Positions 1 to 64,000 of a stretch of 64,000 bases of DNA are shown one piece after another (within the stretch, counting starts at the first letter, position 1; every line of letters begins with the position of its first letter). The translations under genes and the position numbers were made by a program. Where the stretch lies: assembly GCA_021776475.1 (NCBI GenBank), contig JAJFFV010000004.1, forward strand, positions 437 through 64,436. The letters are read 5' to 3'. This stretch comes from Parvularculaceae bacterium (GTDB lineage: Bacteria > Pseudomonadota > Alphaproteobacteria > Caulobacterales > Parvularculaceae). The notes below the pieces were generated by a model. That model was not told the DNA's origin. It searched no databases and saw nothing but the letters and a program-made list of their open reading frames with translations.

Positions 1-367
1 TCGGATGGCGCGTGTCCGTATAAGCTGCCACTCACTTTGATTTCTCAAACGACAATTTTTCGCCAATTCTGTTGAAAAACTCGAAACTTGTCAGTTTTAT
101 CCCTATACGGCTGATATATTGTCGCAAGAAGTAAGGGCTGGCTGAATCAATCAGCTCAAAAAGCTGGCGCTGGTGAATTATTGTTCTGTGGACTCTGTCG
201 AGGGAGGACCCCAAAATAGTTTTTCAACGGAATTCGCCAGAAGCGGACGTAGCGCTCTATTTGGCGAACGACCGATTTGAGGGGAAGTTAAGCCGCCGAG
301 CTAATATTAGATTCCCTGGTCAGGGGAGACACAGCTGAAGATGCGTAGCGAAATAGCTTGTTGGGGT

Positions 368-1129
368 TTAAGCGGCGTCTTCAATGAACTCATTCAGCTC
401 CTGTGACGTTTTCAGGAATAAGCGTGATATGCCGATTTTCAAATACATGTCAGAGAGAGCCAAATTGAGATCGGGTTTTAGATTCGCCGCAGACAATTCC
501 GCCACGGCTCGCTCTATCTGGTCCGCTGTTAGATCTGGCTGGCAGGTCTCCGTCCGCGAGACAGAATTCTCAAGGATGTTTATCTGTACCGGGCATTTGG
601 TGCGTATACGGTTTTCAACATCATGAGGCATGACGCTCCGCAGGCGGCTACGATAAGCAGGCACTTGTAACAGATTTATATCCTGGGTCTCTAGAAAAAA
701 GTAATATCTGGCCAGACTTTGCCGGATCTCCTCATCGATGAGCGCTTTCGACGGCCCCAGCGCCAAGAGATCATCATAGGCGTCGCGACGAAGTGTGATG
801 GGCACGTAACCACTGGCCTGATATGCATCGACCAAAAACTGTTCGCCCCATTCTTCCACCGGGCGCTCCAGCCCATCAAGTGTGGCCAATGCGTGTGCTC
901 TGTACGTCCCATAAGCATCAATCCAGATTCGTAACATCTCTTGATTGCTCGACAGTTCGGCCTGAACACTCTCAACAGCTTTTTGAGCTGTCCTTTTATT
1001 CGCCTGGGTTGCATTCCAGTTAGCAACCTGAATACCAAGGAACACACCAATAACGACGATAAAGAAGTCGATCCCAACGGCGGTCCAGTTCTGCGCTTTT
1101 ATGTGTTCTGTGACGCGTCGCAGCAGCAT
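368..1129 (-). CDS. hypothetical single-pass membrane protein
   Basis: Part of ORF 368..1294. The internal ATG at 1129 lies 5 nt after a GGGGGG SD-like run. It gives the N-terminus MLLRRVTEHIKAQNW plus one TM helix (AVGIDFFIVVIGVFLGIQVANW). No catalytic motif recognised. Confidence 0.5.
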   Translation of the reverse strand: MLLRRVTEHIKAQNWTAVGIDFFIVVIGVFLGIQVANWNATQANKRTAQKAVESVQAELSSNQEMLRIWIDAYGTYRAHALATLDGLERPVEEWGEQFLVDAYQASGYVPITLRRDAYDDLLALGPSKALIDEEIRQSLARYYFFLETQDINLLQVPAYRSRLRSVMPHDVENRIRTKCPVQINILENSVSRTETCQPDLTADQIERAVAELSAANLKPDLNLALSDMYLKIGISRLFLKTSQELNEFIEDAA

Positions 1130-1181
1130 AATTACCCCCCATGTTATCACTGTTGTGCATATAGGTATATTCGAATGGATT

Positions 1182-1662
1182 TTATAGAGCCAACCAAAAA
1201 GCCAGTTGATCTTTACCTTGAACCCGTGACCCGTATCTACCTGTAGGGTTTTTGACAGAATAAACCTGGCTGAGTAGAACCTCATGGTTGGCATTTCGGC
1301 AGGGGAAAAGGCTATGCTGCGCCCTGGAAATACCCTGCCACTGTTGATCCAACTTGGCTTTTTTGAGCGCTTCTAGCAATTCTGATGGAAACCGAGGCAC
1401 GGCGTATGCCGTACACGTTATTTTGTCTCCTTCGCGTAAGTCAGCTTTTCCACTGTGGATGAATTCGGTAAACCACCTGCCGTCTCCCCGCGGCTTGATG
1501 CTGCGCCGCCCGATATTGAGGCTGAGTGTTATCCCAACGATGAAAGTTTCGGTTCCCAAACGCCTCGATGACTTCACCTGGCACAATGCAGTGCAAGCCA
1601 CCGCCCGGATGACAACATTCAGTGACCGATTCAAACGTAATTTCTGTACCGCTTGCTGTCAT
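1182..1662 (-). pseudogene. frameshifted hypothetical Cys-containing protein, translationally coupled to the GDCCVxC gene
   Basis: The ATG at 1662 overlaps the TGA of the upstream gene (TGATG). Frame A (MTASGTEITFESVTECCHPGGGLHCIVPGEVIEAFG) stops looking like protein after about 40 codons. A +1 frame (TETFIVGITLSLNIGRRSIKPRGDGRWFTEFIHSGKADLREGDKITCTAY...) stays protein-like down to the stop at 1182. The likely junction is at coding-strand TTTGGGAACC (1551..1560). Confidence 0.35.
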
Positions 1663-1886
1663 CAGCCGCAGCAATCATCTCCCAATTGGATCGGCGGACA
1701 TTTGATGTCGCCATAGGAGCAGTAAACGCAGCAATCGCCTTTCTTGGGGCGCAGAACCACGCCGCAGCCTTTGCAGTCATAGAAGAACTGGCAGGCATCG
1801 GTCGGCATTTCGTCCATAGATTGATGGCCGCATTTCGGGCAAGTCAGTGTCGAATGCGTCTCAAAGTTCAAAGCTGTTTTGCTCAC
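1662..1886 (-). CDS. GDCCVxC-domain Cys-rich small protein (zinc-ribbon-like)
   Basis: 74 aa with CPKCG, CKGCG and the literal KKGDCCVYCSYGD string, ending DDCCG. 13 Cys in total. Confidence 0.8.
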   Translation of the reverse strand: MSKTALNFETHSTLTCPKCGHQSMDEMPTDACQFFYDCKGCGVVLRPKKGDCCVYCSYGDIKCPPIQLGDDCCG

Positions 1887-1895
1887 CGAAACTCC

Positions 1896-2291
1896 TTAGC
1901 TCTTTGCCGGATTGGCGTACGTGCCCCAAAGCCATTCCAAGACAAATGTCAGGGCGACCAGAGCGATTGTCGTATAGCTCAAATGCATCACCCTGATGAG
2001 GCCTAAATCTATCAGATCAAACCCCAGGGCAAAGATCAAACTGCCTCCCAGCACCATGACGGGGCCGGCAAGGTAACAATGAAGCCGCCCGCAGCGCATG
2101 GCATTTATGATACAGCCCACGCCCATCCAGATATATGTGCCGGCCATGATGAGGACAATCGGGGCAACGGGCAGGAACTCTTCCAAAAAATTGACCGAAC
2201 ACAACAGAATAATTGGTATGCCCCATAAAAATGCGAATGGGAGCAGCCGGCGCGACAGGTCCTTTTGCCGTTGCGCTTCAGACATGTTCAA
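1896..2291 (-). CDS. 4-TM membrane protein with conserved MRCGRLHCYLAGP motif
   Basis: 131 aa with four hydrophobic helices. The Cys motif GCIINAMRCGRLHCYLAGP is shared with the next ORF upstream. Confidence 0.65.
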   Translation of the reverse strand: MNMSEAQRQKDLSRRLLPFAFLWGIPIILLCSVNFLEEFLPVAPIVLIMAGTYIWMGVGCIINAMRCGRLHCYLAGPVMVLGGSLIFALGFDLIDLGLIRVMHLSYTTIALVALTFVLEWLWGTYANPAKS

Positions 2292-2296
2292 CCTCC

Positions 2297-2681
2297 CTAA
2301 CCATCACTGTAACGCCCCCAAATCCATTCAGGGATAAAGGTCAAGCCCACCAGAATGCCTGCCCCCCACACAACATAGCTCAGTCCATAGGGGCCCAGAT
2401 TCACAATCTCGTAGGCGACTAATACGACGCCCAGCGCAGATGCCAGCAACACAGGCCCTGCCAGATAGCAATGGCGGCGTTTGCACCGTTGTGCATTGAT
2501 CAGGCAGCCAATGCCCATCCAGACAAGGGTGGCTGAAAGAATCAATCCCGTTGAACGGAATGATGCCACGGGCAAAATTCATCGAAAATAGAAGTATGAT
2601 CGGTATGCCCCAGCCAATCATGAAACCGATCGGCTTCTGAGACATATCGCGACCTTTTCCTGCCGTGTTCCGATCAGCCAT
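2297..2681 (-). pseudogene. tandem paralog of the 1896..2291 membrane protein, interrupted by a +1 frameshift
   Basis: Frame of ORF 2328..2708 gives FMIGWGIPIILLFSMNF (paralog: FLWGIPIILLCSVNF). Frame of ORF 2297..2575 gives LPVASFRSTGLILSATLVWMGIGCLINAQRCKRRHCYLAGP (paralog: LPVAPIVLIMAGTYIWMGVGCIINAMRCGRLHCYLAGP). The two frames join at a T4 run (plus-strand A4 at 2574..2577). Confidence 0.55.
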
Positions 2682-3291
2682 TTTCTGATCCTCCGGTCCT
2701 GACTTCAATCACCTTTGCGGCAAAGCGATCGGGATTCAGTTTGTTGTCGTCACCAAGACCGCGCAGTTGATGCTCCCAATGCACTGGCGCTGGCGGATTG
2801 CCTGCTGACCACTCAGCTGTGCCATCATAGATCAGCCAGACATCCCAGGCGTAAACCTGCAGATCGAGCGCCTGTTGAATGGCCAGACCGCTTGTCCCCT
2901 CCGGGTCCCAGTAATGGAGAATATCTTTACCTTCCATCAAACGCACAGCCCGAGCCGCATGCTTTTCTTCAGCGCCCAGCGTCGGCACATAGACAATGAA
3001 AGTCTTGAGATCGGGATTTTCCCGCGTCATGTCGCCAACCGCGTTGTTCATATCGGTCAAACCGCGAAGACACGGACCGCAGGAAGGTCCGGCCACAAAC
3101 ACCAGCCTTGTCGATCCTTTGGCCACATTGAAGTCAGAAATGAACTCACTAAGGGACGCATCCAGGACGGTGTAGTCCTGTTTGGCAGCAGAATTATCTG
3201 ACAACTCACTTGCCGCCTGCGGGTACAGAAACACGGCGCCTACGATTAATACCGCGCCTATCACCACAGGAATTATCAGCTTGCGTACCAT
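2674..3291 (-). CDS. membrane-anchored thioredoxin-fold thiol:disulfide oxidoreductase (CGPC)
   Basis: ATG at 3291 follows GGAGAATAAAA. N-terminal anchor LIIPVVIGAVLIVGAVFLYP. Active-site string FVAGPSCGPCLRG. Confidence 0.7.
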   Translation of the reverse strand: MVRKLIIPVVIGAVLIVGAVFLYPQAASELSDNSAAKQDYTVLDASLSEFISDFNVAKGSTRLVFVAGPSCGPCLRGLTDMNNAVGDMTRENPDLKTFIVYVPTLGAEEKHAARAVRLMEGKDILHYWDPEGTSGLAIQQALDLQVYAWDVWLIYDGTAEWSAGNPPAPVHWEHQLRGLGDDNKLNPDRFAAKVIEVRTGGSENG

Positions 3292-3293
3292 TT

Positions 3294-3665
3294 TTATTCT
3301 CCTAGCGCGAGTTGTTGAATGACCAGCCATTGCAGGCTGGGTGCCAGATAGGCCAGCAAAAGCAATCCGGCGCTAAACCAGAGGGCGAGTCTCAGGAGCG
3401 GTCTTTGGCGCCTTTCGCAAGCTCCGTCGGCGCACGCCGGCTGCGGGCGGTAGGCACGCCAGAAGGCCCAGGCCAGAAGAAGTGTCGCCACGGCTAAGAT
3501 AAGCGGCCTGAAGGGCTCCAGGCGGCTCAGGAAAATAGCGCCGCTTACTCCGAATAAGGTCACGGCCCAGGGACCAATGCAGCAAAAACCGATCGCTGCC
3601 GCTAGCCCGCTGATCCCTACTGCGCTGCTGGTTGCTGTTGTCTCTGACAGATTGTTGTTACTCAT
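3294..3665 (-). CDS. merT: MerT-like mercuric-ion transporter family protein
   Basis: CC pair in TM1 (GFCCIGPW). The segment LEPFRPLILAVATLLLAWAFWRAYRPQPACADGAC closely parallels Tn501 MerT (LEPYRPIFIGAALVALFFAWRRIYRPAQACKPGEVC, recalled from memory). Three TM helices. Confidence 0.7.
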   Translation of the reverse strand: MSNNNLSETTATSSAVGISGLAAAIGFCCIGPWAVTLFGVSGAIFLSRLEPFRPLILAVATLLLAWAFWRAYRPQPACADGACERRQRPLLRLALWFSAGLLLLAYLAPSLQWLVIQQLALGE

Positions 3666-3696
3666 GGGTGCCCTTGCGTCTCGACCATCTGGAGAA

Positions 3697-3727
3697 ATTC
3701 TACTATCTGTAGTAACTACAGATACAA
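3697..3727 (-). promoter_or_regulatory. MerR-type promoter: TTGTAT-N19-TAGAAT with a 7-1-7 dyad CTGTAGT-A-ACTACAG (3707..3721) in the spacer
   Basis: Read on the minus strand: -35 TTGTAT (3727..3722), a 19-nt spacer, and -10 TAGAAT (3702..3697). The perfect dyad lies inside the over-long spacer, between divergent merR (3771) and merT-like (3665). Confidence 0.6.
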
Positions 3728-3770
3728 GCTGAAACGTACATTAGATTCTAACAAATTAGTGAGGTCACCC

Positions 3771-4154
3771 ATGCAAATTGGTGAATTGTCCCGGGCAGCC
3801 AGGGTCAATATCGAAACCATCCGATATTACGAAAAGATCGGCCTTGTCCCCCAGCCGCCACGCAGCGATGGCGGGCGGCGCGAGTTTGACAACATCCATC
3901 TGAAGCGGCTGGTGTTTGTCCGCCGGGCGCGAGAGCTTGGCTTCAGTATTGAAGAAGTCAAACAACTGATCGCCTTGCAGGAAACACCGCCTGCCTGCCA
4001 AGACGTTTACACCCTCACCGAACATCACCTGGCAGATATCCGTCAGAAAATCCGCGACTTGAAAAAGATGGAACGGACCCTCACTGGGCTGGCAAAACAG
4101 TGCGAACAAGGCGCCGCGCCGGCCTGCCCAATTATCGAGGCCCTGAACAGATGA
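3771..4154 (+). CDS. merR: MerR-family metal-responsive regulator (three-Cys, Hg-MerR-like)
   Basis: MQIGELSRAARVNIETIRYYEKIGL HTH. GAGG lies 5 nt upstream of the ATG at 3771. Cys76/Cys111/Cys119 (numbered from 3771) have spacing 35/8, close to the 35/9 of MerR C82/C117/C126. Confidence 0.85.
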   Translation: MQIGELSRAARVNIETIRYYEKIGLVPQPPRSDGGRREFDNIHLKRLVFVRRARELGFSIEEVKQLIALQETPPACQDVYTLTEHHLADIRQKIRDLKKMERTLTGLAKQCEQGAAPACPIIEALNR

Positions 4155-4234
4155 TGACCCCTAACCTTCAAACGCACAATTTCAAAACTTTTATCTGGAC
4201 CATTTCTTTTAATCAGTCCTGGAACTTTTATCAC

Positions 4235-6550
4235 TCATAATTTCAAGCTGCGAAGCCGCAGCGCATTTGTAATAACTGACACTGAGGAGAGGCTCATTGC
4301 CGCGGCCGCAATCATCGGGCTTAGCAAAATGCCAAACGCGGGGTAAAGAATGCCGGCGGCAATTGGGACGCCAAGCGCATTATAGACAAAAGCAAAGAAC
4401 AAATTTTGACGGATATTATTCATTGTCGCACGGCTTAATATGCGCGCCTTCGCAAGATCGATCATGTCACCTCTAACCAGGGTTACACCTGCGCTTTCCA
4501 TGGCGACATCTGTGCCGCTTCCCATAGCAATCCCTACATTTGCTTGAGCGAGCGCCGGTGCATCATTGATACCGTCCCCCGCCATAGCCACAATGAAGCC
4601 ATCCGCCTGAAGCTTTCGAATGATCCGGTTTTTGTCTCCGGGGGAAACATCTGCATAGACGTCATTAATGCCGAGCCGGCGCGCTACAGATTGGGCAGTG
4701 GCATCACTATCACCGGTGAGCATTACTACTTTCAGCAATTCTCTATGTAACATTTTTATTGCTGCCGCAGATGTTGCCTTGATCGGATCGGCCACCCCAA
4801 TCAAGCCAGCAGGTTTTCCATCTATCGCAACAAACATGACGGTCTGGCCCTCCCATCGATATTCGTCTGCTTGCGTTGCAAGTGCTTCATCAAAAGCGCC
4901 AACGCGACGCATCATTTTACTGTTTCCGATTGCTACGGTGTGATTTTTTACCGTGCCCTGAGCGCCCTCACCCGTGACAGAATTAAACTCGTCAACATCT
5001 TCTATTGTGTAGCCGCGCTCTTCCGCACCCGAAACTATCGCTTCAGCGAGAGGGTGCTCACTCGCTTTTTCGACGGCGGCCACGTAACGTAGCACGGTCT
5101 GCTCATCAAACCCTGCTGCCGGCTTGTTGGTTACGAGTTTTGGTTTGCCCTCAGTCAACGTGCCCGTTTTATCGACTACGACAACATCAACCTTTTCAAA
5201 TATTTCCAATGCTTCTGCATTCTTAATCAAAATACCATTTTGCGCGCCTTTGCCTGTTCCGACCATTATGGACATCGGTGTGGCTAGGCCAAGAGCACAC
5301 GGACAGGCTATAATCAGCACAGCAACGGCGTTGACAATCGCAAATGCCACCGCCGGACTTGGGCCAAAAAGCACCCATATGATAAAGGTGAGTATAGATA
5401 TTATTACAACGGCGGGAACAAACCATCCTGCAACTGCATCGACGAGTTTTTGAATTGGTGCTCTGGAGCGTTGAGCTTCGGCAACCATGCGCACAATCTG
5501 CGACAGCATTGTATCGCCACCTACTCTCTCAGCAGTCACAATGAGTGCACCTGTGCCGTTTACGGTACCACCAATCACCTGGTCGCCAAGCTGCTTTTCC
5601 ACGGGTATTGGTTCTCCGGAGACCATAGATTCATCAACGCTGCTATGACCTTCAAACACGGCGCCATCGACTGGAATTTTTTCACCTGGGCGAACCCGCA
5701 ATTTATCGCCAATCTCGACGTGATCGAGATCGACTTCGTCTTCCGAACCATCTTCGTTCATTCGTATGGCAGTCGGGGGTGCCAATTCCAGCAAAGCCCG
5801 TATTGCACCCGAGGTTTGGCTTCGCGCGCGTAGTTCGAGAACCTGACCGAGAAGAACCAACGTTACAATGACGGCCGCAGCTTCAAAATAGACAGAAACT
5901 TGACCATCAGTATTTCGGAAACTCTGCGGAAAAATATCCGGCAGCAGTACTGCCACGAGTGAATAAACAAAAGCTACACCGACACCAAGAGCAATCAGCG
6001 TAAACATATTGAGATTTCGTGACGTCAAAGATTGCCATCCACGAACAAAAAACGGCCAACCTCCCCACAGAACAACTGGCGTCGCTAAAAGGATTTGCAA
6101 CCACTGTTGCCAAGCTGGTGGCGCGATGTTTTCGAGTGGGCGGCCAGGAATCAAATCGCTCATGGCGTAAACAAAGAGCGGCAAGCTGAGCATTGCCGAT
6201 ATCCAAAAGCGGCGAGTCATATCATCCAGTTCAGACGTATCCTCGTCCTGGTCCAGCCTGACCGTTTCGGGTTCGAGCGCCATACCGCAAATCGGGCAAC
6301 CGCTGTTTCTAACATCTCTAACCTGGGGATGCATCGGACACGTGTAAATTACCCCATTAAACCCCTTGGGTACGTGGTCGTAATTATTGTCATTCACAAC
6401 AGGTGCGGATGAGTTGTGACTATCCGAATGGCCTTTTCCGTGACCTTGATACATTCGTGATCCAGAACTGCCTTTTTCCTTGCAGCAGTCTTGATCGTGC
6501 ACGGCTGTCGTATCACTTTTTTGGCCCAGTTTTGCGTGTGCCTTGATCAT
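4235..6550 (-). CDS. copA: Cu(I)/Ag(I)-translocating P1B-type ATPase
   Basis: 771 aa. CPC motif ([11 protein letters not shown]), DKTGTLT phosphorylation site, GDGINDAP hinge. His-rich N-terminus plus a [22 protein letters not shown] metal-binding module. Confidence 0.9.
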
Positions 6551-6595
6551 GCTAAATCCTAAACGCCCTCAGATTGTTGTTGATCTCAAATACTT

Positions 6596-6612
6596 ATACC
6601 CCCTAGGGGTAT
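6596..6612. promoter_or_regulatory. CsoR-type operator dyad ATACCCC-CTA-GGGGTAT
   Basis: Perfect 7-3-7 inverted repeat, 46 nt upstream of the copA start (6550). Confidence 0.6.
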
Positions 6613-6712
6613 CTTGCACAAGGATAACTTCACACATTTTCACCCAGGCCACTACTCCTCAAAAGATGAAAATGGCGCTTGCCGTTTTTGTCCGTAGCTG
6701 TCAGCACTGCAA

Positions 6713-7279
6713 CTATTCACAATTGTTGTGCTTCTTCCATAAGCTGAGGTCATGGCCGTCGGGTGGGCTGTCACAATACGCCGCGCCATACCCGCGCAGT
6801 TTGTTATACCGGTTGACCTGAACATCCGTCAGCAGCGGTAACACCTTCAGATGCGCCGACAGGTGCGTGTAGCGCAAATCGGCGCGCACTTTCGCAATAT
6901 GTTCAAGCTGCTTTCGAAGATCGTCCGCAGTCACCGACCTTTCCTGAAAGCTGATCTCTAGCACCCGCTCCAGTCCAATCAGCCGGCGCCCTTGCGCAAT
7001 CGCGTCGCCGCGCATTTCAATAAAGATGCGGTTGATGACCTCCATCTGTGCTGGCGTCAGCTGTAGCTCTTCGCCCAGCTCAAGAACATGCGACGGCCCC
7101 GGAACGCCGTTCAACTCAGCAGCCCTTGCCAACCCCCATCCGCCGCCGCGCTCTAATTCCTCAATGTCGGCCGCAGAGAGGCTCTTGATGGCCCGTGTCT
7201 CCTCTCCGGCATACTTGGACAACCCTTCGTTCTCGAACGATATCGTCAGAACGACAAAAGCAATAAGCAAACTATTCAT
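6713..7279 (-). CDS. periplasmic LTXXQ (CpxP/Spy/ZraP-like) protein
   Basis: N-terminal hydrophobic signal. Two LTXXQ-type strings (LTPAQMEV, LTDVQVNRY). Helical, charged composition. Confidence 0.55.
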   Translation of the reverse strand: MNSLLIAFVVLTISFENEGLSKYAGEETRAIKSLSAADIEELERGGGWGLARAAELNGVPGPSHVLELGEELQLTPAQMEVINRIFIEMRGDAIAQGRRLIGLERVLEISFQERSVTADDLRKQLEHIAKVRADLRYTHLSAHLKVLPLLTDVQVNRYNKLRGYGAAYCDSPPDGHDLSLWKKHNNCE

Positions 7280-7292
7280 TCTTCTCTCCTGT

Positions 7293-7480
7293 TTTAGATC
7301 AGTACACGACCGCTCATCTGGTTATTGATCCAGTGCATCACCGCCCCCTCACCCGCCTCCTCGAACGCCTGCAACGTTGGACGCGGGACTGTCGCTTTCA
7401 AGGGCTGCAAATGTGCGCACATTTTCCGCGCGGAATTTGTCTTCGGCTTCGTCATAGCTATAGAAAACCCGTCTGTTCAT
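7293..7480 (-). pseudogene. 5' stub of a TIR-like (DUF1863/ThsB-like) gene, frameshifted and truncated
   Basis: ATG at 7480 gives MNRRVFYSYDEAEDKFRAENVRTFAALES. A second frame gives PTLQAFEEAGEGAVMHWINNQMSGRVLI followed by a stop. This pattern matches the N-terminal half of TIR-like DUF1863 proteins (RRVFFSFHY..D..R...VRN ... WEE..K.GD.AI...I...... VLIG, recalled from memory). Confidence 0.4.
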
Positions 7481-7563
7481 TATGTCCCCTTATAGTTGGA
7501 TCGGTAGTGGTCTTGCCCGCCTGTGATATTTCCTCAGGTTACGGCTCAATAACCGCTGAGCGA

Positions 7564-8535
7564 TTAATGTTCGTGGTCACCTTTAATTGGCGCGGAAGAC
7601 CAGTGGATATGGGTAATCCGCCATTGATCGTTGACCTTTTTTAGGACGATGGTTTCCATCATTCGCGAATGAATGGTGGTATCCCGGAACGCGCCATGAA
7701 CTTGCGATTCAGAAATGACCGTGGTCATGTCATCTGCCTCAATCACATTTCGTTTTTTAAGAGAAAACTCGACCGCAGCGGTAAACTCCATGTCGGCTGG
7801 CATATGGTGCGATGCGTATTCTTCAACCGACCTTTCTGCGCCGCCGCCCTCCGCGATGATCACATCCGATAACAGAATAAGCCGAACGGCCGCCTCGTCC
7901 TTCGTGCGCAATGCAGTCCCAAAAGCATTAACAACGGCCTCCGGTGAGGTTGGATAACTGCCGAGAATCGAAAGCGTATTTTCGTCGGTCGCGGCTGCGT
8001 CGTCACCATTTAAAGCTGCGGGTGCTTCCTCGTGATCATGCTCACCGTCAGACACTTCATCGCCGTGATCGTGACCATCCCCGGTGACCTGTGGCATGCT
8101 GGAGACGCCAAGACCATAGTGGTAGACAAGTTTGCCACCCCACCATGCTGTCACGTTAAGCGACAGGGCGGCAACAAACAGCAGTACAGCGAATAGCACC
8201 GACGGACGGGAGTGCCGTTTTGATCGTCGCCACATCGCTAGGCCCAATAACACGATAGCTGTCGGTACTGCCCAGTTCCGGTGCGTGGTCATAGCGGCAT
8301 GAGACGGACCGTCATGCGGCACGGTGTAGTAAGCTTGTAGGCCTGCCGCGACAGTGGCAACGATTGCAACAGCCCCGATCGCTAACATCCAGTCTCCCGC
8401 ATTTTTGAGCGTATCGCGCCAGCCACCTGATGGGAGAATCGAGACCAGCAATAAGCTGATCGCCCCCGTTGTCATTAACGCGTAGGTGAAATGGACAAGG
8501 ACTGGGTGGATGTTCGGTTCTATGAGTGTTTCCAT
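7564..8535 (-). CDS. DUF2231-like membrane domain fused to an NTF2/SnoaL-like (DUF4440) domain via a His/Asp-rich linker
   Basis: N-terminus IHPVLVHFTYAL plus 4 TM helices. Linker GDGHDHGDEVSDGEHDHEE. C-terminus ...IVLKKVNDQWRITHIHWSS, typical of an NTF2-like end. Confidence 0.6.
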   Translation of the reverse strand: METLIEPNIHPVLVHFTYALMTTGAISLLLVSILPSGGWRDTLKNAGDWMLAIGAVAIVATVAAGLQAYYTVPHDGPSHAAMTTHRNWAVPTAIVLLGLAMWRRSKRHSRPSVLFAVLLFVAALSLNVTAWWGGKLVYHYGLGVSSMPQVTGDGHDHGDEVSDGEHDHEEAPAALNGDDAAATDENTLSILGSYPTSPEAVVNAFGTALRTKDEAAVRLILLSDVIIAEGGGAERSVEEYASHHMPADMEFTAAVEFSLKKRNVIEADDMTTVISESQVHGAFRDTTIHSRMMETIVLKKVNDQWRITHIHWSSAPIKGDHEH

Positions 8536-9581
8536 GGTTGCCTCCCTAAAGATAAGGTTTTGGTTTTGAATTTTAATGCGGGGTGTTCAATGAGGTGCCA
8601 GGACAACGCAGCGCACCCAAGAAAGATGGGGCCGCCCGACAGCAGTAATTCCCACGGCGTCAGATCCGGCCACAGATAGACCAGTGCCTGCAAAACGGGA
8701 AAATGCCAGATGTAAATGCCGTAGGAATAGTCCGGCAGCTTGTGCAAAAACTGTAGCGGCCATTTCGACAGACCAAAATGCATGAGGGCAACCGCAATGG
8801 TGAAATTCCCAGAAATCTCGCCGAAAACGCTTTTCCCTGCCAGTACGAAAAGGATTGCAACCAGCGCCACCATCACCCTGCCCGGTGTTCTGGTTCGAGG
8901 CCAAAAATATAGTGCAAAGCCAATGCTGAATGCGGAGATCAGGCGAAAGAAGTCGTGGACTTCTTCACCAAGATTTGCGAACGCGGGGAAACTCAAAATG
9001 AAATTGAGCAACAACAAAATCAACGCCGCGATTGTGGCCCGCCACTTTGTGTGTACCCCACCATATGTAAACGCCAAGCCCGCAATTACATAACATGCAA
9101 TCTCAAAGCGGATCGTCCACAGCGGTGCATTGAAATGCGGCATGGCGTTACCGTCAAAAACGCCCGCAATTACGACGCGTGGTTCGCCCATGAGTAAGGT
9201 ACGAAAGAAAAACGACCATGCCTCCGGATCAAACAGGAAGCCGGCGCCGCCAGGATCTGAGAATATTGGCCCGAGCACAAACATCATAACCAGAAGTACT
9301 ACAACGAGCGCCGGGTATATGCGCAGAACGCGCGATCTGAAAAAAGACTGCAAATCTTGTCTGGTCGTGAGGCTTTTTGCGATGAGCAAACCTGAGAGAA
9401 TAAAGAACCCGTTCACCGCAAGATCGCTTGCTTGCCAGTTATAGAGGCCCAGAGGATCGTTGCCGTCCGTCACCTCCCAGGCATGGGCAAGGGCAACGGT
9501 CGCCGCCAGTATCCAGCGCATTGGTGTCAGATAATTCTTCTCGTCAAGCGGGTCATTGATAATGAGGATGTTGGATTTCAT
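8520..9581 (-). CDS. acyltransferase family 3 (OafA-like) integral membrane protein
   Basis: 353 aa, about 10 TM helices. N-terminal MRWILAATVALAHAWEV-type motif. Its stop overlaps the downstream gene by 16 nt. Confidence 0.65.
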   Translation of the reverse strand: MKSNILIINDPLDEKNYLTPMRWILAATVALAHAWEVTDGNDPLGLYNWQASDLAVNGFFILSGLLIAKSLTTRQDLQSFFRSRVLRIYPALVVVLLVMMFVLGPIFSDPGGAGFLFDPEAWSFFFRTLLMGEPRVVIAGVFDGNAMPHFNAPLWTIRFEIACYVIAGLAFTYGGVHTKWRATIAALILLLLNFILSFPAFANLGEEVHDFFRLISAFSIGFALYFWPRTRTPGRVMVALVAILFVLAGKSVFGEISGNFTIAVALMHFGLSKWPLQFLHKLPDYSYGIYIWHFPVLQALVYLWPDLTPWELLLSGGPIFLGCAALSWHLIEHPALKFKTKTLSLGRQPWKHS

Positions 9582-9801
9582 CGACTACCACTTTCAAAAC
9601 CAAGCAACAGGCTTGAAGGGCCGTGGAACAATGCCGCGTTGCCGGTGAAATATTGTTGTCGCTGTAACATTGCTGTTGCTTCTGAATTGTTGAGGGATAA
9701 ACCGATGGCGCCAGTTCAGAGCGGTAGACTGCACCAAGGCAGACACACCAGTGCTGAAGCACTCTGGCGCTATCAGGCGCTTAACGCGCCTGTTCCATCA
9801 A

Positions 9802-10269
9802 TCAATTAAGGAGTCGGACTTTTAAGGTAACCGGTGTCGGTGCGGGTGGGCCGCGCCGTCGCAAATGGGTTAAGGCAGCAAGCGAATGAACCGTCCGACG
9901 CGCGACGGGGGCAGCACTGGCAGGGATGATTTTTTGCGCCGGTGCAGATGCTGGGGTTGCGTTTAAGTCAGCTTTTGCGACCGATGTTATCCAAGGAGTT
10001 TGCGTACAATTCGGGCATTCACCTTCACAATCGCCCTGGGGCGTTGATCCATGATCGTCGTGACTTTGGTTGTCACTATGATGATCGCTGAGATTGTGGT
10101 TATCGCTTGGCGGCGCGTGTGCAAGATGCACTATATCGCCGTGACCAGCATGAGTATTGTCAGCAGCGTTATTTCCGATGGGTGCTAAACAGGCGCAGAC
10201 CGATTGTCCCGCGCCGAGAACCAGAACGAGAAACGCTGTTAAGATCATTCTTAATACGCGTGATCTCAT
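9802..10269 (-). CDS. secreted His/Cys-rich protein with Pro-rich C-terminal tail (paralog of 18364..18780)
   Basis: Signal/TM MILTAFLVLVLGAG, VCAC pair, HAGHGDIVHLAH..DHHSDNQSHDDH, DCEGECPNC, and tail RRRGPPAPTPVTLKV. Confidence 0.55.
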   Translation of the reverse strand: MRSRVLRMILTAFLVLVLGAGQSVCACLAPIGNNAADNTHAGHGDIVHLAHAPPSDNHNLSDHHSDNQSHDDHGSTPQGDCEGECPNCTQTPWITSVAKADLNATPASAPAQKIIPASAAPVARRTVHSLAALTHLRRRGPPAPTPVTLKVRLLN

Positions 10270-10300
10270 CTGCTGCCCGGCCTTTCTGGTTCACCGATAT

Positions 10301-10317
10301 ATACCCCATAAGGGTAT
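10301..10317. promoter_or_regulatory. CsoR-type operator dyad ATACCCC-ATA-AGGGTAT (one mismatch)
   Basis: 32 nt upstream of the start at 10269. 6-5-6 perfect, or 7-3-7 with one mismatch. Confidence 0.5.
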
Positions 10318-10389
10318 GTGTCAATGTCAAGCTCAAATTCAAGGCCATGTTCGCGGTATTGTCCGCATGCTGCAAGAATCGCTGTTGCA

Positions 10390-11094
10390 TCAACGCTTTA
10401 ACATTGATGTCACGCGCAAGATCGAAAGTCCTAACCCAGCCAGAAAGAACATAACAGCCAACGACGCCGTCATTTTGATCCACCAGGAATTGAAATTCTC
10501 GCGCGTGGACCAGTCCATGATGTGAAGGCCCCACATAAAATCAAACACGCGCCAAAGCAGTGTACGCACAGCTCGAACGTCGCCTGTTGTGGCATCCACA
10601 TAGAAACTGGCGGCATCTTTGGCGCCAAGGTCTATCCGCCATACTGGGCCGGGTCTACCATATTCCCGTGGCGGCTGTTCATAAAAGGTCGCGTCAAGGA
10701 AGTCCCCGGCGCCTGCATACGCCATTTTCGCAAGATCGGTAGCTGTTTGTTGAGATAACGGAGAGATGATTTCGCCTGAACGTGCATCGATAAGCAACTT
10801 TTTGTCACTTCCTTCGATATACCAGACAGGCCTTTTCGCAACTTGCCGCGCTTCCGCCAACTGCGGCGCAACCCCGCTAACCTCCACCGCATCCGCCAGC
10901 GAAACCGTGTTCGCCGTCAACTCTATCGCAACCGGTGCCATTTCCGATCGCAGATGATCGCCGCGCACTGTTTCAATCGGAAACCAGGTCATGAACAGGC
11001 CTGAAATCAGCCAAATACCAACCTGCCCACCGATTGCCAATCCCAACCAAAGATGAAGCAGCCGAAGCCTGCGGTTAAAAAGCGCTCTATTCAT
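10390..11094 (-). CDS. PepSY-associated TM / PepSY domain protein
   Basis: N-terminus LRLLHLWLGLAIGGQVGIWLISGLFMTW and a C-terminal TM helix flank a soluble domain. Located 7 nt downstream of csoR. Confidence 0.65.
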   Translation of the reverse strand: MNRALFNRRLRLLHLWLGLAIGGQVGIWLISGLFMTWFPIETVRGDHLRSEMAPVAIELTANTVSLADAVEVSGVAPQLAEARQVAKRPVWYIEGSDKKLLIDARSGEIISPLSQQTATDLAKMAYAGAGDFLDATFYEQPPREYGRPGPVWRIDLGAKDAASFYVDATTGDVRAVRTLLWRVFDFMWGLHIMDWSTRENFNSWWIKMTASLAVMFFLAGLGLSILRVTSMLKR

Positions 11095-11100
11095 TACTGC

Positions 11101-11373
11101 TTACCTTTTCAGCTTGTCGAACAGGTCAATCAGTTCAGAGACTTTTTCTCGCTGTTGCTTTTTGCTGCCAGAGTTTATGGCGCCTTCAACACAGGTTGCC
11201 GCATGATCCTTCAAGATTTCACTCTCCGCGCGCGCCATGGCTGCCTTCACGGCCTGCATTTGATGAAGCACATCGATGCAGTAGCGGTCCTCTTCAAGCA
11301 TCTTGATCACGCCCCGCACTTGTCCTTCGATACGCCGTAGTCTCTTGATCGTTGCTTCAGACTTGGACATCAA
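11101..11373 (-). CDS. csoR: CsoR-family Cu(I)-sensing repressor
   Basis: 90 aa. RLRRIEGQVRGVIKMLEEDRYCIDVLHQ...DHAATC gives the x-C-H-C ligand fingerprint (Cys, then His-x3-Cys). Confidence 0.85.
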   Translation of the reverse strand: MMSKSEATIKRLRRIEGQVRGVIKMLEEDRYCIDVLHQMQAVKAAMARAESEILKDHAATCVEGAINSGSKKQQREKVSELIDLFDKLKR

Positions 11374-11381
11374 TTGCTCCG

Positions 11382-11637
11382 TTACTTTTTCGGGTTGTAT
11401 TCGCGCGAAGAAGAATGAGTGTGCACGATTTTCCAGTCCCCCTCCACCCGGCGAAACAGGAATGTATGCCGACCAGCCTTATCGAGAACACGCCCAGACT
11501 TGACAAGCGTTCCTTTGATCCTTGTATCAGCGATAGCCCAGGCAAAATTTGTTCATCGCCCCCGGACTGAGCAGCAACATCACTCCAGAATGGACACTAG
11601 AATTCGCATAGTACCCTCCGTGAAAAATCGCCTCCCC
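11382..11637 (-). pseudogene. NTF2-like (DUF4440/SnoaL-like) C-terminal fragment with a +1 frameshift
   Basis: Not in the ORF track (pieces under 60 aa). One frame gives ...[18 protein letters not shown]. The +1 frame gives [45 protein letters not shown] and a stop at 11382. The junction is at a T4 run (plus-strand A4 at 11544..11547). Confidence 0.35.
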
Positions 11638-11643
11638 CTAAAA

Positions 11644-11668
11644 CCTTATACCCCTATAGGGTATAAGG
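11644..11668. promoter_or_regulatory. CsoR-type operator, extended 10-5-10 palindrome CCTTATACCC-CTATA-GGGTATAAGG
   Basis: Core ATACCCCTATAGGGTAT at 11648..11664. It lies 21 nt below the cusF stop and upstream of the NTF2-stub/csoR/PepSY unit. Confidence 0.5.
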
Positions 11669-11688
11669 TCAATTTAAATGGGAGCTGA

Positions 11689-12123
11689 TCAGTGCTTCAT
11701 GTTGCTCATGCACTCTGCATCACTGCCATCAGTTTTACACATCTGCATAATCCGGAATGACCCGTCGCGTCCCTTTTTCAGCATAAAGTGCACACCGTCT
11801 TCCTCGCTGAACCGCGCCAGATCCACATCTCCACCTGTTTGAAAGGACATGGTCATCGCTGTCATATTGATCGCCGGAATTTCTTCGTGATCAATCTTGA
11901 TACGGCCTGCATCGGCAAACACCTGCACCACTTTTCCCGCGACGGGAATCATCGCATCGCCAACGCCACTTGTGTCGTGACCGCTGTGATCAGACATTTC
12001 ATGGTCACCTGCTTCACCGGCCATCTTGTGGTCCCCGTGGCCGTCATGTGATTGACCGCACGCGGCAAGCGATAATGATCCGAGCACCGAAATTGCAATA
12101 ATGCTGAATTTCTCAAATATCAT
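11689..12123 (-). CDS. cusF: CusF-like periplasmic Cu(I)/Ag(I)-binding protein, lipoprotein-like signal, His/Met-rich N-terminus
   Basis: LSLAACGQ lipobox-like string, HDGHGDHKMAGEAGDHEMSDHSGHD, then the CusF core GKVVQVFADAGRIKIDHEEIPAINMTAMTMSF. Confidence 0.75.
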   Translation of the reverse strand: MIFEKFSIIAISVLGSLSLAACGQSHDGHGDHKMAGEAGDHEMSDHSGHDTSGVGDAMIPVAGKVVQVFADAGRIKIDHEEIPAINMTAMTMSFQTGGDVDLARFSEEDGVHFMLKKGRDGSFRIMQMCKTDGSDAECMSNMKH

Positions 12124-12141
12124 TTGATCGATCTCCTTGGT

Positions 12142-15100
12142 TTAGTTGATTGGTTGTGGTTGTGCAGCATCAGGCATAGCGGCCTGCTGCTGAAGTGATC
12201 GCCCGACCCAGATATAATAAAATACGGGAATGACGACCAGCGTCAAAAGTAACGTCGAGACCATACCGCCCAGCATAGGTAGAGCGATGCGGCGCATGAC
12301 ATCGGCCCCAAGGCCCGATGTCATGAATATGGGTGCGAGCCCGACAAGAATGGTTGAAACCGTCATCAGTTTTGGGCGCACCCGCAACACGGCCCCTTCC
12401 ATCACAGCTGCCGCAAGATCGCTGAGAGTCCTTGGAGGCTTTTCGCGGATGCGGGCGTCCAGATAAAGCAGCATCACAACAGCGGTTTCGACAGCTATGC
12501 CACCAAGGGCGATAAACCCGACAGCGACTGCCACGGACAAGTTGTAGCCTGCGAGATATACCGCCCAGATCCCGCCGATCAGCCCAAACGGCAATGAAGC
12601 CATAATAATAATGGTACGGTCCAGCCGTCCGAAATGCAGCATCAGCAAGAGGAAAATGAGGACAACAGCAGCAGGTATGGCCAATGCGAGTTGGGCATTG
12701 GCTTCCTCCAATTGTTCATATTGCCCAGACCAGTCGATGGCGTAACCCGGCGGTAGCTCCACACCTGATGCAACGACATCGCGTGCATCAGCAACAAAGC
12801 CGCCAAGGTCCCGACCGGCAATATCTACAAAGACCCATCCGGTCAGACGGGCATTTTCCGAACGGATCATCGGCGGGCCCTCTGTATACTGAATAGTTGC
12901 CACTTCTCCGATTGGGATATGTGCGCCTGCGGGTGTCGGGATCAAGATGTCAGCGATCGCATCACTGCTTTCCCGAAAGGGCCGATCATAACGCAGCATG
13001 ATATTATAACGCTCCCGCCCTTCAACACTTTCGGCGAGTTTCATCCCCCCCAGCGCGGTCTGGATCACTGCCTGGAAGGTCTGCATGTCAATACCCCGTC
13101 TGGCAAGTTCCAGCCGGTCCGGAAGAATTTCCAGATATTTACCGCCAATGACACGATCAGCAAATGCAGACCGGGTACCAGGCACGGATTTCACCACCTG
13201 TTCAATTTCAAGTGCAAGGTCAGCAATTTGCTCCAGATTATCGCCAGTAATTTTGATCCCCACAGGCGTGCGCACGCCGGTCGATACCATATCCATACGG
13301 ATTTTGATGGGATATCCCCAAGAATTGACCAAGCCTGGCATCGTGACGCGTGTGTTTAATTCAGCAACCAGCTTTTCTGAAGTCATACCGGGACGCCATT
13401 CACTACGGGGTTTTAAGCGTATCCAGGATTCAATCATGGTCAGTGGCGCCGGGTCCGTTGCGGTATCGGCACGACCAGCCTTTCCGAATACAGATTCCAC
13501 TTCCGGTACCGTCGTAATAAGTCGGTTGGTCTGTCCCAGAATTTCGCGCATTTTCGTGGCGGAGACGCCGGGCAAAGTTGTCGGCATGTACAAAAGCTCG
13601 CCTTCGTAGAGCGCGGGCATAAACTCTGACCCGAGCCTTGACATCGGCCAGGCGACGGTCGCCATCAAAAACAGGGCGGCCCCAATCGTGATCCACTTGA
13701 ATTTCAGGGCAAGTTGCAGCACCGGTTTATAGACCGCCACAAAAAACCTGTTGATCGGGTTTTTCTCTTCCGGTGCTATCCGGCCTTTAAGCAGCCACAA
13801 CATCAAGACTGGTACAAGTGTGATAGACAAAAGAGCAGCAAAAGCCATGGCGTAGGTTTTGGTGAATGCTAGCGGTGAAAACAGTCTGTAGCTTTCCCCC
13901 GTCAACGCAAAAACAGGTAGAAAAGAGACTGTGATAATCAGTAGGGAGAAGAACAGGCCTGGCCCCACTTCCTTGGCCGCCTGCAGGATGACACGGCGAC
14001 GGTCGGTTTGTGCCGTATCATCTGGCAGGTCCGAAAGACGCCTTGAGGCATTTTCCACCATTACAATCGACGCATCGACCATCGCACCGACTGCAATCGC
14101 GATCCCGCCGAGAGACATGATATTTGCGGTCACGCCCTGCGCCGACATGATCAAAAACGCACCGACCACACCGAGTGGCAGGGTAATGATTGAGACAAAC
14201 GCCGCCCGCACATGCAGCAGGAACAGCAATGTCACCAACGCGACAGCGATCCCCTCTTCCACAAGCTTGTGTTCTAGATAGGATACCGCCCCCTTGATCA
14301 AGGGCCCTCGATCATAAACGGTATGTATTTCAACACCGTCCGGCAGCCCCCTCTGCAGGACGCTCAGTTTCTCTTTAACGCGTTCCACAACTTCCAAAGC
14401 ATTTTCACCGTCCCGCATGATCACAATACCAGCGACCGTCTCCCCCTCGCCATTCAGTTCAACGATACCACGGCGTAACGCCGGACCTTCCACAATGCGG
14501 GCAACATCGCCCAACGTGACCGGTGTGCCGTTGTCTGAATAGACAACAACCTGCTTTAAGTCCTCTGTACTTTTCACATAGCCTGAAGACCTGATCACAT
14601 ATTCAGTTTCTCCCTGCTCCAGAACCCGCCCCCCCACTTCCCCACTTGCCGCTCTCACAGCTGCAGAAATTTTGGTGATCGGAACGTCAAAGGCGCGCAG
14701 CCGATTGGGATCAATTAAAACTTGATATTCCCGTTCAAAGCCGCCCACCGATGCAATTTCCGAAACGCCTTCAACGCCCGCCAGTTCCAGCTTTAAAAAC
14801 CAGTCCTGCAGCGAACGCAGCTCGGCCAGGTCTCGGGTACCCGTCTTATCGACGAGCGCATATTGATAAACCCATCCGACCCCGGTGGCATCGGGCCCGA
14901 TGCGCGGCGTGGCACCGGCAGGCAGTTGGTTGCCCAGTCGTGACAGGGCCTCCACCACACGTGAGCGCGCCCAGTAGAGGTCGACGTCATCTTCAAAAAT
15001 TACATAGACAAAGCTGGTGCCAAACATGGAAGCCCCACGCACATCCTTCGTCCGGGGTAGCCCCAACAGGTTTGTTGAAAGCGGATAGGTCACCAAGTCT

Positions 15101-15342
15101 TCGACAATCTGCGGTGATTGCCCTGGAAAGTCCGTACGAATAATAACTTGCGTATCTGTCAGATCCGGAATCGCATCGAGAGGTGTGTTGCGCACGGCAA
15201 GCCATCCGGTGACGGCCAGCGTTGCTGCCAGGACCAGAACAATCAGCTGATTATTCACCGACCATTCGATTAAACGTGCTATGGTGGATTGCGACGGATC
15301 CCGGCCTGAAAGGCGATCATGCATATCAGTCATTGCGACCAC
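12142..15342 (-). CDS. cusA: HME-RND inner-membrane pump, CusA type
   Basis: 1066 aa. GGIAIAVGAMVDASIVMVENA matches the monovalent-cation CusA signature. An alternative ATG at 15333 follows GGGTGG. Confidence 0.9.
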   Translation of the reverse strand: MVAMTDMHDRLSGRDPSQSTIARLIEWSVNNQLIVLVLAATLAVTGWLAVRNTPLDAIPDLTDTQVIIRTDFPGQSPQIVEDLVTYPLSTNLLGLPRTKDVRGASMFGTSFVYVIFEDDVDLYWARSRVVEALSRLGNQLPAGATPRIGPDATGVGWVYQYALVDKTGTRDLAELRSLQDWFLKLELAGVEGVSEIASVGGFEREYQVLIDPNRLRAFDVPITKISAAVRAASGEVGGRVLEQGETEYVIRSSGYVKSTEDLKQVVVYSDNGTPVTLGDVARIVEGPALRRGIVELNGEGETVAGIVIMRDGENALEVVERVKEKLSVLQRGLPDGVEIHTVYDRGPLIKGAVSYLEHKLVEEGIAVALVTLLFLLHVRAAFVSIITLPLGVVGAFLIMSAQGVTANIMSLGGIAIAVGAMVDASIVMVENASRRLSDLPDDTAQTDRRRVILQAAKEVGPGLFFSLLIITVSFLPVFALTGESYRLFSPLAFTKTYAMAFAALLSITLVPVLMLWLLKGRIAPEEKNPINRFFVAVYKPVLQLALKFKWITIGAALFLMATVAWPMSRLGSEFMPALYEGELLYMPTTLPGVSATKMREILGQTNRLITTVPEVESVFGKAGRADTATDPAPLTMIESWIRLKPRSEWRPGMTSEKLVAELNTRVTMPGLVNSWGYPIKIRMDMVSTGVRTPVGIKITGDNLEQIADLALEIEQVVKSVPGTRSAFADRVIGGKYLEILPDRLELARRGIDMQTFQAVIQTALGGMKLAESVEGRERYNIMLRYDRPFRESSDAIADILIPTPAGAHIPIGEVATIQYTEGPPMIRSENARLTGWVFVDIAGRDLGGFVADARDVVASGVELPPGYAIDWSGQYEQLEEANAQLALAIPAAVVLIFLLLMLHFGRLDRTIIIMASLPFGLIGGIWAVYLAGYNLSVAVAVGFIALGGIAVETAVVMLLYLDARIREKPPRTLSDLAAAVMEGAVLRVRPKLMTVSTILVGLAPIFMTSGLGADVMRRIALPMLGGMVSTLLLTLVVIPVFYYIWVGRSLQQQAAMPDAAQPQPIN

Positions 15343-15344
15343 CC

Positions 15345-17018
15345 TTAATGATTATGTTCTGAAGGCGACCGGCCCGACTGGGCATCGCTCATGCCCGCCA
15401 TCGGATCCGGCCAGTCAATACGCCTGGCTGATGACCCGCCAAACGGGTTGCTAGCTTTAGCGCCCTCCTGCACCCACAATTTGCCCGACACAGCGTCGCG
15501 GAAAAGGGAAACACCGAGATCGCGATAATGGATCGGCGCTCCCTCAAGCATCCAAGGTTCAAGGGCAGCCATCAGATCTATGAGCGCCTCGCCGAGTGCC
15601 GTCTTATGATCATCTGCCTCCGGAGAGCGCTTTGCCTCCTCAATTGCTCCCATCGCCTGTTCGATGACAGGCGCAAGCCTGGTTTCGCCGAATGTCTCCA
15701 GCAACGCGTCTCCCGCCTTCAAGGAAGCATCAAGAAAAAACGGATCGATCCGATAGCCGTCGACCAGCGCTTCATGAAAATAGAGCCCCGCATCGACAAA
15801 ATGATCAATCAGGGCAAGGGTTTCTGCATTCACGGGGAGTTCAGATAGTGGTGTGTTGCTATCCATTTCCATCAGGCTCGCAGCAGGGGTCATCTTGCGG
15901 AAACCTTCACGGAGGCTGGCTTCTGAATCGAGCAGAAACTGACCACTGACAACAATCATGTCGCCTTCTGTTAGTCCTGCTTCGATTGCCGTATAGCCAT
16001 TCGCTGTCATCCCTGTACGCACCATCACAGGTTTGAAAGCACCGTCATTTTTCATCGTCACCACATGAGCCCCCTGGCTGTCGCGCAAGATAGCTTCTGC
16101 AGGAACCGCAAGGTGCTCGGTTTGCTCAAGCGCAAACTCAATATCGGCATAACCACCGGGCTTAAGCGTGCCGACTTCATTTGGCAGGACAATTCTGACT
16201 TTCCCGGTGCGTGTCAGGTCATCGACGGTCGGATAGATGTAATCCACTACTCCCTGTCGGCGATCACCGGCATCAGGGAAGCTCAAGGTGACGGCATCAC
16301 CCTTTTTTATCCGGCTAAGGTCTTTCTCCGCCACCGATGCAACAACCCAGACTTCATCATAATTTTGCAGACGCATGATGGATGAGCCGGGCTTGACATA
16401 ATCTCCATCCCGGATCGCCAGGTGAGACACAATGCCCGCCTGTTCTGCATAGACCGGCAGACGCTCCATGACATTTCTTGAATTTTTGACCGTCGCTATA
16501 ACCCCCGCCTGCATGCCAAGCGACTTCAAGCGCCGTTCCGTTGCGGTGCTACGGGACGCGGAGCCGGATTTAAGGGCGTTGACATAATCACGCTGCGCAG
16601 CAATCAAATCAGGGCTGTAGACCCGGTAAAGAAGATCCCCCGCCTCTGCGCCATCCCCTTCGGCAGAAACTGCAAGGTCTTCAACCCAGCCTTCTACCCG
16701 TGATGCAACGATCGTTTCCAGCCGGGTGCTTGGCATCACATTGCCGTAGCTGCGAATCACGTCTCCCATGGTCAGCACACGTACTGGTGCTGTACGTATC
16801 CCCATGGTCTGGATCATTTCCGGTGAGACAACGACCCCACTGCCGGACGCCTGATTGCCGTCTGATTTGACCGGCACCAGGTCCATGCCGCAGATCGGAC
16901 AGGTTCCCATTTGGTCAGCGATATAATGCGGATGCATGGGGCATGTATATTGTTCTGCCTCCTGCGCCATCACAGGCGAAACAGCAAATATCAAGATAAG
17001 GACTAGTAGTTTTCTCAT
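15345..17018 (-). CDS. cusB: RND periplasmic adaptor (CusB-like) with N-terminal YTCPMHP...CPICGM module and a ~170-aa C-terminal extension
   Basis: Signal peptide, YTCPMHPHYIADQMGTCPICGMDLVP, and a biotinyl-lipoyl/beta-barrel MFP core. The helical tail after about residue 385 resembles DUF3347 (from memory). Confidence 0.85.
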   Translation of the reverse strand: MRKLLVLILIFAVSPVMAQEAEQYTCPMHPHYIADQMGTCPICGMDLVPVKSDGNQASGSGVVVSPEMIQTMGIRTAPVRVLTMGDVIRSYGNVMPSTRLETIVASRVEGWVEDLAVSAEGDGAEAGDLLYRVYSPDLIAAQRDYVNALKSGSASRSTATERRLKSLGMQAGVIATVKNSRNVMERLPVYAEQAGIVSHLAIRDGDYVKPGSSIMRLQNYDEVWVVASVAEKDLSRIKKGDAVTLSFPDAGDRRQGVVDYIYPTVDDLTRTGKVRIVLPNEVGTLKPGGYADIEFALEQTEHLAVPAEAILRDSQGAHVVTMKNDGAFKPVMVRTGMTANGYTAIEAGLTEGDMIVVSGQFLLDSEASLREGFRKMTPAASLMEMDSNTPLSELPVNAETLALIDHFVDAGLYFHEALVDGYRIDPFFLDASLKAGDALLETFGETRLAPVIEQAMGAIEEAKRSPEADDHKTALGEALIDLMAALEPWMLEGAPIHYRDLGVSLFRDAVSGKLWVQEGAKASNPFGGSSARRIDWPDPMAGMSDAQSGRSPSEHNH

Positions 17019-18340
17019 GATGTCACCAAAAGGCTGTTGGCCTGTGCAATCAGGCTGATTTCTGTTGCGCGCTCACTGATCAACTCGCCCTGCAATTTCA
17101 ATTGTGCGATTTCAGCATCCAGAATGGTTGAGTAATCTCCGAGCCCAGCTTCATAATTGCTGGTCAACGCTTCTATTCTGCTGTCAAGCGATACAATTTT
17201 TTCGCGAAGAACTTGTTGAAACACCTTGCTGGCGTCAATTTTGCCAGACAACGCTCTCCACTCAAACAATGACGCTCGGGCAGCAACATCGCTTCGCTGG
17301 CGACTGGCATTAGCTGCAGCTTTGGCCGCTCGTAGTTTTGGTTGCTGATTTTGACGTGACCATATGGGAACGGTGACCGAAACGCTGGCTGAGAACCAGT
17401 CGTCCCCTCCGAAAACCGATCCGGGTAACCCATTTCCCTCATCGCGCTGCTGATAAGTCAGTGACACGCCCCAGTCAGGCCGGAAAGCAGCTTTGGCAGC
17501 TGACACTCCTGCTTTCGAGACTTCACCATCCTGATCGGCAAGCCTAACCGGGTAAAACGCACCCGCACTACCGCCCCAAGAGGCTTGCATTACCTCCGGG
17601 GCGGGCGTCACTGCTGCGACAGATACCAACTCCTCAATGCCAGCTCTTACGCCAACGAGCGCGGCATCAATCGAAGCCTTCTCTCGTGCAATGTCCGCGC
17701 GTTCAATTTCGATGTCTGCAATTCTGAAGACGACAGGCCGCCCCGCATCAATTTCAGACTGAATAACTCCTTCCAGTTCGTCATACTTGCTGATGCGAGC
17801 TGTCAGCAGGATAAGTTGCTCGTTTAATGCGCTTTGTTCCGCCAGCAAGCTGATCAATTTTGATCTCAAGGATGCAAATTGCCATTCCGCCTGGAGCTGT
17901 TGCAGCGATGCCCTGCTCTCACTGATCGATGACTGCGCCCGGCGTTCAGCTAGATTTGGAAGCGATTGACGCACAGCAATCGACTTGTTTGTCGGCAAGA
18001 ACCGATCAAAAGCTGGCTCCTGCAAAGGCACATTATTCACGCCGATCGACACGACCGGATCGGGAAGCCCCAAGGATGCCGCTGCATTTTCGCGGCTTTC
18101 GGTTTTGCTGAATTGCAGAGCTGCAACCGAAGGATGCTCCAGCAGCCGTTGTTCCAACTCCTCGAAGGTTTGGGCATTGGCAAGTGGGATGGCACTCCAG
18201 GCCAGCAAGACAGCAGCCAAGATCAATGACCATCGGGATAAGGGTATGACAGATAGGCGAATAGAATGAGATATATTCATTTTGACTGATCCAGAAACAA
18301 TTTGGTTCAACTGCACCCGCGCTAAAAACGCATGGCGCAA
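17015..18340 (-). CDS. cusC: TolC-family outer-membrane factor (CusC-like)
   Basis: 441 aa with a signal peptide (SAIPLANAQ) and two coiled-coil/beta repeats. ATGA overlap with cusB. An alternative start lies at 18280. Confidence 0.8.
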   Translation of the reverse strand: MRHAFLARVQLNQIVSGSVKMNISHSIRLSVIPLSRWSLILAAVLLAWSAIPLANAQTFEELEQRLLEHPSVAALQFSKTESRENAAASLGLPDPVVSIGVNNVPLQEPAFDRFLPTNKSIAVRQSLPNLAERRAQSSISESRASLQQLQAEWQFASLRSKLISLLAEQSALNEQLILLTARISKYDELEGVIQSEIDAGRPVVFRIADIEIERADIAREKASIDAALVGVRAGIEELVSVAAVTPAPEVMQASWGGSAGAFYPVRLADQDGEVSKAGVSAAKAAFRPDWGVSLTYQQRDEGNGLPGSVFGGDDWFSASVSVTVPIWSRQNQQPKLRAAKAAANASRQRSDVAARASLFEWRALSGKIDASKVFQQVLREKIVSLDSRIEALTSNYEAGLGDYSTILDAEIAQLKLQGELISERATEISLIAQANSLLVTS

Positions 18341-18363
18341 TTACAAGGAATTGTTCCGGAAAA

Positions 18364-18780
18364 TCAGAGGATCAGAATATTGTTCAGTTGAACAGGCGAT
18401 AATGGAACTGGTGGTGCTAGACTGGGCGGTCGCAATCGCGCAGATATCCAGAGGCCGACATCAATTTGTAGCGCCGCGTCAAAGGCAAGAATTTTTTCAG
18501 CACTTGGCAATTCCGCAGCAAAGGCCTTCAAGGCAACTTCGTTTGCTTTTTGATAGTATGCATCACATTCCGCACACCCCGCACAGTCCATGGGAGCCAT
18601 TTTTTCTGATGGCCATGGAGCTGCATCGTGGCAGCCTTTCTCAGAAGACGGGCTGTCACTTTCTGAGGCAACTGCAGCTTGCTCACTAGGCGTAGCGCTC
18701 GCATGGCAGCATGCAAAAACGGGATTGATGACAAATGTCACCATCACCGCCAATATCGCAATTTGCTTCACAAACACCAT
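18364..18780 (-). CDS. secreted Cys-rich protein with Pro-rich tail, first gene of the cus operon (paralog of 9802..10269)
   Basis: Signal IAILAVMVTFVINPVFA, ACCH pair, acidic/Ser stretch, DCAGCAEC, and tail RLRPPSLAPPVPLSPV. Confidence 0.55.
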   Translation of the reverse strand: MVFVKQIAILAVMVTFVINPVFACCHASATPSEQAAVASESDSPSSEKGCHDAAPWPSEKMAPMDCAGCAECDAYYQKANEVALKAFAAELPSAEKILAFDAALQIDVGLWISARLRPPSLAPPVPLSPVQLNNILIL

Positions 18781-18814
18781 AATCCGTTGTTACCCGATAA
18801 CTTCATTTATGTCC

Positions 18815-18831
18815 ATACCCCATAGGGGTAT
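18815..18831. promoter_or_regulatory. CsoR-type operator dyad ATACCCC-ATA-GGGGTAT
   Basis: Perfect 7-3-7 inverted repeat, 35 nt upstream of the start at 18780. Confidence 0.6.
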
Positions 18832-19095
18832 ACAGTGACTTAATTCCTTTACGACAGCCTAACAAACTCGGCTGAATGATTGGTAAATCGGCACTTCGCG
18901 ACCCTTCAGGTTGTATTGCCACGCAAAAACAAGCCTCTCCTTTTCAAGTCCGACAAATCAATCGCCAACGGCGTTGTTGAGTGCTTCGTCCATCCGACTT
19001 CCACATTGGACCGACAATTCCGGCACGACCAGCCGGTTTGCAGCCATCGTTGGGCCGGACTGGGTGAGATACATATTCTGGTCTAGCCGGCGGTG

Positions 19096-20391
19096 CTACT
19101 GGCGAGGACGCAGGATCACCGTATCCACAATCAGCTGGCAGCATTCAGGATGGCGGAAATAGTAAGTGTGTATGAGTTCGTTCCATTGGAAAGTATCTTG
19201 AAGTAAAGCAAGGGTGTCAGCTGACAGTTCGGGCGCATCGCTCATCATTTGTTTCATGAGCGGTACGCGCTCACCCAGAGCCTCATTTGTCCTGATTATC
19301 AGCTCATTGATAATTTCTTTCGGCAGATCAATAATCAATGAGGGTGATTGCGGAATCCGACTTACTGACAAGACATTCGTTCCAGGCGCTACTCCGAAGG
19401 CAGATGATTTGATGACATTTGTAAGCAACCGATTTAGCGATGGCGCTAAAGGCACTGATAAGACCCAGCCGAAGCACGAAAGCAATATAGTCAGGATGAC
19501 TGCCGCAAGAAAAAAAACAATGAACGCGAAGAAAAAACAGATGATAATTATAAATATCGTAAAGCCTGAGAAAACCAATTCGACTCCGTTCATTCCATAA
19601 ACAACAATTGGACCTATAAAAGCGATAATGGACAGCACGGAAGCCATTGGAATGGCAAGAGTTGTGAACCCGGTTGCCAGAGAACGGGTTCCAATCGGTT
19701 TGACTTTCAATCTGTGTACATTTTCCAGCAACTGTAAAGCTTCATCAGATTGATGAACTATAATGTTCATTTTATTGGGTCTGTACGAAAGGTATTTTCC
19801 TGTTACCCACCAGAATATTTTTCGAGCACGCGGAAAAAGGACCGGTCGAAACACAACAAGAGGAAAGCCAACCACAAGAAAAGCAGCAACGATTTCAGCG
19901 AGGTCGTTCATACTGCCATTGGCCTGCGTGGGAGTGATAAAATAAAACCCGTATGCTAGTACATAGTAAATTGAATATGCCAACGCGGCAGCAATAATCG
20001 CGATTAAAACCAACTCACGTCTGTTATACTGATATTGCACGCCCTTACGAGTTTTCAGAAATGGCGCCCCAACAGTTGTTATGTGCACATACATTCTTGC
20101 TGCGGGTTCTAAGTGTATCATGCACAGCTCTGCGACATTTCCCCCATGACTATGCGCGATAACTGCCACACGCTCTGATTTTGCAATCAATTTCAAGCAA
20201 TTTGACAGTTCTTTTGCTGCTTTCTCCCTCTCGTCCTGACTATTTTCACCGCTCCACCGAAACTGGATGATATCCTCTTCAGCTACATGTTCCGTTAGCT
20301 GTTGCCAGAACTGGCTACCCTTCTGCCACCAGCGGTCGCCCTCTAAGCTCTCATCGGTGTCAAATGTTCCATGAACCAGAACGTACTTCAT
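19096..20391 (-). CDS. membrane-embedded alpha/beta-hydrolase (lipase/esterase-like) with internal multi-TM block
   Basis: N-terminus VLVHGTFDT...WW...FRWSGENS...VAVIAHSHGGNVA (A-H-S-H-G nucleophile elbow). About 6 hydrophobic helices in the middle. C-terminus ...WNELIHTYYF (candidate catalytic His). Visibly AT-richer than the flanks. Confidence 0.6.
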   Translation of the reverse strand: MKYVLVHGTFDTDESLEGDRWWQKGSQFWQQLTEHVAEEDIIQFRWSGENSQDEREKAAKELSNCLKLIAKSERVAVIAHSHGGNVAELCMIHLEPAARMYVHITTVGAPFLKTRKGVQYQYNRRELVLIAIIAAALAYSIYYVLAYGFYFITPTQANGSMNDLAEIVAAFLVVGFPLVVFRPVLFPRARKIFWWVTGKYLSYRPNKMNIIVHQSDEALQLLENVHRLKVKPIGTRSLATGFTTLAIPMASVLSIIAFIGPIVVYGMNGVELVFSGFTIFIIIICFFFAFIVFFLAAVILTILLSCFGWVLSVPLAPSLNRLLTNVIKSSAFGVAPGTNVLSVSRIPQSPSLIIDLPKEIINELIIRTNEALGERVPLMKQMMSDAPELSADTLALLQDTFQWNELIHTYYFRHPECCQLIVDTVILRPRQ

Positions 20392-20543
20392 TACCCCCGA
20401 GCCTCGCGATCTATTCTACTTTGCTTACACTGATCAATAGGGAATCCTGCCACAGAACTGGGCGAATGGACAAATGAAAAGAGCTGAAGGTTTAGTATTA
20501 TGCTCTTGCACTTCTTTACGAGTGCTGCCCGGATTTGCGAGCT

Positions 20544-21227
20544 TCACCGGGCCTGTTTGGTTTTGGCAAATACGCTATAAAGAAGCCACTTTGGGAAATC
20601 ACGCTTAAGGATTGCCTGACCCTCGAGTTGGATCCGACCACTTGCTATCTCCGGCCGTATCGGTCGCAATCCCCTCCAAACTTCCGCTAAGGTTTGAACC
20701 CGGGTGCAAATGCGCAAATCAATCTCAAATCCTGTTGGTTTTGTGCACACGTCGACGGTGCTGTTCTCGCACACCAGCCAAAACAAGTGGTGGTTTCTTG
20801 GTGCATCCGTGAAGTCAATTTCCAACACAAGGCGCCCCGCGGGCATCACCGAAATATCAAGACGTCGGTGCATCGCCCAAACTAGCCAACCAGGATCAAG
20901 GTCATCTTTTTCGATGTCGCGCGCCCATCTTTGACCCCACTCGCCGATGCTGCCAAGAACAGTTTTGAGTTCTCGTCCCGCATCTGTCAGAATGTATTCG
21001 TCCGCATGGTTTTTATTGATCGGCTTTCGAATGAGCGCACCGGCGTCCTCCAATTGGTCAAGCCTTTGTTTTAGAAGTGTCGCTGAAATTCTCGGCACAC
21101 CTCGCCGGATGTCATTGAAGCGCGTGCTGCCAGCATTGAGCTCGCGGACGATAAGCAGCATCCATTTCTGCGTCAGGACTTCCGAGGCCAGAGCAATGGG
21201 GCAAAATTGACCGTAGTCTGATTTCAT
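20544..21227 (-). CDS. HxlR-family winged-helix regulator with C-terminal extension
   Basis: ATG at 21227. CPIALASEVLTQKWMLLIVRELNAGSTRFNDIRRGVPRISATLLKQRLDQLEDAGAL. Confidence 0.8.
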   Translation of the reverse strand: MKSDYGQFCPIALASEVLTQKWMLLIVRELNAGSTRFNDIRRGVPRISATLLKQRLDQLEDAGALIRKPINKNHADEYILTDAGRELKTVLGSIGEWGQRWARDIEKDDLDPGWLVWAMHRRLDISVMPAGRLVLEIDFTDAPRNHHLFWLVCENSTVDVCTKPTGFEIDLRICTRVQTLAEVWRGLRPIRPEIASGRIQLEGQAILKRDFPKWLLYSVFAKTKQAR

Positions 21228-21361
21228 GATGAACCTAAAAAAATGTCGTCCGCATGAGGCTAGCACTATTCATCTGGCAAATCTGGTCCAGATTATTGAC
21301 TGGATCAACGCAATTCCTTCTTTACTAGTGGACAAAATAATAACTATGGGTGACTTGATCG

Positions 21362-22066
21362 ATGATTTTCCCAAAAAAAGCTCCTATTATATCCCGTCGA
21401 AGCATTTTAGTCGGAGGGGCCGCACTCATGGCGACAATCAATTCAACGCCAGTTCTTGCAGCGAAAACGAAAGCGTTGAGAAGGAACACCTCGCAACCTC
21501 CATTTGACCGGAACCGCTTTGTCGAGGACTGTATTGCAGCGCATCATGAAACCGACTCGATTCCCGCTGTGCGAGACGTCTTGGCCCGCGCCGTTGCTGA
21601 TCACCAATCTGTGCTCGCTGGCCTTGGTGAACCGTCAGCAGCGGGATTGGACGTATTGCTCAGCTCCCCCACTCTCACGATTTTCGCGGCGCAATGGACG
21701 CCGCAAATGAATCTACTGCCCCACGATCACGCGATGTGGGCCTTGATAGGCATTTATACCGGACGCGAAGACAATATATTTTGGCGGCGACAGAACGGTG
21801 AAATTGAAGCCTATGGGGCCAATTGTTTGTTCGAAGGCGATGTTGCGACCTTGCCCGCTGAGGTCATTCATTCGGTAACAAACCCGCTCCTTAGATTTAC
21901 GGGCGGCATTCACATTTATGGCGGTGATTTTTTTGACACAGCGCGCACACAGTGGGACCCCGAAACGCTCATCGCGGAGCCCTCAGACGGTGATTCTATC
22001 CGTGACATGTTCGCGCGAGAAAATGCACGCCGAAAACTTGCCTCCGGTGGCAGGTCTACCCAATAA
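21362..22066 (+). CDS. Tat-signal double-stranded beta-helix (cupin-like) metal-dependent protein
   Basis: SRRSILVGGAALMATINSTPVLAA Tat-like signal. HDHAMWALIGIYTGRE ... EVIHSVTNP ... GGIHIYGGDFF. Divergent from the HxlR gene. Confidence 0.55.
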   Translation: MIFPKKAPIISRRSILVGGAALMATINSTPVLAAKTKALRRNTSQPPFDRNRFVEDCIAAHHETDSIPAVRDVLARAVADHQSVLAGLGEPSAAGLDVLLSSPTLTIFAAQWTPQMNLLPHDHAMWALIGIYTGREDNIFWRRQNGEIEAYGANCLFEGDVATLPAEVIHSVTNPLLRFTGGIHIYGGDFFDTARTQWDPETLIAEPSDGDSIRDMFARENARRKLASGGRSTQ

Positions 22067-22411
22067 CTGATGAAGCGCTCTTTTGTCAGTACGCGCTACA
22101 GAAGAGATGGAACATTAGAAATAAATAAATTTATGCGGGGGCTCCATCGTCACAACTTGTTTTCAAGCGTTGCTCGCCGTCGCCTCAGCTTTTGCAATCG
22201 ATTGTCCGGGGCGTACTCAATTTCGGATTCGATTCTAGGATCGCCTTGTTGAGAGATCGATGTCTAGATCTGAGATCTGCTGCACTCCTATCTGTAATGA
22301 ATTGATCCTCATGTGTTGCGAAAGGCACCAGCCCTAGCCTCGTTCAATTCGTTGGTTTTGCTGCAGATTATTGCTAGCTTGTTCCTGCCTTTACGGATAT
22401 CAGGACGCATT

Positions 22412-23710
22412 ATGAACCTTTCCAGGCGAGCCTACCAAAATGCCGTCACTGCAGCAGGTCATCTGCTTGCCGGAGAAAAACCGATCCGCATTTTGCGATC
22501 CCTCAATTGGCCGGCCGAAACGGGCCATGCTTTTCTGGCCTCTGGCGGGCAGACGCTTCCGGTTATCGAATACCCACCCTTCGACGGCACGGAGACCCGG
22601 GCGCAGCTAGCAGCTGCGAGGGCCCTATTGGTCGGCGATCACCCAGTTTTTGCGTGGCTGCGGCGCACAGCCGACAAACTTGAACTTGCGGCGGCCATGC
22701 TCGAAAACATTGGCAGCGCGGCATTTTATCAATACAGCCAGCGCCTCTACGGGACACCAGAGCGTGTGTTACTAGACGGGGTCACAAAGACGATTAATCT
22801 GGCGCGACACTTGGATGATGCCCTCGCCAATCTCGATTTCGGGCAGTTAGTCGTGGGCGGTACCGAAGAAGAGATGAACGCAGAGGAATTCGCCGGCCAG
22901 CTAGCTGGGCGGCTGCCAAAATATTTCCAGGATCAGGCCCCAGCAATTGAGATTGATGAGAATATGTCCTCCAAAGCGGCGGCTGGGTCGCGCCGTATAC
23001 GCATCAGCAAGACCGCCACCTTCTCGGCGATGGACGTTCATCAGCTGATGATGCATGAAGCGCTGGTTCATACGGCAACCGCGCTGAACGGCCGGGCGCA
23101 GACAGAGTTTCCAATCCTGGGCGCTGGCCATGCCGGCACGACAGAAATTCAGGAAGGCCTGGCCGTGTTCGCCGAATTGATCAGCGGCGCGCTGGATCCG
23201 ATCCGGTTCCGCCGTCTGGTTGACCGGGTCATTGCCATTCAGATGTCAGTCGACGGCGCGGATTTTATCGAGGTATACAAGTATTTTCTCGGGCAACACG
23301 AGAAACCAGCCCAGGCATTCGATGATACACGACGGGTTTTTCGCGGCGGCGTCATCACCGGTGGCGCGCCGTTTACCAAAGACGGCGTTTATCTGAATGG
23401 TCTGCTCCGGGTGCACAACTTCATGCGCACTGTCATTAAGCTGCGGCGGGCCGACCTGATCAGATTGCTGTTTGTCGGCAAGCTTGACCTAGAAGACGTG
23501 CCGGCACTAGCCGCCTTAGCCACCAACGGACATCTGACACCGGCCAACATCCTGCCGCCATGGGCCAGAGACATGCGTTTTCTGGTGAGTTACCTTGCCT
23601 ATTCGTCTTTCCTCAATCAGGTAAAACTGCCTGGCCTGCAATCGTATTACACGACCATGTTGGACGAAGTGCCTGATGTCTGGGATTTCACTGATTCTGG
23701 AAACGCCTGA
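22412..23710 (+). CDS. DUF1704 / QEGLA-motif protein (flavohaemoglobin expression-modulating family, putative metallo-carboxypeptidase)
   Basis: Literal TTEIQEGLAVFAE string and an HEALVH string. ATG at 22412 chosen within ORF 22313..23710. Confidence 0.75.
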   Translation: MNLSRRAYQNAVTAAGHLLAGEKPIRILRSLNWPAETGHAFLASGGQTLPVIEYPPFDGTETRAQLAAARALLVGDHPVFAWLRRTADKLELAAAMLENIGSAAFYQYSQRLYGTPERVLLDGVTKTINLARHLDDALANLDFGQLVVGGTEEEMNAEEFAGQLAGRLPKYFQDQAPAIEIDENMSSKAAAGSRRIRISKTATFSAMDVHQLMMHEALVHTATALNGRAQTEFPILGAGHAGTTEIQEGLAVFAELISGALDPIRFRRLVDRVIAIQMSVDGADFIEVYKYFLGQHEKPAQAFDDTRRVFRGGVITGGAPFTKDGVYLNGLLRVHNFMRTVIKLRRADLIRLLFVGKLDLEDVPALAALATNGHLTPANILPPWARDMRFLVSYLAYSSFLNQVKLPGLQSYYTTMLDEVPDVWDFTDSGNA

Positions 23711-23878
23711 GCCACTAATTTTTCTCATCACACGACGGATCTTCATTGAGCTGTGCTGAAAATTTACGACTTCCTCAGGTGGGAGACCTGAAGGACGCCA
23801 TGTGGGCCAGTGCGATAGCACACGATCATTGCAGAATTCTACCCGAATGTGACCCTATTCTTGTTAGTCAGTCATTCT

Positions 23879-24115
23879 TTAGTCAGATAATAAAATGTAT
23901 TTTGCGTCGATTACAGTCAAACATATAAGGAGAAATGCTGCACTAAAATCTCCAGCGTCAAGTTTCGCCGTTAGTTCTTTTGCGCCAATATCATATCCCT
24001 GCTGATCAAGGAGCGTCGACAGTTTCTCATGTGTCATTTTTTTTCGTTGAATTTCTTCTCTCAGCAGTTTTGTGGCGCGTGCTCTGTATTCTTGCTTCAG
24101 CGAGGTTGGCATCAT
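23879..24115 (-). CDS. small DUF6471-like protein
   Basis: 78 aa. KLLREEIQRKKMTHEKLSTLLDQQGYDIGAKELTAKLDAGDFSAAFLLICLTVI resembles the DUF6471 pattern (from memory). Confidence 0.4.
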   Translation of the reverse strand: MMPTSLKQEYRARATKLLREEIQRKKMTHEKLSTLLDQQGYDIGAKELTAKLDAGDFSAAFLLICLTVIDAKYILLSD

Positions 24116-24377
24116 AGTATTTGCCTCCGAAATACGGTTGATGTTTATATACCATATTTCAGTGATTGACCAAGGCCGGGGTTACCAAATTATACGGATG
24201 AAATATGGGGAACACACTGTATCGTCAACTTTGCGCACTCTTTGCTGTTTACCCTCCTCTTGGTTCCTCTCAGTAAGCTAAAAATCACAAATTGATATGG
24301 ATCACTATTTCAGTTGCAACATGGACGAGAAAGAGAATCACCCGACCCGTTAGGGCTCGATCCAATACCGCGCCTTG

Positions 24378-25418
24378 TCAGGTGTATTCCATGCCGTCGA
24401 ACAATGGATCATTTTCAGCCTCAAGTTCTACTGCTGCAAATGCTTCTTCCGCGTCATCCATGCTATCGACGCAAGCAATGTGAAAGAGTGCATCACCGCG
24501 ATTTACAATTGGCAGATTGGAACGCCCAATGATGACGCCAGATTTGCTTGCCAGGACGTCTTCGTTGACACGTCCCAACGGATCGGAAACCTTGCCGATG
24601 ACCTCATTTTTGCTGACCTGAGCACCGAGCGGTTTTTCGTCGCGCAGGATACCGCCCATCGGCGCACGCAACCAATGGCTCGACATGGCACGAATGGGTT
24701 CGGTTCTTTTGGCCGAATCCTTCCCCTTTCGAAGCATGCCGATATGGCGCAGGACGCCGAGAACTCCTTTCACGCCGATGCGGATCGCAGGCTCGTCAAA
24801 TCGCAGTGCCTCGCCTGCCTCATAGAGCAAAGTGTTGCACCCTACTTCCTGTGCCGCTTGCCGAAGTGATCCGTCGCGCAAATTCGCGTTCAACATGATC
24901 GAGGCGCCAAAAGCACGCGCCATTGCCTCGACAATGGGATCGTCAAGATTTGCCCTGATCTGTGGCAAATTCGCCCGGTGCACAGCACCGCTGTGGAGAT
25001 CGATCCCGTACTCAGCGCGCTGAACAATCTCTGTCATAAAGATATGCGCCAGTTGGGCAGCAAGCGAGCCTGACACATTTCCAGGAAAACACCGGTTCAA
25101 ATCACGCCGGTCAGGAAGATATCGTGAAAGCGCGACAAAACCATAAGTATTAACTACCGGAACAAGGATGAGCGTACCGCGCAATCGGCTTAGTAGTTTG
25201 AGTTCTGTCAATCTTCGGATAATCTCGACACCGATAATTTCATCGCCGTGGATTGCCGCGCTCACGAATGTGACCGGTCCGGCCTTTCGGCCATGCATCA
25301 CCTGAACTGTCAGATGCATCTGTGTGTGGTCGGACAGATAGCTCAATGGCAAGTCAATCACCCGGTGTTCACCCGGTTTGATTTTCTCACCGCCAAGTTC
25401 AAATTCACTTACCGGCAT
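24378..25418 (-). CDS. succinylglutamate desuccinylase/aspartoacylase (AstE/AspA, M14-like) family zinc hydrolase
   Basis: VSAAIHGDEIIGVEIIRRL (HxxE zinc site). ATG at 25418 lies 5 nt after the rimK stop. Confidence 0.75.
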   Translation of the reverse strand: MPVSEFELGGEKIKPGEHRVIDLPLSYLSDHTQMHLTVQVMHGRKAGPVTFVSAAIHGDEIIGVEIIRRLTELKLLSRLRGTLILVPVVNTYGFVALSRYLPDRRDLNRCFPGNVSGSLAAQLAHIFMTEIVQRAEYGIDLHSGAVHRANLPQIRANLDDPIVEAMARAFGASIMLNANLRDGSLRQAAQEVGCNTLLYEAGEALRFDEPAIRIGVKGVLGVLRHIGMLRKGKDSAKRTEPIRAMSSHWLRAPMGGILRDEKPLGAQVSKNEVIGKVSDPLGRVNEDVLASKSGVIIGRSNLPIVNRGDALFHIACVDSMDDAEEAFAAVELEAENDPLFDGMEYT

Positions 25419-25422
25419 ACTA

Positions 25423-26328
25423 TTAGCCTTTCCCGCGCGTTTTCGTCTTGCTGGGTTTTGCATCTTTCTCGAGATACTCGATGATCATGCTCGCCACATC
25501 TTTTTGGGTTGCTTTTTCAAGACCTTCGAGGCCCGGCGATGAATTCACTTCCATCACGACAGGGCCAGAATTGGCACGCAACAAATCGACCCCGCACACG
25601 TTCAGTCCCATGGCCTTGGCGGCCGTTACAGCGGTCTGTCGCTCGAGCGGGCTAATTTTAACCATTTCAGCCGTACCACCACGATGAAGGTTCGACCGGA
25701 AGTCGCCCTCTTTACCCTTTCGCAGCATCGCGGCGACAACCTTATCGCCAATCACGAAACACCGCAGATCCTGGCCACCTGCTTCTTTGATAAACTGTTG
25801 GACAAGAATGTTGGTTTTAACGCCGCCAAATGCTTGGATGATCGATTCCGCTGCCTTTTGGGTTTCACCAAGAACGACACCGATACCTTGCGTTCCTTCG
25901 AGTAGTTTGATGATCACCGGCGGCCCACCGGCCATGTCGATGATCTCCTCTGCCTGGGATGTTCTGTGTGCGAACACTGTTACAGGTAGACCGACACCCT
26001 TACGGGCCAGTAACTGCATGCTTCTAAGCTTGTCGCGGGAACGTGTTATTGCAACAGATTCATTCAACGGATAAACCCCCATCATTTCAAACTGCCGCAG
26101 AACGGCAGTACCGTAGAATGTGACAGATGCTCCAATCCGGGGAATGACGGCATCGTAATGCGGTAGAATTTCCCCAGAGTACCGAATAGTCGGTTTGCTT
26201 GACGTTATATTGATATAACAGCGCAAGTGATCAAGGACATCAATCTCGTGGCCACGTTGTTTGGCCGCTTCAACAAGCCTTTTGTGCGAGTATAAATTCG
26301 GATTTCTGCAAAGTAGAGCGATTTTCAT
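25423..26328 (-). CDS. rimK: RimK-type ATP-grasp alpha-L-glutamate ligase
   Basis: [33 protein letters not shown] plus ATP-grasp core, 301 aa. Confidence 0.85.
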
Positions 26329-26330
26329 GA

Positions 26331-26759
26331 TTATTCTCCGTGTTTAATTTTCATTTTTCTTCTTTTACGGCCAGCACAATATGAGCGGCCAGGATCGACG
26401 ACAAATTTGGTTCGCACGGCTTCACGACCAATCAGCATGCGGAAGCCGAGGTCATCCCGGTTCGTCAACGTAAGTTCGATCGTCAGGTTTTTATTGCCGA
26501 TTACTGCCGTGGTTTTGACGACATATCTTGTTTCGCTGTGCCCCGTGGAGCTCTTGATTTTTCGTTGCTCCAACACCGGTGCCACACACTTTATCTCCGG
26601 CAATCGGCGGCGCTGCAGTGGGTGAATATAAAACTCGACATGGGGCGTTCCATCTTTTTCAAAAGGGCGGATGCGGAGTGCATGCAAGGCTGATGTTCTT
26701 GCTCCAGTGTCTATTTTAGCGTTGATCGGCTGCACCCCGAATTCCGGAAGCGTCACCAT
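26331..26759 (-). CDS. retropepsin-like aspartic endopeptidase (DUF785, the 'ATP-dependent zinc protease' family partnered with RimK)
   Basis: [35 protein letters not shown] extends to 26909, but that extension overlaps the upstream ORF, so the ATG at 26759 is taken. Confidence 0.65.
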
Positions 26760-26814
26760 TTCTCGCCAACCGATGACACTTTTTTTCCCTAGTGCATTCA
26801 GATCGACGTTGCTG

Positions 26815-27117
26815 TCAGTGTTTTGTTTCCGGGCGCTCCCCGGTGCTCTCGAAACTCGCTTCGCCGAGGCGCCGGTAACTTGCGAAAGTGCGTGCGTTCG
26901 CAACTGCATAATGGGTCTCCATATCTAATAGGACGAAACCGAGTTCAAACATTTCGTCTGTCAGGTCCTTGAGAAAGCTGTCAGGGAGCTTTTTTCGATC
27001 CGCGATCTTGCGCAGCATCTTTGGTGATATCCGGTAGCGGCCACTGACTTTGCCGCCGAAGGGCTTTTCATAAAGGTCAGCGAGTTTCCTGGCGATGTCT
27101 GGGATCGATGGTCGCAT
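26815..27117 (-). CDS. hypothetical 100-aa protein leading the rimK operon
   Basis: Protein-like charged/helical sequence (IARKLADLYEKPFGGKVSGRYRISPKMLRKIADRKKLPDSFLKDLTDEMFELGFVLLD). No motif recognised. Confidence 0.4.
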   Translation of the reverse strand: MRPSIPDIARKLADLYEKPFGGKVSGRYRISPKMLRKIADRKKLPDSFLKDLTDEMFELGFVLLDMETHYAVANARTFASYRRLGEASFESTGERPETKH

Positions 27118-27223
27118 AATTTAGCCTCCTGCATGATCTAAATACTCACAAATAACACGCCATAGCAACAAAAATGTTTGCTATAGCTGCATTTTATGTA
27201 TATTTGGTGGAAAGAACCCTGTC

Positions 27224-28204
27224 GTGAGGAGCACATTTGTGGCAATATTGCAGATATTTCTCGGGCTAATTTGCCTCGGCCTTGGCGGTGATGCCTTGGT
27301 GCGGGGCGCCGTTGGGGTGGCCGAGCGGCTGAAAATCTCACCCCTGGTGACCGGACTGGTTTTGGTCGGTTTTGGCACTTCCATGCCTGAGCTGGTTACC
27401 AGCTTGAATGCTGTGCTGAAAGGCTCATCCGGCCTTGCAATTGGCAATGTCGTCGGCAGCAACATCGCCAATATTCTTCTGATCCTGGGGCTGACGGCAA
27501 TGATCTTTCCTATTGCCACCGATCCAAAGGCGTTCAAGCGTGACGCGCCGATGCTTGCATTTGCCACTGTCGCATGCGTGATCTTCGCGTTCAACGGAGA
27601 ATTCGGGCGCATCACCGGTTTTGCATTTGTAAGTTTTTTGCTGGCTTACGTCGTTTTCACTTATCTGACTGAAAGGCAAACACATGATGCACAGGCCCAA
27701 CTCCACATAGACGCGACAAAACTCGTCGCACCTTCAACACGGCCCTTTTGGCTGAGTGTTCTGATCGCCGCTACAGGCATCACCTTAGTTATTCTTGGTG
27801 CGCATTGGATCGTCACCGGATCAATAACAATAGCCCGTACGTTCGGTGTCTCAGAAACAGTGATTGGCCTCACAATTGTTGCGGTCGGTACATCCCTGCC
27901 TGAACTCGCAACGTCCATTGCCGCTGCCATTCGAAAACAGACTGATATTGCTTTCGGTAACATCGTTGGCAGCAACATATTCAACACTCTTGGTATTTTA
28001 GGCGCGACGTCAATGATCGTACCAATCACGGTGCCCGCAAATGTCCTGACCTACGATTTATGGATACTCATTGTCGTAACAGCACTTCTTTTATGGGCTG
28101 CCTTTACCGATGCGCGGTTGTCACGCCGTGAAGGTGCTGTATTCCTTGGACTCTACATTGCGTATCTGGGATTTCTGGCGGTGCGGGCTGCCGGTGCCAC
28201 GTAG
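27224..28204 (+). CDS. Ca2+/Na+ antiporter (CaCA, YrbG-like)
   Basis: Two alpha-repeats, GFGTSMPELVTSL and GTSLPELATSI. 10 TM helices. Confidence 0.85.
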   Translation: MRSTFVAILQIFLGLICLGLGGDALVRGAVGVAERLKISPLVTGLVLVGFGTSMPELVTSLNAVLKGSSGLAIGNVVGSNIANILLILGLTAMIFPIATDPKAFKRDAPMLAFATVACVIFAFNGEFGRITGFAFVSFLLAYVVFTYLTERQTHDAQAQLHIDATKLVAPSTRPFWLSVLIAATGITLVILGAHWIVTGSITIARTFGVSETVIGLTIVAVGTSLPELATSIAAAIRKQTDIAFGNIVGSNIFNTLGILGATSMIVPITVPANVLTYDLWILIVVTALLLWAAFTDARLSRREGAVFLGLYIAYLGFLAVRAAGAT

Positions 28205-28313
28205 GTCTACAGAAAGGTACAGAAGGGGTATCGCTCTGTACAAACAATACTGAGATCACCGGTAGAATTGATGAGGGTGATGCAGATGCTGATTAATAGA
28301 GAAAGGTAATACC

Positions 28314-29165
28314 ATGGAATCCGCTTCATCGTTGATTTTAACACTTCAGGAGGCAGTTGGAAATGCAATTGCTGCTGCGGCCGCTTATGCGCCATCGTTA
28401 ATCGCCGCAATATTGGTTTTGCTTGCCGGATGGTTCGTTGCGCGGTTTGCGCGTGTTATAACGCACCGCGTCCTTTCTGGAGCAAACCGCCTGCTGGATA
28501 GACTGCTTCAGCGCGGCACGTTGTCGGGTATTCGGATGACGCCAACCGCCACAGCTGTCTCGGGCGAGGTGTCGTTTTGGGTCATTATCTTTCTGTCGAT
28601 CACCATCGCCGCGCGGATCGCCAAATTGCCTGCGCTTTCTGGATGGCTCAATCAAATAGCTGGGCATTTGCCCAACCTTCTAGTCGGCGCTGCAATAATC
28701 GTAGCTGGTTATTTCGTAAGCGTGATTGCAGGCGAGCAGGTCACTGCAACAGCTCGGGCCGCCAAGGCCGGGCAAAGCGCGCTTATGGGCCGTTTTGCTC
28801 AAGGAGCGATCTTCGTGACAGCGTTAATCATTGGCCTCGACCAGGTCGGCGTTGATGTAACGTTTCTCGTCGCACTGTTTGCAGTTGCCGTCGGGGCTAT
28901 TTTTATCGGGTTCTCGATAGCCTTCGGTCTTGGCGCCCGCGACTTTGTGAGCAATCTAATCGGCGCACGAACAGCACATCAGAAATTGCGTCCAGGTGTG
29001 ATGGTGCGCATCGGTGGCATCGAAGGCGAGATACTCGAAATTACGCCGACGCAAATTGCCCTTGATACATCTGACGGACGAACTCTTGTGCCGGCACGGC
29101 TAACAGAAGAAAGCGGTTTGGTGATCCTTACTTCCGAACAAAGCAAAGGAGCGAGCGATGAGTAG
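28314..29165 (+). CDS. small mechanosensitive-channel-like membrane protein
   Basis: Repeated TM helices, then LRPGVMVRIGGIEGEILEITPTQIALDTSDGRTLVP (MscS beta-domain-like). Confidence 0.5.
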   Translation: MESASSLILTLQEAVGNAIAAAAAYAPSLIAAILVLLAGWFVARFARVITHRVLSGANRLLDRLLQRGTLSGIRMTPTATAVSGEVSFWVIIFLSITIAARIAKLPALSGWLNQIAGHLPNLLVGAAIIVAGYFVSVIAGEQVTATARAAKAGQSALMGRFAQGAIFVTALIIGLDQVGVDVTFLVALFAVAVGAIFIGFSIAFGLGARDFVSNLIGARTAHQKLRPGVMVRIGGIEGEILEITPTQIALDTSDGRTLVPARLTEESGLVILTSEQSKGASDE

Positions 29166-30009
29166 TGTTTCGCCACTGACACTTGCGTTTATTGAGAAGC
29201 GGCCATCATCGGTGGCGCAATCACTGACGGCAATGGAAACCGATGACGCGGCAGCGTTCCTTGAAACAATCCCTACACGGTACGCTGCGAATACGGTTTC
29301 ACACATGGGTGCATGGTCGGCCTCTGGATTGTTGACAAGGATGAATGCATCTGCCAGCGCTGCCGTCCTGCGGGAGCTGGAGTATCACACCGCTGCAGCG
29401 ATTCTCCGAATGATGGCGGAGAGTGATCGCCTCTTGCTTTTGGATTTATTGCCAAAAAAGTTGCACCGGGATCTGGAAACGTCCCTGTCGTTTCCTGAGG
29501 ACACTGTCGGGGCGAAAATGACTACGAGCATCATGGTTTTGAACCATGATCAAACAGTTGCTGACGCATTGGCTGAACTGAAGCGATCACACCGGGCAAA
29601 AGCAGAAGTCGTATTTGTTATCGACGCCGCCAGGAGGCTGAAAGGCGCGGTAACTGCAGCATCTTTGCTGCATCAGTCTTTGGCGTCACCGTTGACCGAA
29701 ATGATGGACACAACAGTTGTTCCGCTTTCGGCGCGCGCTCGGCTTGGCGCAATTGCCTCGCTAGACGCCTGGGATGAATACGCTCAACTGCCCGTGCTGA
29801 GCCGAAAAAAACTCGTGATCGGTGCGTTGTCACGCAAGGCAGCCAAGCAGCATGGCCGTACCGGCGCACAAGTGCCCGGAGCGCCCACATCCTCAATTGC
29901 CGTTGCGATTGCAAACGCCTTCTTCACGAGCGCTATCGGGTTGGGGCAATTGCTGGCTGACGTTGACCAACCGCTACAGCCACCGAAACAACAAGGAGGT
30001 CGGTCATGA
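29158..30009 (+). CDS. MgtE N-domain + CBS-pair protein lacking the MgtE channel domain
   Basis: MgtE_N-like helical repeat (AAAFLETIP...AAAILRMM) and a CBS pair (MTTSIMVLNHDQTVADAL...VFVIDAARRLKGAVT). ATGA overlap with mgtE. Confidence 0.65.
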   Translation: MSSVSPLTLAFIEKRPSSVAQSLTAMETDDAAAFLETIPTRYAANTVSHMGAWSASGLLTRMNASASAAVLRELEYHTAAAILRMMAESDRLLLLDLLPKKLHRDLETSLSFPEDTVGAKMTTSIMVLNHDQTVADALAELKRSHRAKAEVVFVIDAARRLKGAVTAASLLHQSLASPLTEMMDTTVVPLSARARLGAIASLDAWDEYAQLPVLSRKKLVIGALSRKAAKQHGRTGAQVPGAPTSSIAVAIANAFFTSAIGLGQLLADVDQPLQPPKQQGGRS

Positions 30010-31313
30010 GTGCTGATCCTATTCGCGCTGCAGACGCCCTAAACCAGCGTTTCTTTATTGACCACCCACTGGATGCAGCGCGCAAGATTGAAGAGTTGAG
30101 CGCGTCAGACGTTGTCGAAGCCACCAAACGACAATCCGTCAAAATTCTGACACCCGTCTGGCGGCAGCTTTTGCCGGAAACTGCGGCGAACCTGTTACGC
30201 GCCTTGCCCGAGGCAATGGCAGATCAGTTGCTTTGCGAAGTGCCCGCTGCACAGGCTGTACGCCTTCTTGGGCATATGCCGGATGAAGAAGTTGCCTCGC
30301 GCCTTTCACGGCTAGATCCCGCAATCAAAAAAGATCTTGAAATGCTTCTCTCCTATCCGCGCGATACAGCTGGCCGTTTGATGAGCACGAATGTCTCTAC
30401 GTTCCGAAAGGACGCGACAGCTGGTGAGACATTGAACAGGCTGCGCGAAAGCGGCATGACGACGGCCAAGAGTCTTTTTCTTGTGGATGACGCACAGAAA
30501 TTAACTGGCAGGGCTGCCTTGACTGATGTTGCCCTGGCGCCGTTGCACAAAACTCTCGGCGAACTTGAGCAACCGCTCGTTACGGTTGTCCGGCCGATTG
30601 ATTCGCTCACTGAGGTAACCAAAGCGTTTGAAAGTGGAAAAATTCTCGATCTCCCGGTTGTTGACGTTGATGGCGTTTTCCTCGGTGCCGTCACCCATGA
30701 TGATATTGCCCGGACAATCAAAAAAGACGCGACAACGAACCTGCAGACAATGGTTGGTGCCAGCAAAGAGGAGCGTGCCCTTTCCAGTCCGATTTTCACA
30801 GTTCGTAAGCGCATGCCATGGTTACAAGTCAATCTTGTAACTGCGTTTATGGCGGCAGCGGTTGTCGGGATTTTTGAGGGCACCATCGCTCAAGTGACGG
30901 CGTTAGCGGTTTTGTTGCCGGTCGTCGCTGGTCAGTCGGGCAACACGGGTGCCCAAGCGCTCGCGGTAACGATGAGAGGTCTTGCTCTAAGGGAGATTAC
31001 TGTGCGGCAATGGGCACGTGTACTTCGTAAAGAGGTGATCGCAGGCTTTTTAAACGGAATTGCCATTGCCACTACTTGCGGCATTGGTGTTTATATTTGG
31101 AGCCAATCGCTCGGACTTGTGGCCGTGATCATGTCGTCAATGGTGCTTGCGATGGTTGCAGCTGGTTTCGCCGGGGCGATTATCCCCGTGGTCCTGACGC
31201 GATTGGGGCAGGATCCCGCAACCTCGTCATCGATCATTCTCACAACGGTAACTGATATTGCCGGTTTCTTCGCCTTCCTGGGCATCGCCACTTTGATGAT
31301 GCAGTTTTTGTAA
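30006..31313 (+). CDS. mgtE: magnesium transporter MgtE (full length)
   Basis: N-domain, CBS pair, and a 5-TM channel domain with VVAGQSGNTGAQALAVTMRGLAL. Confidence 0.9.
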   Translation: MSADPIRAADALNQRFFIDHPLDAARKIEELSASDVVEATKRQSVKILTPVWRQLLPETAANLLRALPEAMADQLLCEVPAAQAVRLLGHMPDEEVASRLSRLDPAIKKDLEMLLSYPRDTAGRLMSTNVSTFRKDATAGETLNRLRESGMTTAKSLFLVDDAQKLTGRAALTDVALAPLHKTLGELEQPLVTVVRPIDSLTEVTKAFESGKILDLPVVDVDGVFLGAVTHDDIARTIKKDATTNLQTMVGASKEERALSSPIFTVRKRMPWLQVNLVTAFMAAAVVGIFEGTIAQVTALAVLLPVVAGQSGNTGAQALAVTMRGLALREITVRQWARVLRKEVIAGFLNGIAIATTCGIGVYIWSQSLGLVAVIMSSMVLAMVAAGFAGAIIPVVLTRLGQDPATSSSIILTTVTDIAGFFAFLGIATLMMQFL

Positions 31314-31329
31314 AGTCTGGAGCCTTCTA

Positions 31330-32415
31330 TTGACCACTGATTTATTGAACCCCGCCGCTGTAGACGCAATCAAGTGGGTTGGAATCCTATTCTGTGTCAG
31401 CCAGTCAGCAATGTTTTCCGGTCTTAACCTGGCATATTTCAGCGTCAGTCGCTTACGGCTCGAGGTTGAAGTTGGCACAGGCAACAAATCGGCTGCCCGT
31501 ATTCTCAAGATGCGAGAAGATTCCAACTTTCTGTTGACGACAATCCTGTGGGGCAATGTCTGCATTAATGTCCTACTCACGCTGCTGTCAAATTCGGTAA
31601 TGGCAGGTGTCTTTGCATTTGGCTTTTCCACCGTTATAATTACACTATTCGGAGAGATCCTTCCGCAGGCGTATTTTTCACGCAACGCGATGAAGATTGG
31701 CGCCCGGCTTGCGCCGGTGTTGCGCGCCTATCAATATTTGCTTTATCCGGTGGCAAAACCAGTGGCACTCATGCTCGACTTGTGGCTCGGGAAAGAGGGC
31801 ATTCAATATCTTCGGGAGCGGGACATGCGCGAGATGATCCGGAAACATATGGCAGCCGCTGAGGCAGACCTCAGCCAGATTGAAGGACTGGGTGCGCTCA
31901 ACTTCCTTTCGATCGATGATGTTCCCACATCTCAAGAAGGTGAACCGCTTGACCCGCGCAGCATTATCGCCCTGCCGTTTGAGGGTAACCAGCCGACGTT
32001 TCCAACCAAATTCGGTTCTGAACGGCGTGCCTTTCTGCGTGCGTTGCAGGCGTCGGGCAAAAAATGGGCAGTAATAACAGACCTTGAAGACACTCCTCGC
32101 CTCGTCGTCGACGTTGATGGATATTTGCGCGCTGCGATATCTGAGCCCAAGACCTTTGAGCCAGAACAGCATTGCCATATGCCCATCATCATTCGTGAAC
32201 ACAACACACGCCTCGGGCATGTCTTGCAGCGCCTTGAAGTTCAACCTTCATACACGGGCGATAATGTTATCGACCGTGATGTTGTTTTGATATGGACCGA
32301 TGAGCGGCGCGTTATTACCGGGGCCGACATCCTGGGCCGCCTCTTGACCGGTATTTCAAAAATTCAAAGAAAAACAGAGAGTATCGGCGATGCAAATTCC
32401 AGAAAGTATAATTAG
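31330..32415 (+). CDS. CNNM/DUF21-domain transporter (CorB/HlyC-like)
   Basis: FSGLNLAYFS ... TTILWGNVCINVLL ... LFGEILPQAYF. TTG start. Confidence 0.7.
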   Translation: MTTDLLNPAAVDAIKWVGILFCVSQSAMFSGLNLAYFSVSRLRLEVEVGTGNKSAARILKMREDSNFLLTTILWGNVCINVLLTLLSNSVMAGVFAFGFSTVIITLFGEILPQAYFSRNAMKIGARLAPVLRAYQYLLYPVAKPVALMLDLWLGKEGIQYLRERDMREMIRKHMAAAEADLSQIEGLGALNFLSIDDVPTSQEGEPLDPRSIIALPFEGNQPTFPTKFGSERRAFLRALQASGKKWAVITDLEDTPRLVVDVDGYLRAAISEPKTFEPEQHCHMPIIIREHNTRLGHVLQRLEVQPSYTGDNVIDRDVVLIWTDERRVITGADILGRLLTGISKIQRKTESIGDANSRKYN

Positions 32416-33235
32416 TTTCATTACGGCAGACGCCTTGTCGACGCTGCTCCTGATTGCGTTCTTGCTTGCTGCTCGCGTGATCTTCATTCGCATGCTGGAA
32501 CGAGGCGCAGACACGCTCTCGGAAACACGCCGCCGCTGGATTTCGATCATTCAGAATTCATCTGTAATACTTGTCGGCTTGGGTCTTGTTTTTATCTGGT
32601 CCCCAGAACTTTCTACGTTCGCCTTGTCACTTACGGCCTTTGCCGTCGCGCTGGTCATCGCGACCAAAGAATTCCTTTTGTGCATGGTTGGTGCAGTGTA
32701 CCGGACCGTTGCGCGCCCGTTCGAAGTCGGCGACTGGATAGAACTCGGCGACATGCGCGGCGAAGTCGTTGCTGAAGGCATTCTAACAACGCGTCTCCAG
32801 GAGCTAGGCGATGACGATCGTCGTTATCTGTACACGGGCCGTGTTCTCACCATTCCGAACAGCTTGCTTTTGGCGAACACTGTCACGAATGAGAGTTTTC
32901 GTAAGCGGTTTGTTCATCATTCATTCGCGATCACCTTTGAGGCTAATTCCAACGTCGCGGGTATCAAGCAGGAGATTATTGACGTAATCGCGGTCAAATC
33001 GGCGGCTTATGATAGTATTGCTGCGAGATATTGGGAAATGGTGCGCCGTAAGGTCCGCACTGACTTGCCAAGTCGCGATCCTTCTGTCTCGGTCGGAACC
33101 AACCATCTGGCGAACATCATATTTCACGTAACGTTTTTTTGTCCGACCAACGAGGCGCTTGCCGTCGAGGAGGCCGTTATAGATGCAGCTCTGTCACTCA
33201 GTTATAAGGCGCTGCCGGCGCTCGTACAGGGGTGA
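32390..33235 (+). CDS. MscS-family mechanosensitive channel
   Basis: 3 TM helices plus RPFEVGDWIELGDMRGEVVAEGILTTRLQ and TIPNSLLLANTVTNES. Confidence 0.75.
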   Translation: MQIPESIISFITADALSTLLLIAFLLAARVIFIRMLERGADTLSETRRRWISIIQNSSVILVGLGLVFIWSPELSTFALSLTAFAVALVIATKEFLLCMVGAVYRTVARPFEVGDWIELGDMRGEVVAEGILTTRLQELGDDDRRYLYTGRVLTIPNSLLLANTVTNESFRKRFVHHSFAITFEANSNVAGIKQEIIDVIAVKSAAYDSIAARYWEMVRRKVRTDLPSRDPSVSVGTNHLANIIFHVTFFCPTNEALAVEEAVIDAALSLSYKALPALVQG

Positions 33236-33317
33236 AAAATATCACGAAGAAACACAGGCCGGACCGTTTGTTTTTCAAATTCCCAAAACCCACGTTCTGC
33301 TTGCATGCTGTCGGCGC

Positions 33318-34610
33318 CTAACCTGCCGTTTGTAGGCGCACGCCAGGTGCTTCCCCGAAATCGTAGGCTTCAAGAACGATTGTCGCTTTGGTACCTTGCG
33401 AATTCCTATCTTCGATTTTAATGAAACCACCGTGAGCTTCCACAAGTTTTTTTGCTATCGGAAGACCGAGGCCGAGACCGTCATATTGTCCAGAATAGTC
33501 AAAGTCGCCTCGCTCAAATGGCTCACAAAGAGTGCTGAGCTTTTTACCGCACAACCCTGCCCCACAATCTTTAATCACAATGCCCAGTTGCTGATCATTC
33601 AGTCTGTCAAATCCTATGATGATTTTTGAATCTGGATTAGAGAATTTGATTGCGTTCGACAGAATATTCAAAAAGGCCTGCGTAATCGCGGTCTCGTCAA
33701 TTTTCAGTATTGGGTTTATTTCACCCGGTACGAAAATGACTTCTATGTTTTTGTCACGCAGAGCGTGTTGCGTGATGGAAATAACGGTCTCGACAAGTGC
33801 TATGGCGTTAACTTCGGCCACTTTCAATGGCGGGTGATTTTGTTCAAGTTCAGACATGACGATCATGGAGTTCAGCATAGAGAGCAAATGTTCGCCACTC
33901 TTGTGAATTAATTGTACATATTCAGCGTGATCACCCTCAAGTTGATCCTTCATGACCTCCGAAAACCCAATAACTGAGTTAAGCGGTGTGCGTAACTCAT
34001 GGCACATATTTGCCAGAAATGCCTGCTTGGCTCGCGCGCCGGATTCTGCTTTGAGCAAAGCATCTCGCATTGATGCCTCGGCTGCTTTGCGTGCCGAGAT
34101 TGCATCTTTCAGTAATTTTGCTTTGGCAATGTCATTTTCGGGCTGTTCGGATGTGCTCGACCCGCCCACTTCCAACAACACTTCAAGCGCTCTTAGTGCC
34201 TGCAAACGTTCAATTTGGCTTTTCACTCGTGCCAGCACAACTTTGAAATCGAAAGGTTTAACGATATAGTCGTTCGCCCCCAACTCGAACGCCTGAAATA
34301 GTGCTTCTGTTTCGTTGCGCGCCGTCAGCATTATCACTGGTAAGTGGGAGGCAGAATAATCCTCGCGGATTCGTTCAAGCACTTCGATACCAGACATCTT
34401 TGGCATCATCCAATCAAGCAAGAGCAAGTCCGGACGATGTTCTGCGATTCGTTTCAGGGCAGATGCGCCATCCGTTGCGAAATGGATCTCATAGCCTTTT
34501 TTGGTCAATCTTCGCTTTAGGATGTTGATGTTGTCTTGAACGTCGTCAACGATCAGAATATGGCCTTGAGAGAGAATTTTCTCTTCTTCCGATGGAGAGG
34601 CCATAGCCAT
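33318..34610 (-). CDS. hybrid REC-HisKA-HATPase protein (receiver N-terminal, no sensor/TM domain)
   Basis: ATG at 34610 follows GGAGAGGAAACAGA. ILIVDDVQDNINIL...LLLLDWMMPKMSG (REC), MCHELRTPLNSVIGFSE (H-box), and GLGLGLPIAKKLVEAHGG (G2). Confidence 0.8.
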   Translation of the reverse strand: MAMASPSEEEKILSQGHILIVDDVQDNINILKRRLTKKGYEIHFATDGASALKRIAEHRPDLLLLDWMMPKMSGIEVLERIREDYSASHLPVIMLTARNETEALFQAFELGANDYIVKPFDFKVVLARVKSQIERLQALRALEVLLEVGGSSTSEQPENDIAKAKLLKDAISARKAAEASMRDALLKAESGARAKQAFLANMCHELRTPLNSVIGFSEVMKDQLEGDHAEYVQLIHKSGEHLLSMLNSMIVMSELEQNHPPLKVAEVNAIALVETVISITQHALRDKNIEVIFVPGEINPILKIDETAITQAFLNILSNAIKFSNPDSKIIIGFDRLNDQQLGIVIKDCGAGLCGKKLSTLCEPFERGDFDYSGQYDGLGLGLPIAKKLVEAHGGFIKIEDRNSQGTKATIVLEAYDFGEAPGVRLQTAG

Positions 34611-34929
34611 TCTGTTTCCTCTCCAAATTGGCATCGTAAATGGACCTGATAGCCTGCCAGCATTCACCGACTGGGAATTATGTCCTGCCAGATCATACTG
34701 CATATTTTTTATTGAAATTTTGTTAAACGCTGGACCTCAATGGCATAGCGCCTAGTGGAAACGACAAACGCAGTGTCGTAACAATGTGGTTCGCGAGTTG
34801 CCGAGGAGATTAGCGCCATCCTCAGCCATGGGTCCATGGATTGGCGCGTGCAGGAACCCGAGAATTGATCACAGGTTATACAGAAACCCAACAGGCAAGT
34901 GGTGTGGCGACTAAATCGGATCCATCGCC

Positions 34930-37296
34930 TTAACCAGGGGAATCCTTAACTCTGCCCGTCACCGTTTTTTTTACGTGCAGATCTCTTTGCGGGAATGGGA
35001 TTTCAATGCCGGCTTGTTTGAAAGCATTGAAAGTTGCAATGCGTAGTTCATTTTGAACGATGATCCGATCATTGATGTCTTTGATAAACACTCGCATTTC
35101 AAAATCGAGAGAACTGTCACCAAACCCCTTGAAATAAATGGATGGTGCGGGGACTCTCACCACACGCTTATTGTCGGCCATGACTTGGTTCAGAGTTTGC
35201 AGCACCTGATCCGGGTCTTCATTGTATGAAACGCCTATAGGCAGGACGACACGATTAAATTTATCCTTATGGGTCCAATTAGTGACTGCTGACGAAATGA
35301 GTTCGGAATTGGGTACGATGATTGAAGACCGGTCCCAGGTCTCGATTTCGGTGGATCGAACACTGATGCGCTTGACAATACCCTCCCCGGACGAAACCAC
35401 GATCCAATCGCCAACTTTGATCGGCCGCTCAAACAGCAAGATCAGACCGGAGACGAAATTATTGACGATACTTTGCAGCCCAAAACCAATGCCGACCGAC
35501 AATGCGCCTGCGACAATTGCAAGACTAGCAAGATTGATACCCAGGACCGCAATGGCTGTTGTGATGCCGACAACTAGCCCAATATAGCCAAGTAATGTTC
35601 GGAACGAATTGCGCACCCCTTCATCAAGCCTAGCTTTGTCAAAGAAGCGCCTGTCCACTCCCTTCTGTATGTACCGGGTCGCGATCAAAATAATGGCGAA
35701 GGAGACAACGGCACTCAGAATTTGAGCCAGTGAGATTGTCACCGTCCCGATTTTGAATCCAAAGAATGCATCGATCAACCAGTCGCGCACTTCGACCCAG
35801 TCAAACCCAAGCACGATAAGCAAGATCGGCGTGAGCAAGGCGAAGAGGACAATGTCAGTGACTGTTCCAATCCAGAAATAAATCAGCTTGTCAGCGTCCG
35901 GTACAGCGTCAGCCATCGGTAGTTTCTTGGAACTTGCCCGCGATTCTGAAACATTTATCGCCTCGTGAATGACAACGCGCACAAACCATGCGACCGCAAT
36001 GAGGGCTGCTATTAAATATATCCTCGTGACAACAAATCGGGCGAGAGAACCATAGCCGACAAGCACCGCCGCGATCGCGAGGATGGCACTGACCATGATG
36101 ATATGGCGCAACTGTTTTCCTCTTTGGAGGGAACTCTCCGTGAACTGCACTTGCCGGGTCTGATCGATTTTCCAGATCCCGTCTCTGGTGAGAGCTAGGA
36201 GCAGTGCGGCCCCTATGATAGAAACGATACTGCCTTGCAGGCGGGCTAACTCTTCCGTACTGCCAAGATATTGAGCGCAAGTATTGAGCAAGGCATCGAC
36301 TGCAAATAGCATGGCAGCACTCAACAACAAGAGGCGCACGATCATTGAGCCGGACGATTGAAGCGGGACAAGGCGCCAATCGTGATATTTTGGCGCGAAG
36401 ACAGCTGTCGCTAGACCGTCGATAAAAAGGAGGCCTAGCACACCAAACCACACAGTTAGGGCAATTTGCTCAAGCCCGACGGTGATCAATCCCTGAGCCC
36501 GCATGGTTTCGTACACGACCCAGCCACCTATCACACCGGGAACAACACGACCAAGCACGCGCAAACCAGCTGCTGCGATACGCGATGATTTTGTTGGTTC
36601 ATACTTTTGCAGGCGATTCAGGAAGCTTGTATCGATCAAGTTTCTGACGGGTCCAAACATCAATAGGGCGAAGAGGAAAGCAGCAACAGAAAAACCGAAA
36701 GCCCAATTTCTGTTTTCGGCCAAAACCTGTTGTTGCCACCATTGCGGCCATTGCTCTGCGAACTTGGTCTGCCCGTCGGCAAAACTGCGCGCGGCAGGTA
36801 ACCAAACTGACGGTGTCAGCGGGGACGCCCCGCGTTTCAGAATATTGTCGTAGAATGCTTTTCGTCTAATATCAGAAACGTCCTGCAGTAATCGCGATGC
36901 CCTTAGGACATTTAGATCGGCCTGCCTGATCCCGTCATCAACGGATTGCATTTGGCCGGTCAGCGCCGCGCGGGCGCTCGCAATTTCAAACGCTTCATTT
37001 TGCCCTTGTTCAGGGGCAGCGCCGAGCTGGTCAAGGTCAGCCTGCAGATCGCTGCGCAATCCGCGCAGCGGTTTTAACACGGCGTTGGCTTCATCCCGTA
37101 TCAGGCGCAGTTGCTCCCTGATTGCCAGATAGTCGGCTTTGGGATCATTGGTGATCCGGTTGCCGAGTTCCTCAATCGTGGCTTGGCGGTTTTTTACACC
37201 ATCGAGGATGCTTGCATCCAAGGACGCTGCATAAGCCATATTGCACAAGCCTGCGGCCAATATCAGCGAACAATGGAGAAGGAGTTTTAGAGCCAT
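34930..37296 (-). CDS. large MscK/KefA-like mechanosensitive channel
   Basis: Signal peptide, periplasmic coiled-coil region, about 11 TM helices, and an MscS core (ERPIKVGDWIVVSSGEGIVKRISVRSTEIETWDRSSIIVPNSELIS). Start taken at the MALKLLL ATG (37296). Confidence 0.8.
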   Translation of the reverse strand: MALKLLLHCSLILAAGLCNMAYAASLDASILDGVKNRQATIEELGNRITNDPKADYLAIREQLRLIRDEANAVLKPLRGLRSDLQADLDQLGAAPEQGQNEAFEIASARAALTGQMQSVDDGIRQADLNVLRASRLLQDVSDIRRKAFYDNILKRGASPLTPSVWLPAARSFADGQTKFAEQWPQWWQQQVLAENRNWAFGFSVAAFLFALLMFGPVRNLIDTSFLNRLQKYEPTKSSRIAAAGLRVLGRVVPGVIGGWVVYETMRAQGLITVGLEQIALTVWFGVLGLLFIDGLATAVFAPKYHDWRLVPLQSSGSMIVRLLLLSAAMLFAVDALLNTCAQYLGSTEELARLQGSIVSIIGAALLLALTRDGIWKIDQTRQVQFTESSLQRGKQLRHIIMVSAILAIAAVLVGYGSLARFVVTRIYLIAALIAVAWFVRVVIHEAINVSESRASSKKLPMADAVPDADKLIYFWIGTVTDIVLFALLTPILLIVLGFDWVEVRDWLIDAFFGFKIGTVTISLAQILSAVVSFAIILIATRYIQKGVDRRFFDKARLDEGVRNSFRTLLGYIGLVVGITTAIAVLGINLASLAIVAGALSVGIGFGLQSIVNNFVSGLILLFERPIKVGDWIVVSSGEGIVKRISVRSTEIETWDRSSIIVPNSELISSAVTNWTHKDKFNRVVLPIGVSYNEDPDQVLQTLNQVMADNKRVVRVPAPSIYFKGFGDSSLDFEMRVFIKDINDRIIVQNELRIATFNAFKQAGIEIPFPQRDLHVKKTVTGRVKDSPG

Positions 37297-38243
37297 TTCA
37301 GTCTCTTGAAGATGAGGGTGATCGCGATGCCGACACTGAGCATGATAAGGCACAAAATAGCAAATCCATTCGAACTGTCAGCACCCGGAATACCGCCGAC
37401 ATTGACCCCGAGCAAGCCGGTAAGAAACCCAAGCGGCAAAAAAATGGCCGCAACAATTGAAAGCACAAACATGTTGTGGTTCATTTGCTCTGCTCTCCGA
37501 TCAGCCAATTGATCATGAAGAACGCCGCAACGCTCACGTACTGCGTCCAATTCCTCCACCAATCGCGTGACCCGGTCCGCCGCTTCTCGCAAGCCGGTGC
37601 GAGATCGATCATTGATCAAGTCCGAGGGCTCGGTGCTCAGCCGGTTGAGGGCGTCGCGCTGAGGGGCGATATAGCGGCGCAATAAGATCGCTTCACGTCG
37701 CAAAGTGGCGTTATCCATCCGCGAGATGAGCGCTTTTTCATCCAATGCCTTGTCTTCAAGTTCATCCGCTTTATCGCTCAAGTCAGTGATTACGGGCTCC
37801 ATTCTCTCGGTCAATTTAAACGCGATTGCGATCACAAAGTCTCCGGGAGATTTTGGCCCGCTGCCCTCTTCAAGTTCAGAGACAAGATCGGCAATCGCCA
37901 TCAGTTTGCGCCGACGCACACTGATGATACGTGATTTTTCTATCCAAATCCTGATTGAAACCATGTCCTCAGGGTCAGCGCCGGGATTGAGATTGACCCC
38001 GCGCAGGATGACAATCGTCCCCGATTTGTGGTGGGTCGCGCGTGGGCGCGTCTCTAGCTGGCATAGGGCTTCAGCAACAATTGGATCAAGCTCCTGGTTG
38101 AGCCAGGCATCCGTGGTCTCGGATTTGTCGAGATGGAGCCAGCGGAACGAACCCTCTGGCACTGGAGTGCCGATCGTCTCGGCGATAACGGGTGTTGCTC
38201 TACCATCGGCGGCAATATCATATCCGTGTAACAAATCCGGCAT
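37287..38243 (-). CDS. CorA-superfamily divalent-cation transporter, ZntB-like (GVN motif)
   Basis: C-terminal two TM helices with FLTGLLGVNVGGIPG. Cytoplasmic alpha/beta N-domain. Confidence 0.75.
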   Translation of the reverse strand: MPDLLHGYDIAADGRATPVIAETIGTPVPEGSFRWLHLDKSETTDAWLNQELDPIVAEALCQLETRPRATHHKSGTIVILRGVNLNPGADPEDMVSIRIWIEKSRIISVRRRKLMAIADLVSELEEGSGPKSPGDFVIAIAFKLTERMEPVITDLSDKADELEDKALDEKALISRMDNATLRREAILLRRYIAPQRDALNRLSTEPSDLINDRSRTGLREAADRVTRLVEELDAVRERCGVLHDQLADRRAEQMNHNMFVLSIVAAIFLPLGFLTGLLGVNVGGIPGADSSNGFAILCLIMLSVGIAITLIFKRLKWL

Positions 38244-38579
38244 CTGTTCCCTTTGTATTTTCCACTCTCAGTTGATGAGAATCACTGGCAAGCTTAACAG
38301 GCTTCACGCGTATGTTGCTTCGATTTTTTTCCTGGAACAGCAATACTGCTGGTAGGGGCAACAGCCTCACAACCTGGAAAACATGCATCTGTGTCCTTAG
38401 CCGTTTAAAAAGCCTAAGCGGAGACCTGCGGCACTTCCTCAATCTCACCATTTGTCGTTAACACATCGGGTTCAATATGGTTCATGGTGATAGTCTGATA
38501 GACTGATACCGGCGGGAACAGAAGTTGATTTTTCGTTGTTGTCCGAACAGCTGCTGCAATAAGAGGACCTGTACGTTCA

Positions 38580-39887
38580 ATGACCACCACTGACTGGCTT
38601 GATTCGGCATTTGAAGCGATTGCGATTGATGATGAGGGCAGAGCCTGCCGAGACATTCCTGAGAGTGCCTGCCGCGAAGAGGCGGGGAATTTTTTTACGC
38701 ATGTCGGGGCACTGACTCTCTCGAAAAGTGCCGATAGTCTGGTTGATCCTAAGCTGGTCTTGAGTTGGCTGATGACTGCCATCGGGGCGCCTGCAGCGAT
38801 GATTGGGTTGCTCGTACCGATCAGAGAGGCAGGAGCGCTGTTGCCACAACTTTTCACCGCCGGCGCTCTGCGCCGTCTCGCGCAACGAAAATGGGCGTGG
38901 TCAATCGGCGCGCTGCTGCAAGGGCTTGCCGCGATCGGGATCGCCGTAGCGGCTTTAACACTTGAAGGGGCCATGGCCGGTTGGCTCATACTCGCTTGCC
39001 TTACACTCCTGGCTCTGGCGCGGAGTATCTGTTCTGTCTGTTATAAGGACGTGCTCGGTAAAACAGTTGACAAATCAAGGCGCGGGCGCGCTACCGGCCT
39101 TGCAGGATCTGTTGCAGCGGTGACTGCAATCACATTTGCCACGATTCTTACAGTCAATTGGGTTGACCGTTTCACCGTTGTGGTTGTGGCGATCATACTT
39201 GCAGGCGTCGCCTGGATTGCCGCGAGTGCTATATTTATCCGCCTGACGGAAGAACGCGGCGCAACAGAAGGTGGTAAAGCCGCCTTCGCTGCTGCTTTGA
39301 AAAATCTGAGATACCTCAAGACCAAGCCGCAATTACGCTTATTCATTATCGTTCGAGCACTACTCACTGCCACGGCATTGGCACCGCCATTCATGATCGC
39401 GGCTGCGTCAACCGAGGGCGCCGCATTTGGGCCATTAGGATTTTTGGTATTGGCATCGGCGAGTGCCGCACTCGTCAGCAGCTTCGTCTGGGGCCGTCTC
39501 GCCGATAAATCAAGTCGCCGTGTACTGATCCTTTCTGCGATAATATCAGCCATTGTATTAAGTATAACAGCTGGATTATCCTATACTGGCCTTTTGAGTA
39601 ACGCAGTTGCACTGCCGGTGCTGCTGTTCATTCTCATGATATCTTATCAGGGTGTGAGGCTCGGTCGCGCCACACATTTGGTGGATATGGCAGATGAAGA
39701 AACCCGAGCTGCCTTCACGGCGATTTCCAACACGATTATTGGTCTCATCCTTATCGCAGGAGCTTCATTCAGTGCTCTCGCTGCGATTACGGGTCCATCG
39801 ACAGTTCTGGCAGTAATGGGTTTTATGTGCATCCTGACCATACCTGCGGCATTACAGCTGGAAGAGGTTCAATTCCGAGATAAATAG
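38580..39887 (+). CDS. MFS transporter
   Basis: 435 aa, about 12 TM helices, with the N-terminal RACRDIPESACREEAGNFF stretch seen in one MFS subfamily. Confidence 0.65.
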   Translation: MTTTDWLDSAFEAIAIDDEGRACRDIPESACREEAGNFFTHVGALTLSKSADSLVDPKLVLSWLMTAIGAPAAMIGLLVPIREAGALLPQLFTAGALRRLAQRKWAWSIGALLQGLAAIGIAVAALTLEGAMAGWLILACLTLLALARSICSVCYKDVLGKTVDKSRRGRATGLAGSVAAVTAITFATILTVNWVDRFTVVVVAIILAGVAWIAASAIFIRLTEERGATEGGKAAFAAALKNLRYLKTKPQLRLFIIVRALLTATALAPPFMIAAASTEGAAFGPLGFLVLASASAALVSSFVWGRLADKSSRRVLILSAIISAIVLSITAGLSYTGLLSNAVALPVLLFILMISYQGVRLGRATHLVDMADEETRAAFTAISNTIIGLILIAGASFSALAAITGPSTVLAVMGFMCILTIPAALQLEEVQFRDK

Positions 39888-39957
39888 GGTGCGGACTCAA
39901 TTGATCCAGTACCTTGCCAATAATTGGGGCTGAATCTAAAAAATAGGTGGCAGGTTA

Positions 39958-40938
39958 CTAAGTTGATAGACTGATCATATACCCGAATAGGGCAAACAGC
40001 AAAACTGCCCAGACCAACAAGTTAATTCGGCTTGAGCGTTCCGCTGTTTGACGCTCGAGCCAACTCTGAGGCCGCACTCCTTTCCACAAGAATATGATTT
40101 GTGCAGAGAGAATAGTGCAGGTAATATTCAGGCCAAGCATTACAATCGCATTTAGAGATTCTTGCAGGTTGCCGCTAGCCAGGAACATTGCCGCTGCGAC
40201 TGAAGGGGGTAATAGGGCTATCGCGACCATGACCCCGACAAGGGCAGAAGAAAGCCGGCTCGTTACAGTCAACGCAGCTGCTGCTCCAGATGCCAGCGCC
40301 AGGGCGACCACAGGCCATCCAAGCACGGTCCGGTCAAGCATTTCACCGCTGGCAATATTGACTTCCATAAAATGTGCCAAGCCAAACGCAGTTACAAAGC
40401 CGATTGCAAACCCAATGAGAGCGGTTTTTGCCGAACGAACCATCAAAGAGAAGTCGCCGAGGGCAGCACCCAAAGTAAAGGCGAGAATTGGGCTGAGCAG
40501 CGGGGCAATAACCATTGCGGCAATGACGATCGCGACGCTGTCGCTATTTAGGCCTATTGCCGCAACGATGGTTGACAGAACCGTCAAAACGATAAAGTCA
40601 GTGTTGCACGTGCTTTCTTTTTGAATAGTCTGGAAAAGCTCTTCACGGTTGGCAGTTTTGAGGGACTTTTCCGCAGGGCCAGTGACGGTCTCTTCAATTC
40701 GGGGAAGCGTCGCTTCTACAGGCAGGACCACCACGCGCCAGTCGTCAGAACCAGTGAGCACATTTTGCAATTTGTCGAGCAAATTTTGCGAAATAGTATC
40801 ATCAATCAGAATTTCGATAGATTTGCCAAACCTGCCGGACATTGTATCAACCGACCAGTCAATCGGCTCGGCTTCAGCCACAACCGCAATGACCGCTTTT
40901 TCACTTGAGTCCTGGAAATAGGCCTGTATGAGCCGCAT
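39958..40938 (-). CDS. DUF389 (TIGR00341-like) membrane protein
   Basis: Soluble N-domain (MRLIQAYF...VVVLPVEATLP) followed by about 6 TM helices. Confidence 0.6.
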   Translation of the reverse strand: MRLIQAYFQDSSEKAVIAVVAEAEPIDWSVDTMSGRFGKSIEILIDDTISQNLLDKLQNVLTGSDDWRVVVLPVEATLPRIEETVTGPAEKSLKTANREELFQTIQKESTCNTDFIVLTVLSTIVAAIGLNSDSVAIVIAAMVIAPLLSPILAFTLGAALGDFSLMVRSAKTALIGFAIGFVTAFGLAHFMEVNIASGEMLDRTVLGWPVVALALASGAAAALTVTSRLSSALVGVMVAIALLPPSVAAAMFLASGNLQESLNAIVMLGLNITCTILSAQIIFLWKGVRPQSWLERQTAERSSRINLLVWAVLLFALFGYMISLST

Positions 40939-41217
40939 GATATTCCTACACTAGTTGAAACAAGTCGTCCGCTGTTTCGGTCGGTTTGTCAGCTTGTATT
41001 TGGCATGGGATTGAGACCAGTATGATCCGCAAAACCTGTTCAGAAACTGGGTATTTCATCTGAACAGCTACTCATTGTCTCCTTAGAATAGAGGTAGAAT
41101 ATACCTCCTAAGCCCACGGCGCTGACACCAAACAAATAATCGGGATTAAATTCATTCCTTCACTCGTCTATTCCATGTGCACATTCTGTCACACAATGCT
41201 TTGAACGGAGATTTGAG

Positions 41218-41595
41218 ATGAAATCGATCATTTTAACGACGGCTGCAATCGCTAGTCTGGCTACAAATCCGGCGGCCGCCCAAATCGGCATCAACTTAGG
41301 CACGAAAGCTGACATCAATACGGCGGTCAATCTGCGCATCGGTGATCCCTATACGTATAGAACGTCTGAACGGGGAGAGATGCGAACCTATTATTCTGGT
41401 CGCTGGTATTCATATGAAGAGCCGCGCCACGAATATGTTTATGATACCCGCTATGGCGGCTATGATTGTTACAACCGCTTTTCCTATTCGTGGGATGATG
41501 GCAGACGCGCTCGCTTTGAAGCCTATTGGTGCTTTGACGACCGCGGGCGTGAATACGAGGTAAAGGAATCCCGTGTTATCGTCCGCATTGACTAA
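41218..41595 (+). CDS. small secreted Tyr/Arg/Asp-rich protein
   Basis: Signal MKSIILTTAAIASLATNPAAAQ. The mature part is rich in Y/R/D/E and has two Cys. Confidence 0.5.
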   Translation: MKSIILTTAAIASLATNPAAAQIGINLGTKADINTAVNLRIGDPYTYRTSERGEMRTYYSGRWYSYEEPRHEYVYDTRYGGYDCYNRFSYSWDDGRRARFEAYWCFDDRGREYEVKESRVIVRID

Positions 41596-41649
41596 GGCAC
41601 CTTACTATGTGGGATCATGCCCTTGAGCGGCAGGTTCCACTAGGACCAT

Positions 41650-42975
41650 TCATTTGGACCCGATCAGGCCGTGACCAAATGTCTCGTCGCGGCCTGTTTT
41701 TCCAAGATCAATGGCTTGGCTCAATAGAGAGCCATATGCCTCTGATACACTGGCGCCTTTGCCCAATCGCTCCTGCAAAACAGAGGCTGCGACAACAGGT
41801 GCTGCAAGCGATGTCCCCGTTTCCCGGCCATACTCTCCACCTGATCTTGCTGTCAGCACGGATACGCCTGATGCAGAGAAATCAACATGGTTCCCCTGAT
41901 TGGCCCAGCGATAAACATTGTGATCACTATCGACAGCGGTGACGGCAATCACACCCTCATACGCCGCTGGAAAAAGAGGCGGCGCCGATGGCCCCTCGTT
42001 GCCGACAGCAGCGACAATAGTGATACTTTGTTGCCTCGCATTTGCTATAAATGCTTCGAGGACAGTGTTTGGTGGTCCAGCAAGGCTCATATTTATCACT
42101 GTGACATTCTCGGAAATCAGCCAGTCCAGCGCCCTGATCAGGCTTAAGGTGGTTGCTCCTTGAGAATATTGGTCCCGCTCGTAAAAAACTGAAGCGGAAT
42201 ACAGTGTCACATTTGGGGTTAGTGCGGCGAGGTTTGGACCTTTGCCGACAAACCTACTGGCAACGGCGGTTCCGTGGTTGTCGGGGCGTTTTACATCTTC
42301 TGTGATAAAGTCTTGCTCTATTAGTGATCGGCCTGAAAAGGCGGGATGCGCTGTATCGACTTTTGTGTCGATCATTCCGATCTTTCCTAACCCCTGATAA
42401 ATAGGTCCATCGCCATCTCGCTGTTCTATTTGCAACTTCTCAAATCCTTGCGGACTGTAAATATGATTGCGATCCAGCATTTGAGATTCTGCGGCAGGGA
42501 TAACGGCGATCAACGCGTCATAAGAGTCACGATCTGCAGGCACGCGAATTCGCAATAAACTTTGTGCCGTTGATCCAAAGCCCTCGCGTGACAGGATTTC
42601 GATCCCCAATCCTTCAATGTCGGTAACTTGGCGGGGTGACAAAAGGAGCAACCATTCCCGCTCAACGGCTCGCCAGCCATTCTCAACTTCGACTTCTACA
42701 AACGCAGTAGCGCCAGAAAGGGTCGGAACACTAAAACTGCCTGCTGCAATGTCGACAGTTTCTTGAGCCGTAGCCTCCAGGGTGTTCAGCGCGGAACCTG
42801 GCAGTTTTGCTTGCAACGGCCGCTCTAGGTCCGTTTCAACCTGACGGGATAAGTCTTCGACGACGGGTACGCCAAGTTGTGGCCCCAGCAACTGTGCATT
42901 TGCACTGCCGGCGAGGTTAGCGCTGAACAGCACCGCCATGAATAGTGTCTTTCTTACGTGGCTCACCAGAAACAT
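41650..42975 (-). CDS. secreted subtilisin-like S8 serine protease
   Basis: Triad strings GMIDTKVD, DNHGTAVAS and GTSLAAPVVAA. Signal peptide ...FSANLAGSANA. Confidence 0.85.
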   Translation of the reverse strand: MFLVSHVRKTLFMAVLFSANLAGSANAQLLGPQLGVPVVEDLSRQVETDLERPLQAKLPGSALNTLEATAQETVDIAAGSFSVPTLSGATAFVEVEVENGWRAVEREWLLLLSPRQVTDIEGLGIEILSREGFGSTAQSLLRIRVPADRDSYDALIAVIPAAESQMLDRNHIYSPQGFEKLQIEQRDGDGPIYQGLGKIGMIDTKVDTAHPAFSGRSLIEQDFITEDVKRPDNHGTAVASRFVGKGPNLAALTPNVTLYSASVFYERDQYSQGATTLSLIRALDWLISENVTVINMSLAGPPNTVLEAFIANARQQSITIVAAVGNEGPSAPPLFPAAYEGVIAVTAVDSDHNVYRWANQGNHVDFSASGVSVLTARSGGEYGRETGTSLAAPVVAASVLQERLGKGASVSEAYGSLLSQAIDLGKTGRDETFGHGLIGSK

Positions 42976-43100
42976 CCTTCGAAATTCCAATAAATTGGCT
43001 CTCATACTATACCAACGGTTGGTGTTTAAGAAAAATCCTGATTTTCGGGATTAATTCCGGAGCCGAGGCGTCAATAAGACAAGAAACGAGGAAAAACGTC

Positions 43101-43592
43101 GTGCAAAAAGAGATGATCGCGCTACTGCCAGCCATTAGGCGGTTTGCCTACTCTTTGACAGGGTCGGTGCATGATGCAGATGACCTTCTACAGAGCACTG
43201 TTGAGCGTGTGTTGGCGAAAGGTGTCCCCGACGATGTTGATTTAAAAAAATGGATGTTCCGCGTATGCAAGAATATTTTTATCGATGACTATCGCGCACG
43301 AAAAGTGCGCTTGAAGGCGGCAGAACAACCGGAATTGCGCGAAGCAAGTGTAGTTGACGGCGAATCGATTGTTCAGGCACACATCAGACTTAAAGAGGTT
43401 CACGCTGCCATGGCCGAACTTCCCGATGATCAGCGAACAGTAATCTCGATGGTCGCGATCCAAGGTCTTCCTTTCAAGGAAGTCGCAGAAATTTTGGAAA
43501 TACCCTTAGGAACGGTCATGAGTCGATTAGGACGGGCCCGCGCATTCTTAACTTCACGATTTAAACAACAACCCGAACGGAGCCCAGCATGA
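43101..43592 (+). CDS. ECF-type RNA polymerase sigma-70 factor
   Basis: Region 2 (DADDLLQSTVERVL...WMFRVCKNIFIDDYR) and region 4 (LPDDQRTVISMVAIQGLPFKEVAEILEIPLGTVMSRLGRAR). GTG 43101 or ATG 43113. Confidence 0.85.
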   Translation: MQKEMIALLPAIRRFAYSLTGSVHDADDLLQSTVERVLAKGVPDDVDLKKWMFRVCKNIFIDDYRARKVRLKAAEQPELREASVVDGESIVQAHIRLKEVHAAMAELPDDQRTVISMVAIQGLPFKEVAEILEIPLGTVMSRLGRARAFLTSRFKQQPERSPA

Positions 43593-44332
43593 CTATCTCA
43601 GATGAAAAACTTTCGTCGTTTCTGAACGGCTCGCTGCCGGAAGATGAGATGGCGACAATTCGGACATTGCTGAACTCCGATGAAGGTCTAATGAAACGGT
43701 TAGAGCAAATGTCGCAAACCGATGAAATCTTGATCAAGGCCTATAGTAAGATTGATGATCTGCCGCTGCCATCTGACCTACAAGCGCGTATCGACGCGAG
43801 CCTTCACTATACAAATAAAAGTTCTCGGTCAAAACTGTCTTTAATTGATCAGCTGCACTTATTTTTGAAACAACACGCGGTTGCAGCAACAAGTCTAGCG
43901 CTGGTCGCGGGAATAGGCGTGACACAAGTGTTGACCACAGAAGGCGTCAGCAACGTTCCGTTTGGCCAAACCGAAATCGCATCAGTACTTGAAGCATCTG
44001 TTAGTGGGCAACCGTATGAGCTCACGGATGGCACGACACTCGCTCCGCGTCTAACCTTTACCAATGTGGACGGTAATTATTGTCGTCAGTTCAATCTGGC
44101 TAGTGATACCACCGCATCTCAAAACATAGCTTGTCGGAACGAAAATGAATGGCAGCTTGTGGCGACTTTTTATTCAGGGACTGGTATTGGTGAGGCACCT
44201 TATCAGACCGCCTCGGGCGGCACCGCTCTTGATTTTATTATCGATGGCATAATTTCCGGTGGTCCGCTCTCAAAAGATGAGGAATCCATTGCTATTGGGT
44301 CAAAGTGGAACAAAAGCATTCAACAGCAGTAA
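43589..44332 (+). CDS. single-pass anti-sigma factor
   Basis: ATGA overlap with the sigma gene. N-terminus LSSFLNGSLPEDEMATIRTLL, TM helix AVAATSLALVAGIGVTQVL, periplasmic C-domain. Confidence 0.6.
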   Translation: MTISDEKLSSFLNGSLPEDEMATIRTLLNSDEGLMKRLEQMSQTDEILIKAYSKIDDLPLPSDLQARIDASLHYTNKSSRSKLSLIDQLHLFLKQHAVAATSLALVAGIGVTQVLTTEGVSNVPFGQTEIASVLEASVSGQPYELTDGTTLAPRLTFTNVDGNYCRQFNLASDTTASQNIACRNENEWQLVATFYSGTGIGEAPYQTASGGTALDFIIDGIISGGPLSKDEESIAIGSKWNKSIQQQ

Positions 44333-44355
44333 ATAATTACAAAAGGAGTAACGAC

Positions 44356-44874
44356 ATGAAACTTATTATCACAGCATTAGTTCTCATTCTGACGATTACC
44401 GCTTGCGCGACACCTTCTGCTTACAGACCAGCAAGCGGTTCTGGGTACGGGTACTCAGAAAGCCGAATTTCAAATGAGCGATACCGCGTGGTTTATGAAG
44501 CGCGTGGTGATAATCGCGGAGAAGCAATGGACTATGCAATGTTGAGAGCCGCAGAGCTGACCATGCAAAAAGGCTTTGACTGGTTTGAAGTTGTTGACCG
44601 GCAAACCGAAGTTGTCCGTGAAAAAAGTGATCCTGACTTTGGTTTCGGTGCATCGACGCAAACAACAACGACCAGGAGCTGTGGTCTTCTTGGATGCTCG
44701 ACTACGACCAGGCCGACATATGGCTCTAGCGCAGCTATAAGTACTGGCGTTGATCGCGAACGGATCGTTTCCATGATAGAGATTCGGATGGGTCGAGGCA
44801 TCCGTCCATCAACGCGGAGCACATACGATGCAAGAGAGGTTGCAGGCAACCTGCGTGCTCAGCGTATAAACTAA
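44356..44874 (+). CDS. CC0125/CC1285-family-like lipoprotein
   Basis: AAGGAG 8 nt upstream of the ATG at 44356. Lipobox LTITAC. ...YRVVYEARGDNRGEAMDYAMLRAAELTMQKGFDWFEVVDRQTE. Confidence 0.6.
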   Translation: MKLIITALVLILTITACATPSAYRPASGSGYGYSESRISNERYRVVYEARGDNRGEAMDYAMLRAAELTMQKGFDWFEVVDRQTEVVREKSDPDFGFGASTQTTTTRSCGLLGCSTTTRPTYGSSAAISTGVDRERIVSMIEIRMGRGIRPSTRSTYDAREVAGNLRAQRIN

Positions 44875-44904
44875 GTCTGCACCGCACCCTTGTCTCTTGC
44901 TTCA

Positions 44905-44940
44905 GGCCGGTCGTGTCCTCCCTCACGGCCGGCCTTTTTT
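44905..44940 (+). terminator. rho-independent terminator
   Basis: GGCCGGTCGTG / CACGGCCGGCC stem (11 bp, 1 mismatch), 8-nt loop, then TTTTTT (44935..44940). 30 nt after the lipoprotein stop. Confidence 0.7.
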
Positions 44941-45076
44941 CAAACGGGACACTTGCAGCGTTGGTCAGACTTCGTTTTAAAAACAACAACATGGTTGGAA
45001 GGGCAATTCTACTCCATCTATAGAAGACAGAATTTACGCTAAAGGTAGCATCCGACTGGACGATTGTTACTTGGTC

Positions 45077-46792
45077 CTATCGGTCGCGCCGCAATAAAAT
45101 CAACAGCCGCGCTTCCTCTTCGGCATCGCGGGGATCAACGCTATCTTCAAAAGCGCTCCAGCCGAGATAGGCACCGGCATACATTGACAGCTTTTGATCA
45201 AATCTACCGAGCGGTGTCCACTTCCTCAGAATTGCATCAGAAATATCGGCCTCGAATTTCAGGCTCAAATCGTGGTTTCGAAAATCATATTCATCACGTA
45301 GATATTGTCCGCTGAAATCATATGCATCGAATTCTATCGTGATGTCCGGAAACTCCTCAAAGTCCCTCGAAAAAGAAACACCGGCGCTGAACTCACGTTC
45401 GATACTTTCAGGGCTAAGCCTGAGCGTTCGTCTGGCATCACTCATGTTCAAGTATAATGAAAGGTCCCACTTGTCGAAAAAGATTTCCTGGATAATATCG
45501 ATGCCAAAATCCGCCTGTTGATCAAGGCCCGCTCTATCGCCATCCGGCACATCAGTACGCGTTGTTTTGTAAACGTACAGATCTGTCAAATATCGGTCAC
45601 CCCCCTTGCTGAGCCCAATTCCGAGCGATTGTTGGCTTGCGCCCGGGCTACTGAAAAGAGTTTGCTGCAGGGCAGATCGTTGTGAAACGCCGAGCGTCAG
45701 ATCATCTGGTAACCACGCGGCCGCGTCTCCAACAAATGGCGCCAGATTTATGGAGACCCGCGCCTTGGCAATATCATCCGCATAATAAACAGACACGTCA
45801 TCCTGGGCCAGTTCCTGCGAAATCGTTCCCTTGAATTTCATCCAGGTATTTGCAAACCGGAACACATTTTCATCATAACTAAAATATTCATCCCGGTGAG
45901 TATCTTTTTCGATAGAAAACTCTGTGTCCCCGGTGCTTAGCCGACCAACCGCATTAATGTTCTCACCCTCGAAATAAACCTCTGCAAACGGATCTGATTG
46001 TGCATTTCTGAAATTTTGCCCTGCATTGGTGTAATGAACACTCACATCAGCGGTGAAGTTTTCGGTTTTTATCAGCGACAGATCCAGCTTTTGAGAAAAG
46101 GCTGTTCCACGCCGGTCGGTCTCGCGAAATAGTGGTTCGTATATCCACAGCGCCGGGTCATCGGTGAAATGAGTCGCGAACCTAGATTCGGCGCTCGCGA
46201 TCCCCAGCGCAAACTTTAACTTATTATCCGGATCACTGATCGACAGCGATCCGTCGATGACGCCATTCTCGCTCCAGCGCTCAAACGCACCCAGCCCAAC
46301 ACCGCCGCGCGACGAAGCGATTGGATGCCTCGTATCGAAAATGCCTAGTGAAACCTGAGACGTGAGGACATCATCGTGATTCTTCTCGAATACAGCATCA
46401 ATTTCGCTTCGCCAGGCTGCGTCCGCGCCAAGCCCGCCTGATGCAATTTGCTTTTTGCTTGCTACAGTGTCAGCACCGACACGATAGACCTGCGACAAAG
46501 TGAATTGATCGTCGCCTGACTTCAGCGTGGCTCTATTTTGTGATTTTACTGTGCGAATAATTGCATCTCGACCGGGAACGCGTGATGGCGATATCTTGTC
46601 GTTCTGTTCCCTCGCAGAGGTGTAATCAATATTTATTCCCAGGTCATGGAATCCCACAAGTCCGTCTGCCGTATAGCTTTCGGACTTGCGGTATTCTTCG
46701 TTGTCGGCGTTCGGACTGCTTTCGCCTGCCACCGCCGGAGTGAGCATCATCGGTAAACAACAGCACACCAACGAGCGCAGTTTGTTGTTCAT
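45077..46792 (-). CDS. large secreted, beta-rich protein (possible outer-membrane protein)
   Basis: Signal MNNKLRSLVCCCLPMMLTPAVAG. Long stretches of alternating polar/aromatic residues. No canonical C-terminal Phe. Confidence 0.45.
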   Translation of the reverse strand: MNNKLRSLVCCCLPMMLTPAVAGESSPNADNEEYRKSESYTADGLVGFHDLGINIDYTSAREQNDKISPSRVPGRDAIIRTVKSQNRATLKSGDDQFTLSQVYRVGADTVASKKQIASGGLGADAAWRSEIDAVFEKNHDDVLTSQVSLGIFDTRHPIASSRGGVGLGAFERWSENGVIDGSLSISDPDNKLKFALGIASAESRFATHFTDDPALWIYEPLFRETDRRGTAFSQKLDLSLIKTENFTADVSVHYTNAGQNFRNAQSDPFAEVYFEGENINAVGRLSTGDTEFSIEKDTHRDEYFSYDENVFRFANTWMKFKGTISQELAQDDVSVYYADDIAKARVSINLAPFVGDAAAWLPDDLTLGVSQRSALQQTLFSSPGASQQSLGIGLSKGGDRYLTDLYVYKTTRTDVPDGDRAGLDQQADFGIDIIQEIFFDKWDLSLYLNMSDARRTLRLSPESIEREFSAGVSFSRDFEEFPDITIEFDAYDFSGQYLRDEYDFRNHDLSLKFEADISDAILRKWTPLGRFDQKLSMYAGAYLGWSAFEDSVDPRDAEEEARLLILLRRDR

Positions 46793-46862
46793 GCCGAATT
46801 TAGCACACCCATTCATTGGTATCCAAGATCTTCCCACTCAGGGCAACGGTTAGGTTACTGAA

Positions 46863-47162
46863 TTAAGAATTAGCGTTGGTGCGAAGAAATTTTATGCACT
46901 GACCTTGGTTTTTGAACCCAAACAGATCAAGTAGTCCCTGTTTTCTGACACTCTGACATGCCTTTGCTGCGCCTGAGCCGCCTCTATTTACGACGTTCAA
47001 ACAAGCGCCAATAGAATCAAATAATCCAAATTCAACCGCACCTTGGCAGAATTGTTCGTTTGTCGATGGTGGCAGGTGCGCAGCGCTTGCAGTTTGCATG
47101 CTGACTACCGGTACACTGGCTGCAAAAACCAGAGCGGCGATTACCATTGATGTCTTTTTCAT
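46863..47162 (-). CDS. small secreted 4-Cys protein, paralog A
   Basis: MKKTSMVIAALVFAASVPVVSMQTASAAH signal. Conserved FC, GAC, C and GQC positions shared with 47304..47591. Confidence 0.55.
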   Translation of the reverse strand: MKKTSMVIAALVFAASVPVVSMQTASAAHLPPSTNEQFCQGAVEFGLFDSIGACLNVVNRGGSGAAKACQSVRKQGLLDLFGFKNQGQCIKFLRTNANS

Positions 47163-47191
47163 AACTTCCTCCTGAAAATGTTTCAACTCAA

Positions 47192-47224
47192 GCGGCACAT
47201 AATCCGTGGCGGATTATGTGCCGC
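47192..47224. other. perfect 15-bp stem / 3-nt loop hairpin (GCGGCACATAATCCG-TGG-CGGATTATGTGCCGC)
   Basis: Read directly from the sequence. Lies 30 nt upstream of the paralog A start codon. Confidence 0.85.
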
Positions 47225-47263
47225 GGCCGACAGCGACCGACTTAACTCAACTAGTTGGTTGTT

Positions 47264-47295
47264 TACATGACCATCTGAAAGCAGATGGTCATGTA
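47264..47295. other. perfect 14-bp stem / 4-nt loop hairpin (TACATGACCATCTG-AAAG-CAGATGGTCATGTA)
   Basis: Read directly from the sequence. Lies 9 nt downstream of the paralog B stop, with no U-tract following on the minus strand. Confidence 0.85.
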
Positions 47296-47303
47296 CATAT
47301 AAT

Positions 47304-47591
47304 TTATGAAGTTAAATCGCGTAAAATCTTGAGGCATTGGCCCCTATTCTTTGCTTCTATAATATCCAAAAGGTCTCGATCTATCAAAATCTGGCAAATG
47401 TTCTTCAGATTACGATCTTTCCCGCTGAAATTGCTCATGCATGCACCCATGGTGTCGAACCCGCCGGCATCTACCGCTAATCTGCAGAAATCTCGGGTTG
47501 CTTTATGAGCAGCGCTTGCGGATTGCACGGTGAGGACCGGCATTACGGCCGCAAGTGATAAGGCAGCAATAACCATTGAAGTTTTTTTCAT
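47304..47591 (-). CDS. small secreted 4-Cys protein, paralog B
   Basis: MKKTSMVIAALSLAAVMPVLTVQSASAAH signal. ...DFCRLAVDAGGFDTMGACMSNF...NICQIL...NRGQCLKILR. Confidence 0.55.
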   Translation of the reverse strand: MKKTSMVIAALSLAAVMPVLTVQSASAAHKATRDFCRLAVDAGGFDTMGACMSNFSGKDRNLKNICQILIDRDLLDIIEAKNRGQCLKILRDLTS

Positions 47592-47786
47592 AACCATTCT
47601 CCCATTTCTGTTACAGGAAGGTTGTCGTTCAGTCTACGGTTATAGTCAAGCATATTATGCGTATAGGGAACATTAAATCTACAGTACACATGTAGTAAAA
47701 ATTAAGTACAGAAAACACCCTACACGATTTTATCTCGTGAATTTGTAATTAATGACAGCCGGATGCGTCCGACCAATATCTCTGAA

Positions 47787-47814
47787 CCTCCCCTTCAAAA
47801 CCTCCCCTTCAAAA
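47787..47814. repeat. 2 x 14-nt perfect tandem repeat CCTCCCCTTCAAAA
   Basis: Read directly from the sequence, in an AT-rich intergenic region. Confidence 0.9.
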
Positions 47815-47960
47815 GAACATAAACCTACCGCGATATGTCTTCAGAACAAATATTCGCACAAATATTAATGCCAAATTTGATTTAGATCAACCCAACGCCA
47901 CGTGAAGCGAGGCTCGTATAAAGATGGAATCCCCAAACCAGATACAAGCATGGTGAGTGC

Positions 47961-48735
47961 TTGACAAACGAAAGTCAATCTAGTGATGCTGAACCGAGAT
48001 GTACGTTTCGCGTGCGTTTCACCCAGCTTTCTGGTCCTGAGATTGAGGCTGTCAGCACCGGATTTTTCATACAACGCTTCGAGGACGTTTACGCCAAGCT
48101 GCGGCGCGTAGATGCCATTATCGCCGCAACTGCGCACCATCGCTTTTTGTGGCTTCACCCGTTCCTTGACGGCAAGGGCCGTGTCGCGTCGCAAGGCTGA
48201 TGTCACACGCTATGCTGCAAAAGTCACTGGACACAGGTGGCATATGGTCAATCGCGCGCGGGCTTGCGCGTGCTGAATCTAAGTACAAAGATCATTTAGC
48301 GGCTTGTGATCTGCCGCGCGGAAACGACCCTGATGGACGCGGCAACCTCAGCGAAAAAGCGCTTGCGCGCTTTGCACGGTTCTTCCTGATAATTTGTATT
48401 GATCAAGTCGATTTCATGGAAAACCTCCTGCAGCCAGGCCGCTTGAAAGCTCGCATTCTGATATGGCCTGAAGCAGAAATCAGGGTTGATGCGCTACCGC
48501 AAAAGTAGGCGCGGTGCTGGAAGCTATTCTTTATCGCGGCGAGCTAAAGCGGGGAGAAATCGCTGACCTTCTCAACACCGGCGATCGTAACGCGCGGCGC
48601 GTAACATCAGCGCTGCTGGATCACGGCGTTTTAGAGTCCGACAGTACCCGCGCACCATTGCGACAGGCATTCCCGGCCACTCTTGCGCTGGATGCCGGGG
48701 CTGTTTCCAGAGAAGTAGGCTGCGTTCCTAGCTGA
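47961..48735 (+). pseudogene. Fic/DOC-family gene remnant (5'-truncated, frameshifted, internal stop)
   Basis: HHRFLWLHPFLDGKGRVA = HPFxDGNGR motif with N->K. The tandem 5-bp duplication GTCGC|GTCGC (48183..48192) breaks the frame; removing one copy restores GRVARLMSHAMLQ. TAG at 48506..48508 plus a second frame change before the wHTH-like tail (LEAILYRGELKRGEIADLL...). Confidence 0.75.
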
Positions 48736-48751
48736 AAAGACCTTTGAGTGG

Positions 48752-49945
48752 TTAGCTCGTTAGTCGTGGCCCGAAAAGCAACGGCCCATATATAACTCCA
48801 AAGCAAGTGTACGAACTAATCCAGGCGCCTGCAGAAAGATACAGAAGGAAATCTGGAGCCCACACAAATCCAGATGCGATGCGGGAAACTGCTGCCGTAA
48901 TCACAGCAAGATATATGAAGACTATTCCAATTGTTGCTTGAAGCGGTATGCCGAGATGACCAAGGCTGGCTCGTGTCATCACGGATAGTGTCATTACACC
49001 AATCGCTCCAGCGGTCCACGCATGATATGCAGTACTCATAGGAATCGTTGCTGGCGAGAGTATCGACATTCCTACTGTCAAAAATCCTAGAGGCACAAAC
49101 GCATAACCTAAATGAAGTATGAACACTAGCGGTTCGACCAGAGTGCGATCGCCTGCCCAGCGGGCGAGCCGCAGGGTTTGCAGAATTCCGGTCACCAGCA
49201 ATAGCATAGCAATCGAACTATTTTCCGGCATTCCAGTCCAGAGGATAAGCGCTGTCCCACTGATAACAATGCAAATCATATCAAAGCGATTATAAGGGAT
49301 CGGTAGGCGGCCCTGTTTTGAACGCGCGAGCCAATTTCGGGTAAAACCAGGCACAATACGTCCACCAATAAGTATGATGAGGAAAATTGCCGCCGCGATC
49401 CCGAACCGGGCGCCAAAACCGTTAGCGGCAACGGCTCCCTTGGCGGCCTCAATATGAAATATGGCGTTTCCGCAAAGGAAAAGGATCACCAATATCAAAA
49501 CTTTCAGGTTGCGCCAGTTACGCCCCGCAATGACCTCGCGGCCAATGGTAAAACTCAAGAGAATCAGAAATGACAGATCCGCGGCCGCTGCAAAATTAAC
49601 GCCAAGCAGATCCGAGAATAAAATTGCCATGCGGCCAATTATCCAAGTTAGCACCAGAACAAGTAGCCGGTTACCTGTTATCGGCAAGCGGCCGGTCCAA
49701 TTTGGAACCGCCGTCAAAAGAAATCCCGCGATAACCGCTGGAAGATACCCATACAGAAGTTCATGAACATGCCAACTTATAGGGTCGAAAGCGGTTGGCA
49801 GGGATAGGTATCCGGACAGCATCGCGATCCACGCGACCATTGCGATCGCTGACCAAAGACAGGCAAACAGGAAAAACGGACGAAACCCATAACTGAGAAT
49901 TGCCGGGCCGGAATAGGTTCTGATTTGGTCGGCGGATGTGCTCAT
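48752..49945 (-). CDS. nnrS: NnrS-family haem/copper membrane protein
   Basis: ILSYGFRPFFLFACLWSAIAMVAWI N-terminus. 12 TM helices, conserved His residues. Confidence 0.8.
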   Translation of the reverse strand: MSTSADQIRTYSGPAILSYGFRPFFLFACLWSAIAMVAWIAMLSGYLSLPTAFDPISWHVHELLYGYLPAVIAGFLLTAVPNWTGRLPITGNRLLVLVLTWIIGRMAILFSDLLGVNFAAAADLSFLILLSFTIGREVIAGRNWRNLKVLILVILFLCGNAIFHIEAAKGAVAANGFGARFGIAAAIFLIILIGGRIVPGFTRNWLARSKQGRLPIPYNRFDMICIVISGTALILWTGMPENSSIAMLLLVTGILQTLRLARWAGDRTLVEPLVFILHLGYAFVPLGFLTVGMSILSPATIPMSTAYHAWTAGAIGVMTLSVMTRASLGHLGIPLQATIGIVFIYLAVITAAVSRIASGFVWAPDFLLYLSAGAWISSYTCFGVIYGPLLFGPRLTS

Positions 49946-50646
49946 GGCAGGCCGCCCTTTGCTCTGCCGGGTGTGATTAAGCCCTCTTCGCTGATTACAA
50001 CGTCCAAAGGAACGTCATACCATTGCGGCTTGATGGTCGAGATTTGTGCAATCGAATAACCAACCCCAATCGCGCGTGGCTTTTTTGACAGCGCGCTAAG
50101 TGTGCGATCATAAAATCCTCCACCATAACCTAAACGGTAGCAGGATTTGTCAAACCCAATCACCGGCGCGATGATGATATCGGGCTCAACCATTGCAGCA
50201 CCTTCTTTCGGAATGGGAATATTCAAGACGCCCGGTTCTAACGGCTCGCCAGCAGACCAAGAACGAAATACAAGCGGCTTATCTTGCTCTAAAACTACGG
50301 GTAATGCGCATTGGGCTCCCTGCTCTTGCAGACGTTTAAATGTGGGATTGAGATTAGGCTCACCACGAAAGGGCCAATAGAGACTAACGGTCTGCCCTTT
50401 GGCATGTCTGATAGTTTCAAGCAGCTTTTGCTGTATTCTTTTGTCGTATTGATGACGGCTCTCAGCAGGGATCGCCATGCGATCTTTAATCAAGCGTGCG
50501 CGCTCGGCCTTGCGCCAGTTAGCTAGCTTAACCTGTTGATCATGGTCATTAGGATCAGATAGTCCCGTATATACCGGGTCTGCCTCATGCATAGAACAGG
50601 CGGGGGAAGCATAAGATTTTACATCATCCTCACTCTGCCTCGTCAT
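49942..50646 (-). CDS. 5-formyltetrahydrofolate cyclo-ligase with ~50-aa N-terminal extension
   Basis: ...SLYWPFRGEPNL...PDIIIAPVIGFDKSCYRLGYGGGFYDRTL. ATGA overlap with nnrS. Confidence 0.75.
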   Translation of the reverse strand: MTRQSEDDVKSYASPACSMHEADPVYTGLSDPNDHDQQVKLANWRKAERARLIKDRMAIPAESRHQYDKRIQQKLLETIRHAKGQTVSLYWPFRGEPNLNPTFKRLQEQGAQCALPVVLEQDKPLVFRSWSAGEPLEPGVLNIPIPKEGAAMVEPDIIIAPVIGFDKSCYRLGYGGGFYDRTLSALSKKPRAIGVGYSIAQISTIKPQWYDVPLDVVISEEGLITPGRAKGGLP

Positions 50647-51191
50647 GCTGGCTGCTCCGCAACATTAGGGCTATGACCGCGCAAAAAGACTTTTGCCTCT
50701 GACCGATGAAGCCGCTTCCCTTGCCAATGAAGTCCAATCACCTTTGTTTTGAATGGTATTGTCAATACCATTTTAGCATTTTGTAACCCGTCAGCGTTCA
50801 TGAACTCGAGACTGCCTTTAGGATGATTTTTGGATCAGCGTAGCCATTAGGACCAAAGGTGATCAAAAAATCCGGATCGCGTGAGACAGCAACAAAACAT
50901 GTGCGTGATATTCCTCGCAAGACTTATCGACAACGAATCTTGAATTGACTGCGGTAGTGGCTGAACAATGCAGCCGCGATTATTTCGCGGCAACAAAGGC
51001 TCAACAACCACCCACTCTTCATCTTAAAATCAAACCGCGCCATGAAAAACTCCCGTTCGGGAATCCCTGAATCACGTATTTGCAAAGTAAATCAATCAGG
51101 TACACACGCCCTAGATCTGGAGTTCTAGCATTGTCTATGAGCCATAAAGGCTGATAAGATCAGACTGACAGAGAGTAAATGGGGGTTATAC

Positions 51192-53600
51192 ATGAATAAA
51201 TTATTCGGATGGTTGAATTTCTCCACTCCAATTAGGTCGTTTTCTCAAGCCCTCGGATATTCCAGGTTCAGCGCACTCGTCCTAGTTGGCGCATTGCTGG
51301 TTTTTTTGTTCCCAGGTCAGGGACAGGAGTTATTGGCAAGTACGGACGAAAATTCTCTTCATTTCCTATACATGTTGATCGCTGTATTTTTTGCGGCTGC
51401 GAATGCTTGGTATTGGAGCAGAACTGTTCTCTCTAGAGAATTTGCGAGAGCGCCAGGTGCCGGCGTTGTTCGTATCGATTACGCCAAACGTAATGCTGGT
51501 GCCCACAGCATGTCTGAACTGCTGAGTGCGTGGCGACTTCAGAATTTTTCCTCAGTCCCAAGAAATATTTTCGATGGCTCCTTGGTTCACCCATGGTTAG
51601 CTTTTTTTATTAATCAAATGCCTCGTGTATTGGCACTTGGTGTTTTTGCCATTGCTGCGTACGGCTACTACACTTATGGAAAGAATGCCGACGGAAATGC
51701 AGGATTGGTCAACATTGTTGTTATCTTGGTGCTTGGCGTAGCGTTTTATCTGTTCCTTTCCGCTCGCAAAAAAATCATGAACCGGATCACTGGTTCTGTT
51801 CCTATGGCTACCGATTCTCGCGCTCATGTGTGGGGAATATTACTGACCGCGATTTTCATCGTCTTGCCGTTCGCGTTTCTGTTTTTGCCGGTCATAGATA
51901 GAGTTGAGCCTGGAATTTGGATCTCCCAGCATTTTGGAGCTGGGGCCATCGTATTCTTTGCGCTAGGGTTGCTGATTCCTGTTGGAAGCTTTCTGGTTGT
52001 GCTGACCCATGATGAGGGTTTTCCAATTATCTGGTCATTACTATTGATCGCAGCTCTCATTAGTTCATTACCGAACCTGAATTTTGATTGGGCCAAGCGC
52101 CTAGAATCTCACGAAATGAGAACTGTATCCTCGCCGTTAATCGACAGGCCCACCTTGGAGCAGGAATTTTTAACCTGGTATGATCAGGCTCAACGAAACT
52201 GGGAAAGCGACGAGCCAGTACCGATGGTTATTGTTGCATCGGCTGGCGGAGGTCTACCCGCCGCTCATTGGACCGTAACCATTCTAGGAAGTTTGCAGGA
52301 TGTAACAGAGGGAATGTTTTCTGATCATCTGTTTGCAATCAGTAGTGTTTCCGGTGGCAGTCTTGGTGCGGCCGTATTCGCTTCAGAAGTAGCCGCTCGT
52401 GATAGGTATCCATATGCAGACAACGATCCCTGTAGCATGTCTGTGGAGTGCTATGCGCGCCGTAGCTTGACATATGACTTTTTGGCACCAAACGTATTTG
52501 CGCTTCTGTTCTACGATGTCTATCAGCACGTGAATTATTTTATTCCTATCGCAAAGGCCACAGGTTTTGTGCAAACCCCGGACAGGGGTGAATATTTAGA
52601 ACGGGCATGGGAAATCGGCTGGCAAAAATCTCATCATGGTGATGATGTGTTTTTGAAATCATTTCTTCAATACCGAAACGGTTTAACTGCTTGGCAGCCT
52701 ACACTGTTATTAAATGCGACACATCAAGAAACAGGCCGCCGTGCTATCGCAAGTCATATTGATATATCGGATACAGATGTTCTCGATGCCATTGACTTGC
52801 TAGACGCGAGTGACGCAAACAAAAATTCTGGTGACCTGCAGAATTGGTGTAACGTACGGGATTTGCCATTATCAACCGCCGCACATAATAGTGCAAGATT
52901 TCCGTATGTGAGCCCGGCCGGAAAAATTCCCGCAACGACATGTGACGATTGTGAAGGCACCGACTGTCAGTTACTTACTGGTCATTTAATAGATGGCGCG
53001 TATTTTGAAAATAACGGCGCGGCGACGGCGCTAGATTTGCTTGAAGCGCTATCTCGAATAGCGAACGATGCAAATATTGAAGTTACGCCGATCGTCATAC
53101 AAATCGTGAGTGATCCCTCGGAGACCGATTGGCTGGGAGAAACACAAAGACCAGAACTTAAGCCGGCATTTGGCATTCTAAATGAAATTTTTGCACCTGT
53201 ACGGGGCATCTTTGCGACAAGATCCTCACGCGGCGCAGTGGCCTCTCTTAGATTGCGGAGCTGGGTTGAAAAGTGTGCTGGATCAAACAATCCAGACCCT
53301 GGTTACGAAGAACAATGTTCGTCAAAATTCAAAAACGCCGAATACCATGTATTTCAAATGACGAAAGGTGCCTCAAAAGAAGGACCAGGACTCGGCTGGT
53401 CGCTGTCTACAAAATCAACTCTTGATATCTGTAAAATGGCAAGCGGTTCGCAAGCGGGCTTGGTCAGCGGGCTTTCAGAAAACACCTTGTTCATTCAAGA
53501 CAAGAATGAAAGCAGTTTTAGAGATATTGCTGGTAAGATTGGTTCAGGAGAATCTTTTGGTCGCGAAATTTGTGAGGCAAAATTTTTGTCATTTCCCTAG
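51192..53600 (+). CDS. membrane-anchored patatin-like phospholipase
   Basis: About 7 N-terminal TM helices. Then IVASAGGGLPAAHW (Gly-rich oxyanion loop), ISSVSGGSLGAAVF (x-S-x-G nucleophile) and HLIDGAYFENNG (DGA Asp). AT-richer than the flanks. Confidence 0.7.
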   Translation: MNKLFGWLNFSTPIRSFSQALGYSRFSALVLVGALLVFLFPGQGQELLASTDENSLHFLYMLIAVFFAAANAWYWSRTVLSREFARAPGAGVVRIDYAKRNAGAHSMSELLSAWRLQNFSSVPRNIFDGSLVHPWLAFFINQMPRVLALGVFAIAAYGYYTYGKNADGNAGLVNIVVILVLGVAFYLFLSARKKIMNRITGSVPMATDSRAHVWGILLTAIFIVLPFAFLFLPVIDRVEPGIWISQHFGAGAIVFFALGLLIPVGSFLVVLTHDEGFPIIWSLLLIAALISSLPNLNFDWAKRLESHEMRTVSSPLIDRPTLEQEFLTWYDQAQRNWESDEPVPMVIVASAGGGLPAAHWTVTILGSLQDVTEGMFSDHLFAISSVSGGSLGAAVFASEVAARDRYPYADNDPCSMSVECYARRSLTYDFLAPNVFALLFYDVYQHVNYFIPIAKATGFVQTPDRGEYLERAWEIGWQKSHHGDDVFLKSFLQYRNGLTAWQPTLLLNATHQETGRRAIASHIDISDTDVLDAIDLLDASDANKNSGDLQNWCNVRDLPLSTAAHNSARFPYVSPAGKIPATTCDDCEGTDCQLLTGHLIDGAYFENNGAATALDLLEALSRIANDANIEVTPIVIQIVSDPSETDWLGETQRPELKPAFGILNEIFAPVRGIFATRSSRGAVASLRLRSWVEKCAGSNNPDPGYEEQCSSKFKNAEYHVFQMTKGASKEGPGLGWSLSTKSTLDICKMASGSQAGLVSGLSENTLFIQDKNESSFRDIAGKIGSGESFGREICEAKFLSFP

Positions 53601-53682
53601 GCCGTAAGGCGCAAATCAAAGAGGCTGGTTTTCCGAGCATGTCAGCCTTGCTGGACCTCACTCCGATGCAAGCGCAAGACCG

Positions 53683-54114
53683 TTAGGCGGAGGCCCAGGG
53701 ATCGTATGAGCCGAAGGTCCAAACGTGCCCTTCGGGATCGCGGCAAGAATAGCCCCGGCCCCCGTAGTCCTCGTCCTTGATTTCAATCACGATCTGCGCG
53801 CCCGCCGCGACTGCTCGTGCATAGTGTTTGTCGGCGTCGTCGACGATGATGTACGGGCTCTGAGAAACGGCACCACCCAGGGCGCGCGGCGGCTTCTGAA
53901 GATCATCGAATTCGCTCGCGCGCGCGGAGCCGAGCATTACCATTCCGTTCCCGAAGACGAGCTGTGCGTGGACGATGGTGCCGTCTTCACCGGGCACGAC
54001 AAGGTGCTTGTCGAAGCCGAACGCCTCGCAGAGCCACGCAATGGCGACCGCTGCATCGTTGTATCGCATGGTCGGAATCACCGTCGCCGCTGAGCTCTTC
54101 GCATTGTCGGCCAT
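53683..54114 (-). CDS. VOC/glyoxalase-family protein (PhnB-like)
   Basis: IPTMRYNDAAVAIAWLCEAFGF...DEDYGGRGYSCRDPEGHVWTFGSYDPW. Conspicuously GC-rich compared with its neighbours. Confidence 0.75.
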   Translation of the reverse strand: MADNAKSSAATVIPTMRYNDAAVAIAWLCEAFGFDKHLVVPGEDGTIVHAQLVFGNGMVMLGSARASEFDDLQKPPRALGGAVSQSPYIIVDDADKHYARAVAAGAQIVIEIKDEDYGGRGYSCRDPEGHVWTFGSYDPWASA

Positions 54115-54146
54115 AGCTTTCTCCTTGTAAAAATTAAATCCTGTTT

Positions 54147-54443
54147 TCAATCCGTGACCCAGTCAGGCTTCGGGTTGGACAGCTGTTCTTCAACAGCCGC
54201 CCGCAATTCCATCCATGTCTTTTCATTGCTTTTCCGCAATTCAATGAAAGCTGGCATGTCGCGTAATTGATCGAGACGATCTCATTTTGCGATAAGTCAG
54301 CAAGCGTTCTTGCAACCAAATTCCGCAGCCATGGAGGATTCAAGCAAACCTGCCACTTGGGCCAACATCCAGCCAATCACGGCGTAGACACCTGCCACAC
54401 GGAAAATGTTCCGGCGGCGTAACTCTGCAACAAAGTTGGACAT
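54147..54443 (-). pseudogene. collapsed stub of a membrane-anchored TPR-type gene
   Basis: ATG at 54443 gives MSNFVAELRRRNIFRVAGVYAVIGWMLAQVAGLLE, an N-terminus typical of TPR/cyclase-type proteins, then a stop. Another frame ends ...LDQLRDMPAFIELRKSNEKTWMELRAAVEEQLS (C-terminus-like). The middle of the gene is absent. Confidence 0.3.
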
Positions 54444-54574
54444 TTTAACTCCACTCAGAAGGTGATCTGACTTTAATATGATTGGGTAAAGAACGCAAAA
54501 TGCTGGTTGGGCGAATAAACGCAGCTAGAATGCCCGCAAGCTCAAGCCAAACTCCGCCGACCCTCACTGGGTGT

Positions 54575-55879
54575 CTATTTAACCAGCGTAAGTCGAAACG
54601 TGCGCTCAATCCGCTCTAAATCTTTCGCCACCACACCGGCCTTATCCGCATAGTCAGTCCAATTTTCGACGGTTGAGGCGATCTCAAAGACGATGTCAGT
54701 CGCCTTTGATTTCTTGATCCCGCCGACTTTCGCCAAGGCGATAAGGTCGTCGATTTCAAAACCATTCCGTTTGCCGTTGACACTCATTTGATGACGATCG
54801 GTCCATTCGCCGGTGGGATTATAGGAGTAAGCGACATCAAACGCGGGCGACAATCGCCACTCGCCTTCCTTATTCATGAGAAACGCGATGTTCTTCACGT
54901 GATCGTCCTGATTGCGTGCCAAAATATTCAAAACGGTCCGGCGGAATTGTTGTTCCGTATCACGCATCGGCAGATGCAATCTGCGGATCGCTTGAATCGC
55001 CTGCTCATATGAATAAGCGCCGGCCTGATTAAAGTCGTAGTGCATTACGGCGCCCAGCGATTGCAAATGAAGTTTGTCGCCATCGTCGGTGCGATCAAAC
55101 CGCTTTGTCATGAAGTGCGCGCGTCCACCTTCTTCGTGGAGACGGCAGCCCATCATGGTGATCCCGGCATCTTGTGCCATCAGATAATAGGCATATTCGA
55201 TGCGGCCGTAGCCTTGCGGGTCGACTAGCTCTTTGTCCTTGTTTCCTCTGACACCGTCGAACTTCATCAGCCAGTGGCCAAAGCCCTTATCCGCTGGCAC
55301 TTGGCCTGAACGAAATTCACCGGTGGTCTCGTTCCAGGCAAGGATCGCTTTGGCGCGAGCACCGCCGGCCGATGTGCCAACCCGTAGGATATCCTCGATG
55401 ATCGCGCGGTCATCTGACCCGGAAAACTTTCCTTCCAAGCTAATTCGCTCGTCAAAGACACGGTTCGCAAGATCGACAAGCGCTGCTACTTCGACCCTGC
55501 GCGCTGTAGTCGGCGCCTCTGAATGGGTCGGCTTGAATTCCAACGCCCCCATCCCGCGCGCACCGGTATAGCAAAGACGTTCAACAGGATTGAAACTATC
55601 TGGCAAGCGCCGCCGGCTGGCGAGCCATGCGTCAATCAATGCATTGCCAAACTTATCTGGTAATGAATCGGCGAGCATGCCGGGTAGTCCGTGAAAGCTA
55701 ATTTTCGCCAGCCCCGGAAATTGATAGGATGCATTGTTGAGCGGCATCATGACCGGCGCAACTTCGATGCCGCTATTTATAAAATCAGGCCTATACTGAA
55801 AAACACCGATTTCTTGATCTGGGAGCCACGACACGGCGCCAATGTCACGGCCCCAAAGAATGACGCGTGCGTCGGTCAT
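54575..55879 (-). CDS. hipA: HipA-family toxin kinase
   Basis: 434 aa. N-terminal coupling domain (VILWGRDIGAVSW) and kinase core (...ILARNQDDHVKNIAFLM...LSPAFDV). Confidence 0.85.
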   Translation of the reverse strand: MTDARVILWGRDIGAVSWLPDQEIGVFQYRPDFINSGIEVAPVMMPLNNASYQFPGLAKISFHGLPGMLADSLPDKFGNALIDAWLASRRRLPDSFNPVERLCYTGARGMGALEFKPTHSEAPTTARRVEVAALVDLANRVFDERISLEGKFSGSDDRAIIEDILRVGTSAGGARAKAILAWNETTGEFRSGQVPADKGFGHWLMKFDGVRGNKDKELVDPQGYGRIEYAYYLMAQDAGITMMGCRLHEEGGRAHFMTKRFDRTDDGDKLHLQSLGAVMHYDFNQAGAYSYEQAIQAIRRLHLPMRDTEQQFRRTVLNILARNQDDHVKNIAFLMNKEGEWRLSPAFDVAYSYNPTGEWTDRHQMSVNGKRNGFEIDDLIALAKVGGIKKSKATDIVFEIASTVENWTDYADKAGVVAKDLERIERTFRLTLVK

Positions 55880-56250
55880 TCAGCTTTTTCCGTTGTTTCC
55901 ATTGTTTCCCATGTCCAGTCCGGGTGGTTGTTCTTTTTCTTGGCCCGTGCGCGCTGGCGTTCGACCCCTTTGAATTTTACGCGTTCGACTGGCCGCACTG
56001 TCGGGTCAGGCAAGAGCGCCTCCAGGTGGCTGGTCAGCTGCAACGCCTGCATGACCCGGATGAACGAATCGAGCGAGATGCCCTTGCCGTGCGTGGCGAG
56101 CCTTGTGATGGTGCTACGGGAGATTCCAGCTTCTTCTGCGAGGTCGTTCTGGCTGATATTTCGACTGAGGCGGACGTCCTCAAGGCGGTCGCAAAGAGCG
56201 TTTTCGATGTCTTCGCTGTTCACCAATGAAAATTCCAGTTTTTGCGTCAT
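55876..56250 (-). CDS. hipB: HipB-like XRE-family antitoxin with basic C-terminal tail
   Basis: LSRNISQNDLAEEAGISRSTITRLATHGKGISLDSFIRVMQAL HTH. ATGA overlap with hipA. Confidence 0.75.
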   Translation of the reverse strand: MTQKLEFSLVNSEDIENALCDRLEDVRLSRNISQNDLAEEAGISRSTITRLATHGKGISLDSFIRVMQALQLTSHLEALLPDPTVRPVERVKFKGVERQRARAKKKNNHPDWTWETMETTEKAE

Positions 56251-56368
56251 ATTTCACTCACTAGGGTTATTATTAGCCATAGTGCTTAATATATGATGCG
56301 TTATCAGACTGACAAGTTACACTTCCGTTAATGATTGACTTTTCATTCACAAAACATTCATGCGTATA

Positions 56369-56392
56369 TTAATGCATTTATTTTAATGCATT
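56369..56392. promoter_or_regulatory. two copies of the palindromic TTAATGCATT motif, 14 nt apart (candidate HipB operator)
   Basis: 56369..56378 and 56383..56392. The second copy is a perfect 10-nt palindrome (TAATGCATTA). AT-rich region about 120 nt upstream of hipB. Confidence 0.3.
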
Positions 56393-56428
56393 ATCATTAA
56401 GAAAGGAATAGAGCGTCTTGCAGCTCAG

Positions 56429-56671
56429 TCAAGGCCCAGAAGTCGATAAGCGTCGGGCATTATTGAGAAAATTGTCCAGATCAGTTTTCCGATACTGAAC
56501 CAGCCTGCCTACTTTTAAATAAGGCGGCCCTGCCCCTGAAACGCGCCACTTACTCAAGGTTTGCGGCTTTAATTTCAGGTAGTGGGCAGCTTGCCGGTTG
56601 TCATATCTGACATCAACGTCTGCCAAACCATTCGCGCTGGATTTCGGTGAACTCATCAACTTTACTCCCAA
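56429..56671 (-). CDS. AlpA/excisionase-type HTH protein
   Basis: AAHYLKLKPQTLSKWRVSGAGPPYLKVGRLVQYRKTDLDNFL. Confidence 0.65.
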   Translation of the reverse strand: MGVKLMSSPKSSANGLADVDVRYDNRQAAHYLKLKPQTLSKWRVSGAGPPYLKVGRLVQYRKTDLDNFLNNARRLSTSGP

Positions 56672-56771
56672 GAAGCGTCAGAGCCGGACCAATGGCGCCC
56701 GGTCCTGAACATCTCTTTATTCATTCCAGGTCCAAACAAGTTTCCCGGACTTATCCGCCTCATCTTCAATA

Positions 56772-57023
56772 CTATTGCTCCGTTACCTGGCTTGAGGGTG
56801 CATTATATTGCTGGCGCTCCTTCTGCGCGCGTTTGAACCCGGTATCACTTGCAAGAAATGCTTCGAGCATGGATGGAACGAGAGCCGCTGGCTGCTCCTT
56901 GGAGCCATAGACTTCAGCGTAGATCGCCGCATAGTCTTCAAGATCGCCGAAAATCTGTGGCGGTATCGCAATCGTCAGCTTTTTTGCTTCACGGTTCGGC
57001 AGTTGCTTCAATTTAATTGTCAT
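56772..57023 (-). CDS. DUF2274-family protein (follows trbI in ICE transfer modules)
   Basis: MTIKLKQLPNREAKKLTIAIPPQIFGDLEDYAAIYAEVYG... Located 7 nt downstream of trbI. Confidence 0.7.
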   Translation of the reverse strand: MTIKLKQLPNREAKKLTIAIPPQIFGDLEDYAAIYAEVYGSKEQPAALVPSMLEAFLASDTGFKRAQKERQQYNAPSSQVTEQ

Positions 57024-57029
57024 GCTGAT

Positions 57030-58160
57030 TCACTTTCCGTAAGGGGACAGGCTCAGATCCTGTGTGACAATGATCTGGAATGCCCAACCTGGCCGAACCG
57101 TCAATGTCGGCTTGATATTAAGCTGTCTGCGCAGCAATTGCTGACCAGCATGGTTGGCTGTTCCCTGCAACCCTTCGCGCAAGGCACGAGCGACGTCACC
57201 GTCATCATTATCGACAGCCAGTTCCGCCCCGACCCCCAGTAGCGTTGAAAGGACGCCGGCGCGGACCAGTTTGCCAGTATGATTGTCAACTCGGTCGCTG
57301 AGCCCTGAATACCCGGCAAGGTCGGCGGCACCAAGATTATCAAGTAAGACGGACGAGCCATCCGGATTGACGATCCGGCGCCACGAAATAAAAACCCGCC
57401 TTTGGCCAAAGTCGATGCCGCTGTCATAAGCACCGATGATCCGGGCCCCTTGCGGGATCAACACATGCTCTCCTGTCGCACTGTCATAGACATTCTGTGT
57501 CACCTGGGCGATGACCGGTCCGGGCAAATCAGAGTTGATGCCGGTGATGAGGCTCGCCGGGATCAATGTACCAGCGGTAATTGTCTCACTCCCGATTTGG
57601 CCCGGCGAGTTACTGCTGGCGAGCGCCGTTGCAATTATGCGTTCCGGCGCACCGCCAGCCTTGTTTGAGGTTGAGAAAAACAACGCCGATTGATTTGCCT
57701 CGCTGGTCGGTGCTGAGGCGGGTGAAAAACGCCGCGCTTTCAAGGAAGAAACCGGGCCGTATGTGAGCTGTGCCTCATCGGCTTTTTCAACCGTCTCAAC
57801 AATTGCCGAAAGATCAACTGGCGGCATCAGCGTTTCTGTCTGTTCAATCTCACCGTAGTTACGGGGCAAATCCTGAATTTGGTCGGTCACAGACCTCGAA
57901 GTGACATTGTAGAGCTCTCGGCCTGTTGCTTCACTACGCGCCGAAGGCGGCCCGATGGTGATCAGGAGCGATAAAATCAACACGACACTAATGACCGCGA
58001 CGCGACGGAATAAAACGGAATGGTTACTCGCTGAATCCTGCTTGCTATTGTGATTCTCATCAATGGCACGGGCAGCTATTGGCCGCAGCAGGCGGTTGGT
58101 GTTTTCATTTGGTGTTCGCTTTTGTGGAAAAGCGTACACTGGGTGGCAGGAACTCGCCAA
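57030..58160 (-). CDS. trbI: TrbI/VirB10-family conjugal transfer protein
   Basis: TM anchor plus conserved core GTLIPASLITGINSDLPGPVIAQVTQNVYDSATGEHVLIPQGARIIGAYDSGIDFGQRRVFISWRRIVNPDGSSVLLD. Confidence 0.85.
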   Translation of the reverse strand: MASSCHPVYAFPQKRTPNENTNRLLRPIAARAIDENHNSKQDSASNHSVLFRRVAVISVVLILSLLITIGPPSARSEATGRELYNVTSRSVTDQIQDLPRNYGEIEQTETLMPPVDLSAIVETVEKADEAQLTYGPVSSLKARRFSPASAPTSEANQSALFFSTSNKAGGAPERIIATALASSNSPGQIGSETITAGTLIPASLITGINSDLPGPVIAQVTQNVYDSATGEHVLIPQGARIIGAYDSGIDFGQRRVFISWRRIVNPDGSSVLLDNLGAADLAGYSGLSDRVDNHTGKLVRAGVLSTLLGVGAELAVDNDDGDVARALREGLQGTANHAGQQLLRRQLNIKPTLTVRPGWAFQIIVTQDLSLSPYGK

Positions 58161-58322
58161 TTCTGTTCAAAATGTCTTCGCCAAAAGCGGTCATTCAGCC
58201 CCGAAATTTGGATGGCAGCAATGCGCGCAAAAGGGAGCAGTCGCTGAAGGCTTGGCACTCGTATCTTGCGGAAAATAAGTATCAGAATTTTACTCAATCC
58301 ATTCAACGATTGGTGGTGGCAA

Positions 58323-60296
58323 TCACCTCGTGAGTCCGACACGGCGCAACAAGTCATCATAACGTGGGTCGGAGCGCAGACTATCCAGCTCAGGTGCAGC
58401 ATTCAGCCAGGCCATAGACCGGCTGCGAAGGTCATAAGCTTCTTCCAATAATACGAATGCTTGGTCAAACTCTCCAAGCGCGGAATGAATTACCGCCAAC
58501 TGATAGGGTGACACATAGCTCTCATTACGCAGAGCGGTTAGTTCGGCGAGAGCCTCTCTAGCCTCGACGTCACGCCCAGTTTTTGCATATGCGTAGCCCA
58601 ATGCACTGATTGGCATTGCGTGCCCGCCACCAGCATCGCGCGCTTTTAAAAAGGCTGATATCGCTTCACTATATTCATTTTGACGCAAATGAAATTGCCC
58701 AATTCCCCAATGTACGCCCCAATGTTCTGGGTATATTTCTAGTATCTGATCGAACGTTGTTCGCGCTTTCTCAAAATTTCCGGATTGTAGGTATTGCCAT
58801 CCCAAATTGATATTCGCAGCGCGCGATAATGGGTCAAGGCTCTTGGCGACTTCGGCTTCTTGAACTGCGGCAATTTGATTGCCCATGGCTTCGTGGTAAT
58901 AGCTGTAATAAATATGCGCTTGAGAGTAACTGGGATTTACTTCGATCGCGCGCTCAAGCGAGGATTTTGCGCTCGGCCAATCCCAATCATACTTTAACTG
59001 AATGATCCCAAGGAACGCATGCGGTTCAGCACGCGTGCTATCCAACCTTAGCGCTTCCATAATTGCCTTTTTGGCGGTTGACATTCCCTCGCTTGGCTTA
59101 ACAAGTTCAAATCCATGTCCACCCAACAAACAATAGCACACGGCCAAACCCGAATGCGACGGTGAGTAATTAGGCTGTTTCTCAATTGATTGCTTAAAGA
59201 AGGATATGCCTTTTCGAAATCCATCCTCAGTCATCGTGTTTAGGAAAAAACGCCCTTTCAGGTACGCTTCGTACGCAGAAGGGTCAACAATAGGAGCGAT
59301 AGAAGTAGATCTCGCCGTTCCAGACGCGATTTCTAGTGCAATCGAAGAAACAATTCGTTCAACGACATCATCTTGTAGGCGAAGGATATCAGACATGCCT
59401 CGCTCATAGCTCTCCGCCCATAGATGTCTGTCGGTTTCTGCTTCAATCAATTGCACTGAGATGCGGACTTTGTCGCCAACTCTCATTACCGATCCTTCGA
59501 TAAGATGGCTCGCGCCCAGCTGTTCTCCAATTTCGGCAATTTGTTGGTTGCTGTCTTTAAAAGCCATGATGGAAGTCATGGATGTTACGCTTGCGACGCG
59601 TTCTTGCGCCAGCCTTGTGATCAAAGCATCCGTCATTCCCTGGCTGAAATAGTCTTCAGCGGGATCGCTGGAAAAGTTGCGAAGCGGTAATACCGCCACG
59701 GAAAGTTCACGCGATATAGATGTGGGGCGCTCAAATGTCGGTGCGATTCGCGGCCATATATAGATGCCAGCTGTTACAACTAATATTGAGACGGCAGAAA
59801 TGATCGGGACCAAGTACGCGTAAGTCGGAATGCGATGCAAAAGCCTGCGCTCTTTTATACCGACTACACCGTCGACGTCGTCTAAATTTTCGAATTTGGC
59901 CCTCGCCGCAACAGCCGAGAAAGTTGGAACATATGTGCCAATCGGTAACTCTATTCGAATTGGATCGTCGCGGCCGTCAATGGCGTTATATTTTTCCAGT
60001 TTTCCTCGCAAACGACTGGCCTCGACGCGCACGATTGAGCTTGTCTGAGGATCGAACGACTCATCCCGACCGAAGACGTCAACTGCAATCGAATACTCTT
60101 TGAGGTCGTCAGACCTTCCGGCGAGAGCATTTGTTACAATGTATCTTAGAAATTCCTGTAAGCGAGTAGATGATGAGAACTCTTTGCTTGAAAGAATCTG
60201 CTCAAATTGTGCCAGAACATCCGTATCAGAAATCGCTCTGGCAGAATTTAGCTCGCCATCGAATTTTCTTGGACCGTGATCAACCGGCTCGCCCAT
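58323..60296 (-). CDS. winged-helix (transcriptional-activator-like) N-domain, TM segment and TPR-repeat protein
   Basis: RLQEFLRYIVTNALAGRSDDLKEYSIAVDVFGRDESFDPQTSSIVRVEASRLRGKLEKY. One TM helix. C-terminal TPR repeats. Confidence 0.7.
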   Translation of the reverse strand: MGEPVDHGPRKFDGELNSARAISDTDVLAQFEQILSSKEFSSSTRLQEFLRYIVTNALAGRSDDLKEYSIAVDVFGRDESFDPQTSSIVRVEASRLRGKLEKYNAIDGRDDPIRIELPIGTYVPTFSAVAARAKFENLDDVDGVVGIKERRLLHRIPTYAYLVPIISAVSILVVTAGIYIWPRIAPTFERPTSISRELSVAVLPLRNFSSDPAEDYFSQGMTDALITRLAQERVASVTSMTSIMAFKDSNQQIAEIGEQLGASHLIEGSVMRVGDKVRISVQLIEAETDRHLWAESYERGMSDILRLQDDVVERIVSSIALEIASGTARSTSIAPIVDPSAYEAYLKGRFFLNTMTEDGFRKGISFFKQSIEKQPNYSPSHSGLAVCYCLLGGHGFELVKPSEGMSTAKKAIMEALRLDSTRAEPHAFLGIIQLKYDWDWPSAKSSLERAIEVNPSYSQAHIYYSYYHEAMGNQIAAVQEAEVAKSLDPLSRAANINLGWQYLQSGNFEKARTTFDQILEIYPEHWGVHWGIGQFHLRQNEYSEAISAFLKARDAGGGHAMPISALGYAYAKTGRDVEAREALAELTALRNESYVSPYQLAVIHSALGEFDQAFVLLEEAYDLRSRSMAWLNAAPELDSLRSDPRYDDLLRRVGLTR

Positions 60297-60551
60297 AGCC
60301 CGATAAAAACCTTTCGCGGCACCGCAAGCATTGCGGGGTCAATTTTTAAAAATAGACGTTACTCCCAACAAGCGACAAGAACTAAAGGATATTTTCACAA
60401 AAAGCACAACTCGCGCGCTCGGTAATATCAGTGTTACTCGCGGTTAGAAACTTCTTTTGCTGATTACTTTGACGGAGATTTCCCAGTGTAAGCGGCCAAT
60501 TCAAATTCACAATCCACCGAATTGACCAAAAGCCACACCAGGGAGATCAAA

Positions 60552-61052
60552 ATGCGACTAAAACCAATATTGGCGGGTCTTGCACTCATATCAGTGCCAT
60601 TTGACGCACCGACAATTGTGCCGAGTGCTTACGCCGAAGAAACTGAAAAATCGTTGTATGATCGATTAGGCGGCTATGCAGGCGTATCCGCCGTCGTCGA
60701 TGAATTCGCAGAACGCTTGTTTCATGATCCAAAGATCGCTCAGTTTTTTGCAGGTATGGGCGACGACACCCGCGCATCATTTAAACAGAAAAACAAAAAC
60801 CTAGTTTGCGCTGTCACGGGCGGCCCTTGCAAAGTGATCAGTCGAGACGCGAAGGTCGTTCATGGCGGTTTGGGCATTACTGCGGCCGATTTCAATGTAG
60901 TTGCTGGTCATTTGAAGGACGTTCTCGTCGAATTCAATGTCCCGGACGCCGAACAAGATGAGCTCTTTACAATAATCCTTACATTGCGTCCGGCGATTGT
61001 CGATCGACCTGACGAAGACAGTTTAAGCAAAGACGCACCTGCACAGCGCTGA
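60552..61052 (+). CDS. group-I truncated haemoglobin (trHbN) with N-terminal signal peptide
   Basis: GGGAGA upstream of the ATG at 60552. MRLKPILAGLALISVPF...PSAYA|EE. Globin core SLYDRLGGYAGVSAVVDEFAERLFHDPKIAQFF...VHGGLGIT. Confidence 0.8.
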   Translation: MRLKPILAGLALISVPFDAPTIVPSAYAEETEKSLYDRLGGYAGVSAVVDEFAERLFHDPKIAQFFAGMGDDTRASFKQKNKNLVCAVTGGPCKVISRDAKVVHGGLGITAADFNVVAGHLKDVLVEFNVPDAEQDELFTIILTLRPAIVDRPDEDSLSKDAPAQR

Positions 61053-61164
61053 GCAAAAATGAATCTTGCGTAGGCGGCTATCAAATCAAGTTTATTACTT
61101 ACCGCCTTCGCTATCTCACAATTCGCCGACAAAAGATTGGCTTCCCCAAAAAGGGCGCAAACTG

Positions 61165-62379
61165 ATGACTATTTACGCAGAAAGTTTTGAGGTAGCCGTA
61201 GCAGCCGTGAAAATGGAAGGCCGCTATCGGGTGTTTGCTGACATCGAGCGAATAAAGGGAGCGTATCCGAAAGCTCGCTATTATGATGATGACAACATCA
61301 GGGAAGTTACGGTTTGGTGTTCGAACGATTATCTCGGCATGGGGCAGCATCCTGAAGTAACGGACGCAATGCAGCGTGCTGTTGAAGAAGTTGGCGCTGG
61401 GGCTGGCGGCACCCGTAATATCGCGGGCACAACTCACTATCATGTGCTTCTTGAACGAGAGTTGGCTTCAATGCATGGCAAAGAAGCAGCGCTGCTATTT
61501 ACTTCGGGGTATGTGGCGAACGAAGCAACGCTTTCAACTATCTCGCGTGTCTTATCAGATTGCATCATGCTCTCAGATGAATGCAATCACGCTTCGATGA
61601 TTGAAGGTATTCGAGCCGGGAGGTGTGCAAAGCTTATATGGCGGCACAATGATCTCAATCATCTTGAGGAGTTGTTGCGTGATTTGCCTACTGATCGACC
61701 AAAAGTCATCGCCTTTGAGTCTGTCTATTCCATGGACGGAGATATCGCCCCGCTCCGGGAAATCTGCGATCTCGCTGAAAAATATAATGCATTTACGTAT
61801 CTAGACGAAGTGCATGCCGTGGGTTTGTACGGGTCTGAAGGTGGAGGAATATCCCAACGTGACGGCGTGTCAGGCCGGATAGATGTTATCGAAGGAACGC
61901 TCGGAAAGGCCTTCGGCGTCATGGGTGGATATGTTGCTGCAACAAGCGCGTTTGTCGACGCCATCAGATCATATGCGTCCGGTTTTATTTTTACGACCGC
62001 GCTATCCCCAGTATTGGTCGCCGGCGCGCTAGCCAGTGTCAGACACTTGCGTCAAACAGGTGACTTACGTGCGCGGCACCAGGAACGCGCCGCGACATTG
62101 AAATTGCGGCTCGGTGCAGTCGGACTTCCAGTTATGCCCTCCGCAAGCCACATCGTCCCGCTCTTAGTGGGCGATCCGATGCAGTGCAAATACGTATCAG
62201 ACTTCCTGCTTCAGCAGCATAAAATCTACGTCCAACCAATTAACTATCCTACGGTACCGAAAGGTACTGAACGGCTTCGCTTAACGCCATCGCCAGCACA
62301 TACGAATGATCACATGACGACCCTTGTCGATGCACTAAACGACGCTTGGGCTGTGTTGAAGATCAAGCGCGCCGCATGA
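61165..62379 (+). CDS. hemA: 5-aminolevulinate synthase
   Basis: [12 protein letters not shown]...[16 protein letters not shown]...TSGYVANEA...[12 protein letters not shown]...GTLGKAFG (PLP-Lys). Confidence 0.9.
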
Positions 62380-62444
62380 AGCGAAATATCGAAATCAAAT
62401 TAGAAATAGAGTCAATTAACTGTAACCCAAAAAAGGAGACCACT

Positions 62445-62798
62445 ATGTCAAGTCAAATAGCACGTTTAGAATCCGGTGCCAACGAACTCACGCGACAGGG
62501 AAAAATCATCGAGTCAATCGACACGTATTATTCTGATAACTGTGTATTCATTGAACCGGATGGCTCATCGCGCCAGTCAAGGCAAGCGGAAAGAGACCAT
62601 CTTGAGGCGTTTTTTAGCGGTCTTAAGAGTTTCGACGGCGCAACGCTACACGGCCAGTCTGTTGGCGATGATCTTTCCATGAGTGAATGGACATTCAATA
62701 TGACCGGCGGTGACGGTGAAAAAATCGTATGGAACGAAGTTCTTGTACGTCGATGGGATGACGAAAAGATTGTCATGGAGAAATACTACGCAGCATGA
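62445..62798 (+). CDS. SnoaL/NTF2-like small protein
   Basis: AAGGAG upstream of the ATG at 62445. ...IDTYYSDNCVFIEPDG...EVLVRRWDDEKIVMEKYY. Confidence 0.6.
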   Translation: MSSQIARLESGANELTRQGKIIESIDTYYSDNCVFIEPDGSSRQSRQAERDHLEAFFSGLKSFDGATLHGQSVGDDLSMSEWTFNMTGGDGEKIVWNEVLVRRWDDEKIVMEKYYAA

Positions 62799-62926
62799 GC
62801 TGGCGGACGCGCCTGGTCGTTAATCTCGTTGTGTTCGCCTAAAACCTGGCGCGAGTCGCGCTCGAATAGTTGATTTTAATTCTTTCCAACCTGCTGAGTT
62901 GCGTGAACCAATTTTCGGAGCGAATA

Positions 62927-64000
62927 ATGAACATTTTTTGTAAACAGCGATCAAAACAAATACTTCAATCAAAAGCTGGTCTATTGGCGCTCATTATTCC
63001 GTTGGCGGGATGTGGTGGAAGTCCGCCTCAAGAAACGACGGGACGCGCGGCAACTGAAAATGATTCAAGTCGAGCAACACAACCATTGTCAAGTCAAACG
63101 AGCCAGCGTTCAGAACAGAAGTCGTATTTCACGATCAACAGCGACGGCAATCTAGTGCGCCCGACGGGGTTTCGCGAGTGGGTTTATGTCGGCACGCCAC
63201 TGACGCCAAATGAGTTAAATCCACCTGAAGCACCATTTCCGGAATTCCACAATGTTTATGTTGATCCAGATAGCTGGAGCCATTTCAAAGCGACCGGTGA
63301 GTTTCGTGACGGCACAATCATAGTCAAAGAGCTTGCAACAGTAGGCGCTAATGCTGCGGTTAGTGGAAATGGCTTTTTCATGGGGGACTTTCGCGGACTC
63401 GAAGCAACGATAAAAAGTGCACAATATTTTCCCGATGAACCAGGCAACTGGGCCTATTTCAGCTTTGGCCATGATTATCCGCTTGCGGAAACTGCTGAAG
63501 CTTTTCCAACAGCGGCATGTAATGCCTGTCATGCCGCTTCGGCCGCGACAGATTTTGTTTTTACGCAGTACTATCCAGTTCTTCGTGCGCGCAGTGCATC
63601 TGTTGTGCCGGGCCCTGTCGTGATGGACTTCAATTCGCGCGCAGAGCTCCAAAATGCGATGTTAGCGGCTACAAGCGCGATCGGAGAACCGCGTGCAGAA
63701 ACTGGCACATCGCCTGGAGAAGTTCCGACGGAACTCGATGCACTTTTCGAGTATTTGAACGATAAGGAATATGAAAACTTTGCCGCGCGTGAGTCTGCGT
63801 TACATCCTTCTAGAGGTCCGCATGCTAATTTTGGCTCGCCGGTCCGAGTTTTTATGAGTGATAATGTTGCCGCTTCTCTCGAAGCCGGAAATGACTTCCA
63901 TCCAGTTGGATCTTCAATAGTCAAGGAAATGTATGAAGACGATGGTGAAACATTACAGGGATGGGCAGTGATGGTTAAAACTCAATCCGATAGCGACGGA
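62927..64000 (+). CDS. cytochrome P460-family lipoprotein, two P460-like halves (3' end outside the window)
   Basis: Not in the ORF track because it is open-ended. I translated 358 codons without a stop. Lipobox LIIPLAGCGG. FREWVYVGTP...FHNVYVDP...FRDGTIIVKE. Haem motif CNACH. The second half has FHPVGSSIVKEMYED...GWAVMVK. Confidence 0.7.
   Translation, partial: MNIFCKQRSKQILQSKAGLLALIIPLAGCGGSPPQETTGRAATENDSSRATQPLSSQTSQRSEQKSYFTINSDGNLVRPTGFREWVYVGTPLTPNELNPPEAPFPEFHNVYVDPDSWSHFKATGEFRDGTIIVKELATVGANAAVSGNGFFMGDFRGLEATIKSAQYFPDEPGNWAYFSFGHDYPLAETAEAFPTAACNACHAASAATDFVFTQYYPVLRARSASVVPGPVVMDFNSRAELQNAMLAATSAIGEPRAETGTSPGEVPTELDALFEYLNDKEYENFAARESALHPSRGPHANFGSPVRVFMSDNVAASLEAGNDFHPVGSSIVKEMYEDDGETLQGWAVMVKTQSDSDG

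Follow-up and report, generated by a model that had tools for sequence, protein, structure and literature searches.

Among described systems, the mer operons of Tn21 and Tn501, with the gene order merR / merT merP (merC/F) merA (merB) merD merE, resemble the locus reported here, which lies in a window of 64,000 nucleotides (the whole stretch of DNA that was analysed) from a Parvularculaceae bacterium. The resemblance includes a divergently encoded three-cysteine MerR, an over-long 19-nt promoter spacer holding a dyad operator, and a putative MerT-family transporter with a CC pair in its first transmembrane helix (TM1) and a cytoplasmic cysteine pair. However, the window has no MerA, MerP, MerB, MerD or MerE in cis, a thioredoxin-fold protein takes the place of MerP, and there are extra genes for 4-TM and GDCCVxC-domain proteins. 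The operators also differ, the Tn501 dyad being TCCGTAC-N4-GTACGGA whereas that of the window is CTGTAG-N3-CTACAG. The small cysteine-bearing inner-membrane proteins MerF, MerC, MerE and MerH of mer operons recall the 4-TM protein, and the vicinal cysteine pairs of MerF face the cytoplasm, as is predicted for the 4-TM motif, but the 4-TM protein differs from them in helix count and in motif (C-x6-C-x4-C with a His).

Reductase-less, MerR-controlled transporter units that end in a GDCCVxC gene are found in Tn5563/Tn5563a of pRA2 and IncP-6 plasmids, and the merR / merT-merP-GDCCVxC order of this type was seen in an Enterobacter cloacae IncP plasmid. The GDCCVxC protein of Tn5563 is about 58% identical to that of the window. 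Unlike the window unit, Tn5563 keeps MerP, is carried by a Tn3-family transposon and has no thioredoxin-fold or 4-TM gene; no Tn3 transposase is adjacent to the window unit. The paper on Tn5563 names only merR, merT and merP, and uses the term "defective mer locus" (PMC4785139). The nearest relatives of the window MerR, intact 4-TM and GDCCVxC proteins are encoded on the Parvularcula sp. chromosome CP132334.1 (locus L010), where a heavy-metal island contains a merR / merT-4TM-GDCCVxC unit with an identical dyad; that genome has no MerA above cut-off. This locus differs in having no thioredoxin-fold gene, a single 4-TM gene and another MerT subtype that does not have the loop cysteine pair. Finally, bioaccumulation strains engineered with MerT-MerP and metallothionein import Hg(II) and trap it on a cysteine-rich cytoplasmic protein (PMC6215804). 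Those strains are artificial, whereas the pairing in the window is natural and conserved, and the cysteine-rich protein involved is a 74-aa domain that is ordered and unrelated to metallothionein.

The features of the window unit are as follows.

3771..4154, plus strand: MerR-family metal-sensing activator, 127 aa (NCBIfam; Pfam MerR, MerR_1 and MerR-DNA-bind)
3697..3727, minus strand: MerR-type promoter/operator (read from the sequence)
3294..3665, minus strand: MerT-like inner-membrane transporter, 123 aa, putatively for Hg(II) (Pfam MerT)
2674..3294, minus strand: signal-anchored exported thioredoxin-fold protein, 205 aa (AF2 model and Foldseek)
2297..2695, minus strand: 4-TM paralog A, disrupted (comparison with the intact paralog on contig C6)
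1896..2285, minus strand: 4-TM paralog B, intact, 129 aa (family HMM and AF2 model)
1662..1886, minus strand: GDCCVxC-domain protein, 74 aa (NF041374)
1441..1662, then a second frame to 1182, minus strand: doubtful trailing ORF(s), 73 aa in the first part (TGATG overlap)

This unit is a MerR-controlled mer-like operon without MerA, MerB or MerP in cis, and MerD and MerE are likewise missing. The promoter is intact, as are five of the genes. A sequence-only reading had called the regulator, the MerT-like protein, the CGPC protein, 4-TM paralog B and the GDCCVxC protein, and all of these calls held. It had also reported no mercuric reductase, lyase or MerP in the window, and whole-genome tblastn and HMM searches gave no match to MerA, MerP or MerB anywhere on contig C4, which carries it. 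Nor does the transcription unit continue into a merA beyond the window edge: the 436 bp that precede it hold only a tRNA-Met. The absence of a visible reductase partner is therefore true of the window but not of the genome, since matches in the genome-wide HMM search for MerA, MerB and MerP were confined to contig C6. The only MerA above cut-off (537.6 bits vs 454) lies at C6:872689-874074 with merT, merP, merF and merB in a canonical merR/merTPFAB island, which also holds the sole MerP (periplasmic, HMA fold, GMTCxxC motif) found by the whole-genome search. A paralogous unit of MerT-like, thioredoxin-fold, 4TM-A and 4TM-B genes directly adjoins merR/merTPFAB on C6, making the window unit a second copy. 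The window copy sits in a copper/heavy-metal island with a CopA-like ATPase as neighbour, and its cysteine-rich proteins are partly membrane-bound and partly soluble.

The operator ties the two copies together. On the minus strand a -35 element (TTGTAT, 3722-3727) and a -10 element (TAGAAT, 3697-3702) are separated by a 19-nt spacer in which CTGTAGTTACTACAG at 3707-3721 forms a perfect 7-1-7 dyad (CTGTAGT-T-ACTACAG), so that direct reading bears out the divergent promoter first proposed for this locus. Against a chance expectation of about 0.2 copies, the 3.4-Mb genome has five exact copies of the CTGTAG-N3-CTACAG dyad, one in the window and four in the C6 mer island. All five lie in 19-nt-spacer promoters in mer contexts, and one precedes merTPFAB. 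The window operon and the C6 mer island are one operator regulon. Additionally, 24 related loci have an identical dyad in the merR-merT intergenic region, among them the MerA-containing operons L022, L027-29, L040 and L052.

The regulator gene diverges from the operon and starts at ATG 3771 or, alternatively, at GTG 3759 upstream. Cys76, Cys111 and Cys119 have the MerR-like 35/8 spacing noted earlier and align with the three cysteines of regulators of MerA-linked operons, including the same C-x7-C loop. Among metal-sensing MerR models the NCBIfam MerR model TIGR02051 scored highest, at 130.8 bits, which is below its 150.85 cut-off, with CueR (117) and CadR/PbrR (109) close behind. The C6 MerR beside merTPFAB scored only 120.8 bits, so the cut-off leaves out the whole of this alphaproteobacterial clade. 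In the regulator tree, the window regulator falls in a clade with support of 99/95 that interleaves regulators of MerA-linked and MerA-less operons, and all of its regulators use the same dyad. That the dyad and the regulator clade are common to MerA-containing and MerA-less alphaproteobacterial operons argues for Hg(II).

The MerT-like protein scored 52.4 bits against Pfam MerT (gathering score 32.9), in agreement with its designation as a MerT-like importer, and 48.6 bits against the NCBIfam MerT equivalog, below the cut-off of 150. It has a vicinal CC pair at residues 28/29 in TM1 and a C78-x4-C83 loop pair; by alignment, both cysteine pairs of canonical MerT are retained. The protein is 76% identical to its C6 paralog. 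The adjacent exported protein carries its CGPC motif at Cys72/75, the CxxC is invariant in homologues, and the homologues bear signal peptides or lipoboxes. Nothing in Pfam or NCBIfam matched it even at E<=1, Redoxin, AhpC-TSA and Thioredoxin included, and a PDB profile search gave no significant match. However, the membrane-anchored thioredoxin fold proposed from sequence was upheld by an AF2 model (pLDDT 85.9), in which a strand at 61-67 is followed by a helix from 72 with the CxxC (model Cys 71/74) at the N-terminus of helix 1, as in TlpA/ResA/CcmG-like oxidoreductases. The top Foldseek matches in the PDB were CcmG, ResA, Etrx, DsbE and Sco (E 1e-4, TMt ~0.6), with TlpA-like proteins and the C-terminal domain of DipZ as further neighbours.

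When 1.84 billion representatives were searched with an HMM, the 4-TM family comprised 655 clusters at E<=1e-3, or 229 at E<=1e-10. The family matched none of the Pfam and NCBIfam models (E<=0.01), MerF, MerC and MerE included, and no structural relative was found in the PDB (best E 0.86). Paralog B has the conserved motif C58-x2-NA-x2-C65-x-R-x-H-C70 together with E117 and Y123, and its AF2 model (pLDDT 94.2) has four helices with the Cys3/His motif at the turn between helices 2 and 3. The positive-inside rule and the topology of fusions, zf_CopZ+MerT+HMA (P0057) and 2xHMA (P0152), would place this motif on the cytoplasmic face. Two tandem 4-TM paralogs had been proposed, but only B is intact. 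Compared with its intact counterpart on C6 (L009 3987-4373), paralog A carries a 5-bp deletion near window position 2543. As a result, its N-terminal part shares a frame with ORF 2328..2708, and its C-terminal part, with RCKRRHCYLAGP, shares one with ORF 2297..2575. An independent Logan contig of source run X1 agrees with window positions 1100-4300 at every base, deletion included.

The GDCCVxC protein scored 104.4 bits against NF041374 (cut-off 40); the motif reads GDCCVYC. It has 11 cysteines and not the 13 first counted, a CC-G tail at the C-terminus and no signal peptide, and all 11 cysteines are kept in most of 19 aligned related sequences. The coupled ORF said to follow it does begin with an ATG that overlaps the GDCCVxC stop (TGATG), but its frame is broken and no search returned a homologue. 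Sixty same-order genomes, the 80 related loci and Pfam gave none, and neither did a 5.8-billion-protein collection where candidates were limited to ~87-278 aa, a range that leaves out homologues of 73 aa. The trailing ORF is unlikely to be a conserved component of the operon. By comparison with Parvularcula, purifying selection acts on the regulator (87% identity, dN/dS 0.11), paralog B (85%, 0.07) and the GDCCVxC protein (89%, 0.09), giving dN/dS of 0.07-0.11 at dS 0.7-1.2.

A comparative set of 80 loci around the 4-TM family, with neighbours counted within 6 kb, contained MerR-family regulators in 45, MerT in 32, MerP in 20, GDCCVxC in 18 and MerA in 14; the 4-TM family is present in MerA-containing and MerA-less operons alike. 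GDCCVxC and MerA never occurred together in cis (0/80 loci, p=0.019; p=0.0006 when only the 32 loci that combine MerR with MerT or MerF are counted). The thioredoxin-fold gene and MerP likewise shared none of the 80 loci (among the 32 MerT loci, 7 with the former, 18 with the latter, p=0.001), although the loci share kinship and are not phylogenetically independent. Locus L026 is collinear with L027, and the slot that holds GDCCVxC in the former holds merA in the latter. Such strict exclusion of MerP by the thioredoxin-fold protein suggests that the two do the same work, and we propose that the former is the periplasmic partner of the MerT-like protein, replacing MerP. Its gene is also present in the MerA+MerB operon L035. 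MerA-less operons of the GDCCVxC type recur on 353 plasmids and, across different lineages, in no fewer than 18 loci. The whole genome has no MerA in 12 of 14 checked cases of the MerA-less architecture and in 57 of 68 GDCCVxC-positive Alphaproteobacteria (84%), and GDCCVxC is found in 17% of alphaproteobacterial species genomes compared to 9% for MerA; absence here means a score below the model cut-off, which short, divergent MerA-like reductases could escape. GDCCVxC genes elsewhere also adjoin ACR3/ArsC and CDF transporters, which indicates that the domain is not mercury-specific.

That last observation bears on a rival reading, which widens the earlier sequence-based suggestion of a different soft metal: the operon would handle Cd, Zn, Pb, Au, Ag, Cu(I) or the metalloid As(III), under a regulator that is not mercury-specific. 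The copper/heavy-metal island with its CopA-like ATPase fits such a reading, as does the regulator's score below the MerR cut-off with CueR and CadR/PbrR models near it, and PbrR/CadR-type regulators also have three cysteines. However, a MerR that stands beside merA scores lower still, the same dyad drives merTPFAB of this genome and MerA-containing operons in six other loci, the regulator clade is interleaved with MerA-linked regulators, and the MerT, MerP and MerF partners across loci are mercury-system families. Another metal is thus disfavoured, and we regard it as quite unlikely. A decaying, functionless duplicate on a genomic island, a "defective mer locus" whose functional counterpart was kept on C6, is even harder to credit. 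The frameshift in paralog A is real, the trailing ORF is broken and without homologue, the reductase is missing in cis, and the merR-merT-merP unit of Tn5563 was itself termed defective (PMC4785139). Against this stand the five intact genes and promoter, the low dN/dS, the redundancy of the lost paralog with intact 4TM-B, and the recurrence of MerA-less GDCCVxC-type operons across lineages, plasmids and alphaproteobacterial species, mostly without MerA.

It is also improbable, if slightly easier to entertain, that the thioredoxin-fold and 4-TM proteins serve redox maintenance and not metal carriage, keeping transporter thiols reduced or repairing periplasmic thiols that Hg has damaged, much as CcdA/DsbD works with a TlpA-like protein. 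Reducing thioredoxins classically carry the CGPC motif, the structural neighbours (CcmG, ResA, the C-terminal domain of DipZ and proteins like TlpA) are reducing thiol-disulfide oxidoreductases, and the adjoining membrane protein has conserved cysteines. However, the three conserved 4-TM cysteines are predicted to sit on or close to the cytoplasmic face and none towards the periplasm, unlike those of CcdA/DsbD, and the thioredoxin-fold gene is missing beside the 4-TM gene in 72 of the 80 loci. The exclusion of MerP suggests MerP's job, and Sco, a metal-binding thioredoxin fold, is also among the structural matches.

The thiol-relay or sequestration logic proposed earlier remains the best reading, and the MerA-less architecture recurs, mostly in MerA-free genomes. 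On balance, the operon is probably a Hg(II)-inducible accessory mercury-handling operon built as a cysteine relay. The analysis shows its gene content, operator regulon, protein folds, patterns of co-occurrence and exclusion, and purifying selection, whereas which metal is carried, which way it moves and each of the hand-offs are our inference. Periplasmic Hg(II) would be captured by the CGPC pair of the signal-anchored thioredoxin-fold protein, in the classical role of MerP, and would pass to the TM1 CC pair of the MerT-like protein and then to its cytoplasmic C-x4-C loop. At the inner face, the receivers may be the 4-TM protein, through its Cys3/His site, and the soluble 11-Cys GDCCVxC protein, whose C-terminal Cys-Cys tail resembles that of MerA. 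In the source genome the last step would probably be reduction by the C6-encoded MerA acting in trans; since the C6 mer operon would be induced through the same operator, the window copy may represent extra uptake and hand-off capacity. Counting against the relay are the harm expected from Hg(II) import without reduction, the "defective" label given to the Tn5563 version, the pseudogene among the two 4-TM genes, the GDCCVxC genes beside ACR3/ArsC and CDF transporters, and the scores of the regulator and MerT-like protein below the NCBIfam MerR and MerT equivalog cut-offs. In most other GDCCVxC-type hosts, which have no MerA, the GDCCVxC protein is likely the end-point, either buffering or sequestering the metal.

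Three protein families of this operon recur across many bacteria and are not known to have been studied. More tentatively, and with the balance leaning against it, GDCCVxC and 4-TM proteins, joined in some lineages by a thioredoxin-fold surrogate of MerP, may constitute a MerA-independent second branch of bacterial mercury handling, in which imported Hg(II) would finally be accepted by a dedicated 11-Cys cytoplasmic protein in place of the reductase. If this is true, that branch would be more widespread than MerA among Alphaproteobacteria (17% vs 9% of species genomes).

The window, C4:437-64436 of a 3.4-Mb source genome in six contigs, carries a MerR-type unit with the following features.

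3771..4154, + strand: MerR-family regulator of 127 aa, or longer if the GTG at 3759 serves as its start
3722-3727 and 3697-3702: promoter, -35 TTGTAT and -10 TAGAAT with a 19-nt spacer
3294..3665, - strand: MerT-like gene, the first gene diverging from the regulator
2674..3294, - strand: signal-anchored CGPC protein (the Trx-fold protein), second in the operon
about 2297..2695 and 1896..2285, - strand: tandem 4-TM genes, 4TM-A and 4TM-B
1662..1886, - strand: GDCCVxC gene, after the 4-TM pair
1182..1662, - strand: trailing ORF, coupled to the GDCCVxC gene by an ATG that overlaps its stop codon

The sequence-only reading had described this promoter correctly, with a perfect 7-1-7 dyad (CTGTAGT-T-ACTACAG, 3707-3721) in its spacer, and the 35/8 spacing of the regulator's cysteines was also borne out (residues 76, 111 and 119). 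The best model for the regulator was MerR (TIGR02051, 130.8 bits), below the cut-off of 150.85, followed by CueR (117) and CadR/PbrR (109). In the regulator tree the window MerR falls within a clade of 22 sequences (support 99/95) in which MerA-linked and MerA-less operons are interleaved. The C-x7-C loop (spacing 8) is common to the window MerR and the regulators of four MerA-linked operons from other genomes (L022, L027-29).

In a search of the whole genome a single MerA passed the curated cut-off (C6:872689-874074, 537.6 bits vs 454); it lies within a canonical cluster of merR / merT-merP-merF-merA-merB. Directly downstream of the C6 merR are paralogous MerT-like, Trx-fold, intact 4TM-A and 4TM-B genes, whose products share 76%, 67%, 67% and 58-60% identity with their window counterparts. 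By chance about 0.2 copies of the exact dyad (CTGTAG-N3-CTACAG) would be expected in the genome; there are five, one in the window and four in the C6 island (C6:870393, 870985, 871642 and 876002), where each copy sits in a promoter with a 19-nt spacer. Two of the C6 copies precede merT and the paralogous MerT-like gene; the other two lie next to merR and before a small exported Cys-rich ORF. Since the dyad is confined to the window unit and the C6 mer island, both fall into one operator regulon, which on sequence grounds is that of the genome's bona fide mercury operon. Whole-genome searches found no homologue of MerA, MerP, MerF or MerB on contig C4, so that the absence of MerA, MerB and MerP first noted for the window extends to the whole contig. 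The further claim of an uptake protein with no reductase partner fails for the cell, in which a MerA is present at C6 under the same operator. Dyad copies in the C6 island (L009, G000:C6:865000-882000) also precede an unknown 164-aa ORF between merR and merT (L009 6098-6592) and an exported, Cys-rich ORF of 125 aa (L009 10625-11002); the Hg regulon may extend to both.

For comparison, 80 loci from other species genomes were gathered via the 4-TM family, and their neighbours were scored against the window and C6 proteins. Within 6 kb of the 4-TM gene, a MerR-family regulator was found in 45 of the 80 loci, MerT in 32, MerP in 20, GDCCVxC in 18, MerA in 14, and MerF and the Trx-fold protein in 8 each. 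Two architectures dominated, merR with divergent merT-merP-(merF)-merA-4TM and merR with divergent merT-(merP/merF)-GDCCVxC-4TM, and 24 related loci, representing both, have the dyad in the interval that separates merR from the transporter genes. MerA and GDCCVxC never occurred together in cis (0/80, one-sided Fisher p=0.019; p=0.0006 when only the 32 loci that have MerR plus MerT or MerF are counted), and the Trx-fold protein (n=7) and MerP (n=18) were never found together among the 32 MerT loci (p=0.001), these p-values being indicative only because the 80 loci are phylogenetically non-independent. The partner of the Trx-fold protein was the MerT-like subtype in 5 of 7 loci, one of which also carries MerA and MerB. 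Two loci from Terricaulis MAGs, L026 (4534-6233) and L027 (3129-6233), are collinear, with 80% nucleotide identity over merR-merT-merP and 75% over the 4-TM genes, and the same slot is filled by GDCCVxC (290 bp) in one and by merA (1.7 kb) in the other. This difference is read as a natural cassette swap. Taken together, the shared dyad, the regulator clade, the C-x7-C loop and the locus comparisons argue for Hg(II) as the inducer of the window unit.

When the genomes carrying a MerA-less unit were searched, MerA was above the cut-off in only 2 of 14, and none was found above it in the complete Parvularcula genome or in the isolate Parasphingopyxis lamellibrachiae DSM 26725. Of 401 species genomes drawn evenly from the Alphaproteobacteria, 68 had GDCCVxC, 37 had MerA and 11 had both, leaving 57 of the 68 GDCCVxC genomes with no MerA. 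GDCCVxC was also found on 353 plasmids, among them a Tn5563-type unit on IncP plasmids that consists of merR and divergent merT-merP-GDCCVxC and thus, like the window, has GDCCVxC without a reductase. Tn5563 has been described as containing merR, merT and merP only, and was named a "defective mer locus" (PMC4785139). A literature search for "GDCCVxC" returned no paper within the collection searched. At three loci (L093, L109 and L124) the neighbours of GDCCVxC are ACR3/ArsC-like genes or CDF cation transporters, so that the domain occurs outside mercury operons as well. At two others GDCCVxC adjoins low-scoring MerA-like flavoprotein ORFs (L102 96-1685 and L119 1713-3170; 183-219 bits vs C6 MerA); the ORFs possibly encode MerA-type reductases of short length, enzymes that the MerA cut-off could therefore miss. 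Matches to the GDCCVxC model with in-frame TGA codons in two other genomes (G171:C160:1833-2003 and G352:C130:741-893) could be selenocysteine forms or pseudogenes. The NCBIfam name of the model includes "(seleno)protein".

The window unit is built largely of three uncharacterised, widely recurring protein families. The MerT-like protein scored above the Pfam MerT threshold and below the NCBIfam equivalog cut-off, and it retains both Cys pairs, Cys-Cys in TM1 and the C-x4-C loop. The CGPC protein had no HMM match even at E<=1, and a sequence search of its family against the PDB gave no significant match. Its AF2 model, built on 21 homologues (pLDDT 85.9), adopts a thioredoxin fold in which helix 1 begins with the CxxC. 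The PDB structures closest to this model belong to exported reductases (CcmG, ResA, Etrx and DsbE) and to Sco (E about 1e-4, TMt about 0.6), and the homologues of the protein have signal peptides or lipoboxes. The 4-TM proteins matched no Pfam or NCBIfam model, and 655 clusters were collected at E<=1e-3 when 1.84 billion representative proteins were searched with a profile. The family has an invariant motif, C-x2-NA-x2-C-x-R-x-HC-x3-(G/A)P, and a Glu and a Tyr close to the C-terminus. In its AF2 model (pLDDT 94.2) four helices form a bundle, with the three Cys grouped around the helix 2-3 turn; for this model Foldseek found only generic four-helix bundles and no structural relative in the PDB. 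The positive-inside rule and natural fusion topology put this turn on the predicted cytoplasmic side. Two natural fusions from the representative library, P0057 (522 aa; zf_CopZ, BFD-like, 4-TM, MerT and HMA) and P0152 (382 aa; 4-TM and two HMA domains), link the family physically to MerT and HMA domains. A CcdA/DsbD-like role for the 4-TM proteins was considered unlikely given the positions of the cysteines, and N-terminally extended 4-TM proteins, considered as GDCCVxC fusions, mostly resembled mis-called starts in the sample examined.

Several parts of the unit differ from their first description. Both 4-TM paralogs are present, as originally seen, but A is broken: 5 bp are missing near 2543 relative to the intact C6 paralog and the frame is shifted. 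Over 1100-4300 the window differs at no position from an independent Logan contig (43 kb, depth 15) of the source run, so the frameshift is not a homopolymer error, and a sequencing error was ruled out for this 5-bp deletion. The GDCCVxC protein, credited earlier with 13 Cys, has 11; it belongs to NF041374 (104 bits vs a cut-off of 40), and its C-terminal Cys-Cys tail resembles that of MerA. The TGATG-coupled last ORF, taken at first for an operon gene, is unsupported as such. It is spread over two reading frames, has no Pfam match, is absent from 60 same-order genomes and from the neighbourhoods of related loci, and had no homologue in a 5.8-billion-protein collection, where the merged query admitted about 87-278 aa and so excluded 73-aa homologues. 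Its end is overlapped by a 308-aa ORF (368-1294, - strand) with an N-terminal membrane segment, which fits no family clearly and has a weak DUF6090 match (E 0.02).

The operon looks like a mosaic. MerR, 4TM-B and GDCCVxC share 85-89% identity with their counterparts on a Parvularcula sp. chromosome (L010, CP132334.1), with dN/dS of 0.07-0.11 at dS 0.7-1.2, which indicates strong purifying selection on these genes. The MerT-like (76%), Trx-fold (67%) and 4TM-A (67%) proteins are nearest to the C6 copies, and the Parvularcula MerT is of a different subtype without the loop Cys pair kept in the window. A mosaic origin would make 4TM-A redundant, which could explain its decay.

Three other explanations of the unit were weighed. 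Redox maintenance rather than metal carriage would fit the CGPC motif and the reductase-like structural neighbours of the Trx-fold protein, but it is unlikely given that the Trx-fold protein and MerP are mutually exclusive, that 72 of 80 loci have a 4-TM gene without a Trx-fold gene, and that all 4-TM cysteines are modelled on the cytoplasmic side. The idea that the unit handles another metal, raised by the sequence-only reading as specificity for another soft metal, can draw on the regulator score below the MerR cut-off and the non-mercury contexts of GDCCVxC. However, the operator shared with the C6 mer operon and the regulator clade make this rather improbable, and mercury is most likely the metal handled. 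A decaying duplicate would account for the 4TM-A pseudogene and for the lack of a reductase in the unit; the signs of purifying selection and the breadth of recurrence speak against it, and we regard it as the least probable of these readings.

The window unit is thus most likely a thiol-exchange relay for Hg(II), because it combines a mercury-type MerR switch, the MerT Cys pairs, an exported CxxC protein that excludes MerP, the 4-TM Cys3/His site on the cytoplasmic face and a soluble 11-Cys protein that excludes MerA in cis. In this relay, every transfer step of which is inferred, the periplasmic Trx-fold protein would pass Hg(II) to the MerT-like protein, and the latter to the 4-TM site and/or GDCCVxC. 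In the source genome the co-regulated C6 MerA would be available in trans, and in most other hosts GDCCVxC would be the end-point, in the role of a buffer or sequestering protein. The original suggestion of a thiol relay or sequestration therefore stands as far as a reductase-less, MerP-less mer-type operon working by relay is concerned, and has to be amended for the reductase encoded on C6, which is under the same operator.

On its other side the regulator is convergent with a gene for a 771-aa CopA-like P1B-type ATPase (4235-6550, - strand) with an N-terminal Cys-rich HMBD (PF19335), the first gene of a copper/heavy-metal island. Given this orientation it was not adopted as a member of the MerR unit and is probably outside it. 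A tRNA-Met gene (C4:292-368) lies just before window position 1, and the metal-resistance region may therefore be a tRNA-associated genomic island; the last 16-20 nt of the tRNA were not found repeated elsewhere on C4.

Textbook mercury resistance consists of transport and reduction, and mer units without a reductase have been written off as defective. In this genome one MerR operator appears to govern a classical merTPFAB operon and also a cysteine relay that has no reductase. The comparative data suggest that the GDCCVxC, 4-TM Cys3/His and exported Trx-fold families are regular parts of mercury-type operons, and MerA and GDCCVxC look like alternatives for one operon slot. If it is true that GDCCVxC-type units protect against or accumulate Hg without volatilising it, estimates of microbial Hg cycling based on merA counts would change, the "defective mer loci" on clinical plasmids would have to be reread, and the set of natural parts for Hg bioaccumulation would be a different one.

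Follow-up and report, generated by a model that had tools for sequence, protein, structure and literature searches.

Does the DNA around rimK in this marine Parvularculaceae bacterium encode one set of enzymes that write and erase glutamate tails, and does it thereby mirror the tubulin code? Both had been proposed in a first-pass annotation of the window, the 64-kb stretch of DNA analysed here, which grouped RimK with a retropepsin-like protease, an M14-like hydrolase of the AstE family and a DUF1704 protein. RimK and RimB are an experimentally established writer/eraser pair for the polyglutamylation of ribosomal protein S6 (PMC7343187, PMC11957791).

The ORFs and motifs on which this grouping was built were all recovered by an ORF check and profile searches, with Pfam/NCBIfam matches as well as the HEALVH, QEGLA, HGDE and DTG strings (Table 1). 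The core of the locus is a closely packed minus-strand operon of orf100, the RimB-like gene, rimK and the AstE-like gene. The RimB-like stop is separated from the RimK start by 2 nt and the RimK stop from the AstE-like start by 4 nt, and because of this spacing the genes were regarded as an operon-like unit. The MATCAP-like gene is convergent to the operon, with a stop-to-stop distance of 668 nt to the AstE-like gene.

Table 1. Features of the rimK locus and its surroundings (positions in the window)
Feature	Position	Strand	Remarks
MATCAP-family (PF08014) gluzincin-like metallopeptidase	22412-23710	+	E=4e-118; HEALVH, QEGLA
DUF6471 ORF, 78 aa	23879-24115	-	between MATCAP-like and AstE-like stops; absent from the first-pass annotation
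AstE/AspA-family (M14-fold) zinc hydrolase	24378-25418	-	PF24827, E=1.3e-36; HGDE
RimK, ATP-grasp alpha-L-glutamate ligase	25423-26328	-	NF007764 equivalog; PF08443 and PF18030
RimB-like retropepsin-type aspartic endopeptidase	26331-26909	-	PF05618, E=6.4e-35; maximal ORF
orf100, 100 aa	26815-27117	-	heads the operon; small conserved protein
Palindrome, candidate operator	27159-27187		two CTATAG-type hexamers
Ion-transport gene string	27224-32415	+	divergent from the operon; Pfam and NCBIfam matches
Na/Ca exchanger	27224-28204	+	Pfam/NCBIfam
MS_channel_1st_1 protein	28314-29165	+	Pfam/NCBIfam
MgtE_N protein	29158-30009	+	Pfam/NCBIfam
MgtE	30006-31313	+	Pfam/NCBIfam
CNNM	31330-32415	+	Pfam/NCBIfam

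Conservation and enzymes of the operon

The RimK/RimB-like/AstE-like operon is widely conserved. Of the loci with an AstE-like hydrolase, 80 in all, 52 metagenomic ones were informative. In 45 of these, RimK is the next gene upstream and has the same orientation, and in three more it is adjacent in other gene orders. The RimB-like gene was found in 32 of 42. RefSeq-annotated examples of the operon occur in Phaeobacter, Vibrio, Salinivibrio, Acaryochloris and Robiginitomaculum antarcticum.

The RimK protein was matched over its full length by PF18030 (pre-ATP-grasp) and PF08443 (ATP-grasp), and it reached 451.6 bits against the NF007764 equivalog (cutoff 331). The best NCBIfam match of the protease was RimB (NF052261), which outscored the other three of four retropepsin-like models with 124.7 bits, under its cutoff of 200. 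RimB-like is the present Pfam name of its family PF05618, formerly DUF785. Its DTGARTS motif is of the catalytic-Asp D-T/S-G type, and sequence inspection found no hydrophobic N-terminal signal. The true start of this gene is possibly the ATG at 26759; gene calls in relatives are 143-175 aa long. Within the 64-kb window, rpsF was not found and no ORF ends in EE. In Pseudomonas, the RimB endopeptidase requires at least 5-6 contiguous Glu residues, so that the last ~5 are beyond its reach, and it boosts poly-Glu synthesis by RimK, which also produces free poly-alpha-Glu (PMC11957791).

The AstE-like protein scored 126.4 bits against PF24827 (AstE_AspA_cat; cutoff 25). Residues H57-x-x-E60, H142, N108-R109 and E200 do not vary among 12 homologues; the H57/E60/H142 zinc triad, the N108-R109 carboxylate clamp and the general-base E200 align to 3CDX/DoeB. 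A PDB sequence search returned 3CDX and DoeB (6TWL) as the best solved relatives, with marginal similarity to CphZ-like entries (E about 5e-4, N-terminal part only). The protein scored below the equivalog cutoffs for DoeB (TIGR02994, 90.6 against 402.7), AstE (TIGR03242, 16.9 against 305.65) and aspartoacylase (21.7 against 180). Judged from its sequence, it is a distinct subfamily, neither AstE, DoeB nor aspartoacylase proper. In the characterised AstE/AspA/DoeB/CphZ members, the substrates are small N-acyl amino acids or dipeptides; the closest characterised homologue, DoeB, deacetylates a non-glutamate small molecule, and CphZ is the terminal dipeptidase of a polymer made by an ATP-grasp enzyme (PMC9974463). 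Operon context and family chemistry, the sole grounds for assigning a substrate, point to a predicted oligo- or di-alpha-glutamate hydrolase.

The M14-like hydrolase had been presented as a counterpart of the CCP-type tubulin deglutamylases. This identity was not borne out, as the protein falls in the AstE/AspA/DoeB/CphZ branch, with no Peptidase_M14 or CCP-domain match in Pfam at E<=0.01 and no CCP among its PDB sequence matches. It may still be asked whether the enzyme is a true protein deglutamylase, analogous to the CCPs, that trims the S6 C-terminal Glu residues singly, on or off the ribosome, and so sets the tail length under the 5-6 residue threshold of RimB, without recycling free oligoglutamates. 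The M14-type fold (PMC9974463), the H-x-x-E...H zinc triad and the N-R motif for carboxylate binding are typical of carboxypeptidases, the linkage of the gene to an S6-ligase equivalog is tight, and RimB leaves the final residues of a tail in place. However, all characterised members of the branch have closed active sites and act on dipeptides or small molecules, and both the Peptidase_M14 match and the CCP N-domain are missing. We consider this alternative unlikely.

The MATCAP-family gene beside the operon

The match of the convergent gene product to PF08014 reached 395 bits over profile positions 2-365 of 365. Pfam now names this family, formerly DUF1704, MATCAP, in agreement with the first-pass annotation. 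In the homologue alignment, H215-E216-x3-H220 and Q247-E248-G249 are invariant; HExxxH with a downstream E-G metal ligand defines the MATCAP motif (PMC10499314). The TIGR02421 QEGLA-motif equivalog gave 279.7 bits, under its cutoff of 338.65. The top five Foldseek matches were human MATCAP (7Z5G/7Z6S, E=2e-4, probability 1.0), at TM scores of just 0.35-0.44 and from a poor model with a pLDDT of 61. Searches of the PDB chain sequences with the single sequence and with a profile gave no match, the MATCAP entries included. By its motifs, the protein is a catalytically intact metallocarboxypeptidase that normally stands alone. Eukaryotic MATCAP/TMCP enzymes are deglutamylases that remove polyglutamate (PMC10499314). 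The bacterial protein might act on similar acidic C-termini.

In the model of the first-pass annotation, RimK and the RimB-like, AstE-like and MATCAP-like enzymes form one functional set on the Glu tails of S6, mirroring TTLL/CCP/MATCAP. The preserved HExxxH and E-G catalytic set and the stripping of polyglutamate by the eukaryotic enzymes are in keeping with such a set. Of 80 MATCAP-like loci, only 4 have RimK within 10 kb, and these represent three lineages (L040/L054, L041 and L073). Chance would give ~0.1-0.4 such loci (P(>=3) = 2e-4 to 7e-3); all four lack an AstE-like gene. In one SAR324 locus (L070), a MATCAP-like gene lies within the same MS-channel/MgtE_N/MgtE string as is found next to the window operon.

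Against a single set, the 80 AstE-like loci, of which 30 extend 5 kb or more downstream, contain no MATCAP-like gene, and not one of the 21 MATCAP-like relatives that are closest has RimK, RimB or AstE nearby. In the closest relatives of the operon, the corresponding slot holds a transglutaminase-like gene (L166) or an AHSA1/HTH gene (L167), and in R. antarcticum the MATCAP-like gene and RimK-AstE are ~465 kb apart. In L168, the closest MATCAP-like relative, the gene is flanked by a radA-like and a GH16 gene, and no conserved neighbour of the MATCAP-like genes was seen in 80 loci at the sequence or Pfam level. The position of the MATCAP-like gene is not conserved, and the gene is therefore not part of the operon; its neighbourhood with the operon is mostly accidental. 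A lack of co-conservation, which the earlier proposal had itself named as evidence against the grouping, was thus found for this gene. Of the proposed grouping, RimK, the retropepsin and the AstE-family hydrolase stand as a conserved unit without the MATCAP-like member, and one set of all four enzymes appears improbable.

The leader gene, the palindrome and the ion-transport genes

The small ORF at the head of the operon, orf100, is a real conserved gene. An AGGAGG ribosome-binding site precedes its ATG by 8 nt, and the gene possibly overlaps the RimB-like ORF. Its homologues form 29 protein clusters with 60-84% identity and lie nearly always immediately upstream of RimB-RimK-AstE, in a minority of the operons only. 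No Pfam or NCBIfam match was obtained. An AF2 model of medium confidence (pLDDT 75) has an H-b-H-H-b-b topology; with it, Foldseek returned no significant match, and the weak ones were mostly winged-helix domains.

An inverted-repeat search located the palindrome GCCATAGCAA-N9-TTGCTATAGC midway along the 106 bp that separate orf100 from the divergent gene string. It is kept upstream of orf100 homologues in L161, L162/163, L164 (as a half-site), L166, L167 and L086, whereas L090, L093 and L129 have variant CTATAG/CTATGG pairs. With up to one mismatch, there were 8 matches in the 2.2 Mb searched, 7 of them upstream of orf100 homologues, against a chance expectation that we roughly estimate at ~1.8. 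The winged-helix-like fold and the conserved CTATAG palindrome suggest that orf100 is probably the winged-helix-type regulator of the operon. The first-pass annotation had left the choice between a substrate and a regulator. A role as RimK substrate was ruled unlikely, given this topology, the operator-like palindrome and the variable, non-acidic C-termini of the homologues (...TKH, ...TLQ), which do not end in Glu-Glu.

The linkage of the operon to transporter clusters was an unreported feature. The operon recurrently lies beside or inside clusters for MgtE, CorA, CNNM, MscS and Na+/H+ transporters, and the transporter string of the window also borders it in L166 and L161. CorA, Na/H exchanger, MgtE, MscS, MS_channel_1st_1 and CNNM are its six commonest neighbour clusters. 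Ion-transport genes were detected in 18 of 80 operon loci, compared with 3 of 80 in the control set (Fisher p=7e-4). This comparison is biased, since the HMMs used for detection derive from the operon loci themselves; such neighbours are limited to about a quarter to a third of operon loci. In Vibrio europaeus, rimK and the genes for the AstE-like and RimB-like proteins, an Mg transporter, CorA and MscS all share a strand, with an overlap between the RimB-like gene and that for the Mg transporter. In Photobacterium damselae, rimK is 52-fold up at low salinity (PMC10308900), and brackish-water genomes are enriched in the rimK orthologue group K05844 (PMC10219603). The recurrent transporter neighbours suggest that the glutamate cycle or the S6 modification is used in ionic or osmotic adaptation.

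The same neighbours, together with linked ectoine and universal-stress genes, would also fit a different function, in which a small glutamyl compound or poly-glutamate serves as compatible solute or cation buffer, RimK and the AstE-like enzyme see to its synthesis and breakdown, and the modification of S6 is incidental. RimK makes free poly-alpha-Glu under stimulation by RimB, the products of RimK-family enzymes include small glutamyl metabolites (NCBIfam list), and DoeB works in the catabolism of the osmolyte ectoine. This reading is at odds with the RimK score well above the S6-ligase cutoff and with the recognition of protein-borne poly-Glu tails by the RimB-type protease, and we regard it as improbable.

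A proposed glutamate cycle and its relation to known systems

The explanation that we prefer, and hold to be slightly better than even as a whole, is that orf100, rimB-like, rimK and astE-like form a variant of the known Rim system. RimK would build glutamate chains, both on the S6 C-terminus and as poly-alpha-glutamate, and the RimB-like retropepsin would fragment Glu runs of at least 5-6. The AstE-like enzyme would clear the short alpha-oligoglutamates or Glu-Glu that RimB leaves uncut to free glutamate, as a counterpart of CphZ acting on cyanophycin dipeptides, and might also trim the last extra residues on S6. As a small winged-helix DNA-binding regulator, orf100 would act on the CTATAG palindrome in a promoter region common to the operon and the divergent transporter operon. 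The cycle of polymerisation and depolymerisation would be tied to ionic or osmotic homeostasis.

A broader version, which we think quite unlikely, joins the operon as an ionic/osmotic 'capacitor' to MATCAP-family deglutamylases that sometimes replace the AstE-like enzyme; the AstE-like gene is missing from all four RimK-linked MATCAP-like loci. If true, cells would shift cytoplasmic (K+/Mg2+) glutamate into and out of poly-alpha-glutamate and/or retune ribosomes through the S6 tail, co-regulated with MscS, MgtE, CorA, CNNM and cation/proton exchangers by the winged-helix regulator. If bacterial MATCAP-family proteins are deglutamylases, this chemistry would be ancestral to the tubulin role of MATCAP.

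The correspondence with the tubulin code holds in part. Within 5 kb, the window does encode an ATP-grasp Glu ligase, a zinc hydrolase of M14 fold and an HExxxH metallocarboxypeptidase of the PF08014 family. However, the AstE-like enzyme does not belong to the CCPs (M14D), the MATCAP-like gene lacks co-conservation with the operon, and the proposed substrate is S6 or free poly-Glu instead of tubulin. The logic of cyanophycin turnover (CphA1, cyanophycinase and CphZ) is alike, with an ATP-grasp polymerase, a fragmenting peptidase and an AstE/AspA-family hydrolase, and CphZ and the AstE-like protein share an identical zinc triad and catalytic Glu. However, the cyanophycin polymer is beta-Asp-Arg, compared with the alpha-poly-Glu or S6 tails predicted here, and its endopeptidase is a serine cyanophycinase instead of a retropepsin.

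The rloABC operon of P. aeruginosa, linked to hypo-osmotic stress tolerance, encodes the secreted retropepsin RloA, the inactive transglutaminase RloB and the ATP-grasp enzyme RloC (PMC12239564), and thus likewise combines a protease of the retropepsin type with an ATP-grasp enzyme related to RimK. In contrast, the window protease scores 124.7 bits with the RimB model and 64-68 bits with RloA1-3 and has no signal peptide, the window lacks the 7TM transglutaminase, and its ATP-grasp enzyme is a bona fide RimK and not RloC.

The nearest system is rimABK/rimBK of Pseudomonas, with which the window operon shares its two core enzymes, their order and a tight spacing; the window RimK scores above the equivalog threshold, the RimB-like protein carries DTG and no signal peptide, and related loci contain RimB-RimK fusions (L040, L054). 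The window operon differs from it by the absence of the RimA EAL-domain gene and by a strongly co-conserved AstE/AspA-family hydrolase downstream of rimK, a neighbour of which we found no mention in the Rim literature examined. It further adds a winged-helix-like leader gene with its own palindrome and is recurrently tied to Mg2+, mechanosensitive and cation-exchange transporters.

A conserved RimB-like, RimK and AstE-like unit

The six ORFs proposed in the first-pass annotation were confirmed, and their features are collected in the table together with those of their surroundings. By their best matches, the MATCAP-like and AstE-like proteins assign the window to a marine alphaproteobacterial MAG close to Hyphomonadaceae/Robiginitomaculum. 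On the minus strand the genes are packed in an operon-like manner: 2 nt separate the stop of the RimB-like gene (a retropepsin-type aspartic endopeptidase) from the start of RimK (an ATP-grasp S6 glutamate ligase), whose own stop is 4 nt from the start of the gene for the AstE-like zinc hydrolase. The leader, orf100, is preceded by the ribosome-binding site AGGAGG. Scans of 22000-27400 for sigma-70 promoters and intrinsic terminators gave nothing above shuffled expectation and thus do not inform the transcript boundaries. A search of the window found neither rpsF nor any ORF that ends in EE or has an E5 run. The small DUF6471 ORF is missing from all 160 related loci and is therefore a local insertion.

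Features of the locus and of related loci (L-numbers are fetched genomic loci of related genes, in their own coordinates)
Feature	Position	Strand	Remarks
431-aa membrane protein	19096-20391	-	upstream of MATCAP-like; weak alpha/beta-hydrolase N-domain
HxlR-type regulator	20544-21266	-	upstream of MATCAP-like
234-aa protein	21362-22066	+	upstream of MATCAP-like; twin-arginine-like N-terminus; no Pfam match
MATCAP-like	22412-23710	+	PF08014 (MATCAP, formerly DUF1704) end to end, E=4e-118; HEALVH and QEGLA present
DUF6471 ORF, 78 aa	23879-24115	-	PF20075, E=4e-15; between AstE-like and MATCAP-like
AstE-like	24378-25418	-	PF24827 AstE/AspA catalytic domain, E=1.3e-36; HGDE present
RimK	25423-26328	-	NCBIfam S6-glutamate-ligase equivalog, 451.6 bits vs cutoff 331
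RimB-like	26331-26909	-	PF05618 (former DUF785, now "RimB-like"), E=6.4e-35; top NCBIfam match RimB, under cutoff (124.7 vs 200)
orf100	26815-27117	-	no family match
Palindrome, window	27159-27187		middle of the 106-bp divergent intergenic region
Palindrome, relatives	L086 4796-4819; L161 7936-7960; L162/L163 7935-7958; L166 8225-8249; L167 8224-8248
Transporter/channel genes beside or inside RimB-RimK-AstE operons	27224-32415	+	Na/Ca exchanger, MS_channel_1st_1, MgtE_N, MgtE, CNNM; divergent from the operon
	34930-35982	-	
	L161, L166, L094, L137, L145, L171, L172, L175		

The claim that RimK, the retropepsin-like protease and the AstE-family hydrolase form one set held up well. An alignment of the AstE-like subfamily retrieved 80 metagenomic loci, of which 52 have enough upstream sequence; in 45 of these RimK is the gene immediately upstream, on the same strand, and in 3 more it is a neighbour in a different order. 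A RimB-like gene is present in 32 of 42. The trio also occurs in RefSeq genomes of Phaeobacter inhibens, Vibrio europaeus, V. nigripulchritudo, Salinivibrio proteolyticus and the cyanobacterium Acaryochloris marina. The AstE-like gene is thus part of a unit with RimK and the RimB-like gene. In Robiginitomaculum antarcticum, the operon lacks a RimB-like gene, and a gamma-glutamyltranspeptidase gene (L169 7130-8920, minus strand) is divergent from RimK-AstE.

The AstE-like subfamily shares 63-85% identity across families, with an invariant zinc triad (H57/E60/H142), carboxylate clamp (N108-R109) and E200. The protein missed every cutoff of the specific equivalogs DoeB, AstE and aspartoacylase. 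A Peptidase_M14 or CCP signature was sought and not found. Matches on haloarchaeal plasmids share only ~30-37% identity and may represent a different, RimK-independent subfamily; the one inspected, in Haloferax larsenii, has no rimK nearby. A literature search for RimK with a desuccinylase, aspartoacylase, M14 enzyme or deacylase returned nothing relevant; the 2009 amidoligase paper of Iyer and Aravind may already note RimK/AstE-like/DUF785 neighbourhoods.

Placement of the MATCAP-like gene

The MATCAP-like protein carries H215-E216-x3-H220 and Q247-E248-G249, both invariant among its relatives and matching the HExxxH and E-G metal site of human TMCP1/MATCAP, a deglutamylase and detyrosinase (PMC10499314). 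Neither a phmmer sequence search nor an hmmsearch profile search of the PDB gave a match, while a fold search with a low-confidence AF2 model returned human MATCAP as the top five PDB matches. Judged by these motifs, the enzyme looks active.

Its membership of the set was not borne out. We compared 80 loci of the closest relatives (44-64% identity, many phyla, 10-kb flanks), and only four have RimK within 10 kb. Two of these are Granulosicoccaceae, in which a SNF2 helicase and then a RimB-RimK fusion follow; in Haliangium (L041) the arrangement is divergent, and in Paraglaciecola (L073) convergent. No AstE-like gene lies within 10 kb in any of the four. RimK, RimB and AstE are absent from the vicinity of all 21 closest relatives (Robiginitomaculum, Hellea, Algimonas, Litorimonas), and the 80 AstE-like loci are all without a MATCAP-like gene. 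Sequence clustering of neighbours found none common to more than 11 of the 80 loci, and a Pfam census of 118 immediate neighbours contained no ATP-grasp enzyme; together they yielded only clade-specific synteny (RF3, L21, LptE, AAA). The three genes upstream of the MATCAP-like gene in the window are likewise not kept beside such genes elsewhere.

At the corresponding position, the nearest operon relatives carry a transglutaminase-like gene (L166) or AHSA1/HTH genes (L167). The nearest MATCAP-like relative (L168, 70% identity) is flanked by radA-like and GH16 genes, and in cultured R. antarcticum the MATCAP-like and operon loci are ~465 kb apart on one contig. Because other genes occupy its position in relatives and RimK linkage is rare, the adjacency seen in the window is not conserved. 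The four RimK-linked loci, from three lineages, nevertheless compare with ~0.1-0.4 expected by chance (P(at least 3) of 2e-4 to 7e-3). We read this as a weak, facultative association rather than operon membership; the gene, apparently catalytically intact by motif, normally stands alone. With this position unconserved, the suggested link through MATCAP to a bacterial "tubulin code" finds little support, which is worth knowing before investment in that idea.

Some neighbourhoods are of separate interest. In the two Granulosicoccaceae loci (L040 1684-8472, L054 9941-16237), leuS and lptE precede a same-strand run of the MATCAP-like gene, the 1100-1290-aa SNF2-family helicase and the RimB-RimK fusion, and no AstE-like gene is present. 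In a SAR324 MAG (L070 4969-12297), one strand encodes MS_channel_1st_1, MgtE_N/CBS, MgtE, a 624-aa pyruvate-kinase-barrel protein, the MATCAP-like protein and an MscS fragment; here the MATCAP-like gene sits inside an ion-transport module of the same kind as the window's operon flank, with RimK absent.

The leader ORF and its upstream palindrome

The orf100 product represents a conserved family of 29 clusters, which is carried by a minority of operons (4/80 unbiased loci) and, where seen, is nearly always encoded immediately upstream of RimB-RimK-AstE. A partial exception is L161, in which the queried copy lies ~6 kb from the operon and a second, 93-aa paralogue takes the upstream position. 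The AF2 model (pLDDT 75) has a helix-strand-helix-helix-strand-strand topology, whose fold matches are weak and non-significant, and mostly winged-helix domains.

About 40-70 nt upstream of the orf100 start codon lies a palindrome, TATAGCA-N10/11-TGCTATA, containing two CTATAG hexamers. It is found upstream of every close orf100 homologue, and more divergent homologues (L090, L093, L129) have variant CTATAG/CTATGG pairs. With at most one mismatch, it occurs eight times in 2.2 Mb of related sequence, seven of them upstream of orf100 homologues. A match in L097 falls inside a coding region and was taken as chance. The palindrome is a candidate operator in the divergent promoter region. From the upstream position, the winged-helix-like fold matches and the palindrome, we take orf100 as a predicted DNA-binding regulator of the operon. 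It had been proposed as either substrate or regulator; a role as RimK substrate was rejected, as the C-terminus is variable, non-acidic and does not end in Glu-Glu, and the second option is the one favoured by the topology and the palindrome.

Ionic context and glutamate turnover

The transporter and channel string divergent from the operon also flanks it in L166 and L161. The six neighbour clusters met most often at operon loci are CorA, Na/H exchanger, MgtE, MscS, MS_channel_1st_1 and CNNM. Of the 46 unbiased loci flanked by 4 kb or more of sequence, 15 have at least one of them. An HMM search, with models built from the operon loci, detected such genes in 18/80 operon loci vs 3/80 control (MATCAP-like) loci (Fisher p=7e-4). 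One strand of Vibrio europaeus carries, in order, rimK, AstE-like, RimB-like, Mg transporter, CorA, MscS and a universal stress protein gene, with the Mg-transporter gene overlapping the RimB-like one; the V. nigripulchritudo module comes after ectoine genes and has MscS last. We found no published description of this linkage.

In Photobacterium damselae, rimK is induced 52-fold at low salinity (PMC10308900), the rimK orthologue group is enriched in brackish genomes (PMC10219603), and the related rlo operon is required for hypo-osmotic tolerance (PMC12239564). Combined with the transporter linkage, these findings suggest that the module's physiological setting is ionic or osmotic adaptation, and the recurrence of transporters points to a link of glutamate polymerisation or S6 modification with ionic or osmotic homeostasis. 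Such adaptation in marine and halophilic microbes is a context unaddressed by the Pseudomonas Rim work. Diguanylate cyclase genes flank the modules of V. europaeus (L171 3325-5046) and Salinivibrio (L172 7719-9116), which recalls the Pseudomonas rim operon and its c-di-GMP control (RimA). In L166, the closest relative with the window's ion-transport flank, a Bact_transglu_N + Transglut_core protein (11260-12087, minus strand) is encoded convergent to AstE-like in place of MATCAP-like, which recalls RloB, the transglutaminase partner in the rlo operon.

Overall, the gene cluster described in the first-pass annotation is real, and its interpretation stands for the RimB-like/RimK/AstE-like unit but not for the MATCAP-like gene. 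The unit, orf100/RimB-like/RimK/AstE-like, is a variant of the known Rim system that adds an uncharacterised third enzyme and a predicted dedicated regulator, and genes for mechanosensitive channels and cation transporters often accompany it.

To our knowledge, no hydrolase is known for the short oligoglutamates left by RimB, and the published RimK/RimB model has no disposal enzyme. They remain because RimB, an endopeptidase, needs an unbroken run of 5-6 or more glutamates. RimB also boosts the synthesis of poly-alpha-glutamate by RimK, with which it forms an experimentally established, recently characterised writer/eraser pair tuning the bacterial proteome via ribosome polyglutamylation (PMC7343187, PMC11957791). 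The strongly co-conserved AstE-like hydrolase is the obvious candidate for the missing step. All characterised AstE/AspA-family enzymes cleave a small N-acyl amino acid or dipeptide. From operon context, this family chemistry and the CphZ precedent, we infer that the AstE-like protein would release free glutamate by hydrolysing Glu-Glu or short alpha-oligo-Glu; direct trimming of S6 seems less likely. Hydrolysis of short oligoglutamates, if true, would be the first function for a large "predicted deacylase" subfamily. A parallel is cyanophycin turnover, in which the polymer, like the poly-alpha-glutamate of RimK, is made by an ATP-grasp enzyme and the AstE/AspA-family CphZ acts last, as terminal dipeptidase (PMC9974463).
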